DNA of 64,000 bases from an uncultured Candidatus Binatia bacterium (GCA_965219905.1 CBDCOS010000002.1:2076625-2140624), one strand, 5' to 3'. Positions 1-64,000 are shown, counted from the first letter of the stretch. Notes: generated by a model from the letters alone, not told the origin. Numbers and translations are program-made.

Positions 1-29
1 ACGGCTCATAGAGGGGTCAGGGGCTATCC

Positions 30-947
30 ATGTCCAATGGGGCGGGTGCTGCGGCAGCAACCATTAACGGGCTCGGCCGCTTCGGCGGCGTCTTCGCTTC
101 GGTCCGCGACTGGCTCGTCCGGTTCTCCGAGAACCGCATGGCGGTGGCAGGGCTCCTGTTCGTTTCCTTCGTGTTCATCGTCGCCGCGTTCGCTCCCCAG
201 ATCGCCTACTACGACCCCGACGAAGTGGACCTGACGGCGCGGCTGGTGCCGCTGTCGGCCGACCATCCCTTCGGCACGGACACTTTCGGCCGCGACATCT
301 TCTCGCGCGTGGTCTACGGCGCGCGCATCTCGGTCATCGCCGGGCTCGGCTCGGTCACCTTGGCGCTGGCGGCGGGGATCTTCCTGGGCGCGGTCTCCGG
401 CTTCGCCGGCCGGACCCTCGACAACGTGCTGATGCGGATCATGGACGCGGTGATGGCGTTCCCGGGACTTCTCCTGGCCATCGCGCTGATGGCCGCCCTG
501 GGCGCTTCCCTCACCAACGTCTGCATCGCCCTGGCCATCCGCTACACGCCCAACTTCGCCCGCCTGGTGCGGGCGTCCGTGCTCAAGGAGCGGGAGAAGG
601 AGTACGTGGAAGCGGCCATGGTGCAGGGGGAATCCAACCTGCGCGTGCTGTTCCGCCAGATCCTGCCCAACTGCATGGCACCGGTGCTGGTCCAGGCGAC
701 CCTCGACTTCGCCCACGCCATCATCGCCGAGGCGTCGTTGAGCTTCCTGGGCATCGGCGTGCCGCCGCCCACGCCGAGCTGGGGCAGCATCCTGCACGAG
801 GCCCGCTCCATCATGGAGTTCTATCCCTGGGCCGCCATCTTCCCGGGGCTGGCCATCTGCTTTTCCGTGCTGGGGCTCAACCTCCTGGGGGACGGCCTCC
901 GCGACGTCCTGGACCCCCGCCTGAGTGAGGAAAGGTCCAGTGCCTGA
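30..947 (+). CDS. ABC transporter permease, DppC/OppC-like (peptide/opine family)
   Basis: 305 aa, multi-TM, typical DppC N-terminus and EAA-loop region (ASLSFLGIGVPPPTPSWG); in-frame stop at 9-11 so the start is inside the window. Confidence 0.85.
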   Translation: MSNGAGAAAATINGLGRFGGVFASVRDWLVRFSENRMAVAGLLFVSFVFIVAAFAPQIAYYDPDEVDLTARLVPLSADHPFGTDTFGRDIFSRVVYGARISVIAGLGSVTLALAAGIFLGAVSGFAGRTLDNVLMRIMDAVMAFPGLLLAIALMAALGASLTNVCIALAIRYTPNFARLVRASVLKEREKEYVEAAMVQGESNLRVLFRQILPNCMAPVLVQATLDFAHAIIAEASLSFLGIGVPPPTPSWGSILHEARSIMEFYPWAAIFPGLAICFSVLGLNLLGDGLRDVLDPRLSEERSSA

Positions 948-1908
948 GCCGCTTCTGGACGTCCGGGATCTCGAGACCCGTTTCTTTCTCCGCAAGGGGA
1001 TCCTCACCGCGGTGGACCGGGTGTCGTTCCAGCTCCAGGAACGGCAGACCCTGGGCATCGTGGGCGAGACCGGTTCGGGAAAGAGCGTGCTGGCGCTGTC
1101 GCTCATGCGGCTCGTGCCGCAACCGCCGGGCAGGATCACCAACGGCCAGGTCCTGTTCAAGGGCGAGGACCTCCTGACCAAGACCGAACCGGAGATGCGC
1201 TCCTACCGCGGCAGCCGCATCTCCATGATCTTCCAGGAGCCCATGGTGGCGCTGAACCCCGCCTACACCGTGGGCGACCAGGTGGCGGAAGGATACGTGA
1301 TCCACGAGGGCCTGCGGAAGAGGGAGGCCTACGAGCGCGCCGAGGACATGCTCAACAAGGTGGGCATTCCCAACCCCAGGGAGCGGCTCGACAGCTACCC
1401 CCACGAGTTCAGCGGCGGCATGCGCCAGCGGGTCATGATCGCCATCGCGCTGGCGTGCAATCCGGACCTGCTGATCGCCGACGAGCCCACCACCGCCCTG
1501 GACGTGACCATCCAGGCGCAGATCCTCGACCTCCTGCGGGAGTTGCTGGAACAGTTGGGCAAGTCGCTGATCTTCATCACCCACGACCTCGGCGTGGCCG
1601 CGGTGCTGTGCGACCACATCGCGGTCATGTACGCCGGCAACATCGTGGAGCTGGCGGACCGGAATTCCATCTTCGAGAACCCGCTCCATCCCTACACCCA
1701 AGGGCTCCTGCGGGCGCTGCCGCGCCGGGGCGAACGGGACCGGCTGCTGGACCCCATACCCGGGGTGGTGTGCAACCTGCTGGACCCGCCCCAGGGCTGC
1801 AACTTCCGGCCTCGGTGTGACCAGGCCATGGACGTGTGCGGCCGGGAAGATCCACGGCTCGCGTCAGCCAAGGGCCGGCAGGTGGCCTGTCACCTCCACA
1901 CGGCTTGA
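925..1908 (+). CDS. ABC transporter ATP-binding protein, DppD/OppD-like with C-terminal oligopeptide domain
   Basis: Walker A GETGSGKS, signature FSGGMRQR, Walker [13 protein letters not shown]; 4-nt overlap region with upstream permease. Confidence 0.9.
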
Positions 1909-1915
1909 GGACGTC

Positions 1916-2887
1916 ATGCGGGAAGAGATCCTCAGAGTCGACGACCTGGCGAAGTATTTCTCCCTGACTTCGTTCTTCTCGCTGTTCGGCGGCAAGGGCG
2001 CGGAGCTCAAGGCGGTGGACGGGATCAACTTCTCCATCGAGAAAGGCGAGACCTTCGGCCTGGTGGGGGAAAGCGGCAGCGGCAAGTCCACCACCGCCCG
2101 TCTCATCACCCGGCTGGTGGACGCCACCCGGGGCACGGTGCATTTCGAGGGACAGGAAATCCTCGGAATGCCCCGGTCCATCTTCCACCAGTTCCGCCGC
2201 CGCATCCAGATGGTGTTCCAGGACCCCTATACCTCACTGAACCCCCGCATGCGGGTGCGCGACATCCTCGGCAACCCGCTCAAGCTTCATGACATCGTTC
2301 CCGCCAACCAGGTGCGGGACCGGGTGGTGGAGTTGCTGGAGATGGTGGGTCTCCAGGCGGAGCACCGGGACCGCTATCCCCACGAGTTCAGCGGCGGCCA
2401 GCGCCAGCGCATCAGCATCGCCCGGGCCATGGCGCTGGAGCCGGACCTCATTATCGCCGACGAGGCGGTGTCGGCCCTGGACGTGTCGGTGCGCGCGCAG
2501 ATCCTCAACCTGTTCCGGCAACTGCAGCGGACCAAGGGGTTGACCTACCTGTTCATCGCACACGACCTGAGCGTCGTGGACTATTTCTGTGAGCGCGTCG
2601 CGGTCATGTACGGCGGCAAGATCGTCGAAGTAGGCGCGGTGGCGGACCTTTTCGACAAGCCGGCCCATCCGTACACGGAAGCGCTGGTGTCGGCCATCCC
2701 GGAGCCCGACCCCAGCCGGGAGTTCCGGCCGCGGGGCCTGGTGGGGGAGATGGTGAACCTCATCGACCGGCCGCCGGGGTGCGTGTTCCGTGGCCGTTGC
2801 CCCATCGCCGAGCCCGTGTGCGGTGAGGTGGAGCCGCCGCTGGAGAGAAAGTCCGGCGGGCGCCAGGTCGCCTGCCACATGCGCTAG
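1916..2887 (+). CDS. ABC transporter ATP-binding protein, DppF/OppF-like
   Basis: Walker A GESGSGKST, signature FSGGQRQR, Walker B LIIADEAVSALD; start moved to ATG 1916 (MREEILRVDDL) just after upstream stop at 1908. Confidence 0.85.
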   Translation: MREEILRVDDLAKYFSLTSFFSLFGGKGAELKAVDGINFSIEKGETFGLVGESGSGKSTTARLITRLVDATRGTVHFEGQEILGMPRSIFHQFRRRIQMVFQDPYTSLNPRMRVRDILGNPLKLHDIVPANQVRDRVVELLEMVGLQAEHRDRYPHEFSGGQRQRISIARAMALEPDLIIADEAVSALDVSVRAQILNLFRQLQRTKGLTYLFIAHDLSVVDYFCERVAVMYGGKIVEVGAVADLFDKPAHPYTEALVSAIPEPDPSREFRPRGLVGEMVNLIDRPPGCVFRGRCPIAEPVCGEVEPPLERKSGGRQVACHMR

Positions 2888-2901
2888 AAGGACGAATCGC
2901 A

Positions 2902-3852
2902 GTGCGCCAGTACATCATCAACCGCCTGCTGATCCTCATTCCGGTGCTCTTCCTGGTGTCGGTGATCGTCTTCTCCCTGCTGCACATGATCCCGGGAGAC
3001 CCCGTGGACTTCATCTTCGCGACAGAGGACCTTGCCGACCCGTCCGTTCGTGAAGATTTCGAAAAGCTGCTTGGCCTCGACAAGCCGCTGTACGTGCAAT
3101 ACCTGGTATGGATCGGCAAGGTCCTCCTGGGCGATTTCGGCGAGTCGATCCACTACCACCGGTCGAACCTGGAGCTGATCGTCGAGCGTTTCCCTGCCAC
3201 TATCCTGCTGACCATCTTCGCCACCATCGTCTCCATCCTGATCTCCATCCCGGCCGGGGTCATCGCGGCCATCCGGCGCAACACCGCCAGCGACTACACC
3301 GCCATGTCGTTCGCGCTCCTGGGCATCTCGATTCCCAATTTCTGGCTGGGCATCCTGCTGATCCTGGCCTTCAGCCTGTACTTTCCGATCCTGCCAGCGT
3401 CCGGCTACCAGGCCTCCTTCACGGCTCCCCTGACGACCTTGTCGTATCTGATCATGCCCTCCGTCACCCTGGGCACGGGCATGGCCGCGATCGTGGCGCG
3501 CATGACCCGTTCGGAGATGCTGGAGGAGATCGGCAAGGAATACGTGCGTACGGCGCGGGCCAAGGGTCTGGCCGAGCGGCGGGTGATCTTCAAGCACACG
3601 CTCAAGAACGCGCTGGTGCCGGTGATCACGGTCATCGGCCTCCAGTTCGGCCGCCTGCTCGGCGGCACCGTCATCGTCGAGCACGTGTTCGCCTGGCCCG
3701 GAGTGGGGAGCCTGGTGGTGGGGGCGGTCTACAGCCGCGACTATCCGCTGGTGCAGGCGCTCATCCTCGTCTTCGCGGTGATCTTCGTCACGGTGAACTT
3801 TTTCGTGGACATCCTCTACAAGTACGCCAATCCCAGGATCACGCTGGAGTAG
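2902..3852 (+). CDS. ABC transporter permease, DppB/OppB-like
   Basis: 316 aa, GTG start, N-terminal MRQYIINRLLILIPVLFLVSVIVFSLLHMIPGDP typical of DppB family. Confidence 0.85.
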   Translation: MRQYIINRLLILIPVLFLVSVIVFSLLHMIPGDPVDFIFATEDLADPSVREDFEKLLGLDKPLYVQYLVWIGKVLLGDFGESIHYHRSNLELIVERFPATILLTIFATIVSILISIPAGVIAAIRRNTASDYTAMSFALLGISIPNFWLGILLILAFSLYFPILPASGYQASFTAPLTTLSYLIMPSVTLGTGMAAIVARMTRSEMLEEIGKEYVRTARAKGLAERRVIFKHTLKNALVPVITVIGLQFGRLLGGTVIVEHVFAWPGVGSLVVGAVYSRDYPLVQALILVFAVIFVTVNFFVDILYKYANPRITLE

Positions 3853-3950
3853 GTCGAACAGGGGATTTGACCTCAAGGGCCAAAATGTGTGATGGGAGTT
3901 TCTTTCGGGATAAACGGCAACTCTAGGAAGCAAACATAGGAGGAACAAGC

Positions 3951-5501
3951 ATGAGTACGAGACTATCGCTATCGTTAGCCGCCCTGCTGCTGGCGTTCGG
4001 CCTGGCCGCACCCAACGACGCGGCCGCGCAGAAGTACGGCGGCACCCTGACTCTCGGCATGTACGCCGATCTGCATACCCCGGACCTGCACCGCACCGTC
4101 GGCAACCCCACGGCACAGATGGGCGTTCTCGTGGCGGAAAGCCTGGTGGACTATGACGAGAAGTGCGACATCGCGCCGGGTCTGGCCAAGTCCTGGGACG
4201 TTTCAAAGGACGGCAAGGCGTACACCTTCCACCTGCGCCAAGGAGTCATGTTCCACAACGGCAAGGAGCTGACCGCGGAGGACGTGAAAAAGAACTACGC
4301 GCACTTCCTGGACAAGAAGACCAAGTCCCCCCGGCGCGGCAACTTCAACTCCATCAAGGGCATGGAGGTCGTCGACAAGTACACGATCAAGTTCACCCTC
4401 GCCAAGCCGGACAACGGTTTCCTGGTGAAGTTCCGTCCGCTGGTGGCGTTCATCACCCACTCGGACAGCTTCGAGTCCAAGCCGCCCAAGCCCATCGGCA
4501 CGGGCGCGTTCGAGTTCGTGGAGTGGCAGCCCAAGCAGCACGTGAAGCTGAAACGGTTCAAGAACTACTGGAAGAAGGACGCCAAGGGGAACCAGCTCCC
4601 CTTCGTGGACGAGGTCGTCATGCGGCCCATCCTGGACGACACCGTGCGCTATACCTCCCTGAGGGCCGGCGATCTGGACTGGGTCTGGACGGTGCCGTTT
4701 GAGCAGGCGCAGCCCATCAAGACGAATCCGCCCAAGGGCGTCACTCCTTCGTTCAAACCCGGCGCGCGCTGGTTCTACCTGAACCTCAACCTGAACAAGG
4801 GTCCCCTCAAGGACATCCGCGTACGCCAGGCCATCGCATACGCCATCGACAAGCAGGCGCTGATGGACGGCATCACCTGGGGTATCGCTACAGCGGAGGC
4901 GCAGCCCTACTATCCCGGCTCCACGTGGCACTTCAAGGACGTCCCGGACCCCTACAAGGAAGGGAATCTGGACAAGGCCCGCGAACTGCTGAAGGCGGCG
5001 GGTCACGAAAAGGGCCTGGACCTGGTGACCATCGTGCGTAACGAGACGGTCATCCTGAATCTGGCCACGCTGGCGCAGGCGCAGCTCAAGAAGGTCGGCG
5101 TCAACCTGAAGTTCCAGGTGATGGACCGCGCGGCGCATACCAAGAGGCAGCGGGCGAACGACTTCGACGTAAACCCCGGCCACCTCACCTACGTTCCGGA
5201 CCCGGACGGCCTGTACTACCGGTTCTTCCGCGTGGGTCAGAGGAACAACTACGCCAAGTGGGACAACGCCGAGTACAACAAGCTGGTGGATGACGGCCGC
5301 ACGGAGTCGGACCCCGCCAAGCGCAGGGCCATCTACCGCAGGGCGCTGGAGCTGATCAACACGGACCTGCCCCACCTGTTCCTGGGGCACCTGCCGATCT
5401 TCCAGGCGGCCCGGACGCACCTGAAGAACATGAAGACCAACTGCCGCGGCGACGTGCGTTGGTCTGACGGCGGCGTGACCCACGCATGGCTGGAGAAGTA
5501 G
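3951..5501 (+). CDS. ABC transporter substrate-binding protein, family 5 (DppA/OppA-like)
   Basis: 516 aa, signal peptide MSTRLSLSLAALLLAFGLAAPNDAAA, SBP_bac_5-like sequence; RBS AGGAGGAACAAGC before ATG. Confidence 0.85.
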   Translation: MSTRLSLSLAALLLAFGLAAPNDAAAQKYGGTLTLGMYADLHTPDLHRTVGNPTAQMGVLVAESLVDYDEKCDIAPGLAKSWDVSKDGKAYTFHLRQGVMFHNGKELTAEDVKKNYAHFLDKKTKSPRRGNFNSIKGMEVVDKYTIKFTLAKPDNGFLVKFRPLVAFITHSDSFESKPPKPIGTGAFEFVEWQPKQHVKLKRFKNYWKKDAKGNQLPFVDEVVMRPILDDTVRYTSLRAGDLDWVWTVPFEQAQPIKTNPPKGVTPSFKPGARWFYLNLNLNKGPLKDIRVRQAIAYAIDKQALMDGITWGIATAEAQPYYPGSTWHFKDVPDPYKEGNLDKARELLKAAGHEKGLDLVTIVRNETVILNLATLAQAQLKKVGVNLKFQVMDRAAHTKRQRANDFDVNPGHLTYVPDPDGLYYRFFRVGQRNNYAKWDNAEYNKLVDDGRTESDPAKRRAIYRRALELINTDLPHLFLGHLPIFQAARTHLKNMKTNCRGDVRWSDGGVTHAWLEK

Positions 5502-5533
5502 GGAAGGAACGGTAGTCCCCGTTTGTAGCGAAG

Positions 5534-5561
5534 GCAGGGGCGACCGGCCGGTCGCCCCTGC
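5534..5561. repeat. REP-like palindromic element (perfect 28-nt palindrome GCAGGGGCGACCGGCCGGTCGCCCCTGC)
   Basis: Intergenic between SBP gene and hydrolase gene; same core as copies flanking the RAYT gene at 41.2-42.1 kb. Confidence 0.7.
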
Positions 5562-5694
5562 GGGGACCTACCGCAACGTAGGCAGACAGCGTCACAACGC
5601 GCGTCAGACCGGAGCCGGCGCGGGCCGGGGGTTTGACGCGCGTTGGCGCTTGGGGCAAGAAATTCTTTCAAGACCACGCCACGAGGGCAACCCA

Positions 5695-6675
5695 ATGGAA
5701 ACGCCGACCCTTTTCAACAGTCCGGACAAGTTCGAGAGCAAGTTCGCCACCGCCGACGGCTACCGCACCCACTACGTCGAGGCGGGCAAGGACAACCCGG
5801 AGAGCCTGCTGCTGGTTCACGGCGGCGGCATCGACATCGGCATGGACCTGTACCGCTGGTACCCGGTGGTGCTGCCGCTGGCGGAGAAGTTCCACGTCTA
5901 CGCCATCGACGAGCTGGGGCACGGCGAGTCCGATCCGCCCCGGGACACCGCGGACCTCTGGCGGCCCACGGTGCGCGCGGAGCACGTCATCAGCTTCATC
6001 GAGGCCATGGACCTGGGGCCCGTGAACCTGGTGGGCCAGTCCACCGGCGGCTGGATCGTCACCTACATCACCATCAAGCGGCCGGACCTGGTGAAGAAGC
6101 TGGTGCTCATCGACAGCGGCAGCACCGCGGGCTCGGCCCTCAGTACCGATGAGAAGTCACCCAAGCAGGTGGAGGTGGACGGCGCCATGGTGGAGGTGAA
6201 GGACGGCGTGCTGCCCTACATGAAGGAAGTCTTCGAAGAAGGCACCATGCATCCCAAGGAGGGCCTCACCAGCACCCGAGAAGGCATCCGCAAGTTCGTC
6301 AGCACCTACATCTACGCCAAGCACATGGTCACCGATGAATGGGTGGAGCACCTCTACAAGTTCGCCCAGAAATGGAACGACCTCTACTTCACCCACAAGG
6401 GCAAGGAGTTCTGGGACAACACCAACATGAAGGAGCACTCCAAGGAGTTCTACGTCGACGGGGTGCATATCCGGGACCGGGTGCACGAGATCCGGACCCC
6501 GACGCTGGTCATCTGGGCCAAGAACTCCAACAAGGGTGTCGACCCCGGACTGGCCCTTTACAAGCGCATCCCGGACGCCCAGCTTCACATCTTCGACAAG
6601 GCCAACCACTTCCTGTGGCTCGACCACCCGAAGGACTTCGTGAGCCTGGTGACCTGGTATCTGTCCAAGCCTTAA
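5695..6675 (+). CDS. alpha/beta-fold hydrolase, MhpC/BphD-like (C-C bond meta-cleavage-product hydrolase family)
   Basis: 326 aa from METPTLFNSPDKFESKF; nucleophile elbow GQSTGGW, HGG oxyanion motif; start chosen by alignment to paralog at 6719. Confidence 0.75.
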   Translation: METPTLFNSPDKFESKFATADGYRTHYVEAGKDNPESLLLVHGGGIDIGMDLYRWYPVVLPLAEKFHVYAIDELGHGESDPPRDTADLWRPTVRAEHVISFIEAMDLGPVNLVGQSTGGWIVTYITIKRPDLVKKLVLIDSGSTAGSALSTDEKSPKQVEVDGAMVEVKDGVLPYMKEVFEEGTMHPKEGLTSTREGIRKFVSTYIYAKHMVTDEWVEHLYKFAQKWNDLYFTHKGKEFWDNTNMKEHSKEFYVDGVHIRDRVHEIRTPTLVIWAKNSNKGVDPGLALYKRIPDAQLHIFDKANHFLWLDHPKDFVSLVTWYLSKP

Positions 6676-6718
6676 CCGCGGAGGGGATCCCGCCGCACGA
6701 ATCGCACAGGAGGAATCC

Positions 6719-7699
6719 GTGGAGACCCTGTTCAACAGCCCCGACAAGTTCGAGAGCAAGTTCGTGACCGCCGACGGTTACCGGACTCACTACGTGGAAG
6801 CCGGCGACAAGGACGCGGACCGGCTGCTGCTGGTACACGGCGGTTCCATCGAGGTGGGCATGGGCCTCTACCGGTGGTATCCCAACGTCATTCCGCTGTC
6901 CGAACACTTCCACGTCTACGCCATCGACGAGTTGGGCCACGGCGACACCGATGCCCCCAGGGACCTGGACACGCTGGGACACGTGCGGTTCCGCGCCGAG
7001 CACGTCATCAGTTTCATCGAGGCACTGGACATCGGTCCCATCAACCTGGCCGGCCAGTCCCAGGGCGGCTGGATCGTCACCTACATCACCCTCAAGCGGC
7101 CGGACCTGGTGAAAAAGCTCATCCTCATCGACAGCGGCAGCACCGCGGGCTCGGCCCTCAAGACCGAGAACGACACCGAGACGCCGGAGTACGTGGAGAT
7201 CGACGGCGTGAAGCAAAAGGTGGGCAGCGGCGAGTTGCCGTACTTCAAGGAAGTCTTCGAGCCCAACAGCATGATGCCCAAGCAGGGTCTGACCGACACC
7301 CGGGAAGGGCTGCGGAAGTACGCCAGCGTCTTCTTCTACGACAAGTCCATGGTGTCGGAGGAGTTCCTGGACTACCTGATGAACCTCTCCAAGAAGTGGA
7401 ACAAGCTCTACATGGACCACAAGGGCAAGGAGTACTGGGGCGACCAGGGCCTCGCGGGCCACTCGGACATGTACGGCTTCGACGGCAAGCATATCCGCGA
7501 CCACGTCAAGGACATCAACCGGCCCACCCTGGTGGTGTGGGGCAAGAATTCCAACAAGGGCGTCGATCCCGGACTGGAGCTGTACAAACGCATCCCCGAC
7601 GCCCAGATGCACGTGTTCGACAAGGCCAACCATTTCCTGTGGCTGGACCAGTGGCAGGAGTTCAACAGCCTGGTCACGTGGTTCCTGACCAAGGACTGA
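6719..7699 (+). CDS. alpha/beta-fold hydrolase, tandem paralog of 5695..6675
   Basis: 326 aa, GTG start preceded by AGGAGG; METLFNSPDKFESKF..., GQSQGGW nucleophile elbow; roughly two-thirds identical to upstream copy and identical length. Confidence 0.75.
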   Translation: METLFNSPDKFESKFVTADGYRTHYVEAGDKDADRLLLVHGGSIEVGMGLYRWYPNVIPLSEHFHVYAIDELGHGDTDAPRDLDTLGHVRFRAEHVISFIEALDIGPINLAGQSQGGWIVTYITLKRPDLVKKLILIDSGSTAGSALKTENDTETPEYVEIDGVKQKVGSGELPYFKEVFEPNSMMPKQGLTDTREGLRKYASVFFYDKSMVSEEFLDYLMNLSKKWNKLYMDHKGKEYWGDQGLAGHSDMYGFDGKHIRDHVKDINRPTLVVWGKNSNKGVDPGLELYKRIPDAQMHVFDKANHFLWLDQWQEFNSLVTWFLTKD

Positions 7700-7724
7700 A
7701 CCGCAAGGAAGGAAAGGACCCCCA

Positions 7725-8108
7725 ATGGAAGTTTTCAACGTCAAGGACGTCGGCAAGTTCTCGGACCAGAATCCCGATCAACCCTATTCGGAGAAGGCGG
7801 AGGGCGGCTACATCCGCAACCGCGTCATCAACAACGACCAATGCTCGGTCACCATCGCCTGCTTCCGCGACGGCGAGACCCCCGGCCCGCATCTGCACAG
7901 CCATCCCGGCGCCATCGAGATCTACTACGTGGTGGAGGGCGAGTGCCTGGGCATCGACAGCCAGCGCAACGAGCAGCGCTGCGGCCCTGGTTCCGTGGTG
8001 TATTTCGAAGCCGGCGAGCCCCACAACATCCACTCGGCGCCGGGCAGCGACGCCCTGGTGTACCGGGTCCAGATCGGCGCGGACCGAAGCGTCAAGCGGC
8101 CGGCCTGA
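7725..8108 (+). CDS. cupin domain protein
   Basis: 127 aa, HLHSHPGAIEIYYVVEGE ... GEPHNIHS two-motif cupin signature. Confidence 0.7.
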   Translation: MEVFNVKDVGKFSDQNPDQPYSEKAEGGYIRNRVINNDQCSVTIACFRDGETPGPHLHSHPGAIEIYYVVEGECLGIDSQRNEQRCGPGSVVYFEAGEPHNIHSAPGSDALVYRVQIGADRSVKRPA

Positions 8109-8144
8109 GCCGGCTTCCTCGCCGTCATTCCCGCCTCCTCCGTC

Positions 8145-8164
8145 ATTCCCGCGGAAGCGGGAAT
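8145..8164. other. hairpin ATTCCCGC-GGAA-GCGGGAAT with 12-nt direct repeat CGTCATTCCCGC x2 (possible terminator or regulatory site)
   Basis: Read directly from the sequence between the cupin and VOC genes. Confidence 0.3.
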
Positions 8165-8200
8165 CCAGGCGGTGAGGGGTAGGGGCGTCGGGTTGTCATC

Positions 8201-8647
8201 ATGCCCATCAAGGTTCTCGAACTGCACCACCACGGCATCCGCATAGAACCCACCGTGGATGCCGTGGCCGAGGCGCGGCGCTTCTACGTGGACGTGCTGG
8301 GCATCCCCGTCGACTCGAAGCGGCCTGACATCCCCGGCGTGCCCGGCTTGTGGCTGGACGTCGGTGACGGCCCGAAGTCCGCGCAGATCCATCTCATGGG
8401 CGCGGCGGGGAAATCGCCTCCCGCGCGCAGTGACACGGAAGACCCGACGATACCGCATGTTGCGTTGGCGGTGGAGGACATCGTGGAGACGCGCCGGGAA
8501 CTGGATGCCCACGGTGTCGCCTACTGGCAGATCGACGGCCTCGTGGGCGCCGATTCGCAACAGGTGTTCCTCCGGGATCCCTTCGGCAACATGATCGAAC
8601 TCCACCAGATCGGCACCTGCCGCTGCAACCAGGCCGCCCGCGGTTAG
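8201..8647 (+). CDS. VOC family protein (glyoxalase/bleomycin resistance/dioxygenase fold)
   Basis: 148 aa; N-terminal HHHGIRIE and C-terminal FLRDPFGNMIELHQ pattern typical of VOC proteins. Confidence 0.65.
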   Translation: MPIKVLELHHHGIRIEPTVDAVAEARRFYVDVLGIPVDSKRPDIPGVPGLWLDVGDGPKSAQIHLMGAAGKSPPARSDTEDPTIPHVALAVEDIVETRRELDAHGVAYWQIDGLVGADSQQVFLRDPFGNMIELHQIGTCRCNQAARG

Positions 8648-8672
8648 AACCGGCGCCCTGTCCCCCACGTTC

Positions 8673-9848
8673 ATGATGGGATTTCAGGTTCCAGAAGAGT
8701 TCCAGGACTGGGTCGACCTCGCCGAAACCCTGAGCCGGGAGAAGTTCGCCGCCAGGGCGCAGGCCATCGACCAGGAGGCCCGGTTCCCGTTCGAGAATTA
8801 CGAGGACCTGCGGGACTCCGGGATGCTGGCGCTCATGGTGCCCCGGGAGCACGGCGGCATCGGCGCCGACTCCCTGACCTACGCGGTGATCCTGTCCAGG
8901 GTCGCCAAGGGGTGTGCGTCCACCGGGCTCACCTTCAACATGCACTGCGCGATCGTCGACTTCCTGCTGCAACTCGCCAGCCCGGAGCAGCAGGAACGCT
9001 TCTTCAAGTCCGTGGTGGACGACGGGGCGATTTTCGCCTCCATCACCAGCGAGCCCGGGAGCTCCTTTCGCGACAAGGCGGCCATCCGCACCTCCATCCG
9101 CCAGGAGGACGGCAAGTACAGGCTCAGCGGCACCAAGCACTTCTGCTCGCTCTCCACCGGCGCCACCTACTACTTCACCTGGAGCCTGCTGGACGGCACC
9201 GAGGATCTCCGCGACGGCCTCCTGAACGTGCTGATCCGCTCCGACCAGCCGGGTATCGAGATCATCCACGACTGGGACACCATCGGCATGCGCGGCACGG
9301 TCTCCAATTCCATCAACTTCAACGACGTGGAGATCCTGCCGGAGAACGTCATCGGCGAGCCGGGCGCGATCCTCGGAAAGGACATGAGCATCTGGTCCAC
9401 GGGCTACACCGGAGTGTATTTCGGCATCGCCGAGGCCGCCTACGACTTCTGCCTTGACTACGTCAGGAAGACGAAGTTCCGCGGCATGAGCGGCAGCCTC
9501 GCCGGGGACGTCCGGATACAGCGCCAGATCGGCGAGATGGCGACGCTCCTGGAGAGCGCGAGGCGGGCGGTGGAGCGGCTGGGAATGCTGCGCGGCAACA
9601 CCGACCGGGTGGAGCTGACCTTCATCCTGAACCAGGCCAAGTACCTGGCAACGGAAGCCGCCAAGGAGATCGGCGAACGGGCCATCCGCCTGACCGGCGG
9701 CCGCGGGCTGCTTCGTTCGCTGCCCCTGGAACGCCATTTCCGGGACGCCCTGGCCGGAATCGTCATGCCGCCGGCCAACGACCGGTGCATGGAGACCGTG
9801 GGCAAGATCGCCCTCGGCCTGGAAGCCAAGACCCTCGAGTTCGAGTAG
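8673..9848 (+). CDS. acyl-CoA dehydrogenase family protein
   Basis: 391 aa; ACAD-like N, middle and C-terminal regions (MLALMVPREHGGIG..., ...IRLTGGRGLL). Confidence 0.7.
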   Translation: MMGFQVPEEFQDWVDLAETLSREKFAARAQAIDQEARFPFENYEDLRDSGMLALMVPREHGGIGADSLTYAVILSRVAKGCASTGLTFNMHCAIVDFLLQLASPEQQERFFKSVVDDGAIFASITSEPGSSFRDKAAIRTSIRQEDGKYRLSGTKHFCSLSTGATYYFTWSLLDGTEDLRDGLLNVLIRSDQPGIEIIHDWDTIGMRGTVSNSINFNDVEILPENVIGEPGAILGKDMSIWSTGYTGVYFGIAEAAYDFCLDYVRKTKFRGMSGSLAGDVRIQRQIGEMATLLESARRAVERLGMLRGNTDRVELTFILNQAKYLATEAAKEIGERAIRLTGGRGLLRSLPLERHFRDALAGIVMPPANDRCMETVGKIALGLEAKTLEFE

Positions 9849-9951
9849 CAAGCGCCGCGTGTGCCGCGACGCACGGTAGAGAAGTACAACCCGGCCGCTC
9901 CCGGCCACGCGCGGAAGGACGACCGAACCGCAACACCAGGTACGGAGCATC

Positions 9952-11247
9952 ATGGCGGAACGCCTGAAAACCCCCAAGCCCAAGCCGCAGGCGGTTACGG
10001 ACCAGATCCGCGCCACGGTCAGCGAGATTCTCCGCGCGGTGGAAAACGAGGGCGAGGCAGCGGTGCGCCGGTACTCGCAGCGCTTCGACAACTGGAGTCC
10101 TCCCTCGTTCCGGGTATCGCGAGAAGAGATAGATGACGCCGAGGCCGCCACCGACGACACGCTCAAGGAGCACATCCGCTTCGCCCAGGAACAGGTGCGC
10201 AACTTCGCCGCGCTTCAGCGGCAGAGCGTCACGGACTTCGAGCGGGAGACCATGCCCGGCGTGGTGCTCGGGCAGAGGTGGATCCCCGTGCGTTCCGTGG
10301 GCGCCTACACGCCGGGCGGCGCCTATCCCCTCATCGCGTCGGCCATCATGACCCTCGTCACGCCCAAGGCCGCGGGGGTTCCCCGCGTGGTCGCCAGCGC
10401 GCCCCCGCGCAAGGGCCAGGGGATGCATCCGCCGCAACTCTTCGCCATGGCATCGTCCGGGGCCGACGAGATCTTCTGCATCGGCGGGGTCCAGGCGCTC
10501 GCCGCCCTCGCCTTCGGCATCGAGGACCTGGAGCCCGTGGACATGCTGGTGGGCGCGGGCAACGCCTACGTCGCCGAGGCCAAGCGGCAGCTCTTCGGAC
10601 AGACGGGCATCGACCTCCTGGCCGGCCCCACCGAGATCCTGATCATCGCGGACGACTCCGCCGACCCGGAGATAGTGGCCGCGGACCTGCTCGGCCAGGC
10701 GGAGCACGGCCCCACCTCGCCCGCGGCGCTGGTGACCACGTCCCGTGAGCTGGCCGAGGCCACGGCGCGGGAGGTGGACCGCTGGCTGGAGACCTGGCCC
10801 ACCGCCGACATTGCAGGGCCGGCGTGGCGCGACTACGGCAGTATCACGGTGTGCGACAGCGACGAGGAGATGGTGCGCGAGGCCGACGCCTTCGCCCCGG
10901 AGCACCTGGAGGTGCAGACACGGGACCCCGACTGGTTCCTGGAGCGCCTGACCAACTACGGCACGCTCTTCCTGGGCCGGCACGCCACCGTGGTCTACTC
11001 CGACAAGTCCATCGGCACCAACCACGTGCTGCCCACCGCCGGCGCCGCGCGCTACACCGGCGGCCTGTGGGTGGGCAAGTTCCTCAAGACCGTCACGTAC
11101 CAGCGGGTCGCCGCCGAGGGCTCGCGCCGGGTGGCGCCCGCCGCCGACGCCATCTCCGAGGCGGAGCACATGCAGGGACACGCCATCACCGCCCGGCTCA
11201 GGCTCGACCCGCGGCGGTTCGACGACGTGCCGGGCGAGGGGCCATAG
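9952..11247 (+). CDS. histidinol dehydrogenase family (HisD-like) NAD-dependent 4-electron dehydrogenase, orphan paralog
   Basis: 431 aa; conserved IGGVQALAALAFG, GPTEILIIADDSADPEIVAADLLGQAEHGPTSP (catalytic Glu-His pair), HLEV...; no other his genes nearby. Confidence 0.8.
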   Translation: MAERLKTPKPKPQAVTDQIRATVSEILRAVENEGEAAVRRYSQRFDNWSPPSFRVSREEIDDAEAATDDTLKEHIRFAQEQVRNFAALQRQSVTDFERETMPGVVLGQRWIPVRSVGAYTPGGAYPLIASAIMTLVTPKAAGVPRVVASAPPRKGQGMHPPQLFAMASSGADEIFCIGGVQALAALAFGIEDLEPVDMLVGAGNAYVAEAKRQLFGQTGIDLLAGPTEILIIADDSADPEIVAADLLGQAEHGPTSPAALVTTSRELAEATAREVDRWLETWPTADIAGPAWRDYGSITVCDSDEEMVREADAFAPEHLEVQTRDPDWFLERLTNYGTLFLGRHATVVYSDKSIGTNHVLPTAGAARYTGGLWVGKFLKTVTYQRVAAEGSRRVAPAADAISEAEHMQGHAITARLRLDPRRFDDVPGEGP

Positions 11248-11256
11248 GAGCCGTCA

Positions 11257-12045
11257 TTGAGCTCGTCGACGTTGAAGGACAAGGTAGCAGTGGTGACCGG
11301 GGCCAGCCGAGGCATCGGAAGGGAAATCGCGGTCACGCTGGCACGGGAAGGGGCGGACGTGGCGCTGGCGGCCCGGAACGAAGCAGCCCTCGACGAGACC
11401 CGCGCCCTCGTGGAAGGACTCGGGCGGAAGGCGCTGGTGACGGTCACCGACATCAGCGACGCCGCCAGCGTGGACACCTCGGCGCGGAGGATACTGGAAC
11501 ACTTCGGACACGTGGACCTGCTGGTGAACAACAGCGGCGTCGGAGGCCCTTCCGCGGCCCTTTGGGAAACCGATCCCGCGGACTGGGAATCCACCTTCGC
11601 GGTCAACGTCACCGGGACCTTCCTGTGCTGCCGGGCATTCCTGCCATCCATGATCGAGCGCCGGTCGGGAGCGGTGGTGATCATCGGCTCCATGACCGGC
11701 AAGCGGCCGCTGTGGGGGAGGTCGCCCTACGCCGCCAGCAAGACCGCCCTGATAGGCCTCACGCGGACATTGGCCGTCGAGACCGGGCCGTACGGCGTAC
11801 GCGTGAACCTGATATCCCCCGGCGCGGTGGAAGGAGAGCGCATCGAGTGGATGATGCGGAAGCAGGCCGAGGGAAGGGGCATCAGCGTCGAAGAGGTGCG
11901 GGCGGAACTGGCCCAGGGCTCGCCGCTGAACCGCCTGGTGGAGGCGGGCGAGGTGGCGGCGACGGTGGTTTTCCTTGCGTCCGAAGGGGCCCGGTCCATC
12001 ACGGGCGAGGACATGAACGTATCGGCGGGACTCGTGACGTACTAG
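11257..12045 (+). CDS. SDR family oxidoreductase
   Basis: 262 aa, TTG start after GGAG; TGASRGIG cofactor motif, catalytic Y...K region (YAASKTAL). Confidence 0.8.
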   Translation: MSSSTLKDKVAVVTGASRGIGREIAVTLAREGADVALAARNEAALDETRALVEGLGRKALVTVTDISDAASVDTSARRILEHFGHVDLLVNNSGVGGPSAALWETDPADWESTFAVNVTGTFLCCRAFLPSMIERRSGAVVIIGSMTGKRPLWGRSPYAASKTALIGLTRTLAVETGPYGVRVNLISPGAVEGERIEWMMRKQAEGRGISVEEVRAELAQGSPLNRLVEAGEVAATVVFLASEGARSITGEDMNVSAGLVTY

Positions 12046-12119
12046 TAGGGGCGACCGGCGGTCGCCCTCTGAAACGCAGGTCGCGCCGTTTCAGAGGGCG
12101 ACCCGCCGGTCGCCCCTAC
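12046..12119. repeat. REP doublet (REPIN-like): two inverted REP cores flanking CTCTGAAACG/CGTTTCAGAG arms
   Basis: TAGGGGCGACCGGCGGTCGCCCTCTGAAACG...CGTTTCAGAGGGCGACCCGCCGGTCGCCCCTACC forms a long imperfect hairpin; intergenic. Confidence 0.7.
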
Positions 12120-12167
12120 CCGGACACCGTCCGGTGCGAAGAACGTAGATTTCAAAGGAGGTATTCG

Positions 12168-12857
12168 ATGGCTCGTCTAGTGGATTTGTCGGTGGAGATC
12201 TATCAGGGGATGAACGTCTATCCCGGGCACCTGAAGACCGTCATCTTCCAGCACGCCACCCACGAGGAAACCGCGCAACGGTTCGAGGGCGGCTTCTCGT
12301 TCCAGACCACGGGCATCCTGCTGAACGACAACGGCCCCACCCACGTGGATTCCTTCAGCCACCTGGACCCGCGGCCGGGTGCGGCCACCATCGACCAGAT
12401 GCCCCTGGACCTGTTCTACGGCCCGGCCCTGTGCATCGACGTCTCCCACAAGGAGCCGCACACCGACATCATGCCGGACGAGCTGGACGCCGCGGTGGAG
12501 AAGTCCGGCCACGAGCTCAAAAAGGGTGACATCCTGCTGCTCTATACCGGCACCTACGACCGCTACAAGGGGCAGCCGGAATACCTGACGACGTTTCCGG
12601 GCCTGGGCGAGGAAGGCAGCATGTGGCTGGTGGAAAAGGGCGTCAAGACCTTCGGCGTGGACACGCCGACTCCGGACAACCCCATCAGCAAGACCTATCC
12701 GTGCCACATGATGTGCCGCTTCCACCACATCACCCACTACGAGAACCTGGTGCTGACCGAGGTAGCGGGCAAGCGCTTCACGTTCGTCGGCTTTCCCCTG
12801 CGGCTCAAGGGCTCGCACGGCGGACCGACCAGGGCGGTGGCGCTGATGGACGACTGA
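12168..12857 (+). CDS. cyclase family protein (kynurenine formamidase/isatin hydrolase-like, PF04199-type)
   Basis: 229 aa from MARLVDLSVEIYQGMNVYPGH (RBS AAAGGAGG); HxGTHxDxPxH-like motif NDNGPTHVDSFSHLD; the 677-aa track ORF is a Gly/Arg-rich artefact upstream. Confidence 0.75.
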   Translation: MARLVDLSVEIYQGMNVYPGHLKTVIFQHATHEETAQRFEGGFSFQTTGILLNDNGPTHVDSFSHLDPRPGAATIDQMPLDLFYGPALCIDVSHKEPHTDIMPDELDAAVEKSGHELKKGDILLLYTGTYDRYKGQPEYLTTFPGLGEEGSMWLVEKGVKTFGVDTPTPDNPISKTYPCHMMCRFHHITHYENLVLTEVAGKRFTFVGFPLRLKGSHGGPTRAVALMDD

Positions 12858-12924
12858 GCCCGACTCCAGCGCGGGAAGATCGGTCGCCTGGCAGGATCTT
12901 CATACCAAGGAGAACCCGCTCAAC

Positions 12925-13647
12925 ATGAACCTTCTTACGATCAAACGAGAGGCGGTACCCCTACACGCCGAAGTCGCGGCGATGCTGCGACACCAGATCC
13001 TGGCCGGCACCCTTGCCCCGGGCGCGCAATTGCCGCCGCTCAGCGAACTGACGGAAAAGTTGGGCGTGGCGCGCATGACCGTCCGGCAAGCGATGGATGC
13101 GCTGGAAGCCGAGGGGTTGATCGAACGCCATTCGGGCCGCGGCACTTTCGTCAAGCGGGTTGACCTTCCCAAGCGCCAGACTCTGAACATGCAGGCGGAC
13201 CTATCGCAGCTCCAGTCGATGGTGGCTCAGTTGGAAGTCTCCGTATTGGTCGAGGAAACCCAGGCCGCGACGACGGACGAGAACGGGGTTGCCTATCGAT
13301 ACATGAAGCGAATTCACTCTCTTGACGGCAAACCCTTCTGTCATGTCGATCTGCGGGTGGACAACGCACTCTACGAACAAGCCCCGGAGAGGTATTCTTC
13401 CGAAATCGTCGTCCGCGTCCTCAAGGACATGGGGATCCCGGTCGGTTCCGCGCGCCAGCGGGTGACCATCTCGTACGCGGACCTGGAAGTAGCGCAGGCC
13501 TTGGAGATCAAGGTCAACTCACCCGTATTCCGCGTGTTTCGAGAGTTCTTCGACCCCAGTGGCCGGTTGATCTACTCGGCGAACCTTGTCTATCCCGGCG
13601 ATGTCCTTGAATTCGAGATGGAGTTCACGACCGACACGTCCGATTGA
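12925..13647 (+). CDS. GntR family transcriptional regulator (HutC subfamily, UTRA effector domain)
   Basis: 240 aa; N-terminal wHTH (LPPLSELTEKLGVARMTVRQAMDALEAEGLIERHSGRGTFV) and C-terminal UTRA-like domain. Confidence 0.8.
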   Translation: MNLLTIKREAVPLHAEVAAMLRHQILAGTLAPGAQLPPLSELTEKLGVARMTVRQAMDALEAEGLIERHSGRGTFVKRVDLPKRQTLNMQADLSQLQSMVAQLEVSVLVEETQAATTDENGVAYRYMKRIHSLDGKPFCHVDLRVDNALYEQAPERYSSEIVVRVLKDMGIPVGSARQRVTISYADLEVAQALEIKVNSPVFRVFREFFDPSGRLIYSANLVYPGDVLEFEMEFTTDTSD

Positions 13648-13865
13648 CCAACCCGTTCACCGGGAACCTTCCCGGAATTTTTCGGGGGCCGTCCATATCT
13701 GTCCCACGCCGCGGAGCGCAAGAGCCCCGAGCGTGCGGCTATCAAAACCCATTGCATCCGTTGCCACAATTGTACTAGTGTTCTGGCAGTCTAGCTGATA
13801 GGGCCTTCGGACGACTGCGGTGCAACCATCGCCTTGCGGACCCGGTGCCCTTCTCGACGGTCGAA

Positions 13866-14987
13866 ATGTCTCACGTCATCAGACAAATCGACGTAACTGT
13901 CTACCGGGCACCCATCGAAACACCGGTCATGACGTCCTTCGGCAACATGACGGATCGGCCGGCCGTCATAGTCCGTCTCCAAGACCAGGACGGCGCCGAA
14001 GGATGGGGTGAGGTATGGTGCAACTATCCTACCTGCGGAGCCGAGCACCGGGCGAAGTTGATCGAGACGGTATTCGAGCCACTTTTGATCGGATACAGCT
14101 TCAAGGCCCCGCCCGAGTTGTTCGACTACCTCACCGAGCGCAGCCACGTTCTTGCAATTCAGACCGCGGAGGTCGGACCTATCGCGCAATGCATCGCGGG
14201 CCTCGACATCGCCGCCTGGGATTTGACCGCGCGGAAATCGGGTTCGCCCCTTCACCAGTTGCTGGGGAGCGAAGAGTCGTTGGTTTCCGTCTATGCCAGC
14301 GGCGTCAATCCCACCGGTGCCCCGGAAACGGTTGAACGCGCGCGTCGCGATGGCTACCGGGCGTTCAAGGTCAAGATCGGTTTTGGCCACGACGAAGATC
14401 TGGCCGTCCTCTCGGAGGTATGTTCCGGACTGACCGCCGAGGAGAGATTGATGGCCGACGCCAATCAAGCCTGGAGCATCGAACAGGCGCGACGGTTCGT
14501 CGACCGGATAGACGATATTCCGTTGTCCTGGCTCGAGGAACCGCTTCGAGCCGACCGGCCGGACGAGGAATGGCGAGCCTTGGCTGAACAGACGAAGATC
14601 CCCATCGCCGCTGGAGAAAACATTCGGGGACAGCGCGATTTCGAGCACAAGATAAAAAGCGGCTACCTGGGCGTCGTGCAGCCCGATATCTGCAAGTGGG
14701 GCGGAATATCGGCGAACCTGCCGATTGTCCGGGGTATCCTGGCCGCCGGCGTTCGCTACTGCCCGCACTATCTCGGGGGCGGGATCGGGCTTGTGGCCAG
14801 CGCCCATCTTCTCGCGGCAGTCGGCGGGGATGGCTCCCTGGAAGTGGACTACAGCACAAACCCGTTGCGCGAAGGCTTGGCCGACCCTTGGCCGGCGGTG
14901 CGGGACGGAACAATCACGCTGACCAGCGAGGCGGGACTGGGTGTAAAGCCGGATCTCGACCGGTTACGCGAATTCGCAGTCGCATGA
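13866..14987 (+). CDS. enolase superfamily enzyme (mandelate racemase/muconate lactonizing enzyme family; sugar-acid dehydratase or epimerase)
   Basis: About 373 aa; MR_MLE N and C domains, KVKIGF..., metal-binding D/E pattern (MADANQAW, WLEEP); start could also be GTG 13845. Confidence 0.75.
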   Translation: MSHVIRQIDVTVYRAPIETPVMTSFGNMTDRPAVIVRLQDQDGAEGWGEVWCNYPTCGAEHRAKLIETVFEPLLIGYSFKAPPELFDYLTERSHVLAIQTAEVGPIAQCIAGLDIAAWDLTARKSGSPLHQLLGSEESLVSVYASGVNPTGAPETVERARRDGYRAFKVKIGFGHDEDLAVLSEVCSGLTAEERLMADANQAWSIEQARRFVDRIDDIPLSWLEEPLRADRPDEEWRALAEQTKIPIAAGENIRGQRDFEHKIKSGYLGVVQPDICKWGGISANLPIVRGILAAGVRYCPHYLGGGIGLVASAHLLAAVGGDGSLEVDYSTNPLREGLADPWPAVRDGTITLTSEAGLGVKPDLDRLREFAVA

Positions 14988-15035
14988 GCGTGGTGGGCAT
15001 TACGTCTGACATTGCGATGCGTTCCGAGGCCAATC

Positions 15036-16076
15036 ATGACGGTTGAGAATCTTTTCCACATCTATGTCTCGTCATTGAGTGGCGGCCGGATCGACGTGTT
15101 CAATCTCGACGCGGATACCGGCGAGATGTCGCGGCAACAAACCGTCGGGCTATCCGGGAAGGGCCTGCCGTTGGCTGTCTCCCCCGACCGGCGCAGACTC
15201 TACGCCTCCGTCATCGGGGAGGTCGATGGCGGGGAGGAACCGCGCTACGAAACTTTCCGCATCGCTTCGGCAAGTGGAGAGTTGGTGCACCTCGATACCG
15301 TGAAGGCGCCGGCACGGATGGCTCATATCTCCGTCGACAAGACCGGCCGGTTTCTTCTCGGCGCATCCTTCCCTTCGGATCTCATTGCCGTCAATCCCAT
15401 CGGCACGCGGGGTTACGTCCAGGAGATGCCTTCGGATCTTCGCTCCGCGCCCAGCAAGGCGCATCAGATCATGACCGATGCATCGAACCGGCTCGCGTTC
15501 GTTCCTAATTTCGGCGCGGCTCTCGTGATGCAGTTGTTGTTCGACGAAAGGACCGGGACCTTTTCGGACAACTCGCCGCCGACTTTCAAGCAGCCGGCGG
15601 AATCGCGGCCGCGGCATGTCGCCCATCATCCGGACGGACGGTTCGTCTACCTGCTCAACGAGAAGGAAGGAGTCGTAGTCGCCTGCGCGTTGGACGCGCA
15701 CGCCGGTACCCTCGCGGAAATTCAGCGAGAGAACATAATGCCGGACGCATTCCAGGACGAACCGTGGAGTGCACAGATCCACGTGACGCCGGACGGGCGC
15801 CAACTGTTCTGCAGCGAGCGACGATCGAGCACCCTTTGCCGGTTCGCGATCGATCTCCAATCCGGTCGCCTGTCGGAGCGGTCGCTCCAGGATACGGACG
15901 AGGTCCCCAGGTGCTTCGACATCGACCCCACCGGTACATGGATTGTCTCGGCCGGCCAGATGACGAGCCAACTCATCGCCTATCGTATCGACCGGGGATC
16001 GGGCCAACTCAAGGAGACCAGCCGCGTCGGGACGTCGGACGAACCGGTCTGGGTCGAGATCGTCGAGCTTCCCTGA
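15036..16076 (+). CDS. lactonase, 7-bladed beta-propeller (6-phosphogluconolactonase/cis-carboxy-muconate lactonizing enzyme-like)
   Basis: 346 aa from MTVENLFHIYVSSLSGGRIDVF; Lactonase (PF10282)-like repeats. Confidence 0.65.
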   Translation: MTVENLFHIYVSSLSGGRIDVFNLDADTGEMSRQQTVGLSGKGLPLAVSPDRRRLYASVIGEVDGGEEPRYETFRIASASGELVHLDTVKAPARMAHISVDKTGRFLLGASFPSDLIAVNPIGTRGYVQEMPSDLRSAPSKAHQIMTDASNRLAFVPNFGAALVMQLLFDERTGTFSDNSPPTFKQPAESRPRHVAHHPDGRFVYLLNEKEGVVVACALDAHAGTLAEIQRENIMPDAFQDEPWSAQIHVTPDGRQLFCSERRSSTLCRFAIDLQSGRLSERSLQDTDEVPRCFDIDPTGTWIVSAGQMTSQLIAYRIDRGSGQLKETSRVGTSDEPVWVEIVELP

Positions 16077-16199
16077 CTCGTCCATGCGTTGGAGCCATGA
16101 CGCAATGCTGAACCTGAGTTGTAACCGTGTTGTGATGGAACTTGTTGGAGGAGAGACGGAAGACCGTTGGCGCATCTGAACCTTAAGTGGGAGGTACCA

Positions 16200-17885
16200 A
16201 TGTCACAAATTGTGAATGATCGTCGGCACGCCGACCGTGTGCTGCGGACCGACCGTCCGAGACGCATTCGGCCCGTCGCCCACGGAATCGCGCGTGATCT
16301 TGGGGTGGTTGCCCTCGTTGGCCTGGTGCTGCTGCTGCTGGCCTGGTCGCCGGCCCTGGCACAGGCGGACAAGCTGGTCGCTGCGGTCAGCAAGCCGGGC
16401 ACCGAGACCAACCGGTTCTGGTCCGGCAGCACCATGTGGCACGTTATGGATCCCGCCTTGGAAGGATTGCTCGATCAGGACCCCGTCACCGGCGAGAACA
16501 CCGACAAGGGCCTGGCGGTGTCGTGGGAGGCCAGCGACGACTTCAAGGTGTGGACCTTCAAGCTCCGCAAGGGCGTCCAGTTCCACCATGGATGGGGAGA
16601 GTTTACCGCCGCCGACGTGGTGCACAGCTACAAGCTCCACACCGGCCCGGATGCCATCATCCCGACGGTGGACCAACTGAGGGGCGCCAAGGCCGAGGCG
16701 GTGGACAGGTACACGGTGCGGTTCACTTATCCCGAGCCCAACAAGAACCTGCTGTTCCTTCACGGCGGACGCAGCGTGATGAAGGTCTACAGCAAGGCAC
16801 AGTTCGACAAGGAGGGTCTGGAGGGCTACGACCGCAAGTTCGCCGGCACCGGCCACTATCAGTTCGTGTCGCGCGAGCCCGGCCAGATTCTCTACGAGCG
16901 ATTCGACAAGCACTATTCATCGGTGAAGCCCGACTTCAGAATCCTCGAGTTCCGCTTCGTCGATGAGCCCGCCACCAAGCTCGCCATGCTGTTGTCTGGC
17001 GAGGCGGCCATCGCCGACCTCCCCCGTGAGCTGATGAAGGACGCCCTGGCGGGCGGGATGAAGACCGCGGAATCGGCGCGCGCCGTGATCCAGACCGACG
17101 TCGTCCTCAACGGCCTCTACTGCGAATCGGGGGACAAGGCATGCGGCAAGCACCTCCCGTGGTACAACAGGAAGATCCGGGAGGCGATGAATATCGCCCT
17201 GAACCGGGAAGAAATGGTCCAGGTGCTGTTCCCCGGCGGCGGCGCCAAGCTGCTGCCTCGCTATGCCATGACGCCGGGCCACGAGGGTTACGATCCGACC
17301 CTGGTGGAGCGTTTCAAGAAGGAGTACGGCTACAACCCGGAACGGGCCAAGAAGCTGATGAAGGAAGCCGGCTACCCCGATGCCTTCAAGGACCCGGCCA
17401 TCCACCTGGTGCTGAAGCCCAGCGCCGGCGTGCCCGAAGTGGCGTTGCAGATGGAACTCATCCATCAGTACCTGACGGCGGTCGGTTTCAAGGCGGAGCT
17501 CCGGGAGATCGATCACGCAACGGTCGGCGCCATGGGCCGTGCACGGAAGGCATACATCATCCATCCAAGCAAGAACGCTCCGCCGCGGCCCACCGAAGTC
17601 GCGTTCCGCGCCTTTTACTCCAAGCCGGGCGGGCCCTACCAGGGATGGGAAGACGACTTCACGAGCAGCAACATCAAGGCGTTCCGGGCTGAGCGTGATC
17701 CCAAGAAGCGCGATGCCATCGCTCGCAAGATTTTCAACTACCTGTTCGAACAGTATGTCAGCATGCCCATGTTCGAACTGCGGACCCAGTTGGCCTTCAA
17801 CCCCAAGACGGTAGCGTCGTGGCAATTCCCCGGCGTAACGTCCACCGGCTACGGTCACTGGCACACGGTAAAGGCCGCAAAATAA
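16200..17885 (+). CDS. ABC transporter substrate-binding protein, family 5 (second Dpp/Opp-like system)
   Basis: GGGAGG RBS then ATG; long Arg-rich n-region, h-region VVALVGLVLLLLAWSPALAQA; SBP_bac_5-like body. Confidence 0.8.
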   Translation: MSQIVNDRRHADRVLRTDRPRRIRPVAHGIARDLGVVALVGLVLLLLAWSPALAQADKLVAAVSKPGTETNRFWSGSTMWHVMDPALEGLLDQDPVTGENTDKGLAVSWEASDDFKVWTFKLRKGVQFHHGWGEFTAADVVHSYKLHTGPDAIIPTVDQLRGAKAEAVDRYTVRFTYPEPNKNLLFLHGGRSVMKVYSKAQFDKEGLEGYDRKFAGTGHYQFVSREPGQILYERFDKHYSSVKPDFRILEFRFVDEPATKLAMLLSGEAAIADLPRELMKDALAGGMKTAESARAVIQTDVVLNGLYCESGDKACGKHLPWYNRKIREAMNIALNREEMVQVLFPGGGAKLLPRYAMTPGHEGYDPTLVERFKKEYGYNPERAKKLMKEAGYPDAFKDPAIHLVLKPSAGVPEVALQMELIHQYLTAVGFKAELREIDHATVGAMGRARKAYIIHPSKNAPPRPTEVAFRAFYSKPGGPYQGWEDDFTSSNIKAFRAERDPKKRDAIARKIFNYLFEQYVSMPMFELRTQLAFNPKTVASWQFPGVTSTGYGHWHTVKAAK

Positions 17886-17953
17886 AGGGGTGATCTCTCG
17901 TCCGAAAGGCGGGCACCCGGGACCGGGGGCCCGCCTTCCTTCCCACGGGGCCA

Positions 17954-18874
17954 ATGAGACGATACCTGGTTATCCGGAGTTTGCAGAGCCTGCTTGCCCT
18001 TTTGGCCATCAGCGTTATTGCGTTCGCCATGTCCCACCTCACCGGGAGCCCGGTGGACGCCATGCTGCCGGATGACGCGGGACCCGAGGAGGCCGCGCGC
18101 CTTACCAGACTGTGGGGCCTCGACCGTCCGCTCTACGAGCAGTACTTCGTATTCCTGGGCAATGCCCTTCAAGGTAATTTCGGCGACTCGATCAAGTGGC
18201 AGGGTCAGACAGCGTTCGGCTTGGTGCTTGAACGCCTGCCGGCGACCATCCAACTTGGCGGGTTCGCCATCATCGTCAGCACGATCATCGCACTCCCCGT
18301 GGGCGTCCTCGCGGCGGTCTACAAGGACACCCCTTTTGATTCCGCCGGCAAGCTCGTCGCCCTGCTCGGTCAGGCCATGCCCAACTTCTGGCTCGGCATC
18401 GTGCTGATCTGGATATTCGCGGTGCATCTGCACTGGCTGCCCACGTCCGGCCGCGGCGGGTTCAGCCACATGATCTTGCCGGCCATCGCCATGGGCTGGT
18501 TCCAGGTCGCGGCCTTCATGCGCCTGACCCGCTCCGCCATGCTGGAGGTGCTGGACAGCGAATACATCAAGCTGGCCCGCATCAAGGGGGTCCCGGAACG
18601 CCGGGTGATATGGGTCCATGCCCTGAAGAACGCGGCGATCGCGCCGTTGACCTATTTCGGCGTGATCGCCGGCTCCATATTCACCGGTTCGGTCGTGATC
18701 GAGACCGTGTTCGCCTGGCCGGGCACCGGTTTGCTCGCCATCGATGCGATTCGGGGCCGCGACTTTCCCGTGATCCAGGCGGTCGTGGTCACCTTCGCCG
18801 GGGTCTTCATCGTCGCCAACCTGATCGTCGATACGCTCTACGCCTATCTCGATCCACGCATCCGCTACCAGTAA
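17954..18874 (+). CDS. ABC transporter permease, DppB-like
   Basis: 306 aa; MRRYLVIRSLQSLLALLAISVIAFAMSHL typical DppB N-terminus. Confidence 0.85.
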   Translation: MRRYLVIRSLQSLLALLAISVIAFAMSHLTGSPVDAMLPDDAGPEEAARLTRLWGLDRPLYEQYFVFLGNALQGNFGDSIKWQGQTAFGLVLERLPATIQLGGFAIIVSTIIALPVGVLAAVYKDTPFDSAGKLVALLGQAMPNFWLGIVLIWIFAVHLHWLPTSGRGGFSHMILPAIAMGWFQVAAFMRLTRSAMLEVLDSEYIKLARIKGVPERRVIWVHALKNAAIAPLTYFGVIAGSIFTGSVVIETVFAWPGTGLLAIDAIRGRDFPVIQAVVVTFAGVFIVANLIVDTLYAYLDPRIRYQ

Positions 18875-18892
18875 TCGGGAACGGAGCCTGGA

Positions 18893-19792
18893 GTGACCGG
18901 CGCACCTCTTACTGCTGATCGGGCTAACGACGACGATACCGGGAGAAAGCCGGGCCTCTGGCGCGGGCTTCGCCGACTGCCGTTGATCCCGATGTTCGTG
19001 CTCGTGGTATTGCTCGTCATCCCGGCGCTAAGCGCGGATTGGCTGGCGCCCCACGACCCCATCCGCGGTTCCATCCCCGACCGGCTGAAGCCGCCGGTGT
19101 TCTTCGGCGGCACGTGGGAGTTTGCTCTCGGCACCGACCGCCTCGGGCGGGATATCCTGAGCCGCATCATGCACGGCGCCAAGGTGTCGCTTTCCATCTC
19201 CATCGCCGGCATTCTCGCCGGCGGCGTTCTAGGCACCGCTCTCGGGCTGATCGCCGGCTACTTCCGGGGTCTGGCCGATGCGATCATCATGCGGCTCGTT
19301 GACATCACCATGGCGCTGCCCAGCATCCTGCTGGCCCTGGTGCTGGCGGTGACCGTTGGGCCGAGCTTCCAGACCATCATCGTGGTGGTGACCTTCGTGC
19401 TGTGGGCGCTCTATGCCCGCCAGGTCCGGGGGGAGGTCCTGAGTATCCGCGAGCGGGACTTCGTCGCCCGGGCGCGCGTGGCGGGGGCATCGGATTTGCG
19501 CATCATCGTCCGGCACATCCTGCCCAACGCCGCCAACACCATCATCGTGCTGGCGACCCTGCAGGTGGGTTCAGTGATTCTGCTGGAAGCGGGATTGAGC
19601 TTTCTCGGGGTCGGCATCCCACGACCCACACCGGCCTGGGGACTGATGGTTGCCGACGGCCGGCAGCTCATCGTGAGCGCCTGGTGGATCGCGTTCTTCC
19701 CGGGCCTCGCCATCACCCTCACCGTCTTCGCATTGAACCTGCTCGGCGACTGGATGCGCGACAGGCTGGACCCCAGGCTGAAGGAGGTGTGA
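18893..19792 (+). CDS. ABC transporter permease, DppC-like
   Basis: 299 aa; EAA-loop region and C-terminal ...LNLLGDWMRDRLDPRL. Confidence 0.85.
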   Translation: MTGAPLTADRANDDDTGRKPGLWRGLRRLPLIPMFVLVVLLVIPALSADWLAPHDPIRGSIPDRLKPPVFFGGTWEFALGTDRLGRDILSRIMHGAKVSLSISIAGILAGGVLGTALGLIAGYFRGLADAIIMRLVDITMALPSILLALVLAVTVGPSFQTIIVVVTFVLWALYARQVRGEVLSIRERDFVARARVAGASDLRIIVRHILPNAANTIIVLATLQVGSVILLEAGLSFLGVGIPRPTPAWGLMVADGRQLIVSAWWIAFFPGLAITLTVFALNLLGDWMRDRLDPRLKEV

Positions 19793-20811
19793 TGCGCAGC
19801 CCGTCGGAACGGCCGGCCCTTGAAGTCAAGGACCTCGAGACCCGCATCGACACCAAGCTCGGCATGATCAAGGCGGTGGACGGCGTCTCGTTCTCGGTCG
19901 AGCACGGTGAGACTCTCGGTATCGTCGGCGAATCCGGGAGCGGCAAGAGCATTACCGCCCTCAGCATCCTGCGGCTGGTGCCGAAGCCCGCCGCGTACAT
20001 CGCCAGGGGACAGGTGCTCCTCGACGGAGAAGACTTGCTGGAGAAGAACGAGAACGAGATGCGCAAGGTGCGCGGCAAGCGCATCTCGATGATCCTGCAG
20101 GATCCGCAAACGTCGCTGAATCCCGTTTTTTCCATCGGCTTCCAGGTCGTCGAAGCTATCGGCATGCACGCCGACGCACCGCGCAAGACGCTGGGACAAA
20201 GGGCGGTTGAGGCGCTCCGCCGTGTTCGCGTCGCCGATCCGGAGCGCCGCGTCGACGATTTCCCTCATCAGATGAGCGGCGGCATGAAGCAGCGGGTCGT
20301 AGGCGCCATCGCCCTGGGCTCGTTCCCGAGCGTTCTCATCGCGGACGAGCCGACCACGGCGCTGGACGTCACCATCCAGGCGCAATACCTGCGGCTGCTG
20401 AAGGACATCCAGCAGGAAACCGGTCTTTCCATCATCTTCATCACGCACGATTTCGGTGTCGTCGCGCGCATGTGCGACAAGGTGGCGGTGATGTACGCCG
20501 GGCGCGTGGTCGAGTACGGTCCCGTGCGCGAGATCTTCAACTCCCCGGCGCATCCTTACACCAAGGCGCTCCTCAACTCGGTGCCGGCCGTCGAGGAGGA
20601 CGTGGACCGGTTGTATTCGATCAAGGGCCAGCCGCCGGCGTTCTGGGACATGCCGGAGGGATGCCGGTTCGAGCCCCGCTGCGACGTGGCCATGGAGCGC
20701 TGCAAAACGGAGTATCCGGCAAGGTTCGCGAAAACCGCGACCGCGAGCGGCGGTCACTACGCCGATTGCTGGGCGCTGGAGGAGCCGGAGTGGATTCCCA
20801 GCCGGTCCTGA
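19792..20811 (+). CDS. ABC transporter ATP-binding protein, DppD-like
   Basis: ATG overlapping upstream TGA (TGATG); Walker A GESGSGKS, signature MSGGMKQR, Walker [12 protein letters not shown]. Confidence 0.85.
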   Translation: MRSPSERPALEVKDLETRIDTKLGMIKAVDGVSFSVEHGETLGIVGESGSGKSITALSILRLVPKPAAYIARGQVLLDGEDLLEKNENEMRKVRGKRISMILQDPQTSLNPVFSIGFQVVEAIGMHADAPRKTLGQRAVEALRRVRVADPERRVDDFPHQMSGGMKQRVVGAIALGSFPSVLIADEPTTALDVTIQAQYLRLLKDIQQETGLSIIFITHDFGVVARMCDKVAVMYAGRVVEYGPVREIFNSPAHPYTKALLNSVPAVEEDVDRLYSIKGQPPAFWDMPEGCRFEPRCDVAMERCKTEYPARFAKTATASGGHYADCWALEEPEWIPSRS

Positions 20812-21791
20812 AACTCAACGAAGTCACCAAGCATTTTCCGGTGACCAAGGGACTGATCTTCGCCAGGACGATCGGCCATGTGCGCGCCGTCGACGGCGTG
20901 ACCCTCGACCTGGGCCAAGGCGAAACCCTCGCGCTTGTCGGTGAATCCGGCTGCGGCAAGACGACCACCGCAAAGCTCATCCTGCGGCAGGAAACGCCGA
21001 CCTCCGGCAAGTTGGAATTCGAGGGTGAGGACGTCCATGAGATGACCGGGACCGCGCTCAAGCAATACCGCACCGACGTGCAGGCGGTCTTCCAGGACCC
21101 GTGGTCCTCGCTGAACCCGCGAATGCGAGTGTTCGACATCGTCTCGGAAACGCTGGTGGTCAACCACACGGTGGCCAAGGGAGAGGTTGCCGACCGCGTC
21201 GCCAAGGTGCTGTCCGACGTGGGACTCCGGCCCGAGCAGTCACGCAACTTCCCCCACGAGTTCAGCGGCGGGCAGCGACAGCGCATCGCCATCGCCAGCG
21301 CGCTCATTTCCGAACCCAAGCTGCTGGTCCTCGACGAGCCGGTGTCCGCCCTCGATGTCTCGATCCGTTCTCAGATCATGAATCTGTTCAAGGACCTGCA
21401 GGACCGGTACCGCATGTCCTACCTCATGGTGGCCCACGACCTCGGCACCACGCGGTACATGGCGCACAAGGTGGCGGTGATGTATCTCGGCCGGCTGGTG
21501 GAGCTGGCGCCGACAAGGAGTCTGTTCGAGGCGCCGCTACACCCCTATACCCAAGCCCTGTTCTCGGCAGCCTTGCCGAGTCATCCGGACATCGAACGTG
21601 AGGAGATCATCCTTGAGGGGGAGGTGCCGTCGCCGATCAACCCCCCGCCGGGCTGCAGCTTTCACACCCGGTGCCCGTTGAAGATCGGCGAGGTGTGCGA
21701 AAGGGAGACGCCCAGGCTCGCTTCCCGGCCCGATGATCCGCGGCACCACGTCGCCTGCCATCTCTATAACGGCGAACAGAATGGAGAATAG
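20790..21791 (+). CDS. ABC transporter ATP-binding protein, DppF-like
   Basis: GTG start after GGAGGAG; Walker A GESGCGKTT, signature FSGGQRQR, Walker B LLVLDEPVSALD. Confidence 0.8.
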   Translation: MDSQPVLKLNEVTKHFPVTKGLIFARTIGHVRAVDGVTLDLGQGETLALVGESGCGKTTTAKLILRQETPTSGKLEFEGEDVHEMTGTALKQYRTDVQAVFQDPWSSLNPRMRVFDIVSETLVVNHTVAKGEVADRVAKVLSDVGLRPEQSRNFPHEFSGGQRQRIAIASALISEPKLLVLDEPVSALDVSIRSQIMNLFKDLQDRYRMSYLMVAHDLGTTRYMAHKVAVMYLGRLVELAPTRSLFEAPLHPYTQALFSAALPSHPDIEREEIILEGEVPSPINPPPGCSFHTRCPLKIGEVCERETPRLASRPDDPRHHVACHLYNGEQNGE

Positions 21792-22263
21792 CGTGTCTGA
21801 CAGAGGCATTTCGGCCGCCAAGGCTGACGTGATTTACGGCCTCGTGCTTGGCGTGATGGCGTCGGTGATGATGGTCCATACGTTCTCGAGCCGGTATGAA
21901 GTGGCCCACCTGTTCGGTGACGTGTCAACGATGTTCACCCCCCGATTGCTGCTCGGGGTGATGATCGCGCTGTCGGCTGCGCTGATATTCAAGGGTCTGC
22001 GGAACCGCGGCGGCGATGTCCTCGAGTCGGTCAACGTTCCGAGGGTGGTTCTGACGTTCCTTGCCGCGACGGCTACCACCGCCGGCGTTTGGTTCATCGG
22101 GTTCTTCATTGCCATGCCCATCGGGATTTTCCTGACCGGTCTGGCGCTCGGATACCCGGGCAAACTAGTGCTTGCGGGTACAAGTCTGGCTGGAACGATC
22201 ATCGTGTGGCTAACGCTCGGCGTGTTCGCGAACGTGGCCTTGCCGACAGGTGTGCTGTTCTAG
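21781..22263 (+). CDS. tctB: tripartite tricarboxylate transporter TctB family small membrane protein
   Basis: About 160 aa, 4 predicted TM helices, directly upstream of tctA; start overlaps stop of upstream ATPase. Confidence 0.65.
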   Translation: MENSVSDRGISAAKADVIYGLVLGVMASVMMVHTFSSRYEVAHLFGDVSTMFTPRLLLGVMIALSAALIFKGLRNRGGDVLESVNVPRVVLTFLAATATTAGVWFIGFFIAMPIGIFLTGLALGYPGKLVLAGTSLAGTIIVWLTLGVFANVALPTGVLF

Positions 22264-22272
22264 GATCGACCG

Positions 22273-23784
22273 ATGTTGCAATTCGTTCCGGAGGCTCTGG
22301 CGCAGACATTCGACGTCTCGATCCTGGTCTCCCTCGCCATCGGCACCATCGCGGGAATCATCATTGGCGCGCTCCCCGGCCTAGGGACGGTCCTGGGACT
22401 TGTCATGGCGCTGCCGTTCACCTTCGTCCTGGACCCGCCGACGGCCGTCGCCCTGTTGCTGGCCATCTACGTCAGCTCGATCTATGGCGGATCCATCTCC
22501 GCCATCCTGATCAATGTTCCAGGAACTCCCCAGTCCGCGGCGACGGTGTTCGATGGATATCCCATGGCGCGGCGGGGCGATGCACCGCTGGCACTCGGGT
22601 ACGCCACCATGGCGTCCTTCGCCGGCGGCATATTCTCGCTGGCGGTCCTGGTTCTGGTCGCGCCACAGCTTGCGAAAGTCGCTCTTCTGTTCGGCCCCAT
22701 CGAGACCTTCGCCCTCATCTTCTTTTCGTTGACGACGGTAGCGTGGGTCTCCAGCGGTGAGATGATCAAGGGCCTGCTGTCGGCGACCATCGGCCTCTTC
22801 CTGTCGCTGATCGGCCCGGATTCCATGACCGGGCAGATTCGGTTCAGCTTCGACAATCTGTTTCTCTCCGCGGGATTGACGGTCATCCCGCTTCTCATCG
22901 GTTTCTTCGCCGTCTCGGAAATTCTCTACCAGGCCGCGACGCTGAAAGACGTGAAGATACTGTCGGTGCCTGAAGGCGGATTCAGGATCCCGCCGTGGTC
23001 GGCCTGGAAGCCGCGCCTGGTGACGCTGGCGCGGAGCTGCGGCATCGGCAGCTTTATCGGGGTGTTGCCGGGCACGGGCGCAACCGCGGCCGTGTTCATC
23101 AGCTATGCGGATGCGAAGCGGCGAGCGCCCAACCCGGAGGATTTTGGCAAAGGTGAGCCCAGCGGGCTGATTGCTTCGGAGGCGTCCAACAATGCCGTCA
23201 GCGGCGGCGCGATGGTCCCCATGTTGGCCCTGGGAATTCCGGGCGACGGCGGCACCGTGGTGATGATGGGCGCCCTGACGATTCACAGCGTCATCCCCGG
23301 CGTCCGGCTGTTTTCGGAACAGCCCGATCTCGTCACGCAGATTTTCGTTCTCCTCCTGGTGGCGAACCTGTTCATGGTGTTCTTTGGCGCCCTGGGTTCG
23401 AACCTCTTCTCCCGGATGCTGCGTCTGCCGGTGACGCTGTTGATGCCGTTGGTCCTGCTCATGTCGTTGGTCGGTGCGTTCGCGATCCGATCGAATCCCG
23501 TCGACCTCATCGCCGTCATCGTATTCGGCCTGGCCGGGTTCCTGCTGCGACTCAACAGATTCCCGCCGGCGCCGATCATCATCGCGTTCGTGCTGGGCGA
23601 GCCCCTCGAACTGGCGTTTCGCCAGGGACTGGTGCTGACCGACAAGAACTTCCTTCAGTTCTTCGCAAGTCCGATTGCCAGCGTCCTCTTCGCCATCTCG
23701 GCTCTTATCCTTCTCAATCTGTTCGGGCTCGGTGGTTTTGTAGGCAAGTACTTCAAGCGGAATCGTGCCGATGTCTCAGAATGA
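22273..23784 (+). CDS. tctA: tripartite tricarboxylate transporter TctA family large permease
   Basis: 503 aa; highly hydrophobic with duplicated TctA-like halves (GALPGLG..., GVLPGTGATAA...). Confidence 0.85.
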   Translation: MLQFVPEALAQTFDVSILVSLAIGTIAGIIIGALPGLGTVLGLVMALPFTFVLDPPTAVALLLAIYVSSIYGGSISAILINVPGTPQSAATVFDGYPMARRGDAPLALGYATMASFAGGIFSLAVLVLVAPQLAKVALLFGPIETFALIFFSLTTVAWVSSGEMIKGLLSATIGLFLSLIGPDSMTGQIRFSFDNLFLSAGLTVIPLLIGFFAVSEILYQAATLKDVKILSVPEGGFRIPPWSAWKPRLVTLARSCGIGSFIGVLPGTGATAAVFISYADAKRRAPNPEDFGKGEPSGLIASEASNNAVSGGAMVPMLALGIPGDGGTVVMMGALTIHSVIPGVRLFSEQPDLVTQIFVLLLVANLFMVFFGALGSNLFSRMLRLPVTLLMPLVLLMSLVGAFAIRSNPVDLIAVIVFGLAGFLLRLNRFPPAPIIIAFVLGEPLELAFRQGLVLTDKNFLQFFASPIASVLFAISALILLNLFGLGGFVGKYFKRNRADVSE

Positions 23785-23807
23785 AGGAAAAAACAAAGGA
23801 GGTCGTT

Positions 23808-24740
23808 ATGAAATCTTTTATGTGCTTTGTCGCTGCAATCGCGATGACAACGGGAATCGCCTTTGCCGAGTATCCGGAAAAGCCGATCGACGTGCTTGTG
23901 CCGTTCGGCGGCGGCAGCGGACCGGACGCCAGCTTCCGAATGCTTCAGCCGGACCTCGAGGAGATTCTCGGCCAACCCATGGTCGTCAGGAACGTCGGCG
24001 GCGCCGGCGGCACGGTCGGCGCCGCTCAGTTCGCGGGTCACGCGAAGGACGGCTACAAACTCGGCTTCATGCCGGTGGGGACAACCACCACGCAACCCCA
24101 TCTGCGCAAGGTCCCCTACAGTGACAAGAGCTTTGCGCCGATCTGCATGACCATACAAGACCCCATGGCGGTGGGAGTGTCACCGGACTCGGGCCTCAAC
24201 AGTCTGGGCGACCTCATCAACAAGGCCAAGAGCGGAACGGTGACCTCCGGCGGCCCGCCCCCCGGCTCATTGCCGCATATCGGCCAGGCGGCGCTCGCCG
24301 CGGCCTATGGGGTAAAGTTCAAATACGTGCCTCACAAGGGCGGACACGGCGCCGCCAAATCCATTCTGGGCGGGAAGGTCGACGTGCTCATCGATCCGTT
24401 GGGTTCGACGCTCAACTACGGCCTCAAGCCATTGGCCGTCCTGAACGGCGAACGCCTGCCGGCAGCGCCCGACGTTCCAACCATCGACGAGCTCGGCGGC
24501 AAGCCGCTGCGTTACTCGATCTGGTTCGGGCTCTTTGCCCCGGCGGGAACACCGGAACAGATTCTCGACAAGCTGGGCCAGGCTTGCGAGGCGGCTACGA
24601 AAACCGAGCGGTATAAGCGCACCGTCAAGAAATCGGGGCGCACGCCGCGCTTTATGAACCGCGCCGAGTTTACGGCGTTCTTTGCGCAGCAGTACAAGGA
24701 CAACGCCGCGTTGCTGGAGGTTGTGGGGTTGAAAAAATAG
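23808..24740 (+). CDS. tctC: tripartite tricarboxylate transporter substrate-binding protein TctC (Bug family)
   Basis: RBS AAAGGAGG then ATG; signal peptide MKSFMCFVAAIAMTTGIAFA; Bug-family body (VVRNVGGAGGTVGAAQ). Confidence 0.85.
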   Translation: MKSFMCFVAAIAMTTGIAFAEYPEKPIDVLVPFGGGSGPDASFRMLQPDLEEILGQPMVVRNVGGAGGTVGAAQFAGHAKDGYKLGFMPVGTTTTQPHLRKVPYSDKSFAPICMTIQDPMAVGVSPDSGLNSLGDLINKAKSGTVTSGGPPPGSLPHIGQAALAAAYGVKFKYVPHKGGHGAAKSILGGKVDVLIDPLGSTLNYGLKPLAVLNGERLPAAPDVPTIDELGGKPLRYSIWFGLFAPAGTPEQILDKLGQACEAATKTERYKRTVKKSGRTPRFMNRAEFTAFFAQQYKDNAALLEVVGLKK

Positions 24741-24753
24741 CGGTTGGAGATCG

Positions 24754-24772
24754 GTTTCAGGAAGTCTGAAAC
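24754..24772. terminator. hairpin GTTTCAG-gaagt-CTGAAAC between convergent tctC and RraA-like genes (followed by GACGGGCCCGTC palindrome)
   Basis: Seen in sequence; no T-tract. Confidence 0.3.
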
Positions 24773-24821
24773 GTGACTCCCAAAGTCGGACGGGCCCGTC
24801 GACTCCAGACGGGCCCGCCTT

Positions 24822-25556
24822 CTACCTGGGATAGCGGACGTTCGCCGCCTGCAGGAGTGCCGCTTCGAAATCGGCGACGCTGAATCCGGGCTTGCGCGCG
24901 GCTTCGATGATGAAGGATTCCCGCTTGGCCATGACGGCCGCGGCGTCGAGGACGGCTTCCGCCGCATGATGTGGAATGACCACCGCCCCGTGTTGGTCCG
25001 CATGGATCAGATCGCCGTCGCTCACGGCCATGCCCTGGACTTCGACGTCGACGCCGAAATCCTCGACACGGACATAGGCATGCGATGGGCCGATCATGCC
25101 CGCCAGGAGTTGAAAACCCTCGGCGTTGGCCGGGATGTCGCGGATCGAGCCGTTGGTTACGCAGCCCAAGGCGCCGAACCCTTGGTGGACGTTGGTAAAC
25201 ACCTCGCCCCAGAAGCTGCCATAACCGGGGATGTCATCGAGATCTTCGACGATGATCACGGAAGGCGTCGGGCCGGCGGCGATATATTCGTAGTAGCGAA
25301 CCAGAACCTTGCGGAATTCTTCGGGTGTGCGGTCATGCGGATGCTGCGCCTTTATCGTCACGGTCCTGGCAAAGCCGACCATCGGTGGAAGCGAGGGGCG
25401 CGCGCAGACGAGGGGTCTTACGGTGTAGCCGTGGCCGCGTCGTTCGGGAACCACGAGTTCGAGCGCGTTGCACACCGTCGGCGTGTCGAGCGACCGCAAT
25501 CGCTCAAGGAGAGCCGCGTCGATGTCGCGGCCGGGCTGCGCATCCTGTTTGGTCAT
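24822..25556 (-). CDS. RraA family protein (4-hydroxy-4-methyl-2-oxoglutarate/4-carboxy-4-hydroxy-2-oxoadipate aldolase-like)
   Basis: 244 aa from MTKQDAQPGRD; RraA-like core with GSIRD motif; track N-terminal extension not supported. Confidence 0.7.
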   Translation of the reverse strand: MTKQDAQPGRDIDAALLERLRSLDTPTVCNALELVVPERRGHGYTVRPLVCARPSLPPMVGFARTVTIKAQHPHDRTPEEFRKVLVRYYEYIAAGPTPSVIIVEDLDDIPGYGSFWGEVFTNVHQGFGALGCVTNGSIRDIPANAEGFQLLAGMIGPSHAYVRVEDFGVDVEVQGMAVSDGDLIHADQHGAVVIPHHAAEAVLDAAAVMAKRESFIIEAARKPGFSVADFEAALLQAANVRYPR

Positions 25557-25698
25557 CGTATCGCTCCCGTTCCGTACGCTTGTTGCATTTGGTTGCCCGC
25601 GAAGAAATATCGACATTCAAGAGTTGGCTTCTATGTTTACCGAGATTTGATGGGGCCGCAAGCAGTGTCGAGCCCCATCGCCAGCGGAAAGGAAGATC

Positions 25699-26448
25699 AT
25701 GGACAATCTTGAGGGTCGGGTGGCCCTGGTTACCGGCGGCAGCCGCGGGATCGGCGCGTCAGTGGCAAGCCGTTTCGCCGAGCGGGGCGCGCAGGTCATC
25801 GTCCTGCACAGCAGCAGCCCGGACGAAGCCCGGGAGGTCATAGGCAAACTCCCGGGATCCGGGCATCGGCATGTACAGGCGTCGGTGACGGATTCGGAGG
25901 CGCTTGGGAAAATCAGGGAGAGCGTTCTGGCTCAGGAAGGCCGGCTCAACTACCTGGTCAACAACGCCGGCTGGAGCACCGTCATCCCGCACAAGGATCT
26001 GGATGGTCTGACCGACGGCATATTCGACAGGATCTTCGCCATCAACGTCGCCGGTGTGTTTCGCTGCTGCCGAGCCTTCGGGCCGATCATCAAGTCATCG
26101 CCGGGTGGCGGCGCGATCATCAACATCTCCTCCAACGCGGCGCGCACCGGCATGGGCAGCAACGTCGCCTACTGCGCCTCCAAGGCCGCGGTGGAGAGCA
26201 TGACGCAGACCCTCGCGCGCGTCTTTTGTCCCGAAGTTCGGGTATTGGCGGTGGCGCCGGGCATGACGTTGACGCCTTTGGCGCAGATGTGGGGTGAAGA
26301 GGAACTGAACAAGCGTGCTCAGCTAAACGCCATGAAGCGCCACGCGACCCCGGACGAGGTGGCCGGCGCGGTCGTCGCCGCGGCCGCGGACTTCACATTC
26401 GCGACGGGAAACGTGTTGCTGACCGACGGTGGCCGATGGTTGTTCTGA
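25699..26448 (+). CDS. SDR family oxidoreductase
   Basis: 249 aa; TGGSRGIG, NNAG, Y...K catalytic region (YCASKAAV). Confidence 0.8.
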   Translation: MDNLEGRVALVTGGSRGIGASVASRFAERGAQVIVLHSSSPDEAREVIGKLPGSGHRHVQASVTDSEALGKIRESVLAQEGRLNYLVNNAGWSTVIPHKDLDGLTDGIFDRIFAINVAGVFRCCRAFGPIIKSSPGGGAIINISSNAARTGMGSNVAYCASKAAVESMTQTLARVFCPEVRVLAVAPGMTLTPLAQMWGEEELNKRAQLNAMKRHATPDEVAGAVVAAAADFTFATGNVLLTDGGRWLF

Positions 26449-26504
26449 AGCTGCCGAGGTTGTCGGCGCCGCATTGCCGGCCGGCGCAGGCTGCCGACGG
26501 TTCC

Positions 26505-27479
26505 TCAGTATATCTCCCGATTGTAGAGGTTGGGCGGGCGCCGGCCCTGCATGACGGCGATGATGTTCTCCGCCACGATCAGGGCCATCCTTTCCCGGGT
26601 TTCGGCCACCGCACTGCCGAGATGAGGCGTGAGAACGGCGTTGTCGCAATCCTCCAGCGCCGGATGAACCTCCGGCTCGTGCTCGTACACGTCCAGCGCC
26701 GCGCCTGCGATGACCTTTTCTCGCAACGCTGCGGCCAGCGCGGCTTCGTCCACCAGAGGACCACGCGCGGTGTTGATGAGACAGGCGGTGGGCTTCATGG
26801 CCTGCAACTCAGCGGAGCCGATGAGGTGATGGGTCTCGGGGGTGCTGGCGGCATTGATGGAAACAAAATCGGAGCCGCGGAGCAGCTCGGTCAGGGGAAC
26901 GTACTCCACGCCAAGCTCTTGCTCCCTCCCGACGTCCAGGCGGCTCCGCTTGGTGTACAACACGCGCATGTCGAACCCGCGGGCGCGCCGGGCCATAGCC
27001 TCGCCGATGCGTCCCAACCCCACAATGCCCAAGGTCTTGCCGTAGACCCCCTGCCCTACCAAGTGCATGGACTGGGAGCCGGGAAAGAGCCCTTGCCGAA
27101 GCGTACAGTCTCCCGCCACGATGTTGCGGGCCACCGCCAACAAGAGGCCCCAGGCCAAGTCCGCGGTTTCTTCAGTGACCATGGGCGGGATAGTCGTCAC
27201 CGGGATCCTTCGGGCCGTAGCCTCTGCCACGTCGATGCCAGCCGGAATGATGGCCATGCTCGCGATCATCCTGAGATTCGGATTGGCACCGATAACGTCC
27301 CGGTCCACGGTATCGTGGAGCAGACAAAACAGGTAGTCGCACTCCTTCACGGCCGCCGCCAGCTCCGCCCTGGTCATGATGCGGGCGGAGTCGTGATTGA
27401 GCGCCACGTCGCCGCGTTGCCGCAACAGGGTCAACGCCTTGTCGGGGATGGGTTGGGTAATGAATATCCTGGGTCTCAC
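26505..27479 (-). CDS. D-isomer specific 2-hydroxyacid dehydrogenase (glyoxylate/hydroxypyruvate reductase-like)
   Basis: 324 aa; NAD-binding GIVGLGRIG, catalytic R/E/H region (NTARGPLVDE..., LTPHLGSA). Confidence 0.8.
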   Translation of the reverse strand: MRPRIFITQPIPDKALTLLRQRGDVALNHDSARIMTRAELAAAVKECDYLFCLLHDTVDRDVIGANPNLRMIASMAIIPAGIDVAEATARRIPVTTIPPMVTEETADLAWGLLLAVARNIVAGDCTLRQGLFPGSQSMHLVGQGVYGKTLGIVGLGRIGEAMARRARGFDMRVLYTKRSRLDVGREQELGVEYVPLTELLRGSDFVSINAASTPETHHLIGSAELQAMKPTACLINTARGPLVDEAALAAALREKVIAGAALDVYEHEPEVHPALEDCDNAVLTPHLGSAVAETRERMALIVAENIIAVMQGRRPPNLYNREIY

Positions 27480-27557
27480 GGTTCCCTCCGGATCGGACCG
27501 TTCCGAGGAAACCGGTTAGCAGATCGGGGTGCAGCGCGCGAGACGGCTTGGATCCAT

Positions 27558-27586
27558 GTTGCAGGTTATCAGAATTCTGATAGGAT
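27558..27586 (+). promoter_or_regulatory. candidate sigma70 promoter TTGCAG-N17-AGGATC with 16-bp perfect palindrome TATCAGAATTCTGATA (operator) for phd-parE
   Basis: Palindrome occupies the spacer; 35 nt upstream of antitoxin start; typical toxin-antitoxin autoregulatory architecture. Confidence 0.45.
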
Positions 27587-27619
27587 CTCTGACGCGGCCT
27601 TTCGTCCGGAGGATCAACC

Positions 27620-27883
27620 ATGCCTGTCATTCGCCCCATCTCGGATCTACGCAACAAGACCCCCGAGATCTCGAAACTATGCCATGACTCGGGAGAACCG
27701 GTTTTCATTACCAGGAACGGAGAGAATGAGCTGGTGGTGATGAGCACGGCAGCCTATGAACGGGACCAGGCGCGCCTGAGTTTGTACGGTCTGCTCAATG
27801 AAGCTGAAGAGGATGTGCGTCGCGGAGATAGAGGCATTGGCGTGAAGACCCTCGCCGCCCTTCTCCGTGAGGCGCGGCGATGA
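27620..27883 (+). CDS. type II antitoxin, Phd/YefM family
   Basis: 87 aa; MPVIRPISDLRNKTPEISKLCHDSGEPVFITRNGENELVVMS matches Phd/YefM N-domain. Confidence 0.8.
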   Translation: MPVIRPISDLRNKTPEISKLCHDSGEPVFITRNGENELVVMSTAAYERDQARLSLYGLLNEAEEDVRRGDRGIGVKTLAALLREARR

Positions 27884-28179
27884 CACGACAGGTCCGGATT
27901 CTTCGTCGCGCACAGATCGACCTGCTTGAGATCCAGGAGTATATCGCGCGGGATAACCCCGCGGCGGCAGGAGGGTTGATCGAGGCGATCCTCGACCTCA
28001 TCTCCAGCCTTGGAGAATTCCCGGAGCGCGGACGAGTACCAAGGGATGCGATTCTCAAGGCTTCCAGGTACCGGTATCTGCGCTACGGCGAATATCTGGT
28101 CTTCTACAAGGTTCTTCGCTCGCAGGTTCGTGTGTACAGAGTCGTACACGGACGGCGAAAATATGAAGACTTACTGTAG
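27880..28179 (+). CDS. parE: type II toxin, ParE/RelE superfamily
   Basis: 99 aa; ATGA start/stop overlap with antitoxin; ...RYLRYGEYLVFYKVLRSQVRVYRVVHGRR typical ParE C-terminus. Confidence 0.8.
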   Translation: MTRQVRILRRAQIDLLEIQEYIARDNPAAAGGLIEAILDLISSLGEFPERGRVPRDAILKASRYRYLRYGEYLVFYKVLRSQVRVYRVVHGRRKYEDLL

Positions 28180-28289
28180 GGGCCCCGGGCGTCTCGAGCG
28201 GCACCTACATCGCTGGCAAACTGCCGATTGAAACCCTCAATCAACGTGTAGTAAGCTCCCCCGACTCGCTGACCTGGAAACCCCTCTCC

Positions 28290-29273
28290 ATGCCACGCCA
28301 CACCGTCGCCGTCACCGACCACCTGTTCCCGTCCATGGACGACGAAGCCCGGATGTTCCGGGAGATGGACACCGAACTCGTCATCGGCGAGTGCAAGGGC
28401 GAGGACGACGTGATCGCCCTCTGCAGGCACGCGGACGCCATCCTCAACACCTATGCGCGCATGACGCCGAAGGTCATCGAGAGCCTGGAGCGCTGCAAGG
28501 TCATCGTACGGTTCGGCATCGGCTACGACAACGTGGAGGTGGACGCGGCGACCCGGTGCGGGATCATGGTGGCCAACACCACGGAGTACTGCATCGACGA
28601 GGTGGCGGACCAGGCCATGGCGATGCTTCTGGCCTGCGCCCGGGGGCTCTTCCCGGCGGGACGGATCGCCCGGGACAGGACCTGGGACCTGAGCAGGATG
28701 CCGGTGCTGCGACGGCTCCGCGGGCAGACCCTGGGCCTCGTGGGAATCGGGCAGATCGGCAAGGCCGTGGCCGCCCGGGCGCACGGCTTCGGGTTGAAGG
28801 TCCTGGCCAGCGACCCGTACGTGGACGAGGATGCGGCCCGGGAACTGGGAGCGGAGATCGTGGACCTCGACACGCTGCTGTCGGCGTCCGACTACGTTTC
28901 CGTGCATGTGCCGCTGATGCCGGCGACCGAAGGCATGATGAACGCGGGGGTGTTCGCAAAGATGAAGCCCACGGCATTTCTGATCAACGTGGCACGAGGC
29001 CGGATCGTGAACCAGGCCGATCTGGTCAGTGCCGTGCAGCGAGGAGACATCGCCGGCGCCGGCCTTGACGTCCTGGAACGAGAGCCGCCCGAGGCGGGCG
29101 ATGCCGTCACCGGCCTCGACAACGTGATCCTGACCCCCCACTCCGCCTGGTACTCCGAGGAGGCCCGGGCGGACATGCGCCGGCGCGCCGTGGGGCAGGT
29201 GGTCAGCGTGCTCAAGGGGGAGCTTCCCTACTCCCTGATCAACCGCGAAGTGGTCCAGTCAAACCGCGCGTAA
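28290..29273 (+). CDS. D-isomer specific 2-hydroxyacid dehydrogenase (PGDH/CtBP-like)
   Basis: 327 aa; GLVGIGQIG NAD motif, NVARG, LTPHSAW catalytic His region. Confidence 0.8.
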   Translation: MPRHTVAVTDHLFPSMDDEARMFREMDTELVIGECKGEDDVIALCRHADAILNTYARMTPKVIESLERCKVIVRFGIGYDNVEVDAATRCGIMVANTTEYCIDEVADQAMAMLLACARGLFPAGRIARDRTWDLSRMPVLRRLRGQTLGLVGIGQIGKAVAARAHGFGLKVLASDPYVDEDAARELGAEIVDLDTLLSASDYVSVHVPLMPATEGMMNAGVFAKMKPTAFLINVARGRIVNQADLVSAVQRGDIAGAGLDVLEREPPEAGDAVTGLDNVILTPHSAWYSEEARADMRRRAVGQVVSVLKGELPYSLINREVVQSNRA

Positions 29274-29295
29274 CCGCACCTGAAAGGAGTCTTCC

Positions 29296-30546
29296 ATGGT
29301 CGAGCGTTCGACATCGAGCTTTGGTCTGGTGGGAACCGATTGGCAGCAGCGCATCAACTGGAACCGCCTGCGCGAGTATCGCCTGAACCGGGCGCGGGAG
29401 GCCATGAAGACCGCCGGCCTGGGGGCCATGCTGGTGATGTACGACGAGAACGTGCGCTACGTCACCAGCACGGTGACACCCGGATGGTGCCGGCTCAAGC
29501 CCGGCCTGCGCTACGCGCTGCTGTGCGAGGGGGCGGAGCCGGTGCTGTTCGAGCAGGGCGACATCGGCACCCAGATCAACCGCCACTGCCCGTGGATCCC
29601 CAGGGACAACGTGCGCTACGCCTACTCGTGGATCAAGGGCGCCGTCGGCGGCGCGGCCGAGCAGCAGGTGACCAAGTTCACCCGGGCGATCCTGGACGAG
29701 ATGAAGAAGTACGGCGTGGACAAGGCGCCGCTAGGCGTCGACTTCATCGACCTCAACATGATCAACTCCTTCAACGCCCATGGCATTCAGTGGACCGACG
29801 GCATGTCGCCCATGGTCTCCGCCCGCGCCATCAAGAACATCGACGAGCTGGAGGCCATGCGCATCGTGGCCGCCATCTGCGACGCCTGCCACACCGCCAT
29901 CTCGCACTTCCTCGTCGCCGGCATGCAGGAGCATCAGATCACGGCCTTCGCCATGGAGTTCCTCTACAACATCCCCGGCATCGAGGACGTGGAGGACATC
30001 ATCGTGTCGTCCGGGCCCAATAGCTGGCCCAACTGGCGGCACTTCTCCGACCGCATCATCCAACCCGGAGACCTGGTCATCATCGACATGGCGGCGGTCA
30101 CCTGGAACGGCTACAAGAGCTGCATGTACCGCACCTACTGCGTCGGCAAGAAGCCCACCGACGAGCAGCGGCGGTACTACGACCTCGCCTACAGGTGGCT
30201 CTACGATGCCATCGACATGGTGCGGCCGGGGGCCACCACCAAGGACATCGCCGAGGTGTGGCCGTCGGCCAAGGACACGTGGGGCTACGAGGAAGAGGAC
30301 CAGGCGGCCGCCAACCTGTGGGGGCACGGCCTCGGCCTGGCCCAGTACGACACTCCGGTGGTGTCGCGCATCTACTCCCTGGACCACCCCGTGGTGATCG
30401 AGCCGGGCATGAGCTTCGCGCTGGAGACCCAGCACGGGAAGCCGCTCCAGTGGGGCGTCCGGCTGGAGGAGATGCTGGTGGTGACCGAAGAGGGACCTCA
30501 GGTCACCACGCAGTTCCCCATCGAGGAGATCACCGTCGTCGGTTGA
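29296..30546 (+). CDS. M24 family metallopeptidase (creatinase/Xaa-Pro aminopeptidase/ectoine hydrolase-like)
   Basis: 416 aa; creatinase-like N domain plus pita-bread C domain with metal-ligand pattern (D...D...H...E...E). Confidence 0.7.
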   Translation: MVERSTSSFGLVGTDWQQRINWNRLREYRLNRAREAMKTAGLGAMLVMYDENVRYVTSTVTPGWCRLKPGLRYALLCEGAEPVLFEQGDIGTQINRHCPWIPRDNVRYAYSWIKGAVGGAAEQQVTKFTRAILDEMKKYGVDKAPLGVDFIDLNMINSFNAHGIQWTDGMSPMVSARAIKNIDELEAMRIVAAICDACHTAISHFLVAGMQEHQITAFAMEFLYNIPGIEDVEDIIVSSGPNSWPNWRHFSDRIIQPGDLVIIDMAAVTWNGYKSCMYRTYCVGKKPTDEQRRYYDLAYRWLYDAIDMVRPGATTKDIAEVWPSAKDTWGYEEEDQAAANLWGHGLGLAQYDTPVVSRIYSLDHPVVIEPGMSFALETQHGKPLQWGVRLEEMLVVTEEGPQVTTQFPIEEITVVG

Positions 30547-30747
30547 CGGCGACCCCAACAACACACGCGCCAGGCGACTCCCTGCCCCGTGGTCATCAAC
30601 TTCGGCGGCATCGATTCCTGCAAGCCCGAGTGCCACGAGTACGACGAGGCGCTGCTGCGTCAGCGCCTTCGGCCTGCGTAACGTGGGCGAGCTGGCGGAA
30701 CTCTTTCCGTCCCTCCACGGACAGTTGGCAGCGTAGCCTTTTTGTGC

Positions 30748-30776
30748 TTGCAAAATTGCGCCGGGCGCATTAATAT
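30748..30776 (+). promoter_or_regulatory. candidate sigma70 promoter TTGCAA-N17-TAATAT preceded by T-rich tract
   Basis: Near-consensus hexamers with 17-nt spacer containing GCGCC-GGG-CGC palindrome-like element, about 50 nt upstream of ATG 30828 (RBS AAAGGAG). Confidence 0.5.
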
Positions 30777-30827
30777 ACACTCCTCACCTTAATTCGTACG
30801 AGCGTTCATTAGCAAAGGAGCAGGATC

Positions 30828-31943
30828 ATGTTGATAAAGAAGGAGAGGATCGACACCTTCGACGATTGGGTAGACGCGTTCCACCAGTGGCACACCGACA
30901 TCGGCTACCCCATGGAGCTCATCGGCGGCGACTACACCTTCGAGACCAAGCTCGACGACGTGGAGAGCAACGAGATCGAGTTCGGGGAGTATGCCGGAGG
31001 GCCCAAGTGGGAGAAGGTGACCGACATCCCCGACCAGCGGATTCAGGACGCCCTGGCCCACCTGATCGAGTTCCAGGGGGACACCGAGTTCGCCTCGGTG
31101 GAGCAGCAGACCAACCTGATCGAGCGCGCCCCCACCGACGTGGACCTGAAGAACCTGATCCGCATCAACCGCGAAGAGATGCGCCACGGCTGGCAGATGG
31201 CCTACGTGCTGGTGACGCAGTTCGGCGACTCCGGCAAGCGCCAGTCCCAGCGGCTGCTGGAGCGGCGCGCGTCCGAGGGGTCCCGTCTGCTGGATTCCTT
31301 CAACCAGCCCGTGAGGAACTGGCTGGACTTCTTCACCTACACGAGCTTCATCGACCGCGACGGCAAGTACCAGCTCAACATGCTCAGCCGCAGCGCCTTC
31401 GCGCCGCTGGGCCGCAGCACCCTGCCCATGCTCAAGGAGGAGGCGTACCACCTGGCCCAGGGGAACATCGGCCTCATGCGCATCGTCAAGGCCGGCAAGA
31501 TCCCCATGACCATGATCCAGAAGTACTTCAACAAGTGGATCTCCACCGCCTACGACCTGTTCGGGCAGGACGAGTCCAGCTCGGCCCACTGGGCCTATGT
31601 GTGGGGCCTCAAGGGGCGCTACGACGAGCACCTGTACGACGAGCCCGCGGACATGGACCGGCTGAACGAGCTGTCGCGCGAGACCTTCTTCAAGGAGGTG
31701 TCGGCGCTGGTGGACGCCTTGAATCACAACATCCCCGGCGACCAGCCCGAGCTGACGATTCCGAGCGACAAGTTCCGCCGCTACATCGGCAACTACGCCG
31801 GCCAGCCCTACAGCGTCGCCGGCGATCTGCTGTCCGACGAGGACTACCAGGAGCACCTGGCGGAGGTCATGCCCTCGGAAGCCGACGACGAGTACGTGAT
31901 CGGCCTGGAAAAGGAAGGCGGCTGGATCCTCGACCCGAGGTAA
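30828..31943 (+). CDS. ferritin-like diiron-carboxylate protein (two E-E-x-x-H motifs; PaaA/BoxB or acyl-ACP-desaturase-like oxygenase)
   Basis: 371 aa; REEMRHGW and KEEAYHLAQG about 95 residues apart, as in class I diiron oxygenases/desaturases; exact family not resolved. Confidence 0.5.
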   Translation: MLIKKERIDTFDDWVDAFHQWHTDIGYPMELIGGDYTFETKLDDVESNEIEFGEYAGGPKWEKVTDIPDQRIQDALAHLIEFQGDTEFASVEQQTNLIERAPTDVDLKNLIRINREEMRHGWQMAYVLVTQFGDSGKRQSQRLLERRASEGSRLLDSFNQPVRNWLDFFTYTSFIDRDGKYQLNMLSRSAFAPLGRSTLPMLKEEAYHLAQGNIGLMRIVKAGKIPMTMIQKYFNKWISTAYDLFGQDESSSAHWAYVWGLKGRYDEHLYDEPADMDRLNELSRETFFKEVSALVDALNHNIPGDQPELTIPSDKFRRYIGNYAGQPYSVAGDLLSDEDYQEHLAEVMPSEADDEYVIGLEKEGGWILDPR

Positions 31944-31979
31944 TCCAGGGAACGACGATATTCCGAACCCGGCGCGGGC

Positions 31980-33242
31980 CTACGACTCGACCTCGAGCCC
32001 GTAGGCCCGCGCCATCACGATGATGGGGTGCACCGGCTTTCTGCCGGTCCCCTGCTCCACCTGAACCGCCGACAGCGGACAGTCCGTCACCGTGCAGGCA
32101 TCGTCGGGCCGCATGAACTTGAACAGCGGCCGGCCCACCTGCATCGACGCCTCGAAGTTCTCCTTCTTGACGCTCCAGGTCCCGTCGTGCCCGCTGCAGC
32201 ATTGCATGCGGGAGACCTCCGTATCGGGGATGAGCTGCATCAGCTCCTGGGCCTTGAAGCCGATGTCCTGCGCCTTGAGATGGCACGGCTGGTGATAGCG
32301 GATCTTGCCGGCCGGCCGTGAGAAGCTCGCGTCCAGCTTGCCGGCCTCGCTGAGGCTCACCAGGTACTCCGACAGATCCAGCGTATTCTCGGCCACCAGC
32401 TTCGTATCGTCAGTGGGCAGCATGCGCGGGTAGTCCTGCTTGAGCATGTAGCTGCAGCTCGCGGTGGGCACCACGATCTTGTAGCCCTGTCGCACGGCCT
32501 CGCTGAGGCTCGCGACGTTGGCCTCGATCTTCTTCACCGCCTCGTCCAGCAGGCCCACGTCGATGAACGGCATGCCGCAGCACTGCTGCTCGGGGACGAC
32601 GCACTCGACCCCGTTCTTCTCCAGCACACCCACCGCCGCCTTGCCGATGTCGGGCTCGTTGTAGTTGACCGTGCAGGTGTAGAACAGCGCCGCCTTCTCC
32701 TCGCCGTTGCCCTTGGAGGCGGCCGGACGCTTGCGGTTCCACTTGGCGAAGGTCTGGCCGTGATACGTGGGCAGCAGCCGGTCGCGGTGCACCCCCAGGT
32801 ACTTCTCCATCAGGCGGCGCACGAACGGGGTCCGGTTGGCCCAGTTGACGAGCGGCGCCATGCAGCTCGCAAGCCGCCCGGCCCGATCGGTGTCGCCCAT
32901 CAGCCGGTCGGCCCAGCTCACGCCCTTGTCCCTGGCCTCCACGAGGGTGGCCCGCATCATGGTCCTGGGGAAGTCGATGTCCCACTCGTGGGGCGGGACG
33001 TAGGGACAGATGGGGTCGCACAGCTTGCACTGGTAGCACTGGTCCACCACCAGCTTCATCTGCTCGTCCTTGAGGGAAGTGGCGTCACCGAAGTTCTCGT
33101 CCATCATCTGGAACAGGCTCACGAAGGACGGACAGAGGGTGTGGCAAAGCGTGCAGCCGTAGCAGATGTCGAACACGCGATCGAGTTCCGTGCGCAAGGC
33201 ACCCTTGTCCCAGAACGCCGGCGATTTGGGCTCAAAGCTCAT
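31980..33242 (-). CDS. Fe-S oxidoreductase with 2x[4Fe-4S] ferredoxin motifs and two CCG domains (GlcF/GlpC/HdrD-like)
   Basis: 420 aa; CYGCTLCHTLCP and CYQCKLCDPICP plus two CCG motifs (QQCCGMP, MQCCSGHDG). Confidence 0.8.
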   Translation of the reverse strand: MSFEPKSPAFWDKGALRTELDRVFDICYGCTLCHTLCPSFVSLFQMMDENFGDATSLKDEQMKLVVDQCYQCKLCDPICPYVPPHEWDIDFPRTMMRATLVEARDKGVSWADRLMGDTDRAGRLASCMAPLVNWANRTPFVRRLMEKYLGVHRDRLLPTYHGQTFAKWNRKRPAASKGNGEEKAALFYTCTVNYNEPDIGKAAVGVLEKNGVECVVPEQQCCGMPFIDVGLLDEAVKKIEANVASLSEAVRQGYKIVVPTASCSYMLKQDYPRMLPTDDTKLVAENTLDLSEYLVSLSEAGKLDASFSRPAGKIRYHQPCHLKAQDIGFKAQELMQLIPDTEVSRMQCCSGHDGTWSVKKENFEASMQVGRPLFKFMRPDDACTVTDCPLSAVQVEQGTGRKPVHPIIVMARAYGLEVES

Positions 33243-33331
33243 GGGTGTGGTTTCCTCCTGTGTGATGTTGGCGTCGAAAAGGGATGGGAGGTGATCTTAA
33301 GGGTTTCATCCACGAAAAGTAAGAAACGACG

Positions 33332-33359
33332 CTAAATTTATGCCGGCGACTAAATTTAG
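33332..33359. promoter_or_regulatory. AT-rich perfect inverted repeat CTAAATTTA-N10-TAAATTTAG (candidate operator upstream of minus-strand Fe-S gene)
   Basis: Unusual AT-rich palindrome in a GC-rich intergenic region, 90-115 bp upstream of start at 33242. Confidence 0.35.
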
Positions 33360-33378
33360 TCAGCGCCCTAACCGGTTG

Positions 33379-34515
33379 TTAATCGAGTTGCTGCCGCAGG
33401 ATTCGGAAGATCAGCCCGTAGAACCGGCAGCACGACGGCAGGGTCGTCGTCACGAACTCGCGGATCGAGCGCACGGAGAGGCGGGCGTCGACGTGACTGA
33501 CGACCTTCAGGATGGCGACGTGGACGCGGCTCGGGTCGGGCAGCGCGTCCGCCAGCCGCAGGCTTTCGGTGGAGGGGATCAGCGGATCGGTGTCGCCGTG
33601 GCCGATGAGCACCGGCGCCGTGACGTGTAGGACCACCGGGCGCAGGGAGAGGCTCTCCAAGTAGTCCCGGACCGCGGGTTCGGTCGCCTCCATCAGACTC
33701 CGGACCCGGTCCGGATCCTGGTTGCGGATCAAATCGTACACGGCGCGTCCCGTTTCCGTAAGCCCATCCGGCGAGATCGCCGGCGCCTCCCCCTCCCATC
33801 GTTTGGCGCCCGCCGCGGCGTCCCGTTCCATGGCATCGAGCAACCCGGACAGCACCGCGCGATCCCCTTCCGCCGTCAGGTGGACCAGGAGGTTCTTGAC
33901 GAACACGTAGCGCGCGTAGATCTCCGGCGGCTCCACGTGCCGGTGGCCTCGATACTCGTCCCGGCCGGTGGTGAGGTAGCGGATTATATTGACCGTGTCG
34001 TAGTAGCCGCCGAAGGACACCACGAACTTCACCCGCTCCCGAATGGACGGGTCGGTAGCGGCCTTCAGGGTGGGACCGGCGGCGAAACTGATACCGAACA
34101 GGCCCGCGCGGGTCTCGTCCACCTCCTCCCGCGAGAGCATGAAGCGGAAGGACGCCGCGATGTCGCCGGACTCGTCCATATCCAGCCGAAGCGACTTGAG
34201 GCCGTCAAGCTCGGGCACCAGGACTGCGAACCCGCAAGCGGCCAGCTCGGTTGCCAACGCCACCAGACGCGGGTCGTCCTTGCCCGTTTCGAGCACCCCA
34301 TGAGTGACGAGCAGCCCGGGGCGGGGCCTGCCATCCGGCACGACATAGAGATCGGAGGGCATCCGCCGGTCGCCGGAAACGACAGTCAACGCACGCACGT
34401 CGGGCGTGTGCCTGCGCCAGGCTCGCAGGAGCTTCCGGAAGCCCTCGCCGAGCAACAGGTGGAGCAGCAGCGTCAGGCTCAGGAGCGCGATCCGGACGTA
34501 TGAAAGGATGAGCAA
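33379..34515 (-). CDS. membrane-anchored alpha/beta-hydrolase fold protein (function unknown)
   Basis: TTG start gives N-terminal TM helix LLILSYVRIALLSLTLLLHLLL; GxSxG-like GISFAAG; the ATG 34617 extension overlaps a hairpin and is low-complexity. Confidence 0.5.
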   Translation of the reverse strand: MLILSYVRIALLSLTLLLHLLLGEGFRKLLRAWRRHTPDVRALTVVSGDRRMPSDLYVVPDGRPRPGLLVTHGVLETGKDDPRLVALATELAACGFAVLVPELDGLKSLRLDMDESGDIAASFRFMLSREEVDETRAGLFGISFAAGPTLKAATDPSIRERVKFVVSFGGYYDTVNIIRYLTTGRDEYRGHRHVEPPEIYARYVFVKNLLVHLTAEGDRAVLSGLLDAMERDAAAGAKRWEGEAPAISPDGLTETGRAVYDLIRNQDPDRVRSLMEATEPAVRDYLESLSLRPVVLHVTAPVLIGHGDTDPLIPSTESLRLADALPDPSRVHVAILKVVSHVDARLSVRSIREFVTTTLPSCCRFYGLIFRILRQQLD

Positions 34516-34567
34516 GACCCGCCGGTGTGGTGTATCGTGGCGGCGACCGCAAAAGGTCGGGCCGGTT

Positions 34568-34597
34568 CCCGCGGCCGGCGTCGTAGCCGGCCGCGGG
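34568..34597. other. 12-bp-stem hairpin CCCGCGGCCGGC-gtcgta-GCCGGCCGCGGG between tandem minus-strand genes
   Basis: Seen in sequence; possible terminator (no T-tract) or REP-like structure. Confidence 0.35.
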
Positions 34598-34638
34598 AGC
34601 CCTGCCGCTGTTCCCACGGGTTCACGCGGGAAACACTG

Positions 34639-35757
34639 CTAATGGTGAGCGGCGTCGCCCTCCAGGGAGAGGTTGATGTGGTGGTGCGACTTGGACACCG
34701 GGCCGATGCCCTTGGCGAGGGTCGTCCAATGCTCGCCCTCGTCGTCGCTGTAGAAGACATCGCCGTCGGTGGTGCCGGCGAAGATGGCATAGCCGCCGTT
34801 CCAGGCGTCCATGCACATGCCCTCGATGTTGGCGCGGATGTGCTCGGGCAGCCCCTCGCCCAGGATGTCCCAGGTCTCGCCGCCGTCACGGCTGCGCGCC
34901 ACCCGGGCGTCCGCCGTGTGGAGCTTGCGCCACGTACCCGGGCCGGTCTTGGCGCCGGCCACGAACAGCAGCTTGGGATCCTGCGGGTGGACGAAGAACG
35001 GGTCCACGTAGCCGATGCGGAAGTCCCGCGGGGTCATGCTCTTCCAGGTGGCGCCGCCGTCGCCGCTCACGCAGAAGCCCGCCGTCACCTCCGGTCCGCA
35101 GTTGGTGGTGGGCGCCGTGCCATAGAGCTTGTCCGGGTCGTTGGACGGGATGAACACGCGGTGCGCGTCCGGGTTGATGTTCGGAATCGCGTCCCAGGTC
35201 CGGCCGCCGTCGGTGGTGCGCAGGAAGCCGCCCACCTCCACCGCCACGTGGATGATGTCGGGATCGGTGGGATGGAACGTGATGCTCTTGGCATGGGCCT
35301 GATGCGGCTCGGCCGGGAAGGTCCACTTCTCGACCCCGGGCACCTGGCGGAGCCCCGGCAGATCGGTCCAACTCTTTCCCAGATCATCACTGTAGTACAG
35401 GTACGCGGGCTGCGTACCGGCGTAGACCCTGGGCTTGCCGTCCACCAACTGGCTCCCCAGCGAGTAGATCTCCTTCTCGCCGATGCCGCTGTCCCGCTTC
35501 TCCCAGGTGCCGCCCTGGTCCTCGCTGGCGTAGATCTCGCAGCCGTAGGTGCCGACGAAGAGCGTTTCGGTCGTCGGCTCGAAGATAACCGAGCTGGCGT
35601 GCTTTCCGGGCAGGTGAACGCCGTCCTGCTGCCACGAGCCGTTGGCCCGGTGGAACGAGAAGACACCGTCAACGGTGCCCACCAACAACTTGTCGCAAGC
35701 GGTTTCGCCTTGGGTCAACAACTGGCCCCCGGGGGATAGACAAACGTACATGAGCAA
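34639..35757 (-). CDS. BNR/Asp-box repeat protein (sialidase-like or Ycf48-like beta-propeller)
   Basis: 372 aa; six S/D-x-D-x-G-x-T-W repeats (DQGGTW, DLGKSW, DGGRTW, DGGATW, DGGETW, DEGEHW). Confidence 0.7.
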   Translation of the reverse strand: MLMYVCLSPGGQLLTQGETACDKLLVGTVDGVFSFHRANGSWQQDGVHLPGKHASSVIFEPTTETLFVGTYGCEIYASEDQGGTWEKRDSGIGEKEIYSLGSQLVDGKPRVYAGTQPAYLYYSDDLGKSWTDLPGLRQVPGVEKWTFPAEPHQAHAKSITFHPTDPDIIHVAVEVGGFLRTTDGGRTWDAIPNINPDAHRVFIPSNDPDKLYGTAPTTNCGPEVTAGFCVSGDGGATWKSMTPRDFRIGYVDPFFVHPQDPKLLFVAGAKTGPGTWRKLHTADARVARSRDGGETWDILGEGLPEHIRANIEGMCMDAWNGGYAIFAGTTDGDVFYSDDEGEHWTTLAKGIGPVSKSHHHINLSLEGDAAHH

Positions 35758-35944
35758 GTCCTCCTTCGCGCTGAATCGGCTCCTACTCTACTCAAGGCCC
35801 CACCACTCCGTCAAGATACGCGGCAATGACGCGGGGTTGAATTTCCCCTCTCCTTGTTATTAGTTCTGTCAGCGAATGGGAACGCCCGACAGGTCGTCGC
35901 GGCGTGACGGAGTCGGATCCGCAAGAAGAAATCTCAAGGAGGAA

Positions 35945-36703
35945 ATGATGTACACGACCGACCAATACGAAGGCATGCTCGCGGAAACCATCACCATCCA
36001 GGGCAACAACGGCGACACCATCAACGCCTACTACGCGCGCCCGCTGGGCGCGGGCCCGTTCCCGGGCGTGGTGGCGATCCACCATCTACCCGGCTGGGAC
36101 GAGTGGTACCGTGAAGCGACGCGCCGGCTGGCGCACCACGGTTTCGCCACCATCTGCCCCGACCTTTATCACCGGGCCGGCGCCGGAACGCCGGAAGACG
36201 TGGCCGCCAAGATTCGGGCCGACGGCGGCGTGGCCGACGACCAGGTCGTGGGCGACCTGACGGGCGCCATGAACTATCTGCGCTCCATGCCCTACCACAA
36301 CGGCAAGGTGGGCATCTGGGGCACCTGCTCGGGCGGGCGCCATGCCTTTCTCACCGCCTGCCGCGCCAAGGGCTTCGACGCGGTGGTGGAGTGCTGGGGC
36401 GGCCGCGTGGTGGCGAGCGGAGACGACCTCACCGAGAAGCAGCCCGTCGCCCCCATCGACTACACCGCGGACCTGTCGTGCCCGATTCTGGGGATCTTCG
36501 GCAACGACGACAAGAGCCCCACGCCGGAGCAGGTGGACCAGCACGAAGCCGAGCTCAAGAAGCACGGCAAGGACTACGAGTTCCACCGCTACGACGGCGC
36601 CGGCCACGGCTTCTTCTACTACGACCGTCCCAATTACCGTCAGGAGCAGGCGGTGGACGGCTGGAAGAAGCTCCTCGACTTCTTCGGGAAGCAGCTCGGA
36701 TAA
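35945..36703 (+). CDS. dienelactone hydrolase family protein
   Basis: RBS AAGGAGG then ATGATG; DLH-like sequence with GxCxG nucleophile elbow (WGTCSGG, Cys nucleophile as in DLH). Confidence 0.75.
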   Translation: MMYTTDQYEGMLAETITIQGNNGDTINAYYARPLGAGPFPGVVAIHHLPGWDEWYREATRRLAHHGFATICPDLYHRAGAGTPEDVAAKIRADGGVADDQVVGDLTGAMNYLRSMPYHNGKVGIWGTCSGGRHAFLTACRAKGFDAVVECWGGRVVASGDDLTEKQPVAPIDYTADLSCPILGIFGNDDKSPTPEQVDQHEAELKKHGKDYEFHRYDGAGHGFFYYDRPNYRQEQAVDGWKKLLDFFGKQLG

Positions 36704-36730
36704 GGACCCGCGCCGCGAAAGGAGACGACC

Positions 36731-37051
36731 ATGTGCACCATGATCGCCAAAAAGGTCGAGATGGAGGGCAGCGGCAAGAACTCCGAGGACTGGTTCAAGG
36801 TCAACCAGGCCAACGTGGCCTATGACCACCCGTACCACGTCTTCCGGGAGCACTCCCTCAACATCGACTTCGTCAACGAGGCCGAGGGGCCGGGGGCGCG
36901 GGTGGCCGTGGAGTTGAGCGTCGATTCGGCCCGGAAGCTGGTGGACACCATCCTCAATGTGCTGAACGAGGCGGAAAAGGGTGGCTGGGTCGACGAGGAT
37001 GAAGGGCCGGAAGCTCACATGCCGCCGGTCAAGAGCTCGGGAACCCTGTAG
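36731..37051 (+). CDS. hypothetical protein (106 aa), co-transcribed with dienelactone hydrolase
   Basis: RBS GAAAGGAG then ATG 27 nt after DLH stop; acidic C-terminus; no family recognised. Confidence 0.45.
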   Translation: MCTMIAKKVEMEGSGKNSEDWFKVNQANVAYDHPYHVFREHSLNIDFVNEAEGPGARVAVELSVDSARKLVDTILNVLNEAEKGGWVDEDEGPEAHMPPVKSSGTL

Positions 37052-37080
37052 AGCGGTTCGCCGAAAGAACTGGTTTAACC

Positions 37081-37124
37081 GGGGTCAGCCTTCGTGCCCG
37101 CTCGAGGCACGCAGGCTGACCCCC
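37081..37124. terminator. compound hairpin GGGGTCAGCCT...AGGCTGACCCC (11-bp stem, inner GTGCC/GGCAC sub-stem) between convergent genes
   Basis: Seen in sequence; bidirectional terminator position. Confidence 0.55.
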
Positions 37125-37147
37125 GAATCCTTCCCTTACAACTACGA

Positions 37148-38179
37148 CTAGGCCGGCACGGCGGCGATCTCGCTCACCGGCACCCCATAGAAATCAGCGG
37201 CATTCCGGCACAGGATGCGGTGCTTGTTCTCCTCGGTGAGATCCTCGCGGTTGCGCAGCTTCTCCACCGAGTGGGGCCAGTCCGTGTCCCAGTGGGGGTT
37301 GTCGGATGAGTACAGCAGGCAGCGGTCGCCGACATGGCGGATGGCGTCGGGGATGGTGAGCTCCTCGCACTCCACGCCGAAGTAGCACCGGCCGCTCTTC
37401 ACGTACTCGCTGGGCGCGCGCGTGCACAGCGGCGCCTCCACGTCGCCCCGCTTCTCCCACTCCTCGTCCAGCCGGTCCATCCAGTAGGGCACCCAGCCGG
37501 CGCCCGATTCCAGGAACCCGACTTTCAGCCTGGGATAGCGCTCCAGCACGCCGCCGAAGATGAGTTGGGTCATGGCGATCATCTGCTCGAACGGATGGGT
37601 CACCGCGTGGATCGCCAGGAACTTGTCGAAGCGGTCGGTGCCGGCCGCGTCGCGCGGCTGGCTGTGGACCGCGACGGGCACGCCCAGCCGCTCCACCGCG
37701 GCATAGAACGGGTCCAGCTCCCGGTCCGAGAGCTTGCGCCAGGCCACGTAGGTAGGCACCTGCACGGCCACCATGCCCAGCTCCACCAGCCGCTCCAGCT
37801 CGTCCACCGCGCTCTCGACCTCCTGCAGCCCGACGATGCCCACGCCCTTGATGCGGTCCGGCGACGCGCTGCAGAATTCGTGGAGCCAATCGTTGTAGGC
37901 CGTGGCCAGGACGCGAGCCCGGGCCGGATCGCGCACGTTGCCGATACTAAGGCCCGCAGTCGGGAACAGCACCGCGGTGTCGATGCCCTCGGCGTCGATG
38001 TCCGCCAGCTCCCGCTCGGGGTCCGCTACCCGATGCCCCATGCGCCCCAGGTCGCGGTCCCAGCCGTCCTGGGGGAACAGCTCGCGCGCCGAGCTGTAGG
38101 GCGCCGGGATCCTTTCCCGGTACGCGGTCATGGGCTCGGTCAGGTGGCCGTCCGCGTCGATTACAGGATATCCGATCAT
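37148..38179 (-). CDS. amidohydrolase-2 family metal-dependent hydrolase/decarboxylase (ACMSD/LigJ/LigW-like TIM barrel)
   Basis: 343 aa from MIGYPVIDADGHLTEP (HxH-type N-terminal metal motif); the 477-aa track ORF N-terminus is a Gly/Arg artefact. Confidence 0.75.
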   Translation of the reverse strand: MIGYPVIDADGHLTEPMTAYRERIPAPYSSARELFPQDGWDRDLGRMGHRVADPERELADIDAEGIDTAVLFPTAGLSIGNVRDPARARVLATAYNDWLHEFCSASPDRIKGVGIVGLQEVESAVDELERLVELGMVAVQVPTYVAWRKLSDRELDPFYAAVERLGVPVAVHSQPRDAAGTDRFDKFLAIHAVTHPFEQMIAMTQLIFGGVLERYPRLKVGFLESGAGWVPYWMDRLDEEWEKRGDVEAPLCTRAPSEYVKSGRCYFGVECEELTIPDAIRHVGDRCLLYSSDNPHWDTDWPHSVEKLRNREDLTEENKHRILCRNAADFYGVPVSEIAAVPA

Positions 38180-38205
38180 GCGTCTTCCTCTTCGCGTCCG
38201 CTTTC

Positions 38206-39282
38206 CTACAGGCCGTAGAACCGCCGCGGGTTGTCGTCCACGATCCGGGTGTGCATCTCCTCGCTGATACCGCCGCCCTCCTTGAGCGAGGTAAGCGCCT
38301 CCAGCTCCGTGGACGAGTCGGCGTGCCCGTAGTCCGTGCCGATCATCAAGGTGCCCTCGCCGGCCTGTCGCATCAGGTACGGCACGTCGTCGCCGATCTG
38401 GCAGGTCACGTACAGGTTGTACTCCTCCAGCAGGTCCTCCGGCAGCTTGTCGTCCACCGTGTCGATCCGCCGCCGCAACTCGTAGACCACCCACGGGATC
38501 CACGACGCCGCGGTCTCGATGAAGCCGAACCGGAGCTTGGGAAAGGTCTTGGGCACGCCCGCGCTCACCAACCGGAAGCACGCACCGACGTTGAAGATGC
38601 GGTACTGGCAGAAGAAGTCGCGGGTGCCATCGGCGTTACCCAGCATGTCCACCAGGTTGGCATTACCGTTGGACTGGTGCAGCCCGATGCACAGGTCCAG
38701 CTTCGAGGCTTCCTCGTAGATCGGGAAAAAGTACGGGTCGTCCACCGTGCGGGGACCCTCCATCGGCCGCATGAAGATGCCGCAGGCGCCGTTCTCCTTG
38801 GCGAAGTGCAACTGGTCCATGGCGTCCGGCATGCTGAGGAACGGCAGCACGCACATCCAGCGCAGCCGTCCCTTGCCTTCCCTCCAGATGTCCGCCAGCC
38901 AGCGGTTGTAGGCGCCGCAAAGGGCCACGTCCACTTCCGGCCTCTCGGTGCACTGATCCAGGAAGATGCTCGTGTAGAGGATCTGCACGTCGATGCCCAG
39001 CTCGTCCATGTGCGCCAGCCGCGCCCCTACGTTGGCCACGTCGCGGGTCTCCATGGTCGTGGTCATCTGCCTCCCGACCTTCTGCGAACGCTCGACCAGG
39101 GCCTCTTCCGTGAACGCGAACCGGAACAGCCCGCGGATCTTCCCGTCGATGACCCAGTTCTGCCGCTGCGTCCCGTCGTTCGGGTCGAACAGGGCCGGCC
39201 GGTACTTCTGCTCCGAGGGCGTCAGATAGTCCCACGTACGCGGACTCTCGACGACATGCGCGTCAGCGTCTACCCATCCCAT
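38206..39282 (-). CDS. amidohydrolase-2 family protein (paralog)
   Basis: 358 aa; MGWVDADAHVVESP..., C-terminal ...DDNPRRFYGL shared with paralogs. Confidence 0.75.
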   Translation of the reverse strand: MGWVDADAHVVESPRTWDYLTPSEQKYRPALFDPNDGTQRQNWVIDGKIRGLFRFAFTEEALVERSQKVGRQMTTTMETRDVANVGARLAHMDELGIDVQILYTSIFLDQCTERPEVDVALCGAYNRWLADIWREGKGRLRWMCVLPFLSMPDAMDQLHFAKENGACGIFMRPMEGPRTVDDPYFFPIYEEASKLDLCIGLHQSNGNANLVDMLGNADGTRDFFCQYRIFNVGACFRLVSAGVPKTFPKLRFGFIETAASWIPWVVYELRRRIDTVDDKLPEDLLEEYNLYVTCQIGDDVPYLMRQAGEGTLMIGTDYGHADSSTELEALTSLKEGGGISEEMHTRIVDDNPRRFYGL

Positions 39283-39394
39283 TGGATGCTCTCCTTCCGT
39301 GGATAGCTGTGGATTCGATTCGAGATTATCCGGGTTGAAGCGGGGGCGTCAACCGGATTTGTGCGGTCGTTCCCGGCCGGGCAGCCGATCGCGT

Positions 39395-39790
39395 CTACTT
39401 CAATCGATCGATTCCAGGGCAAACATCGAAACCCTGATCGAAGCTCAGGATTCGATGAACACCGGCACGCCGCATCACTGCTACGTGGAGGGCATCGCGA
39501 GCAGAGAGCCCATCCACGGAGTCGAGGAGTGTCTTGGCGGCCCGCACCTCGGAAATACCGAAGGGGAGGATCTCGTCGGTGATCGCATCCAGGTTCGCGA
39601 ATGCAACGTCGATGGCGTCGAGCCGCCGAATTGCAGTGTATCGATGAAGTATCTCCTGGTAGACTTCCACGTCGGTGACCAGCCGTTCCCCTTCTCCGGT
39701 CAGTTGGGCCAGCAACGCAAGAACGCGGTCCTTGTTGGGATGTGGAGCACCCACCACGTACATCGGGACGTTGGAGTCAATGAAGATCAC
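39395..39790 (-). CDS. vapC: type II toxin VapC (PIN domain ribonuclease)
   Basis: 131 aa; MIFIDSNVPMY (D5) ... acidic PIN residues; ATGA overlap with upstream antitoxin. Confidence 0.8.
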   Translation of the reverse strand: MIFIDSNVPMYVVGAPHPNKDRVLALLAQLTGEGERLVTDVEVYQEILHRYTAIRRLDAIDVAFANLDAITDEILPFGISEVRAAKTLLDSVDGLSARDALHVAVMRRAGVHRILSFDQGFDVCPGIDRLK

Positions 39791-40032
39791 GTGATTTGTC
39801 GCCCGGATTCAATCTCCTGCAGCATCACGTCGATGTCCGCGGTCGGAAACTCGTGCCGCGACGCATCGGCGATAGCGCGAAGTTTGGCGTCGATGCTTCC
39901 AGGGTGGTCATTTCGCGCCTTGCGCAGGGCCTGCCGAACCCATTCCGCTACGGTCATCCTCTGGCTACGTGCACACCCCTGGATCTGTCGAAACTCCTCC
40001 TCGTCAAAGAGGACCTGTAGGCGTTTACTCAT
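39787..40032 (-). CDS. vapB: type II antitoxin VapB (RHH/CopG-like)
   Basis: 81 aa; N-terminal MSKRLQVLFDEEEFRQIQGCARSQRMTVAEWVRQAL ribbon-helix-helix pattern. Confidence 0.7.
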   Translation of the reverse strand: MSKRLQVLFDEEEFRQIQGCARSQRMTVAEWVRQALRKARNDHPGSIDAKLRAIADASRHEFPTADIDVMLQEIESGRQIT

Positions 40033-40038
40033 TTGTAC

Positions 40039-40068
40039 AGTATAATTAACTCATTTCGTATGAGTCAA
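40039..40068 (-). promoter_or_regulatory. candidate vapBC promoter (minus strand -35 TTGACT, 18-nt spacer, -10 TATACT) with inverted repeat ACTCAT-N5-ATGAGT operator; near-leaderless VapB
   Basis: Hexamers read on the minus strand immediately upstream of vapB ATG (40032); palindrome lies in the spacer. Confidence 0.45.
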
Positions 40069-40085
40069 CACCCAAGGAGGAAGCC

Positions 40086-41201
40086 ATGCTAGGCGTCGTG
40101 GATGCGGACACGCACATTATCGAGCATCCGGGCATGTGGGAGCTGTTCGATCCGGAGATGTATCAGCGACGGCCAGTGCTGGCGTCGACCACGGAAGACA
40201 GTGTCTACGGGGAAAACAACCAGGTATGGCTCATCGACGGCATGGCGGTGCCCAAGCGTTTCGGCAAGGGCAGCGCGCTGGTAGCGGTGGGGGGATCGGA
40301 CAGGGAGAACGCCCGGACCGACATCGCCGCCTCGGTGCGGTACGTCACCGACCCGGAAGCGCGGGTGCGGGACATGGACAAGCGCGGGGTGGAGGCGGAG
40401 GTGGTGTACCCTACCCTGCTGCTGAGCTACCTGGAGGTGGACGTGGCCCTGGAGACGGCCATCTGCCGGGCCTACAACCGCTACCTGGCCGAGGCCTGGA
40501 AGACAGCGGGGGACCGGCTGCGCTGGGTGGTGGTGCCGCCGTTGCGGGACATGGAGGCCTCGGTGCGGGAGATCGAGACCGCCCGGGACCACGGCGCCGT
40601 GGGCGTGTTCTTCCGCGGGGTCGAAGGAGACCGCTCGCTCGCGGAATCTTATTTCTTCCCCATCTACGAGGCGGCCAACCGGCTCCGCATGGCCGTCTGC
40701 ATTCACACCGGGGCAGGCGCGCCGGAGATCACCCGGGTGTTCGACCGGAACTTCAGCCACAACCTGCCCCACGTGCGTTCGCTGCCGCTGTTCGCCTTTC
40801 GGGATCTCGTGGCCCACAAGATCCCCGAGCGCTTTCCCGAAGTGCGGTTCGGCTTCATCGAGGCCTCCGCCTCGTGGGTGCCCTACGTGCTGCACCATCT
40901 GCAAAGAGCCAGCGGCGCCAAGCTCAACGCCGGCGGCGACGCGGACGCCAACCTCGACTGGGGACCCAAGCTGTTCCGTGACTACCGGCTCTACGTCGCC
41001 GCGGAAGCGGACGAGGACCTGCCCTACCTGCTCACCCACATCGGCGAGGACCACATCATCATGGGGTCCGACTACGGCCACCAAGACCAATCCCGGGAAG
41101 ACGGCATGGTGGCGGTGATGCGCCGCAAAGAGGACGTAGCCCGGGCAGTTGTGGAGAAGATCCTCTGCGACAATCCCCGCCGGTTCTACGGGCTCGCATG
41201 A
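40086..41201 (+). CDS. amidohydrolase-2 family protein (paralog)
   Basis: 371 aa; RBS AAGGAGG; MLGVVDADTHIIEHP..., ...CDNPRRFYGLA. Confidence 0.75.
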   Translation: MLGVVDADTHIIEHPGMWELFDPEMYQRRPVLASTTEDSVYGENNQVWLIDGMAVPKRFGKGSALVAVGGSDRENARTDIAASVRYVTDPEARVRDMDKRGVEAEVVYPTLLLSYLEVDVALETAICRAYNRYLAEAWKTAGDRLRWVVVPPLRDMEASVREIETARDHGAVGVFFRGVEGDRSLAESYFFPIYEAANRLRMAVCIHTGAGAPEITRVFDRNFSHNLPHVRSLPLFAFRDLVAHKIPERFPEVRFGFIEASASWVPYVLHHLQRASGAKLNAGGDADANLDWGPKLFRDYRLYVAAEADEDLPYLLTHIGEDHIIMGSDYGHQDQSREDGMVAVMRRKEDVARAVVEKILCDNPRRFYGLA

Positions 41202-41204
41202 TTC

Positions 41205-41235
41205 GGGGGCGACCGCGGGTCGCCCCTACAGGAAC
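41205..41235. repeat. REP element GGGGCGACCGCGGGTCGCCCCTACAGGAAC (3' flank of RAYT gene)
   Basis: Identical to the copy at 41977-42007 on the other side of the RAYT gene. Confidence 0.75.
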
Positions 41236-41268
41236 AGCGCGGGATGGGCACGCCCGCCGCAAAGATGA

Positions 41269-41886
41269 TCATAGCCGGTTGGCTGCGGGCTGGCGTCGGG
41301 CGGGATTCTCGGGGTCTTCGGCCCATCGAGCCGGGTTCTCCGCGATGTACTGGCGAATACGGTTCAGCACCGCTTCGTACCGGATGACGTGCTCGTAGTA
41401 GTTTCGCTGCCACACCGGTTCACCACCCGTGCCACGGAATGCATTGATGCGCTTGGCCGATGCCGATTTGAAACCCGCCACTATGGCACCTACGGACCCT
41501 GGTCCGGGTCCCGTAGGGGCGACCCGCCGGTCGCCCCTGCCCGGCAGGCACACACCGGTGGTCAACGACCGCTGATCAGGGCGCGACCGGCGGTCGCGCT
41601 CGCTGCCAACGTCGGCAATTGTCAAGATCCCGTGAATATGATTCGGCATGACAACCCAGGCATCCAACTCGATTTCGGGACGGATTCGAGCGGATCTGAG
41701 CCATTCATCCGTGACTATCCGGCCTGCCTCATTCAGCACCATTTGATGATCCACGACTTCTCCGAACAAGATCCTGCGGTCGGCCGTGCAGATGGTGAGA
41801 AAATACGCGCCGGCCTGCGAATAGTCATAACCGTGCAGACGCATCGAACGGCGTCTACGCTTTTCAGGATCGTTGCGCTCTCTCAT
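41269..41886 (-). CDS. REP-associated tyrosine transposase (RAYT; IS200/IS605-like Y1 HuH transposase)
   Basis: 205 aa; LHGYDYSQAGAYFLTICT, HuH motif VVMPNHIHGIL, catalytic Tyr region WQRNYYEH; contains an about 35-aa insert corresponding to two REP-like cores. Confidence 0.8.
   Translation of the reverse strand: MRERNDPEKRRRRSMRLHGYDYSQAGAYFLTICTADRRILFGEVVDHQMVLNEAGRIVTDEWLRSARIRPEIELDAWVVMPNHIHGILTIADVGSERDRRSRPDQRSLTTGVCLPGRGDRRVAPTGPGPGSVGAIVAGFKSASAKRINAFRGTGGEPVWQRNYYEHVIRYEAVLNRIRQYIAENPARWAEDPENPARRQPAANRL
41513..41603. repeat. two REP-like palindromic cores (GGGGCGACCCGCCGGTCGCCCC and GCGCGACCGGCGGTCGCGC) lying in-frame inside the RAYT coding sequence
   Basis: Cores at about 41516-41537 and 41581-41599 translate in the RAYT frame as ...RGDRRVAPTGP... 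and ...SERDRRSRP... Confidence 0.6.
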
Positions 41887-41976
41887 GAACTACCTCGCTT
41901 GGGGGCCCCGGGGATCATGCCGCTATCCCGAATCCAAGCAATAGCCATGCCGGATTCCCGCACCTTGCCGGACCAA

Positions 41977-42007
41977 GGGGCGACCGCGGGTCGCCCCTAC
42001 AGGAACG
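41977..42007. repeat. REP element GGGGCGACCGCGGGTCGCCCCTACAGGAAC (5' flank of RAYT gene)
   Basis: Direct copy of the 41205 element. Confidence 0.75.
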
Positions 42008-42087
42008 GAGATCATGCCCTCCTTCCTTCGCGCCTTCGTCGATCCGATTTGTCGCCCGGTGCACCCACAGATGTCGGGCTTGTCGCG

Positions 42088-42113
42088 GTAGGGGCGACCG
42101 ACGGTGGCCGCTG
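42088..42113. repeat. degenerate REP copy GTAGGGGCGACCGACGGTGGCCGCTG
   Basis: Shares the TAGGGGCGACC arm with other copies; second arm decayed. Confidence 0.5.
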
Positions 42114-42224
42114 TGGGCACACGCACCGTCAAAATCCTGCGTCGATACCCAAGGTCGCGCAGGATTGAACCCTTGAGATTTGCGCGCCCGCGCAATAAGG
42201 TCAGGTGCAGGTTTGGAGGACCAC

Positions 42225-43685
42225 ATGAGCAAGGACATCACCTTCGTCGACACCACCTTGCGCGACGGACACCAGAGCCTGTGGGCGGAGAACATGACCA
42301 CGGGCATGATGCTTTCGGTGGCCGAGCAGATGGACCGGGCGGGGTTCGAGGCCATGGAGTTGATCTCCGGGTCGCACCTCAAGAAGTGCGTTCGGGAGCT
42401 CAAGGAGGACCCGTGGGAGCGGGTGCGGCTGGTGGCGCAGCGCATCACCGAAACGCCACTCCGGGTCATCGCCGGCCGCGTCAACACCTTCGAGTTCAAC
42501 CCCCTGTGCATGTACCGGCTGTTCATGGAGCGCATGGCGGCCAACGGCATCCGGGAGGCGCGCATCTCCGAGGAGTGGAACGATTACGCGGGATGGAAGC
42601 GCAAGGTGGAGGTGTCACGGGAAGTGGGCATCAAGCCCATCATCAACATGATCTACTCGGTGTCCCCCAAGCACACCGACGAGTACTTCGCACGGAAGAC
42701 CCGCGAGGCGGCCTCGCTGGAGGTGCCGATCATCTGCCTCAAGGACCCGGGCGGCCTGCTCACGCCGGAGCGCATGCGCACGCTGGTGCCGGTGATGTAC
42801 GAGAACTGCAACGGCATCCCCATCGAGCTGCACACCCACTGCACCACCGGCCTGGGGCCGCTGTGCTGCATTGAGGCCATGGATCTGGGGATCCGCAGCG
42901 TCAACACCGCGGTGCCGCCGCTGGCGGACAGCTCCTCCAATCCCTCGGTGTTCAACGTCGCCCGTAACGCCCGGGCGCTGGGCTACAACCCGCTGGTGGA
43001 CGAGTCGGTCCTGGAACCCGTCTCGGAGCACTTCATGACCATCGCCAAACGCGAAGGCTTCCCCATCGGCAAGCCGGTGGAGTACGACTACGCCCAGTAC
43101 CAGCACCAGGTTCCCGGCGGCATGCTGTCCAACCTGCAGCATCAGCTCGACAAGGTGCGCCTGGGCGACCGGTTCCCGCGGGCCCTGGAGGAATCCATCC
43201 AGGTGCGCGCCGAGTTCGGTTACCCCATCATGGTGACGCCCCTGTCCCAGTTCGTGGGCAGCCAGGCGGCGCTCAACGTCATCGTGGGCGACCGCTACAA
43301 GGAGGTCACCGACCAGGTGATCCGCTACGCCCTGGGACGCGCCGGAGAGGAAGGCGCCCGGCTCATGGACCCCAACGTCAAGGACAAGATCCTCGACCGG
43401 CCCCGAGCCCGGGAGATCGCGGCGCAGGAGCCGGAGGAGACGCCCCTCTCGGAGATGCGCGCCCGCTTGGGCGGCGACGGGGTGTCGGACGAGGAGCTGT
43501 TGCTGCGCTGGCTCATGAGCGAGGACGAGATCGCCCAGATGCGCGCGGCCGCGCCGCCCCAGGCGTACGTCAGCACCACCCCGCCGATGGTGGCGCTGGT
43601 GGAGAAGCTGGCCAGGAAGAGCGACCTGGGACACGTGCGGGTGACCAAGGGCGACGTCTCGGTGACGCTGAACCGCGGAGACTAA
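42225..43685 (+). CDS. carboxyltransferase 5S-subunit-like protein (oxaloacetate decarboxylase alpha/pyruvate carboxylase subunit B-like) lacking a biotinyl domain
   Basis: RBS GGAGGA; [11 protein letters not shown] motif, HMGL-like TIM barrel plus PYC_OADA-like region; C-terminus has no AMKM biotin attachment motif. Confidence 0.7.
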
Positions 43686-43771
43686 GAGGAGGAGCCGTCA
43701 TCGCCACCCATCGCCTGACAGAGCTACCGGCGTGGCAGGACCTCGCCGAGCACTACCGCAAGATCAAGGAC

Positions 43772-45328
43772 GTGCACCTGCGCGCACTGTTCGCCGAGGA
43801 CGCCAACCGCGGCGGGCGGTACGCTGTCGAGAGCGCCGGGCTCTATCTCGACTACTCCAAGAACCGCGTCACCGACGAGACCCTGGGGCTACTGCTGGAG
43901 CTGGCGCGGGCCACCGGCCTTCGGGAACGCATCGACGCCATGTTCGGCGGCGAGCGCATCAACGTTACCGAGGGGCGGCCGGTGCTGCACGTGGCGCTGC
44001 GGGCGCCCCGGGACCAGCGAATCCTGGTGGACGGCGAGGACGTGGTGCCCGAGGTCCACGGCGTGCTCGACCGCATGGCGTCCTTCGCGGACCGGGTCCG
44101 TTCCGGCGAGTGGAAGGGGTACACCGGCAAGCGCATCCGCAACGTGGTCAACATCGGCATCGGCGGATCGGACCTGGGGCCGGTAATGGCCTACGAGGCG
44201 CTGCGCCACTATAGCGACCGTTCCCTCAGCCTGGGCTTCGTCTCCAACGTGGACGGCACCGACTTCGCCGAGACCGTCCAGGGGCTGGACCCGGCGGAGA
44301 CCCTGTTCATCGTAAGCTCCAAGACCTTCACCACGCTGGAGACGCTCCAGAACGCCCACACGGCGCGGGAATGGTGCCTCGCCGCGCTCAAGCACGAGGC
44401 CGCCGTGGCCAGCCACTTCGTGGCGGTGTCCACCAACCATGACGAGGTGCGGCGCTTCGGCATCGACACCGACAACATGTTCGGCTTCTGGGACTGGGTA
44501 GGAGGCCGCTATTCCTACGACTCCGCCATCGGCCTGTCGCTGATGATCGCCGTCGGCCCGGACAATTTCCGGGCCATGCTCGGCGGCCTCCACGCCATGG
44601 ACGAGCACTTCCGCACCGCCCCCTTCGAAGAGAACCTGCCGGTGCTGCTGGGCCTCCTGGGCATCTGGTACAACAACTTCTTCGGCGCCGAGACCCACTC
44701 CATCCTGCCCTACGACCAGTACCTCTGGCGCCTGAGCGCCTACTGCCAGCAGCTCGACATGGAGAGCAACGGCAAGCACGTCACCCTCGACGGCGAGGTC
44801 GTGGACTACCAGACCGGCCCGATCATCTGGGGACAGCCCGGCACCAACGGCCAGCACGCCTACTACCAGTTGATCCACCAGGGCACGAAGCTGATCCCCT
44901 GCGACTTCATCGGCTTCTGCCGGACCCTGAATCCCTTGGGGAACCACCACGACCTGCTGATGGCCAACCTGTTCGCCCAGACCGAGGCGCTGGCCTTCGG
45001 AAAGACCGGGGAGGAGGCGGCCGCCGAGGGCATGGAGGCCTTCCAGGTGCCGCACCGGACCTTCGAAGGCAACCGCCCCACCAACACGATCCTGGCGGAG
45101 CAGCTCACCCCGGAGACCCTGGGCAAGATCATCGGGCTCTACGAGCACAAGGTGTTCGTCCAGGGCTCCATCTGGGGCATCAACTCCTTCGACCAGTGGG
45201 GCGTGGAGCTGGGCAAGGCCCTGGCCCAACGCATCGTCCCGGAGCTGGAGAGCGCGGAGACGCCGGAGCTCGACCACGACAGCTCCACCAACGCGCTGAT
45301 CCGGCGCTACCGCGCACTGCGGGGTTAG
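43772..45328 (+). CDS. pgi: glucose-6-phosphate isomerase
   Basis: Strong Pgi similarity throughout ([52 protein letters not shown]); the true start is probably upstream near 43700 (see findings). Confidence 0.9.
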
Positions 45329-45403
45329 CGTGTTGTCCCATGCAATCGGTGACCAGGATGCGCAGGATATGTTCCCGCCGGCACTAGATGAGCGAGGGCC
45401 GCG

Positions 45404-46549
45404 TTGAAACCGCTCAGACTCGGCATCGCCGGACTCGGCGCCGCCTCACGCCAGATCCTCTCGGTGGTCCACAAGGCCCAAGGTGTGGAGCTGGCGGCGG
45501 GAGCGGACATCCGCCCCGAGGCGCTGGACGAGTTTACCGGGAAGTACGGCGGCACGGTGTTCGACGACGTCGAGGCGCTGTGCCGGAGCGACGCGGTGGA
45601 TGCGGTGTGGATCGCCACCCCCAACGTGTTCCACGCCCAACACACGGTGACGGCGGCGGAGCACGGCAAGCACGTCATCACCGAGAAGCCCATGGCGGTG
45701 ACGCTGGAAGAGGCGGACCGCATGGTGACGGCCGCGGCGCGCAACGGGGTCAAGCTGTTGCAGGGCCACTCCAAGGTGTACGATCCGCCGGTGCGGCGCA
45801 TGCGCGAGATCATCAGCTCGGGACGGCTGGGCCGGGTCATCCACATCCAGACCATGAACTACAACAACTGGCTGCAACGGCCGCGCATCGCCTCCGAGGT
45901 GGACACGCAGCAGGGCGGCGGGCTCGTGTACCGCCAGGGCCCGCACCAGACCGACATCGTCCGGTGCCTCGGCGGCGGGCTGGTCAAGAGCGTGCGCGCG
46001 ATCACCGGCCGGTGGGATCCGAACTTCGACACCGAAGGCAACTTCGCCGCCATGCTGGAGTTCGAGGACGGCACCGTCGCCAGCATGAGCTTCAACGGCT
46101 ACGGCTATTTCGACGTGACCGAGCTGACCTGGGACATCGGCGAAGGCGGCTACCTGGTGGAGCGGAAGGCCAAGGGGGAACGGCTCGCCGGCCCCATCGC
46201 CGCGCAGGAGAAATACCAGCTCGCCGCCAAGCAGGCCGCCTCCGAGGATCGCATGCACCAGCCCTTCTTCGGGCTCACCATCGTGAGCTGCGAGCGCGGA
46301 GCCATACGCCAGTCGCCGGACGGGCTCTATGTGTACACGCAGGACGGCCGCGAGGAAGTCGCCTGCGGACCGCGCTACGGACGCGCCGCGGAGCTGATCG
46401 AGCTGCGCGCGGGCCTGGTGGAGGAGCGCCCGGTCTTCCCGGACGGGACCTGGGGCAAGGCCAGCCTGGAGGTCTGCCTGGCCATGCTGCAGTCGTCGAA
46501 GGAACGGCGGGAGATCCGCCTGGAGCACCAGGTGCCGTGCCCCTTCTGA
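45404..46549 (+). CDS. Gfo/Idh/MocA family oxidoreductase
   Basis: 381 aa, TTG start; Rossmann LRLGIAGLGAASRQ, EKP motif (ITEKPMA). Confidence 0.75.
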   Translation: MKPLRLGIAGLGAASRQILSVVHKAQGVELAAGADIRPEALDEFTGKYGGTVFDDVEALCRSDAVDAVWIATPNVFHAQHTVTAAEHGKHVITEKPMAVTLEEADRMVTAAARNGVKLLQGHSKVYDPPVRRMREIISSGRLGRVIHIQTMNYNNWLQRPRIASEVDTQQGGGLVYRQGPHQTDIVRCLGGGLVKSVRAITGRWDPNFDTEGNFAAMLEFEDGTVASMSFNGYGYFDVTELTWDIGEGGYLVERKAKGERLAGPIAAQEKYQLAAKQAASEDRMHQPFFGLTIVSCERGAIRQSPDGLYVYTQDGREEVACGPRYGRAAELIELRAGLVEERPVFPDGTWGKASLEVCLAMLQSSKERREIRLEHQVPCPF

Positions 46550-46571
46550 CCGGGGGCAAAGGAGTTGCGCC

Positions 46572-47750
46572 ATGTTGACACAGGAACAGAATGACCGCTT
46601 GACCCGGGTGGGTCCGGGGACGCCGGCCGGCGAGCTGCTGCGGCGCTACTGGCTGCCCGTGGCCGTGGCGGCGGAGCTCAACGAAGAGAACCCGGTCCAG
46701 TTCGTGCGCATCCTCGGCGAGAATCTCGTGCTGTTCCGCGACACCACCGGACGCGTGGGCCTTATCGACGACCGCTGCGCCCACCGGGGCGTGTCGCTCT
46801 CCTACGGCCGGGTGGAGGAGCGCGGCCTCGCCTGCGCCTACCACGGCTGGCTCTACGACGTGGACGGCAACTGCCTCGAGACCCCGGCCGAACCGCCGGA
46901 AAGCAAGTTCTGCCTGACGGTCAAGCAGAAGGCCTATCCGGTGCAGCGCTTCATCGGGCTCTACTGGACCTACATGGGGCCTCAGCCGCAGCCGTTGATC
47001 CCCAACTACGACGTCTGGGCGCGCAAGGACGGCAAGCGGAAGATATTCGTGCAGCCGCAACTCGACTGCAACTGGTTCCAGGCCATGGAGAACTCGGTGG
47101 ACCCGGCGCACCTCCCGATCCTGCACCAGGATACCGCACTGCGGGAACGCACCCCGGTGAACGTCACCCGGGGCTTCACCGACGACGTTGCCGGTTTCGA
47201 CTTCTACGAGTTCGAGCTGGGCATCATGAAGCACCGCGACTACGCCAGCGGCCACAGCGACGAGCACCCGCTGATCTTCCCCAACATCCTGCGGCAGGCC
47301 AACTCCACCCAGATCCGGGTGCCCATGGACGACACTCACACGAAGATCTTCTTCGTGCGCTTCTTCAGGAACGAGGACGGCCGCATCGAGGATGGCGAGG
47401 CGGAGCCCGAGGTGGAATACATCGCGCCCTACAAGGACCCGCCCGACCAGGTCCACCCCTTCACCCGCTTCCGCCTGAACGAGGTGCAGTGCCAGGATCA
47501 CATGGCCTGGGAGACCCAGGGGCCCATCGCCGACCGCACCCACGAGCGGCTGGCCACCTCCGACCGCGGCATCGTGATGCTGCGGGAGCTGATGAACCGG
47601 GAGATGGAACGGGTCGAAGCGGGGGAAGACCCCAAGGGTGTGGTCCGCGATCCGGCTGAGAACGAGATGCTCGACACCCGGCTGGCCGAGTCCCTGATGG
47701 GTCCCGAGACCCAGAAGCGGCTCCGCGACGCCGCGGCGGCGGGCCGGTAG
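46572..47750 (+). CDS. Rieske [2Fe-2S] non-heme iron oxygenase alpha subunit (VanA/phthalate-dioxygenase-like class)
   Basis: 392 aa; Rieske CAHRG...CAYHGW; mononuclear iron motif NWFQAMENSVDPAHLPILH. Confidence 0.75.
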   Translation: MLTQEQNDRLTRVGPGTPAGELLRRYWLPVAVAAELNEENPVQFVRILGENLVLFRDTTGRVGLIDDRCAHRGVSLSYGRVEERGLACAYHGWLYDVDGNCLETPAEPPESKFCLTVKQKAYPVQRFIGLYWTYMGPQPQPLIPNYDVWARKDGKRKIFVQPQLDCNWFQAMENSVDPAHLPILHQDTALRERTPVNVTRGFTDDVAGFDFYEFELGIMKHRDYASGHSDEHPLIFPNILRQANSTQIRVPMDDTHTKIFFVRFFRNEDGRIEDGEAEPEVEYIAPYKDPPDQVHPFTRFRLNEVQCQDHMAWETQGPIADRTHERLATSDRGIVMLRELMNREMERVEAGEDPKGVVRDPAENEMLDTRLAESLMGPETQKRLRDAAAAGR

Positions 47751-47767
47751 GGGCAGGTCCTGCGTCC

Positions 47768-48511
47768 ATGGACCGGTTGCAAGAGCAGCGCGAGTTGGTG
47801 GCCCTGTCCTCGCGGATCCTGGGCAAGCTCGACCTCACCAAGAGTACCAGCGGACACGTGAGCGCCCGGGTTCCGGGCACCGACACTTTCCTCATCCGCG
47901 CCCGCGGCCCGGCCGAGACAGGGGTGCGTTACACGGGGCCGGGCGACGTCATCCTCGTGGACCGGGACGGCCAGAAGATCGAGGGATCGGACGCCCTCGA
48001 CCCGCCCCAGGAAGTCTACATACACAGTTGGCTCTACCGGAGCCGCGACGACGTCAACAGCGTCATCCACATCCACCCGGCCACCGTCGTGCTCTTCACC
48101 ATCTGCCGGAAGCCCCTGCTGCCCATCTACGGCGCCTACGACCCCACCAGCATCCGGCTCCTGATGCAGGGCATACCCGAGTACGAACGCAGCATCACCG
48201 TGTCCAATGACGAGCTGGGAGAGGAGTTCGCCGGGGTCATGGGCGACAAGCCCGCCTGCCTCATGCGCAGCCACGGCATCACCACCGCCGGCCCGACGGT
48301 CCAGGAGGCCACCATCACCGCCATCAAACTCAACGAGCTGGCCGAGATGAACTACCGCGCGGCACTGCTGGGAACGCCGCACCCCATCCCCGACGAAGAG
48401 ATCGCCATCATCACCCGCACGAAGCGCAAGCGCGGCAACGCCACCGAGTCCTCGTGGCGCTACTACCGCACGCTGGCGGGCGAGGAGGACCCGGTTGAAC
48501 CAACCTATTGA
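47768..48511 (+). CDS. class II aldolase/adducin family protein
   Basis: 247 aa; TSGHVSARVP, HIHP, MRSHG zinc-ligand histidines typical of fuculose-phosphate-aldolase fold. Confidence 0.75.
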   Translation: MDRLQEQRELVALSSRILGKLDLTKSTSGHVSARVPGTDTFLIRARGPAETGVRYTGPGDVILVDRDGQKIEGSDALDPPQEVYIHSWLYRSRDDVNSVIHIHPATVVLFTICRKPLLPIYGAYDPTSIRLLMQGIPEYERSITVSNDELGEEFAGVMGDKPACLMRSHGITTAGPTVQEATITAIKLNELAEMNYRAALLGTPHPIPDEEIAIITRTKRKRGNATESSWRYYRTLAGEEDPVEPTY

Positions 48512-48536
48512 TCTTCCTCGCGGGCGAAGCTAGATT
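48508..48536 (+). promoter_or_regulatory. candidate sigma70 promoter TTGATC-N17-TAGATT overlapping aldolase stop codon
   Basis: Good hexamers and spacing; followed by a structured about 70-nt leader. Confidence 0.4.
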
Positions 48537-48548
48537 GTCCGCAATACC

Positions 48549-48601
48549 CCCTGCGGTTTCGACCGCAGGGCGCGGGGCCTCTTCGGAGGCCCTTGCTTTT
48601 T
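48549..48601 (+). terminator. leader hairpins: CCTGCGGT-ttcg-ACCGCAGG then GGGCCTC-ttcg-GAGGCCC followed by TTGCTTTTT (intrinsic terminator/attenuator)
   Basis: Canonical GC-stem plus U-tract terminator 13 nt before the NYN gene start. Confidence 0.6.
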
Positions 48602-48613
48602 CGGCGGCCATTG

Positions 48614-49243
48614 ATGCGCACGTATGTCTATGTAGACGGGTTCAATCTCTACTACGGAGCAGTCAAAGGATCGTCATGGAAGTGGCTGGACCTCGTCGCA
48701 TTGTTCGAGAACGTGCTCCAGCCGCATCACGATGTCCTCGCAATCAAGTATTTCACAGCAAGAGTTTCGGGGACTGTCGTGGACCCATCAAAGCCGCAGC
48801 GTCAGGATGTCTATCTGCGAGCGCTACGGCAATACCGGCCCCAGATTGAAGTGTACTTCGGTCACTTCCTGAGTCATGCGGTGCGTGCCCCGCTCGCGCA
48901 CCCGGTCGGGAACCGCCGGACCGCCGAGGTGATCAGGACCGAGGAGAAGGGCTCGGACGTTAATCTCGCGGTGCATCTGCTCAACGACGGCTGGCTGGAC
49001 GCCTACGATTGCGCCGTCGTCGTCACCAACGACAGCGACATCGCCGAAGCAATGCGTCTGGTTAGACCGCATCACGGCAAACGGATCGGACTCGTGACGC
49101 CGGGAAACGTCAAGCCATCGCGGCAGCTCATGGTGCATGCGGACTTCACTAGACACATCCGGCCCAACGCCCTGGAGCGCTCTCAACTGCCGGACCCCTA
49201 TCCCCGGCACCAATATCCGGAAACCGGCGAGTTGGTAGCTTGA
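48614..49243 (+). CDS. NYN domain protein (LabA-like predicted RNase)
   Basis: 209 aa from MRTYVYVDGFNLYYG; conserved NYN acidic residues (VDGFN, KGSDVNLAVHLLNDG, VVTNDSD). Confidence 0.7.
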   Translation: MRTYVYVDGFNLYYGAVKGSSWKWLDLVALFENVLQPHHDVLAIKYFTARVSGTVVDPSKPQRQDVYLRALRQYRPQIEVYFGHFLSHAVRAPLAHPVGNRRTAEVIRTEEKGSDVNLAVHLLNDGWLDAYDCAVVVTNDSDIAEAMRLVRPHHGKRIGLVTPGNVKPSRQLMVHADFTRHIRPNALERSQLPDPYPRHQYPETGELVA

Positions 49244-49283
49244 AGACCGAAATGCATAAGAAAGCCAGAAAGGATCCGTTGGC

Positions 49284-50246
49284 ATGAGCACACCTGAACC
49301 CATCCGCATCCGTGGCATCTACCGCTCCCCGACCCACCTCCCCATCTGGGAGGTCCTGGACAAGGCCGGCATCTGGCAAGAAGTCGGCATCGAGGTCACG
49401 AGCTTCGAGTTCAACAACAGCTCGGCCACCACCGAGAAGGCACTGTTCTCCGGCGAGATCGATTTCGTGTCCGGGAACCACATCTCGCCCTACGCACTGG
49501 TGGCGGAGGGAAAGCCCATCGTCTCCATCGCGTCGCCCGGCAACAGCGTCAACGACCGCCTCATCTCCCGCAAGCCCGTCCAGTCCCTGGCCGAGATCGA
49601 GGGTGGCCGCCTGGGCGATACCGCCATCCGTGACTCGGCGGGCGGCTACCACCATCCCCGCGGCAACCACATGCTGTACATCATGCGTGCGGGTCTGACC
49701 CTGGACGACGTGGAATGGGTCAAGCTGGCCGAGGACACCCACGCGTTGCGCGACGTACTGCCGGGCGCCTTCGAGGCCGGAGAGATCGATGCGGCGCTGG
49801 TGACCGGCAACACCGATGTCTACGAAGAGGCCGGCCTTCACGTGCTGCCGCTGGAGCCCCTGCCCATGATCAACGGCCCCACCATCACCACCGGAATGAA
49901 CGTGCTGCGGGAACGGCCCGGGCTGGGAGAGCGGCTGGTGAAGGCCATGGTCATGGGGATCCACTACGCCAAGACGCACCGCGCCGAGACCGAGGCGATG
50001 CTCGCCGATCTCAAGGAGCGCATCCCCGCGTCCGGAGGCCGCTACAACAGCGTCACCAAGCTCGCCTCCAAACCCTATCCCGACATCCGGGGCGTCGCCA
50101 ACGCCTACACGCTGTGCTGCATGGACGCACCCAAGGCGGAAGAGTTGAGCCCCATGTCGCTGTGGGACCTGCACTACCTCCGGGACCTGGACGACTCGGG
50201 CTTCATCGACGAGCTGTACGCGGCCGAACCCATTCCCGGAAACTGA
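49284..50246 (+). CDS. NMT1/THI5/SsuA-like (periplasmic-binding-protein type 2 fold) protein without signal peptide
   Basis: 320 aa; SsuA/NMT1-like fold; hydrophilic N-terminus MSTPEPIRIRG. Confidence 0.55.
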   Translation: MSTPEPIRIRGIYRSPTHLPIWEVLDKAGIWQEVGIEVTSFEFNNSSATTEKALFSGEIDFVSGNHISPYALVAEGKPIVSIASPGNSVNDRLISRKPVQSLAEIEGGRLGDTAIRDSAGGYHHPRGNHMLYIMRAGLTLDDVEWVKLAEDTHALRDVLPGAFEAGEIDAALVTGNTDVYEEAGLHVLPLEPLPMINGPTITTGMNVLRERPGLGERLVKAMVMGIHYAKTHRAETEAMLADLKERIPASGGRYNSVTKLASKPYPDIRGVANAYTLCCMDAPKAEELSPMSLWDLHYLRDLDDSGFIDELYAAEPIPGN

Positions 50247-50276
50247 CGCCTTTAGGGCCGCAGGGGATCCCGGTCC

Positions 50277-51779
50277 ATGCCATTTGAGAAACCGACGCTC
50301 GACCAGATTCGCGCCGTCGCGGACGATCTCGGCATCGATCTGTCCGACGACGAGCTGGCCGGGTATCTCGAGCGGATGGAGGGGTTCTCCCGCGCCTATG
50401 CGCTGGTGGACGAAACGCCGGACCCGGGGCCTCGAGTTCGCGGACGCACTTGGCGCCGGCCGGCGCCGGACCTGAACCGCTACAACGCCTGGTTCGTGAA
50501 GACCTCCATCCGGGAAGAGTACCGCGGCCGGCTCGCGGGCAAGACCCTGGCCGTGAAGGACCCCATCAGCGTGGCAGGGTTGCCGACGATGAACGGCGCC
50601 TCGTTCCTGGAAGGCTACGTGCCCGACGTCGACGCCACCGTGGTCACCCGAGCGCTCCATGCCGGCGCCGAGATCATCGGCAAGACCAACTGCGAATACC
50701 TCTCCCTTTCGGGCGGGAGCCATACCGGCGCCAACGGGCCGGTCATCAACCCGCTCAAGGCCGGCTACTCGGCGGGCGGTTCGTCATCCGGCAGCGCCGT
50801 GGCCGTGGCCACGGGCGACGCCGACATGGCCCTGGGCTGCGACCAGGCCGGTTCCATCCGCGTACCCGCGGCCTGGTGCGGCATCGTCGGCCTCAAGCCC
50901 AGCCATGGCCTCGTCCCCTACACCGGCATACTCGGCGTGGATTCGGCCGTGGACCACTGCGGCCCCATGACACGCGACGTGCACGACAACGCCCTGCTGC
51001 TGGAGGTGCTGGCCGGACGCGACGGCATGGACCCGCGCCAGCCAAGCTCGTGGCAACCGGTGAAGTACACTGCCGCGCGACGCGCCGGCGCAAAGCGCTT
51101 GCGCGTAGCCGTCATCAAGGAAGGCTTCGGACAGCGCAACGCGGAAGCCGAAGTGGATGAGCGCGTCCGGGCCGCCGCCGACGTGATCGCCAACCTGGGC
51201 CTCCATTTGGCAGAGGTCTCGGTGCCCGTTCACGAGAGGGCATGGCTGCTGGGCCAGCCCATATATGTCGAAGGCCTGGCCCAGTCCATGGGCGAAAGCG
51301 GCATCATGCCCGACGCCGAAGGTCTCGGCTCCCCGAGCGCGGCGGAACATTTCTCAGCCTGGCGCCGACGCTGGCGGGAACTGCCCGAGAGCTTGATGAC
51401 CCTCATCCTGTTCGGCGGATTCGTGCGCGGCCGTCACCCCGGTCGTTACTATGTCAAGGCACAGCACCTGCGCCGCACCATCCGCCGGGCCTACGAGGAC
51501 ATATTCTCCGAATACGACCTGATGCTCATGCCCACCACGCCCATGGCAGCCACGCCACTACCCGGACCGGACACGAGAGCTGCCGAACGCTCCCGCCGAG
51601 CCGGCGAGATGCTGGCCAACACCGGTCCCTTCAACGTCACCGGCCACCCGGCCATCTCCCTGCCGTGCGGCGCCACCGCCGACGGGCGGCCGGTGGGAAT
51701 GATGCTGGTGGGGCGACACTTCGACGAGATTACGCTTTATCGGGCGGCGTATGCGTTTGAGCGCACAGGCCGAGGGTGA
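50277..51779 (+). CDS. amidase (amidase-signature family)
   Basis: 500 aa; GGSSSGSAVAVA signature, Ser-cisSer-Lys region (AVKDPISVAG ... GGSSSG). Confidence 0.85.
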   Translation: MPFEKPTLDQIRAVADDLGIDLSDDELAGYLERMEGFSRAYALVDETPDPGPRVRGRTWRRPAPDLNRYNAWFVKTSIREEYRGRLAGKTLAVKDPISVAGLPTMNGASFLEGYVPDVDATVVTRALHAGAEIIGKTNCEYLSLSGGSHTGANGPVINPLKAGYSAGGSSSGSAVAVATGDADMALGCDQAGSIRVPAAWCGIVGLKPSHGLVPYTGILGVDSAVDHCGPMTRDVHDNALLLEVLAGRDGMDPRQPSSWQPVKYTAARRAGAKRLRVAVIKEGFGQRNAEAEVDERVRAAADVIANLGLHLAEVSVPVHERAWLLGQPIYVEGLAQSMGESGIMPDAEGLGSPSAAEHFSAWRRRWRELPESLMTLILFGGFVRGRHPGRYYVKAQHLRRTIRRAYEDIFSEYDLMLMPTTPMAATPLPGPDTRAAERSRRAGEMLANTGPFNVTGHPAISLPCGATADGRPVGMMLVGRHFDEITLYRAAYAFERTGRG

Positions 51780-51879
51780 TGACGGAATCGACGCGACACC
51801 GAGTCGCAGACCGCGACATCACCCTCCAATAGCGATCCCGTGCAGACAAGAGGCCTCCGGCAAATTCTATGATTGATTC

Positions 51880-52878
51880 CTACGCCTCGAACCGGCTGAA
51901 CACCTTCTCCGCATTCCCTCCCAGGATCCCCGCCTTCTCCTCGTCGCTCAGCCAGTCCATCTCCTCGATGAGCGACTTGACGTCGTCGTACCAGCGGCCG
52001 GTGCGGGGGTTGGGCTTGGAGCCGGCGCCGGGGCGTTCACTGCCGAAAAGGCAGCGGTCGGGCGTGGCGACCTTGAAGAGCAGCTCCAGGGATTCGGTGT
52101 TGTAGAGGGCTGAGTCGAAGTAGAGCTGGCGCAGGCGGTCGTCGAAGTTCTCGGTGTTGTTGGGGCCGCGGAGTTGGGAGCGCCAGCGTCCCACCTGGTA
52201 GGGGACCGATCCGCCGCCGTGGGAGACGATGAGCTTCAGGCCCGGGAAGTCGGTGAAGACGTTGGAGTTCAGCAGCGAGAGGATAGCGATGCTTTCCTCG
52301 GTGATGAAGTGGCCGTGGAACGATTCCCGCTGGTTCCGGCAACCCGCGGGATGGACCAGGCCCGGGATGTCCATGGCCGCCATCTTCTCGTAAAGGGGAT
52401 ACCAGTACTCGTCGCCCATGCCGGGGGTGAGCCCGTCCCCTTCCCCGGGGTCGGGGTTGATCATGATGCCCACCATGCCCAGGTCGTTGATGCAACGGTC
52501 GATCTCCTCGAACGTATTCTCGGGGCCGACGCCGGCGTTCTGCGGCAGTCCGGCGATGCCGCGGAACCGGGTGGGCTCGACCTTGACCTGGAGCGCGATG
52601 GCGTCGTTGACGGCCTCGCAGTACCAGCGGACGATCTTTTCGGGCTTCTCGGAATGCATCATGGTGTAGGGTCGGGGCGAGATGAACGCCATGTCGGTGC
52701 CCACCTGGTCCAGCACCTCGGTGTGCTTGTGCCCGTTCCAGGTGGCCGTCCTGATGCTTTCCTCGGTGACGGGGGACTTGCGCTTGCCGTGGAAGCCGCG
52801 GCTGTTGATGAGGCTGGCCTGGTAGCGGCTGAGCTCCTCGCCGGCGACGATGTGGTTGTGGATGTCGATGATCACTAG
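51880..52878 (-). CDS. amidohydrolase-2 family protein (ACMSD-like; fourth paralog)
   Basis: 332 aa from GTG (V)IIDIHNHIV with AGGAGA RBS; HxH motif; the 424-aa track ORF N-terminus not supported. Confidence 0.7.
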   Translation of the reverse strand, partial: LVIIDIHNHIVAGEELSRYQASLINSRGFHGKRKSPVTEESIRTATWNGHKHTEVLDQVGTDMAFISPRPYTMMHSEKPEKIVRWYCEAVNDAIALQVKVEPTRFRGIAGLPQNAGVGPENTFEEIDRCINDLGMVGIMINPDPGEGDGLTPGMGDEYWYPLYEKMAAMDIPGLVHPAGCRNQRESFHGHFITEESIAILSLLNSNVFTDFPGLKLIVSHGGGSVPYQVGRWRSQLRGPNNTENFDDRLRQLYFDSALYNTESLELLFKVATPDRCLFGSERPGAGSKPNPRTGRWYDDVKSLIEEMDWLSDEEKAGILGGNAEKVFSRFEA

Positions 52879-53093
52879 CTGTCTCCTGCTCGTTTGGAAT
52901 TGAGAGAGGCCGGGGAACGACCCCGTTTCGTGGCACGCGAGTCGTCTTGCACCGGCAACAAGTTGTATGCTGTAGTTGTTGACCGTATTGTCGTATTGGC
53001 TGGCACGGTCGGCCCCCGTCCGGTTGCCCGACGACGGATTGTACAGGAGAAAGGTCGGCGGGGCCACTGGCCACGATTTCCACGAGGCATACG

Positions 53094-54152
53094 ATGCGCT
53101 ACATGCTGCTCGGCAATCTGTTCGCGCTGGTTCCCGCGCTGCTACCGGCCGCACCCACGGACGCTCTCGCGCAGAGTTGGCGGGGAATCACCGAAGCCGA
53201 AAACAGGATCGTGTTCGCGGGAAGTCAACTGGAAGATTACCGCGCGTTGCATCATTACCATCCCTTCGACGAGAGCCCCAACTCGCATGAGCACTACAAG
53301 TCTCAATGGAAAGCCGGCTCCCGGCGACTTCCGGTCCTTTGGGTCGACCTGTATATTGCGCCTCCCACCCGTTACTTCTCCGCCAGCCGGCAGCGAAGTC
53401 TCGAACAGTATGCCAAGCTGTTCGGGTGGTTCAAGGACAAGCCCTTCTCGACGGTTGAGACCGGCACCGCGGGGACGGCGGTGGGGCCGGCTGATTTTCT
53501 GGTTTTCACGGCGGACAGGGACCGATGCGGAGCGTTTTGGCTCTACCTCGATGAGGGAGTGGTCAGCAATCCCGACAGTCTCGGCAACATCCGTTTGAGT
53601 GGTTTCTACTGCCCGGTTTCCGGTCAAGTCGATGCCGGAACCCTCAAGTCCCTTCTCTCCAACATGGGCGTCCGAGGCATCGCTGTTCCGAAGGTGGAAG
53701 GGCTCCAGGTCGCACGGAGGCCGGCTTCGGAGCGCCCCTCCATGGACTCACTCACCACGCTCGTGACGACCGGCGACATCAAGGGGCTGCGCAGGGTCGC
53801 GGCCAAGGACTTCGATCCGGATACCATTATCCCCTTTCAGCATCCGCGTTTTGCGCGCGGCCGCGTCATAAGAAGGCCAATGCTCGTGGCGGCGGCCCTT
53901 TTCGGCCGGACGGAGATGGTCGTGTTCCTGCTGAACAAGGGCGCTTCCACCCGTGGACGTTCCGCCGGAGCCATCTGTGCCGCGATTTCAAGGGGGCACC
54001 CCGATATCGTCGAGGTGCTTCTCAAGAAGGATCCGGAACTGAGGGATTATGATCGCTGTGGCCGACGCGGAACGATGTCGGCCATCAGATTGGCCAGGAG
54101 GCTCGATCGTCGGGAGATTCTCGAAAAGCTTCTCGGAACGAATGCCCGGTGA
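53094..54152 (+). CDS. secreted ankyrin-repeat protein
   Basis: Signal peptide MRYMLLGNLFALVPALLPAAPTDALA; C-terminal ANK repeats (GRTEMVVFLLNKGAS, GHPDIVEVLLKK). Confidence 0.6.
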   Translation: MRYMLLGNLFALVPALLPAAPTDALAQSWRGITEAENRIVFAGSQLEDYRALHHYHPFDESPNSHEHYKSQWKAGSRRLPVLWVDLYIAPPTRYFSASRQRSLEQYAKLFGWFKDKPFSTVETGTAGTAVGPADFLVFTADRDRCGAFWLYLDEGVVSNPDSLGNIRLSGFYCPVSGQVDAGTLKSLLSNMGVRGIAVPKVEGLQVARRPASERPSMDSLTTLVTTGDIKGLRRVAAKDFDPDTIIPFQHPRFARGRVIRRPMLVAAALFGRTEMVVFLLNKGASTRGRSAGAICAAISRGHPDIVEVLLKKDPELRDYDRCGRRGTMSAIRLARRLDRREILEKLLGTNAR

Positions 54153-54254
54153 CGCAGCCGCCGCCGTGTCCCGGGGCCGTACCAGCGCACCGGGAAACCT
54201 CTTCCGAGGCGGATTTTTTCTCGTGCGATAGCTTCCGTCGGCCTTGTTGCGGCC

Positions 54255-56119
54255 ATGGCGCTGGGGGGCTGTCGTGACGCCACGGCCGACCGCGAACTCC
54301 ATGCGCCGCCCCCGGCAAGGGCGCATGCGCTATCATACGACGGCACGAAGATGATCGCCCTGAACGATCACGAGGGCGGCGCATTCTTCGACATCGTGGG
54401 AACCGCTTCGGGCCGGTCTTTCGGGCTCCTGGCGCATTCCTTCATTCAAGCTGTTTGGGGCGAAAGCAGCGACATCGCTTACGCGGTCGACAAGGAGAAG
54501 CAAGTATACCGCGTGTCGCTAAGCGGCAATGCCGCAAGGATCGACAAGGTCGCGCTCACCCGACCGGAAGCCGTTCCGGCGGACGAAGCGCCGCGCGTCC
54601 TCCGTTTCCCGTCTCCGAGGCTCCCTTTCTCCTTGCCAGCTCTTCGCGCCAGCCGCAGCGGCTCTATCGCTGCGATTTGAGCCCGGGCTCCGGCGAACAG
54701 AACCTGGAGACTCGATGCCAGGTCTTGATCGAAGACGGTACGGGCGTCCTGTACTGGCTCACGACGGCGAAGGGGCGTGTCGTCGCAAGGATCAAGGTAT
54801 CGACCGCCGGGCGCCGCGTGTTCCAATCGCTGACATCGTCGGGGGAATGGGCCTCGCTGTTCGACTATATTCCGTACTACACCGAGTTGGTGCCTATCCA
54901 GTTCGTGCAGCAAGACGGCACGGTGTGGGCACTCTCCAACCGGCAGCGCGAGAGGGTGGCGCTGGTCCGGCTGAATATCGAGACCGGACGGGAAGAGGTC
55001 TTTTTTCAGCATGACCGCCATGATCTGACGAAGGCGGTTGTCCATTTCGACAAGGACGGCGAGGGCACCCCCTTGCTGGTTTCCTACAACCCGGACTACC
55101 AGGCAGTCGTGCACTTTCACGACGGGCTCCGGGCCGCATACGAGGCTCTGTACGAGAAAGTCGGCCGACCCTCTCGCATAGATTTCGGAAGCACGGACTG
55201 GATGGCGAAATCCGTCGTCGTCGAGGTAGCCAACCCGCGACTCCATCGCAGTTGGCACCTCCTCGATCTCGAGAAGAATACGTCCCGGGAATTGTCAGCC
55301 AGCGCTCTCGCGTCGTACCCTCATCCGCCGTCCCCCTCGCGGCCGGTTACGTTTCCGGCGCGTGACGGGCTGAAGCTCCACGGCTACCTGACGTTGCCGC
55401 AGGACCCCGAAACGCCCGGTCCCGCCCCGATGATTCTCATGCTCCACGGCGGTCCGTGGAACCGGTATTTCTGGCCGGCCTCTTCGCTGGTCCAGTTTTT
55501 CGCCAGCAAGGGCTACGCGGTTCTCAGGCTGAACTTTCGCGGATCCAGCGGTTACGACAGGAGTTTCCTCGCCGCGGGGAAGGGGGCGTTGTTCGGGAGC
55601 ATGCAGCACGACGTGCTGGATGCGGCCGAATGGGCCATAACGAACGGGCACGCCGCACGCGACCGGATCGTGCTGTTTGGCTATAGTTTCGGAGGATTTC
55701 TGACGCTCGTGATGCTGACACATCATCCTGACAGCTTCAGGGCGGGAATCGCAATCAATGGCATCGCCGATGCGGTCGATTTCTGGAAAACCGACTGGCT
55801 GATCCCCCGCCGCCGCGCACTTTGGCGTGAATTCCTCGGCAGCCGTGATTTGCCCGTGTTGGCGCTATCCGAAATTTCGCCGATCAATAACACCGATCGA
55901 ATCACCGCGGCGGTCCAGTTGATCGCGGGAGCCCGAGACAAGCGGGTTCCGGTGGCGCAATCCCAGGAGATGTTTCATCTGCTGAAGGAGGGGGGCAAAC
56001 CGGTGGAACTGGTCGAGTTTGCACAGGCCACTCACAGCATCCCGACAACGCCCCATGTCGTCTCCTCGATCGAGGCTTTTCTCGAGAAACACGTGAGCAC
56101 CAGAACGGAGACGCCGTAG
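54255..56119 (+). CDS. S9 family serine peptidase (prolyl oligopeptidase/dipeptidyl-aminopeptidase-like), reading frame interrupted by an apparent frameshift near 54600-54640
   Basis: N-terminal part in frame of ORF 54255..54680, then beta-propeller plus alpha/beta hydrolase domain in frame of ORF 54455..56119 (LYRCDLSPGSGEQ, GYSFGG nucleophile elbow); lipobox LGGC encoded just upstream of first ATG. Confidence 0.6.
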
Positions 56120-56176
56120 CGGCTCGTATGTCGCTACCGGGACCCTCGGCGTCTGTTCTCTCCACTTGCAACCGTC

Positions 56177-57283
56177 TCAAGCAGTCCCTGCGATGGCGTG
56201 GCAGCGTTCCGGCGGGACGTGAACCGCCACCGTCTCGCCCACCGTCAGTATGGTGGAGGGGTGCACCTTGATGCGCATGTCCAGATCCGGCAGCGCCACG
56301 GTGCAGTCCAGCATCTCGCCCACGAAAACCACGGAGTTGACCTCGCCGCGGACGACGTTGTCCGGGTTCTCCGCCTCGTCCGCTTGAACCACCCCGTCTT
56401 CCGGGCGAATCATCAGGGACACCTGATCCCCGGAGCGGAGGCCCGGAGACAGGGTGCTGGTAAAAGCGCCCACGGCCGTCGCCACCCGGCCCATGTGGCC
56501 ATCACCGACGGACTCGATGCGGCCCGGGATCAGGTTGGCGACGCCGATGAACTGGGCCACGAACTGGCCCGAGGGGTGCTTGTAGATCTCCAGCGGCGAG
56601 TCTTCCTGCATGATCTCGCCGAGGCTCATGACCGAGACCCGGTCGGCCATGGTGAGGGCTTCCAACTGGTCGTGGGTGACGTAGATGCTGGTGATGTTGA
56701 GCCGCTTGGTGATCTCGCGGATCTGGACGCGCATCTCCTCCCGGAGCTTGGCATCGAGGTTGCTCAGCGGCTCATCCAACAGCAACACGCCGGGCTCCCG
56801 CACCAGCGCCCGGGCCAGGGCCACCCGCTGCTGCTGACCGCCGCTCAGGAACGGCGCCGGACGGTCGGCCAGATCCTGGAGCTGGGTCAACTCCAGCGCC
56901 CGCATCACCCGCTCCCGCACCTCCCGGCGCGGCGGCCGGCTCCCCTGCCCGTGCACCAGCGGGAACGAGACGTTGTGGAACACGTCCATGTGCGGCCAGA
57001 TGGCGTAGGACTGGAACACGATGCCGAAGTCCCGCTTGGCCGGCGGCACGTTGATGCCGTCCGCGTCGGAGAATACCACCTGGTCGCCGATCTGGATCAT
57101 GCCGCCGGTGGGCTCCTCGAAACCCGCGATGCAGCGCAGGGTCGTGCTCTTGCCGCACCCGGACGGGCCCAGCAAGACGTAGAACTCCCCTTCCTCGACC
57201 TGGAAATCAATCCCCGACAGCGCGCGCACGGCGTCTCGTTCCGCGGTTTCGTAGACCTTCTCCAGACTGCTGACTCGTATCAT
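56177..57283 (-). CDS. ABC transporter ATP-binding protein, PotA/FbpC-like with C-terminal TOBE domain
   Basis: 368 aa; Walker A GPSGCGKST, signature LSGGQQQRVALARAL, Walker B LLLDEPLSNLD. Confidence 0.85.
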   Translation of the reverse strand: MIRVSSLEKVYETAERDAVRALSGIDFQVEEGEFYVLLGPSGCGKSTTLRCIAGFEEPTGGMIQIGDQVVFSDADGINVPPAKRDFGIVFQSYAIWPHMDVFHNVSFPLVHGQGSRPPRREVRERVMRALELTQLQDLADRPAPFLSGGQQQRVALARALVREPGVLLLDEPLSNLDAKLREEMRVQIREITKRLNITSIYVTHDQLEALTMADRVSVMSLGEIMQEDSPLEIYKHPSGQFVAQFIGVANLIPGRIESVGDGHMGRVATAVGAFTSTLSPGLRSGDQVSLMIRPEDGVVQADEAENPDNVVRGEVNSVVFVGEMLDCTVALPDLDMRIKVHPSTILTVGETVAVHVPPERCHAIAGTA

Positions 57284-57424
57284 TTGTAGAATCCGCGGCA
57301 GCCACGAGCCGGCTGATCATAATGGGTCTCGTTAATCATGACCCTCCTTGCGCCCGCGCGGCGCGTCCGCCCGCCGGTCCGGGGTTCGATCTCCCCCCAC
57401 GCATCGGACCTGGTCGACCTTGCC

Positions 57425-58405
57425 TCACCCCAACGGCACGTCGAGAAACGCGATGAAGGACACCAGCCCGACGAGGGTCACGAAGGTGGCTCCGGCGTAG
57501 TTCAGCGTGGTGTGCAGGACGGCGACGCCCCGGCTACTCCCGGACCGTTCCATGAACCGCGTGGCAGCCTGCCTTGCGAGAATGGCTCCGACTCCCACCA
57601 CGCAGATCGACAGGCCGATGCCGAGCGACATCGCGCCCACGAGCATGAATCCCGGATAGATCATGTCGTTGGCCACCGCGTACAGCATGATCAGTACGGC
57701 TCCCGGGCAGGGGACCATGCCCGCCGCCAGGGCCAAGAGGCCGCCTTCGAGGTTGCCGCCGTCGCCGGGACCGTGATCGTGACCGTGATCGCCGCCAGGA
57801 CCCGCACCATGGCTGTGCGAATCCTCACGACCGTGGTCATGTCCGTCACCGACCGTGACGCCGGAGACCGTACTCCCTGACGTCCGCGCGGCCTGGTACA
57901 GCATGTACAAGCCTATCCCGACGATGATCAGAAAGCTCGCGGCCCGTACGCCGGGCACCTCGGAAAGTCCGATCCCGAAGCCGGCCTTGAGGACAATGTC
58001 CGCCAGCCAGACGATGAGGATGGCCGCGATGACGTGGACGATGGCGACCTGCAAGGCCATCACCACGCCGCGAGCCACCCGCGCTTCCCGGCCCAGGAAG
58101 TACGAGACGATGATGAACTTCCCGTGTCCCGGGCCGAACGCGTGGAAGATGCCATAGGCAAACGCAATGGCGAGGCCGAGGAAGAATGCCCGGAGGTCAT
58201 CACCGCGCTCGATAGCCTTCATGTAGGTCGCGATCTCGGCGTTGGCGCGGCGCTGGAACGCCTTGATGGTTTCGGTGAACGTCGCGAACGTACTGCGGTC
58301 GTCCTCGACGATCTCAATTTCCGGAGTCATGCCCGTCGTCTGGGAAGTCACGGGCTGCGCGGCGGGCAGGATCGCGAGCAATCCGATCACCGTCAGCACC
58401 GGCAA
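57425..58405 (-). CDS. nickel/cobalt efflux permease, NicO/RcnA-like, with His-rich loop
   Basis: 326 aa, TTG start; HAFGPGHGK (RcnA HxxxPGHxK motif), His-rich loop HDHGREDSHSHGAGPGGDHGHDHG, MVPCPGAVLIML (cf. RcnA LIPCPAAITVLL). Confidence 0.75.
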   Translation of the reverse strand: MPVLTVIGLLAILPAAQPVTSQTTGMTPEIEIVEDDRSTFATFTETIKAFQRRANAEIATYMKAIERGDDLRAFFLGLAIAFAYGIFHAFGPGHGKFIIVSYFLGREARVARGVVMALQVAIVHVIAAILIVWLADIVLKAGFGIGLSEVPGVRAASFLIIVGIGLYMLYQAARTSGSTVSGVTVGDGHDHGREDSHSHGAGPGGDHGHDHGPGDGGNLEGGLLALAAGMVPCPGAVLIMLYAVANDMIYPGFMLVGAMSLGIGLSICVVGVGAILARQAATRFMERSGSSRGVAVLHTTLNYAGATFVTLVGLVSFIAFLDVPLG

Positions 58406-58409
58406 CGCG

Positions 58410-60392
58410 ATTGCGGTAGGGACGCCGGTTGCCCGGCGCCCCCCGCGCAGATCCGGACGTGCCCGCTAAGGCATCCGGCTCCTCCCTCGGGTTACGCCGT
58501 CACCCGCGATGACGGCAAATCGTTCGCTCGGCCACGGGTGTCTGATTTTCAGCTTGGGCCAGTGTCGCGCTCTTAGTTGCGCGATCCTGGCCCACTCGAA
58601 GCGGTCCTTTTGCGACCTGCGGCGCAGAATGGAGAGCCACATCCGCTCTAGACGTAGGACGAAGCGATACAGGTACCGGGAGGTCATTGGGACAGCGTAA
58701 TAGTTCAGCCATCCATCCAACACCCTTCCCAGCCATCTCGCCGTGTCCCCGACATTCTCATGCCTTCGTCTGCGTAGTGCCTCCTTGATCCGCTTCAGTG
58801 TCCGGCTCATCCGTTTCGCAACCGGCTTGCGTGCGACCTGAAAGTACCCCCGTCTGGTTCTCGCGCAGTAGTGCGTGAATCCCAGGAAGTCGAAGGTCTC
58901 CGGTCTGCCGTCCCCTCGTTGCCGACGGTCATTCATGGCAGACCGCCCGAACTCGATGAGCCGGGTCTTGTCGGGATGCAATTCCAGTTCGAAGCTTCCG
59001 AACCGCTCCTTCACGGCACTCAGGAAGCGCTCCGCGTCCCGCTTGTGCTGAAAACCCACCACGACGTCGTCGGCGTACCGCAGGATGACGGTGTCGCCTT
59101 TGACCTCGCGGCTGCGCCACTTCTTCTGGAACCACAGGTCGAGGACGTAGTGCAGGTAGACGTTCGCCAAGACCGGTGAAACCACCGAGCCTTGAGGCGT
59201 TCCCCGCAGATTGTCCCGCCACTCTCCAGCTTCCATGACGCCGGCGTTCAACCACTTGATGATGAGCCTGATGACCCGCTTGTCCGCGATGCGGTGTTCC
59301 AGGAACCGGATCAGCCAGTCCCTTGACACGTTGTCGAAGAATGCGTGGATGTCACAGTCCACCACCCAGTTGATCTTGCGCCGTTCGATACCGACCGTGA
59401 GTGCGTCGAGTGCATTATGCGCTCCACGCCCGGGCCGGAACCCGTAGCTGAACCCCAGGAACTCCGCCTCATATATAGGCGTCAGGATTGTCTCCGTCAC
59501 CGCCTTCTGGACTATCTTGTCCTCGATGGCCGCGACGCCGAGCGGTCGTGTGCCGCCATCAGGCTTCGGAATGTTCACCCGCCGTGATGGCGTCGCCCGG
59601 TACGCTCCCGAGTGCACGCGGTCGTGAAGGTCGGCCAGGCGGCCTTCCAGCCCTTCCTCGTACATCCGCCACGTCATGCCGTCCGCGCCTGCCGCAGCGT
59701 CTTTCTTCAATTCGAAGAATGCCCAGCGCAGCGCATCGACTGTGACGTGGTGAAGAAGCGCCGTCAGACGCTCCCGTGGTTCCCGTTGAACGAATTGCCG
59801 TATCCGGTCAGCCGCCTGTGTCACGCTTTCCCGGTCCTGCGCCCGGCGCGTGCTTTGGCTTCCCGGATTCCCCTTGGGCTCGGTCCTTCGCTCCATCGAC
59901 TCCGCCGGAACCGAAGTCCCTTTGTTCGCCGACTTCTCAGCTAATATGACCGAGTCTGACTTCTCCATGCCGTACATCATCGGTTACGGTTTCCCTTTCC
60001 TTTGCGATCCCGCCACGACAGCGGGATGGCATGGAGACCTCCCAGGTCCCGGTGCAGTGCGTACGTACGTGCATGGGTTCTTCGACACCGCGGGATTCCG
60101 GCCCCCCTCACCATATCGGTGGACCGGATACGGCCTTCGGTTGAAGGCAACACCTCGGCATCCCGGATGATCCTTTCTCGGTGCTCAATAGCCCCGCCCG
60201 CACGCGCCCCTGTCAACGCTTGACCTCCGCCCTCACGAGCGGTTGCCCATGACTCGGGGTGGAAGTGGTGGCTAGCCTTCTCCTTCCCGCCGGACTTTCA
60301 CCGGCTGCACTGCACCAGTTAGCCTGGCGCTCGCCCGCCTCGGACTTCGGTTCCTGAGCGGCTGTCCGGCGACCACGGTTCACGCTCCGCAC
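58410..60392 (-). mobile_element. group II intron (ORF-containing, about 1983 nt) inserted at the DUF1007/NicO gene junction
   Basis: 5' GUGCG at 60392; EBS1 UUGAGC (rc of 60186-60191) complementary to upstream exon end GCUCAA; domain V GAGCCGGAUGCC-UUAG-CGGGCACGUCCGGAUC (58481-58450); domain VI with GCAA tetraloop and bulged A 7 nt from 3' end ...CGCAAU (58410). Confidence 0.75.
58466..59980 (-). CDS. group II intron-encoded protein (reverse transcriptase/maturase, no obvious En domain)
   Basis: 504 aa; MMYGMEKSDSVILAEKSANKG N-terminus, RT motifs incl. YADD (RYADDVVVGF), maturase X-like C region; stop codon lies within domain V. Confidence 0.85.
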   Translation of the reverse strand: MMYGMEKSDSVILAEKSANKGTSVPAESMERRTEPKGNPGSQSTRRAQDRESVTQAADRIRQFVQREPRERLTALLHHVTVDALRWAFFELKKDAAAGADGMTWRMYEEGLEGRLADLHDRVHSGAYRATPSRRVNIPKPDGGTRPLGVAAIEDKIVQKAVTETILTPIYEAEFLGFSYGFRPGRGAHNALDALTVGIERRKINWVVDCDIHAFFDNVSRDWLIRFLEHRIADKRVIRLIIKWLNAGVMEAGEWRDNLRGTPQGSVVSPVLANVYLHYVLDLWFQKKWRSREVKGDTVILRYADDVVVGFQHKRDAERFLSAVKERFGSFELELHPDKTRLIEFGRSAMNDRRQRGDGRPETFDFLGFTHYCARTRRGYFQVARKPVAKRMSRTLKRIKEALRRRRHENVGDTARWLGRVLDGWLNYYAVPMTSRYLYRFVLRLERMWLSILRRRSQKDRFEWARIAQLRARHWPKLKIRHPWPSERFAVIAGDGVTRGRSRMP

Positions 60393-60970
60393 TTGAGCGT
60401 AACGGGCCGGGGATGGCCGGCCTGCTCGCCCTTGCCGCGCCCGACCCGAAACTTGCAACCCGGCTTCAGCGCGCCCATCACCCTCAGGAACCTCGACGGG
60501 GCGAAGCCGAAGTCCACCTCGTTCTTGTGATCCAGCAGACTGACGACTACGGGATCTTCACCCGGGTCGGCGGGCGGTGCGACCGGCACGGAGAAATCGA
60601 TGACGAGCCGTTTCTCCACGATCCTCGCCGTGAAGCGATCGATCTCGTGGCCCTCGCGTTTTCCCCCTCCCGCCCACACGTGCACGTGGTAGTCGGACTC
60701 GCCCAGCGGATCGAACATGCCGGCACGGAGCGCCCGCATCTCCGAGCGCACCAAGAAGCCGTCGCCGTCCCGGTCGTAGGACCGGATGGCATGAGAGCTG
60801 TAGTATTCGTCGAACCGCCACGTGAACGCGAGCCCCTTGACCCGGTGGTCCTCCAGCTCGAACGTCATCCACGCCTCGACCCACACGTGAGGATTGGCGC
60901 GCGCCGGCGGCGGCGCCAGTGAGAGGGCGATAAGCAGTGCGGGCAGAATTGTGGTGACGACGTGCAGCAT
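60380..60970 (-). CDS. DUF1007 family periplasmic protein (COG3683; usual partner of NicO/RcnA-type permeases)
   Basis: 196 aa from MLHVVTTILPALLIALSLAPPPARA (signal peptide); alternative start MKGHMPNPRT at about 61002; stop codon TGA lies inside the intron 5' end. Confidence 0.6.
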   Translation of the reverse strand: MLHVVTTILPALLIALSLAPPPARANPHVWVEAWMTFELEDHRVKGLAFTWRFDEYYSSHAIRSYDRDGDGFLVRSEMRALRAGMFDPLGESDYHVHVWAGGGKREGHEIDRFTARIVEKRLVIDFSVPVAPPADPGEDPVVVSLLDHKNEVDFGFAPSRFLRVMGALKPGCKFRVGRGKGEQAGHPRPVTLKCGA

Positions 60971-61017
60971 CGTTCTAGGATTCGGCATGTGACCTTTCAT
61001 GTCAACACGACGGGAGG

Positions 61018-62775
61018 CTACAGCTCGCGCCCTCCCGCCACGCTCCCGCCCAGCCGCCGGGCGAGGACGCTCAAGGCCGTCACCGCCACCACCAGCAGCA
61101 CGGAGAGCGCCGACGAGGTCCCAGGGTTGCCCGTGTCCCACAGGTGCCAGAGGTAGACCGACAGCACCATGCTGTCGGGACCGCGCAGCAGCATGGCGAT
61201 GGACATGACCTTGAAGCTCAGGATCAGGACGAAGAGGAAGCCGTTCACCAGCGCCGGCAGCAGCAGCGGGAACCAGACGAACCGGAGCGTGGTCCAGAAG
61301 CCGGCGCCGCTGCCCCAGGCGGCCTCTTCCAGCTCCTTGTGGACCTGCACCACGGCCGCGTTGGTGAAGCGGGTGCCGATGGGCAGGTAGTTGACGATGT
61401 AGGCCAGCACGATGATCCAGATGGTGTTGTAGAGCGGGTTGGGGAACGACAGGAACACCACCAGGAAGGCGACGCCGATGACCATCCCCGAGACCGCGTA
61501 GGGCAGGAACACCACCACGTCCAGCACCTTCCGGCCGGTGATGTTCGTGCGGTACACGAACCACGAGCACAGGATCGCCAGGAACATGATGGCGATGCTG
61601 CTGATGCCTCCCAGCAAGATCGTGTTGCCGGCGACGTTCAGGAGCGCGGGGGAGGCGAACAGCTCCCAGTAGTTCTCCAGGCTCACGGCCGACAACGCCT
61701 TGAGCGAGGGCGGCCGGTAGTAGGGCAGCAGCGAGCTCCACACGAGGATCAGGAGCGGCAGCACGGCGGCGAAGACGAAGTAGAAGCCGGCGAAGCCCCA
61801 GGCGGGCCACACCCATTTGCCGAGGGGCACCACTCTCGGCCGGTAGCCCTTGCCCACCACCACCGTGTAGCGCTCGGAGTGCCGGAGTTGGCGCTGGTAG
61901 AACAGGATGGCGATCAGGGTCACCACCACCAGGGTCATGCTGTAGGCGAACCCCAGGCCGTAGTCCGGCGGGAAGGCGCCCCGGATCGAGTAGTAGATGG
62001 TGGTGCTGAACACGAAGATGCCCGAGCTGAAGCCCAGGAGCATGGGGATCTCGAAGGCCTCGATGCCGCGCACGAAGAGAAGGATGGCCACTCCCGCCAA
62101 ACCCGGCTTGAGGAGCGGCAGCAGCACCTTGGAGAAGGTGGTCCAGGTGGACGCGCCGCTCCCCAGGGCGGCCTCCTCCAGGGACGGGTCCATGCGCCGG
62201 ATGGTGCCGGCGATGAGCAGAAACGCCAGCGGGCTCATGCTCACGCCCTCGACCCAGATCATGGCCGGCAGGGAGTACGCGCTGAGGATCGGGCCGTCGA
62301 GCCCGAGCCAGCGGCCGAACTGGTTGATGAGGCCGATGCGCGGCGAAAGGAGGAAGATCCACGCGATCCCCTTGACCACCGACGGCATGATCAGCGGGAT
62401 CATCACCATCATGGGGATCGCGTCGCGCCAGCGCATGTCCGTGCGTTCCGCGAGGAACGCCAGGACGCCGCCCATGCACATGGCCAGGATCATGGAGCCG
62501 ATGGCGAACCACAGCGAGTTGAGCAGCATCCGGAAGGTGGCCGGGCTGCTGTAGGCCTCGATGTAGTTGTTCAGGGTCAGCCCCGTGAGACTGAACCCGA
62601 GGTCGCCGATCGAGGCGGCACGAAAGCTGTTGACGACCAGCAGGCCCAGCGGCACCACGACGAGAACGCCGATGACGGCGGCGATGCTCCAGAAGGCCAC
62701 CAACCGGAGATCGACGGCAGGACCCCGGGAGGGCCTTGCGCTGCGCGTGTCGCGCTTGACCGCGGCGCTGTTCAT
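61018..62775 (-). CDS. ABC transporter permease, fused double-domain (FbpB/PotBC-like iron(III)/polyamine type)
   Basis: About 585 aa; two tandem permease domains each with EAA-like loop (LEEAALGSGAS..., LEEAAWGSGAG...). Confidence 0.8.
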   Translation of the reverse strand: MNSAAVKRDTRSARPSRGPAVDLRLVAFWSIAAVIGVLVVVPLGLLVVNSFRAASIGDLGFSLTGLTLNNYIEAYSSPATFRMLLNSLWFAIGSMILAMCMGGVLAFLAERTDMRWRDAIPMMVMIPLIMPSVVKGIAWIFLLSPRIGLINQFGRWLGLDGPILSAYSLPAMIWVEGVSMSPLAFLLIAGTIRRMDPSLEEAALGSGASTWTTFSKVLLPLLKPGLAGVAILLFVRGIEAFEIPMLLGFSSGIFVFSTTIYYSIRGAFPPDYGLGFAYSMTLVVVTLIAILFYQRQLRHSERYTVVVGKGYRPRVVPLGKWVWPAWGFAGFYFVFAAVLPLLILVWSSLLPYYRPPSLKALSAVSLENYWELFASPALLNVAGNTILLGGISSIAIMFLAILCSWFVYRTNITGRKVLDVVVFLPYAVSGMVIGVAFLVVFLSFPNPLYNTIWIIVLAYIVNYLPIGTRFTNAAVVQVHKELEEAAWGSGAGFWTTLRFVWFPLLLPALVNGFLFVLILSFKVMSIAMLLRGPDSMVLSVYLWHLWDTGNPGTSSALSVLLVVAVTALSVLARRLGGSVAGGREL

Positions 62776-62823
62776 GGCTCGACCGGCGGGCCGTGCACCC
62801 CACACGGCCCGCGCGCTACGAGG

Positions 62824-63900
62824 CTACTTGATGCCGAGCAGCCTGAAGAAGAAGTCCTCGGACTTCTTCAGCACGTCCGGCGTGTAGATTTTCGCCGCGG
62901 TATCCGGCTCCACCAGCGCCGCCTTGTCCGCGGTGGCGCCGCCGTCCACCAGGAGCTTGGCCAGCTTGCCGGACTTGGCGTGCTTGTTGACCACGACCTT
63001 GGCGCTCACCACCTGAGTGTACTCGTACTGGCCCTCAGGGGACATGAGGTAGTCGATGAGGAGCCAGGAGCCCGCCGGATTCGGCGCGTCCTTCATGATC
63101 GCATAGGAGCGGAAGGTCATGGGGAACTTCGGGAAGGAGATCATCGCGATGGGCGCACCCTTGGCCTTGAGCCTGGCGTAGGGGCCCAGGGCCGGGAACC
63201 AGAATATGCCCACGTCCCCGGCGGCCACGCGCTTGGTGCCGCCGGAATAGCCGCGGCCGATGGCGGGTTTCTGGTTCTTGACCATCTTGGTGAAGAAATC
63301 GAAGCTCTTCTCCCAGTTGAGCTTTTCGGCGCTGCCCCAGATCCACGCCAGCCGGGAGGGAAACTCTTCGCTGGAACGCGACAGCAGGGCCAGTCCCTTG
63401 TACTTGGCCGAGATCATGTCGTCCCAGTTCTTGGGCGCGTCCTCGGGCTTGACCAAGTCGGTGTTGTAGATGCCCTGGACCCGCGGGTTCATGAAGCCGT
63501 CGACGTACAGCCCGTGCCTGGGCTGGGTGTTGCCGAGCATGTCCTTCATGTGCGGGTAGTCGTAGCCCTTGAGCAGCCCCTTCTGCGCCAGCGACTCGGT
63601 GCCGCTCTCGTCCACCCCCACCATGTCGATGGTGAGCTTGCCGGCCTTGGCCTCCGTCACCACCCGGTTGATGGTCGCCGAGGTGTTGGCGTCGAACGCC
63701 TTGACCTTGAGCCACGGATACTTCTTGCGGAATCCCTTGAGCTTGTCCCGGAACTCCCCGGCGTTGCTGCCGGCCACCACGAACGCCCCTTCCTTCTTGG
63801 CCTTCTCGATCATCTTGGCGCGGAGGTCGTCCATCGCGAGGGCGGAGCCCGCGAACGCGACGAGCGCTACCAGACTGGTGAATGCCAACAGTTTCTTCAT
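62824..63900 (-). CDS. ABC transporter substrate-binding protein (PotD/FbpA-like, SBP family 1)
   Basis: RBS CCAAGGAGG then ATG; signal peptide MKKLLAFTSLVALVAFAGSALA. Confidence 0.75.
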   Translation of the reverse strand: MKKLLAFTSLVALVAFAGSALAMDDLRAKMIEKAKKEGAFVVAGSNAGEFRDKLKGFRKKYPWLKVKAFDANTSATINRVVTEAKAGKLTIDMVGVDESGTESLAQKGLLKGYDYPHMKDMLGNTQPRHGLYVDGFMNPRVQGIYNTDLVKPEDAPKNWDDMISAKYKGLALLSRSSEEFPSRLAWIWGSAEKLNWEKSFDFFTKMVKNQKPAIGRGYSGGTKRVAAGDVGIFWFPALGPYARLKAKGAPIAMISFPKFPMTFRSYAIMKDAPNPAGSWLLIDYLMSPEGQYEYTQVVSAKVVVNKHAKSGKLAKLLVDGGATADKAALVEPDTAAKIYTPDVLKKSEDFFFRLLGIK

Positions 63901-64000
63901 TGTGTCCTCCTTGGATAGGTTCTGTTGTGACTCTACGTTCAATCGCACGGCACCTGCCGCTCCAGCAACACCTCGCGGTTCTCGGCCGAGGACTCGATCA

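Follow-up and report, generated by a model that had tools for sequence, protein, structure and literature searches.

How the permease and ATPase genes of an ABC importer came to be separated by a DUF1007 and a NicO gene is the question raised by one locus in the 64,000-nt stretch of DNA analysed here (the window), from an uncultured Candidatus Binatia bacterium. The answer that we favour, with a probability of about 0.8, is a translocation, specific to this lineage, by which an autonomous cassette that probably transports metal entered an importer operon with neighbours suggesting an organic substrate. In this reading, the arrangement is an evolutionary accident and not a new composite transporter.

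Gene order and integrity of the locus

The minus-strand order SBP, fused permease, DUF1007, group II intron, NicO and ABC ATPase, proposed in the earlier note, was recovered with a Pfam match for each gene (Table 1). The ATPase, which is the cognate partner of the permease, is encoded 3.7 kb away from it owing to the DUF1007-NicO cassette and the intron, and the same embedded order is found in five other assemblies (L001, L002, L003, L006 and L010), with L006 and L010 being complete chromosomes. All five genes are under purifying selection, with dN/dS values of 0.07-0.36 (DUF1007 0.27-0.33, NicO 0.16-0.36, ATPase 0.10-0.15). A chimeric misassembly of two unrelated loci was considered, every sequence being drawn from metagenome assemblies; the unusual order is the sole pointer to it. 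With the order kept in five other assemblies and purifying selection acting on every one of the five genes, the arrangement is not a misassembly; the same junctions recur in these assemblies and identity with L001 reaches 99.6-99.95 % across both of them, leaving this explanation a vanishingly small probability.

Alignment with the intron-less contig L001 changed the limits of several features. NicO starts at a GTG at 60376 and not at the TTG at 58405 that had been proposed, and DUF1007 at the ATG at 60970, as called in L001, and not at 61002; the segment 60977-61005 is non-coding and constitutes a promoter/operator. The intron, previously placed between genes, splits the NicO ORF after codon 15. 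The His-rich loop noticed in NicO is real and covers residues 202-233, with 7 His.

Table 1. Features of the importer locus, in window coordinates
Feature	Position	Strand	Basis or remark
SBP gene	62824-63900	-	SBP_bac_8/1/6 (Pfam); 358 aa
Fused two-domain ABC permease gene	61018-62775	-	two BPD_transp_1 stretches (Pfam); 585 aa
Cassette promoter/operator	60977-61005	-	diverged tandem palindrome
DUF1007 gene	60380-60970	-	PF06226; 196 aa
EF-hand-type loop in DUF1007, DRDGDGFLVRSE	60740-60775	-	motif DxDxDGxhxxxE
NicO exon 1 (GTG start and codons 1-15, MVAGQPLRNRSPRRA)	60333-60376	-	intron-less homolog
Group II intron, 1923 nt	58410-60332	-	L001 alignment
EBS1 (GCCUUC), domain I loop	60143-60148	-	intron alignment A3
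Intron-encoded reverse transcriptase/maturase	58466-59980	-	RVT_1 and GIIM (Pfam); 504 aa
Intron domain V	58450-58481	-	Rfam alignment, RNA fold, three relatives
Intron domain VI	58410-58449	-	Rfam alignment, RNA fold, three relatives; bulged A
NicO exon 2 (codons 16-342)	57425-58409	-	PF03824
His-rich loop of NicO	57755-57850	-	within exon 2
Pyruvate carboxylase gene stub, 18 nt, ATGATTAACGAGACCCAT	57322-57339	-	spacer alignment
NicO-ATPase spacer, 141 nt	57284-57424		
ABC ATPase gene	56177-57283	-	ABC_tran and TOBE_2 (Pfam); 368 aa
Second block: S9 peptidase (frameshifted) and ankyrin-repeat protein	53094-56119	+	likely donor-locus origin
S9 peptidase gene	54255-56119	+	
Ankyrin-repeat protein gene	53094-54152	+	
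Amidohydro_2 gene	51880-53154	-	

The group II intron in NicO

L001 aligns to window positions 64000-60333 and 58409-52544, so that the insertion corresponds exactly to 60332-58410, and the junction bases differ at both ends, which makes its placement unambiguous. The element is oriented as the operon, has the ends 5'-GAGCGCC...CCGCAAU-3' and qualifies as a group II intron by its ribozyme domains, by a reverse transcriptase/maturase ORF in domain IV and by its absence from an otherwise identical allele. Domains D1-D4 were matched by the Rfam model RF02005 at 60076-60298 (165 bits for a cut-off of 49); for D5/D6, RF00029 gave 33.9 bits at 58410-58483, below its cut-off of 40, and this segment aligns with three relatives. 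The bulged A of domain VI lies 8 nt from the 3' end. The intron-encoded protein (IEP) scored 362 bits with TIGR04416 (cut-off 300) and has an intact YADD motif at 59066-59077; no endonuclease domain was detected in its sequence. The window contains one copy of the intron, and none of the fetched loci has it.

Relatives of this intron are found on Skermanella, Cupriavidus, Sinorhizobium and Burkholderia plasmids. They likewise lack an endonuclease, their IEP is ~58 % identical, their EBS1 loop occupies the same position, and the 5' G(U/A)GCGCC, D5, D6 and the 3' CCGC(A/G)AY are conserved; the alignment took in the Skermanella, Sinorhizobium and Burkholderia relatives, and the 5' end of the Skermanella intron is also GAGCG. 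In contrast to these plasmid introns, the window copy interrupts a protein-coding gene of the chromosome, varies in presence between near-identical strains and has an imperfect EBS1-IBS1 pairing: of the six positions at which EBS1 faces the final 6 nt of exon 1 (GCGGGC), four are Watson-Crick pairs, one is G-U and one is mismatched (5/6), whereas the homologous loop in three relatives is complementary to its own 5' exon at 6/6 positions. The intron would have entered NicO at codon 15/16 by retrotransposition into a site imperfectly matching EBS1, and very recently, because the intron-less allele is so close to the window sequence (99.6-99.95 %).

Production of full-length NicO in the window strain requires splicing of the intron. 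If the site were non-cognate and splicing poor, NicO would be a fresh pseudogene, the cassette would be dead in this strain and the arrangement would have no physiological role here. The mismatch and wobble point in this direction, as do the unspliced exon-1 frame, which meets a stop 19 codons into the intron, and the frameshifting indels of the S9 peptidase gene relative to L001, which suggest that the strain or the assembly tolerates gene damage. However, the IEP with its YADD motif, D5 and D6 with its bulged A are all intact, exon 2 is undamaged and differs from the intron-less allele by 1 substitution, and group II introns self-splice, so that a host gene need not be inactivated. A dead cassette is considered unlikely.

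The cassette and the importer

NicO (342 aa, exon 1 at 60376-60333 and exon 2 at 58409-57425) has an intron-less homolog, P0001, with the N-terminus MVAGQPLRNRSPRRAALPVLTV. The protein belongs to the NicO family (PF03824, 82.1 bits for a cut-off of 27.7) and falls short of the RcnA Ni/Co efflux subfamily (NF007454, 62.5 bits for a curated cut-off of 195). E. coli RcnA, a Ni/Co efflux pump, shares with it the Pfam family and a central His-rich loop but, besides that subfamily score, the window protein has DUF1007 and not RcnB as its partner and probably acts in uptake rather than efflux. NiCoT transporters of the HoxN/NixA type are recognized by H-x4-D-H in transmembrane helix 2; HxxxxDH is absent from the NicO sequence, in which the conserved His motif is HAFGPGHGK. 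This motif and PCPGA are both located in exon 2; the invariant columns of NicO are given in alignment A1.

The DUF1007 protein matched PF06226 (95.2 bits for a cut-off of 27), a family carried by 120 of the 120 DUF1007 homologs listed. It has a signal peptide, conserved NPHVW, HVHVW and GHP motifs, and two invariant Cys (alignment A2). The DxDxDGxhxxxE loop motif, 12 residues long, recurs in 55 of the 61 homologs, even at identities as low as 31 %; residues 69-110 gave weak calmodulin matches (E about 0.01-0.1), and a helix-loop-helix at residues 55-86 is the best-supported part of the AlphaFold2 model, while the Pfam search returned no EF-hand match for DUF1007. The protein is predicted to be the periplasmic metal-binding partner of NicO: it would be exported, with conserved His motifs, an EF-hand-type loop and a likely disulfide, and NicO would be the membrane permease with its His-rich loop.

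The NicO GTG lies 4 nt past the DUF1007 stop codon on the same strand, and the two genes constitute a two-gene unit. Of 80 genome loci, 60 have DUF1007 immediately ahead of NicO as an autonomous unit, which is its normal state; embedding in this ABC operon was seen in only 4 of the 80 loci, plus L001 and the window. The window pair resembles the stand-alone proteobacterial COG3683/COG2215 units, among them BP3078-BP3079 of the Bordetella pertussis operon BP3077-BP3082 (PMC9858536), in its two Pfam families, in their order and near-abutment, in the DUF1007 signal peptide, in the His-rich loop, HAFGPGHGK and PCPGA of the permease, and in a promoter/operator with homology to the tandem TGACATGTCA palindromes that alpha- and gammaproteobacterial copies carry. 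It differs from them in being flanked by the genes of an unrelated ABC importer, the permease gene on one side and the ATPase gene on the other, in its diverged operator and in the interruption of its own permease gene by a group II intron; the ABC neighbouring the B. pertussis unit is a SitABCD-like metal importer, of another type than that of the window. The substrates of the stand-alone units are putative. The cassette is probably a metal transporter; we infer its metal specificity and transport direction from family membership and from one literature context (PMC9858536). Indirect pointers to a metal role come from the conserved His motifs, from the EF-hand-type and His-rich loops, and from the context of an induced B. 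pertussis metal-uptake operon (PMC9858536).

Regarding the ABC importer, the designation PotD/PotBC/PotA-like held at the superfamily level only, as every NCBIfam equivalog score was below its cut-off: PotA 312.8 (482), PotB 81 (348) and PotC 92 (326), with no PotD match for the SBP in this search. The same is true for the 2-aminoethylphosphonate importer models PhnU2 (152 for 593, the best NCBIfam match of the permease), PhnT2 (327.5 for 458) and PhnS (34 for 395), and for the ferric ATPase model PRK11432 (271 for 496). With AfuABC/FbpABC/PhnSTUV/PotABCD-type importers it shares an SBP_bac_8/6-type SBP, a fused double permease, a TOBE_2 ATPase and the name 'iron(III) transport system permease' in source annotations; it differs from them by these scores, by the displaced ATPase gene and by its catabolic context. 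The ABC genes belong to a cluster of cupin, UbiD, GFO/IDH/MocA and Amidohydro_2 genes, the SBP gene starting 39 nt past the GFO/IDH/MocA gene in L001, and Rieske/LigXa_C, GFO/IDH/MocA, aldolase II, amidase, several Amidohydro_2 and dienelactone hydrolase genes are present in the window and its relatives. These neighbours suggest an organic substrate. Among PDB chains, the SBP is nearest to 7f6p, named 'iron ABC periplasmic binding protein' and only distantly similar (E 1.5e-13), and to P5PA (6wce), which binds PLP; characterised family members bind sugar phosphates or PLP besides iron (4r72, 6wce). The substrate may alternatively be a metal or metal-chelate, given the 'iron(III)' annotations and the iron-binding label among the nearest PDB chains.

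Origin of the embedded arrangement

In L089, with a permease 94 % and an ATPase 89 % identical to those of the window, the operon reads cupin-UbiD-GFO-SBP-permease-ATPase-Amidohydro_2, without DUF1007/NicO and with a permease-ATPase spacer of 258 nt. Uninterrupted operons are also present in L090/L091, L083 and L082 (permease identity 89 %, 84 % and 76 %, respectively), and the gene cluster of L090 and L083 is that of L089; for permease homologs at 84-94 % identity the ATPase gene is directly next, and the ATPase itself is 89-95 % identical across all relatives, whether the cassette is present or absent. Compared with L089, homology of the embedded loci ends at the permease stop codon and returns ~15-25 nt ahead of the ATPase ATG. 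The neighbourhood comparison called for by the earlier note therefore gave the uninterrupted homologous operons that would have spoken against it, without the chimeric misassembly that was to accompany them.

The source of the cassette is indicated by sister genomes, in which DUF1007-NicO follows pstA-pstB and precedes either pyc (L005, L007) or vapBC, an S9 peptidase gene and Ank (L004, L009). In L002, NicO and the ATPase gene are separated by a complete pyc gene (1154 aa), pyc stubs are left in the window, L001, L003 and L006, and vapBC is found in L006, L003 and L002. In alignments, the NicO-ATPase spacer corresponds first to the NicO-pyc junction in L002, L005 and L006 and then to the sequence immediately ahead of the ATPase gene. 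GC3 is 0.83-0.84 in the cassette compared to 0.90-0.96 in the ABC genes. In an NJ tree the window cassette joins the pyc-type copies of the pst locus, at 8-10 % bootstrap, which lends no support. The S9 peptidase/Ank block, located between the ATPase and Amidohydro_2 genes in the window (GC3 0.72-0.74), is likely also of donor-locus origin; in L002, L010 and L089 Amidohydro_2 directly follows the ATPase gene, and the position of the block downstream of the ATPase gene needs a second rearrangement.

The sequence of events would be as follows. The starting point would be the importer operon, made up of SBP, fused permease and ATPase genes, within its catabolic cluster. In a small clade of uncultured bacteria (the labels on their records are Candidatus Binatia, Deltaproteobacteria or similar), part of the chromosome from a locus beside pstAB would have moved into the permease-ATPase spacer, carrying the promoter/operator, DUF1007, NicO, the pyruvate carboxylase gene and the vapBC toxin-antitoxin pair. 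The window lineage would later have lost pyc and vapBC by deletion, down to the 18-nt pyc stub. DUF1007-NicO would still be an autonomous two-gene secondary metal transporter, probably in uptake and driven by its own operator-controlled promoter, and the ABC system and the cassette would be mutually independent. The suggestion of a recent insertion into the operon is supported by the uninterrupted operons of the closest relatives, by DUF1007-NicO elsewhere in sister genomes and by the baggage of the donor locus.

The converse history, in which the embedded order is ancestral and L089, L090, L083 and others lost DUF1007-NicO by precise deletion, is highly improbable. L089 falls outside the embedded clade in the NJ tree with weak bootstrap, so that the tree falls short of proving a single insertion over precise loss, and the NicO-ATPase spacer is deletion-prone, having lost pyc and vapBC. 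However, successive outgroup levels (permease 94 %, 89 %, 84 % and 76 %) are all devoid of the cassette, the embedded flanks (pyc, vapBC, promoter) show synteny with the pst locus in sister genomes, and the cassette and the ABC genes differ in GC3. We also consider it very unlikely that the locus is a functional composite, with the ABC importing a metal or chelate and DUF1007/NicO built into it as an accessory that supplies another binding protein and a channel and shares its ATPase or regulation. The iron labels of the ABC family, the maintenance of the embedded order in five species-level genomes, with purifying selection on all genes, and the proximity of DUF1007/NicO to other ABCs, SitABCD-like in B. 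pertussis (PMC9858536) and Dpp/Opp-like in 12 alphaproteobacterial loci, are in its favour. But the closest relatives conserve the ABC operon in full and have no cassette in it, the ABC genes sit in a catabolic cluster, the cassette is autonomous in most genomes, and the SBP family is not confined to iron. Moreover, a 3.5-kb pyruvate carboxylase gene (L002) and a toxin-antitoxin pair (L003/L006) also lie between NicO and ATPase genes, unlike a designed operon. Proteins of the NicO family are secondary transporters and are not known to possess an ABC-coupling element. The composite Ni/Co or metal-chelate system put forward earlier is thus unsupported, and translocation of an independent cassette is retained; a point against it is that the order kept across five species-level genomes could result from selection for co-expression.

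The translocated cassette retains its own operator. It begins 12 nt past the permease stop codon and reads TTGACATGAAAGGTCACATGCCGAATCCT, which has diverged from the tandem palindrome TTGACATGTCA-NN-TGACATGTCA; it is the sole match within the window, and no strict sigma-70 match was found. Embedded and pst-locus copies alike have this block ahead of DUF1007 in the Binatia-type loci examined, with L009 as the sole exception. A scan of ~1.7 Mb gave the canonical tandem palindrome (TGACATGTCA twice) in 46 loci, each time upstream of DUF1007 or NicO, and from these sequences it appears to be cassette-specific. Regulation might have been rewired by the translocation, the operator-controlled promoter now lying upstream of the ATPase gene too, so that the metal signal of DUF1007-NicO would gate energisation of the importer; we regard this as doubtful and rather improbable, although such a coupling, if true, would explain the order kept in five species. 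In a related reading, DUF1007-NicO, the tandem TGACATGTCA operator and the EF-hand/His partner might represent an uncharacterised, widespread metal-uptake system controlled by a regulator of its own kind.

Gene order and boundaries around the cassette

The earlier note described a DUF1007 gene and a NicO-family permease gene lying inside a Pot-like ABC importer operon, an observation that is genuine once gene boundaries are corrected. The order of the six minus-strand genes was confirmed by ORF listing and Pfam searches, with the DUF1007-NicO pair (the cassette) embedded between the permease and ATPase genes. Two starts had to be moved. DUF1007, previously started at 61002, begins at the ATG used in the gene call of L001, a near-identical contig lacking the intron. 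The alignment with L001 showed that the NicO start is GTG 60376, not 58405, and that the intron interrupts the gene behind its 15th codon. The presence of an intron in this region was upheld by Rfam; its placement between the two genes was not, as it lies inside the NicO ORF. Being intron-split, NicO would be mis-called by annotation pipelines. The His-rich loop reported for NicO is present, with 7 His within residues 202-233.

Features of the embedded locus and of the putative operator (window coordinates unless a locus is named)
Feature	Position	Strand	Remark	Basis
SBP_bac_8-type binding protein	62824-63900	minus		ORF listing, Pfam
Permease, 585 aa	61018-62775	minus	two BPD_transp_1 domains	ORF listing, Pfam
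DUF1007 protein, 196 aa	ATG start 60970	minus		Pfam; start as called in L001
NicO-family permease	GTG start 60376	minus	interrupted by intron	Pfam, L001 alignment
Group II intron, 1923 nt	60332-58410		5'-GAGCGCC...CCGCAAU-3'	L001 alignment
Reverse transcriptase/maturase	58466-59980	minus		ORF listing, Pfam
ATPase	56177-57283	minus	ABC_tran, TOBE_2	ORF listing, Pfam
Tandem palindrome	L012-L081, ~9150-9990 each; for example L025 9328-9349, L023 9328-9349, L070 9964-9985
Binatia-type operator block	60977-61005		diverged form; retains TTGACATG-N7-ACATG

Origin of the embedded order

To place the arrangement among its relatives, a scan with a NicO alignment was run on one genome per species, giving 80 loci, all from MAGs, and gene orders were read by tblastn of the window proteins. 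NicO is immediately preceded by DUF1007 in 60 of the 80. Embedding in the order SBP-permease-DUF1007-NicO-...-ATPase was found only in L002, L003, L006 and L010, together with L001 and the window; these records carry the labels Candidatus Binatia or Deltaproteobacteria, and the distance from NicO to the ATPase ranges from 30 nt to 4 kb. The genomic context of the closest permease homologs revealed operons in which the ATPase directly follows the permease and DUF1007 and NicO are absent: L089 (permease 94 % and ATPase 89 % identical to the window) and, by permease identity, L090/L091 (89 %), L083 (84 %) and L082 (76 %). L089 has the order cupin-UbiD-GFO/IDH/MocA-SBP-permease-ATPase-Amidohydro_2 with a permease-ATPase spacer of 258 nt; homology of the embedded loci to it stops at the permease stop codon and restarts ~15-25 nt before the ATPase start.

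Copies of the cassette were found at a pst locus in sister genomes. The order pstA-pstB-DUF1007-NicO is followed by pyruvate carboxylase (pyc) in L005 and L007, and by a conserved stretch of ~770 nt, an S9 peptidase and an ankyrin protein in L004 and L009. Traces of both flanks are present in the embedded loci. Between NicO and the ATPase, L002 carries a full pyc and part of a vapBC pair, L006 a pyc stub and vapBC, and L003 a vapBC split by further ORFs (~1 kb, with an exported 310-aa protein). In the 141-nt spacer of the window, NicO-pyc intergenic sequence runs into the first six codons of pyc (57322-57339), after which ATPase-upstream sequence follows. On the other side, a block GTGTTGACATGAAGGGTCACATGCCGAATCCT...ATG upstream of DUF1007, which in the window starts 12 nt past the stop codon of the permease gene, is common to embedded and pst-locus copies and is missing only in L009. 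In a neighbor-joining tree of the cassette, the window groups with the pyc-type pst-locus copies without bootstrap support, and L004, L008, L009 and L011 form a separate clade with 99 % support; in the tree of the ABC genes, the embedded loci group together with L089 outside, with weak support. GC3 is lower in the cassette genes (0.83-0.84) than in the ABC genes (0.90-0.96), and dN/dS values of 0.07-0.36 indicate purifying selection on each of the five genes.

The earlier note had offered two explanations, a composite metal transport system or a recent insertion into the operon. The former is unsupported, the ABC operon being complete without the cassette in the closest relatives. The latter is borne out by the uninterrupted relatives, the pst-locus copies and the shared pyc, vapBC and promoter flanks. 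From these sequence comparisons, the arrangement is most probably a lineage-specific translocation into the operon interior, other cargo having been gained and lost since. Complete chromosomes with the embedded order have a single NicO locus apiece in the scan, and with one locus per chromosome translocation fits better than duplication. The case calls for caution against over-reading gene adjacency, the apparent composite metal importer being a rearrangement product, and illustrates how an operon interior can receive unrelated genes such as pyruvate carboxylase and vapBC.

The Pot-like assignment of the importer holds at superfamily level only; NCBIfam equivalogs (Pot, Phn, ferric and others) all scored below cut-off. 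The SBP is distantly related to the closest binding proteins of solved structure (E 1e-13), and characterised members of their family bind iron, sugar phosphates or PLP. Catabolic genes neighbour the operon in the window and relatives (Rieske/LigXa_C, GFO/IDH/MocA, class II aldolase, amidase, several Amidohydro_2, dienelactone hydrolase), and an organic substrate seems the more likely reading.

Several further observations were made around these loci. The ~770-nt stretch was considered as a mobile element or an RNA and rejected, since it encodes a vapB(RHH)-vapC(PIN) pair (79 and 140 aa); the pair lies directly downstream of NicO in L004 (11231-11927), is also found in L009, L006, L003 and in part in L002, and appears to have reached the ABC operon together with the cassette. 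The pyruvate carboxylase of L002 is complete (11114-14578, 1154 aa), and the ATPase there, 5.6 kb from the permease, is still 95 % identical and intact. The window segment 35876-51779 is densely packed with catabolic-type genes, encoding a dienelactone hydrolase, three Amidohydro_2 proteins, Rieske/LigXa_C, GFO/IDH/MocA, class II aldolase, an amidase and an NMT1-like binding protein; a phosphoglucose isomerase and a carboxylase subunit of PYC_OADA/HMGL-like type are encoded there too. The S9 peptidase gene at 54255-56119 (plus strand) lacks 1, 5 and 1 nt near 54619-54714 relative to L001, and 3 nt in frame at 55532. These losses shift its N-terminal part into another frame; either the gene has recently become a pseudogene or the assembly is in error. 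In twelve alphaproteobacterial MAG loci (L013, L014, L016, L018, L019, L021, L027, L033, L048, L055, L057 and L077; ~3700-9400 each), two tandem ABC ATPase genes precede DUF1007-NicO at a distance of ~1.8 kb, a second, independent cassette-ABC adjacency. In L013, the sole locus inspected closely, the two ATPases and a permease make up a Dpp/Opp-type system followed by a GntR-family regulator.

The group II intron in NicO

Rfam identified group II domains D1-D4 at 60076-60298 (165 bits) and D5/D6 at 58410-58483. L001 (43.5 kb) matches the window at 99.95 % over 64000-60333 and at 99.6 % over 58409-52544, and because this intron-less contig aligns up to both sides, the intron limits are exact. 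A search with a conceptual fusion retrieved P0001, a 342-aa NicO encoded on L001, whose N-terminus MVAGQPLRNRSPRRA corresponds to sequence 5' of the intron in the window. A DUF1007-NicO fusion was suggested by a 5' end first put at GTGCG 60392, as excision of 60392-58410 gives an in-frame product of 530 aa. It was ruled out: none of the 1041 matches to the conceptual fusion is a fused homolog, and comparison with the intron-less allele proves the stop codon of DUF1007 genuine and puts the 5' splice site at 60332/60333.

The intron-encoded protein (IEP) passes the group II reverse transcriptase/maturase equivalog (362 bits for a cut-off of 300) and keeps the YADD motif; Pfam detected no endonuclease domain in it. 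Its nearest annotated relatives share ~58 % identity with it and are plasmid-borne, in Skermanella, Cupriavidus, Sinorhizobium and Burkholderia; no record of the exact IEP was found, nor a second intron copy in the window or any fetched locus. In an alignment with three plasmid relatives, the 5' G(U/A)GCGCC, D5, D6 and the 3' end are all conserved, so that the 5' GAGCG, shared by Skermanella, is a lineage variant. At the second intron base, A replaces U (GAGCG instead of the usual GUGYG) in 2 of the 4 aligned members, the window (60332-60328) and L087, a Skermanella plasmid.

A domain I loop of each of the three relatives is complementary at 6/6 positions to the final six bases of its own exon, while EBS1 of the window, GCCUUC, and exon GCGGGC form 4 Watson-Crick pairs and 1 G-U pair with 1 mismatch. 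We read the insertion as a probable ectopic retrotransposition and date it as very recent, since only 2 substitutions in 3.7 kb on one side set the empty allele apart. Unspliced, the exon-1 frame ends 19 codons into the intron, and NicO expression in the window strain would depend on splicing after this fresh insertion. The locus offers a natural example of a group II intron just inserted in a chromosomal protein-coding gene with an empty allele >99.6 % identical.

The cassette proteins and a putative operator

In DUF1007, a signal peptide precedes an invariant NPHVW; the motifs HVHVW and GHP are also conserved in the alignment, along with two cysteines that are invariant. A loop of canonical EF-hand type, DRDGDGFLVRSE, is present at residues 66-77 of 196 (window 60740-60775); the pattern DxDxDGxhxxxE is kept in 55 of 61 DUF1007 homologs, down to 31 % identity, and the loop is predicted as helix-loop-helix in an AlphaFold2 model (52 sequences, overall pLDDT 57.5). 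We found no prior description of such a loop in the DUF1007 family, and a structure search returned no solved homolog of DUF1007 or NicO. In NicO, the motifs HAFGPGHGK and PCPGA are invariant and the His-rich loop is variable; NicO scores below the model cut-off of the RcnA subfamily. The length of the loop varies widely among other NicO homologs, and P0065, from a gammaproteobacterial MAG (OZ244909.1, L075), has 493 aa with an N-terminal extension of ~150 residues made of T/A/Q/V-rich repeats (TAQATVQA...).

A periplasmic, metal-binding DUF1007 may feed NicO acting as a secondary permease. The literature search found no functional tests of DUF1007, COG3683 or COG2215 proteins. In Bordetella pertussis, the BP3077-82 operon, induced inside macrophages, encodes a TonB-dependent receptor, a Ni/Co transporter, a DUF1007 protein and a SitABCD-like ABC transporter (PMC9858536); this context, the one found in the literature, suggests that the direction of DUF1007-NicO transport is uptake.

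A strict sigma-70 promoter scan of 56000-64000 gave no match. Rfam found no RNA family besides the group II intron domains in 52000-64000, and no riboswitch or other RNA element near the cassette in that interval or in L004 8100-12000. Upstream of DUF1007 in alpha- and gammaproteobacterial loci, a tandem palindrome was identified, TTGACATGTCA-NN-TGACATGTCA-TAA, with a 12-nt period. GACATGTCA is present in 38 of 61 upstream regions. The tandem form was found in 46 loci, in each case immediately upstream of DUF1007, or of NicO in loci lacking DUF1007, and nowhere else in ~1.7 Mb of fetched sequence. A literature search on the TGACATGTCA motif gave no relevant match. The palindrome is a putative operator, apparently dedicated to and specific for the cassette, and conserved from Alpha- and Gammaproteobacteria to Binatia-type genomes. 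With the conserved EF-hand-type loop and His motifs of DUF1007, it provides testable handles on the uncharacterised DUF1007/NicO pair; this operator, the loop and the intron's empty and filled alleles offer the best leads. The tandem palindrome overlaps a TTGACA -35-like box.
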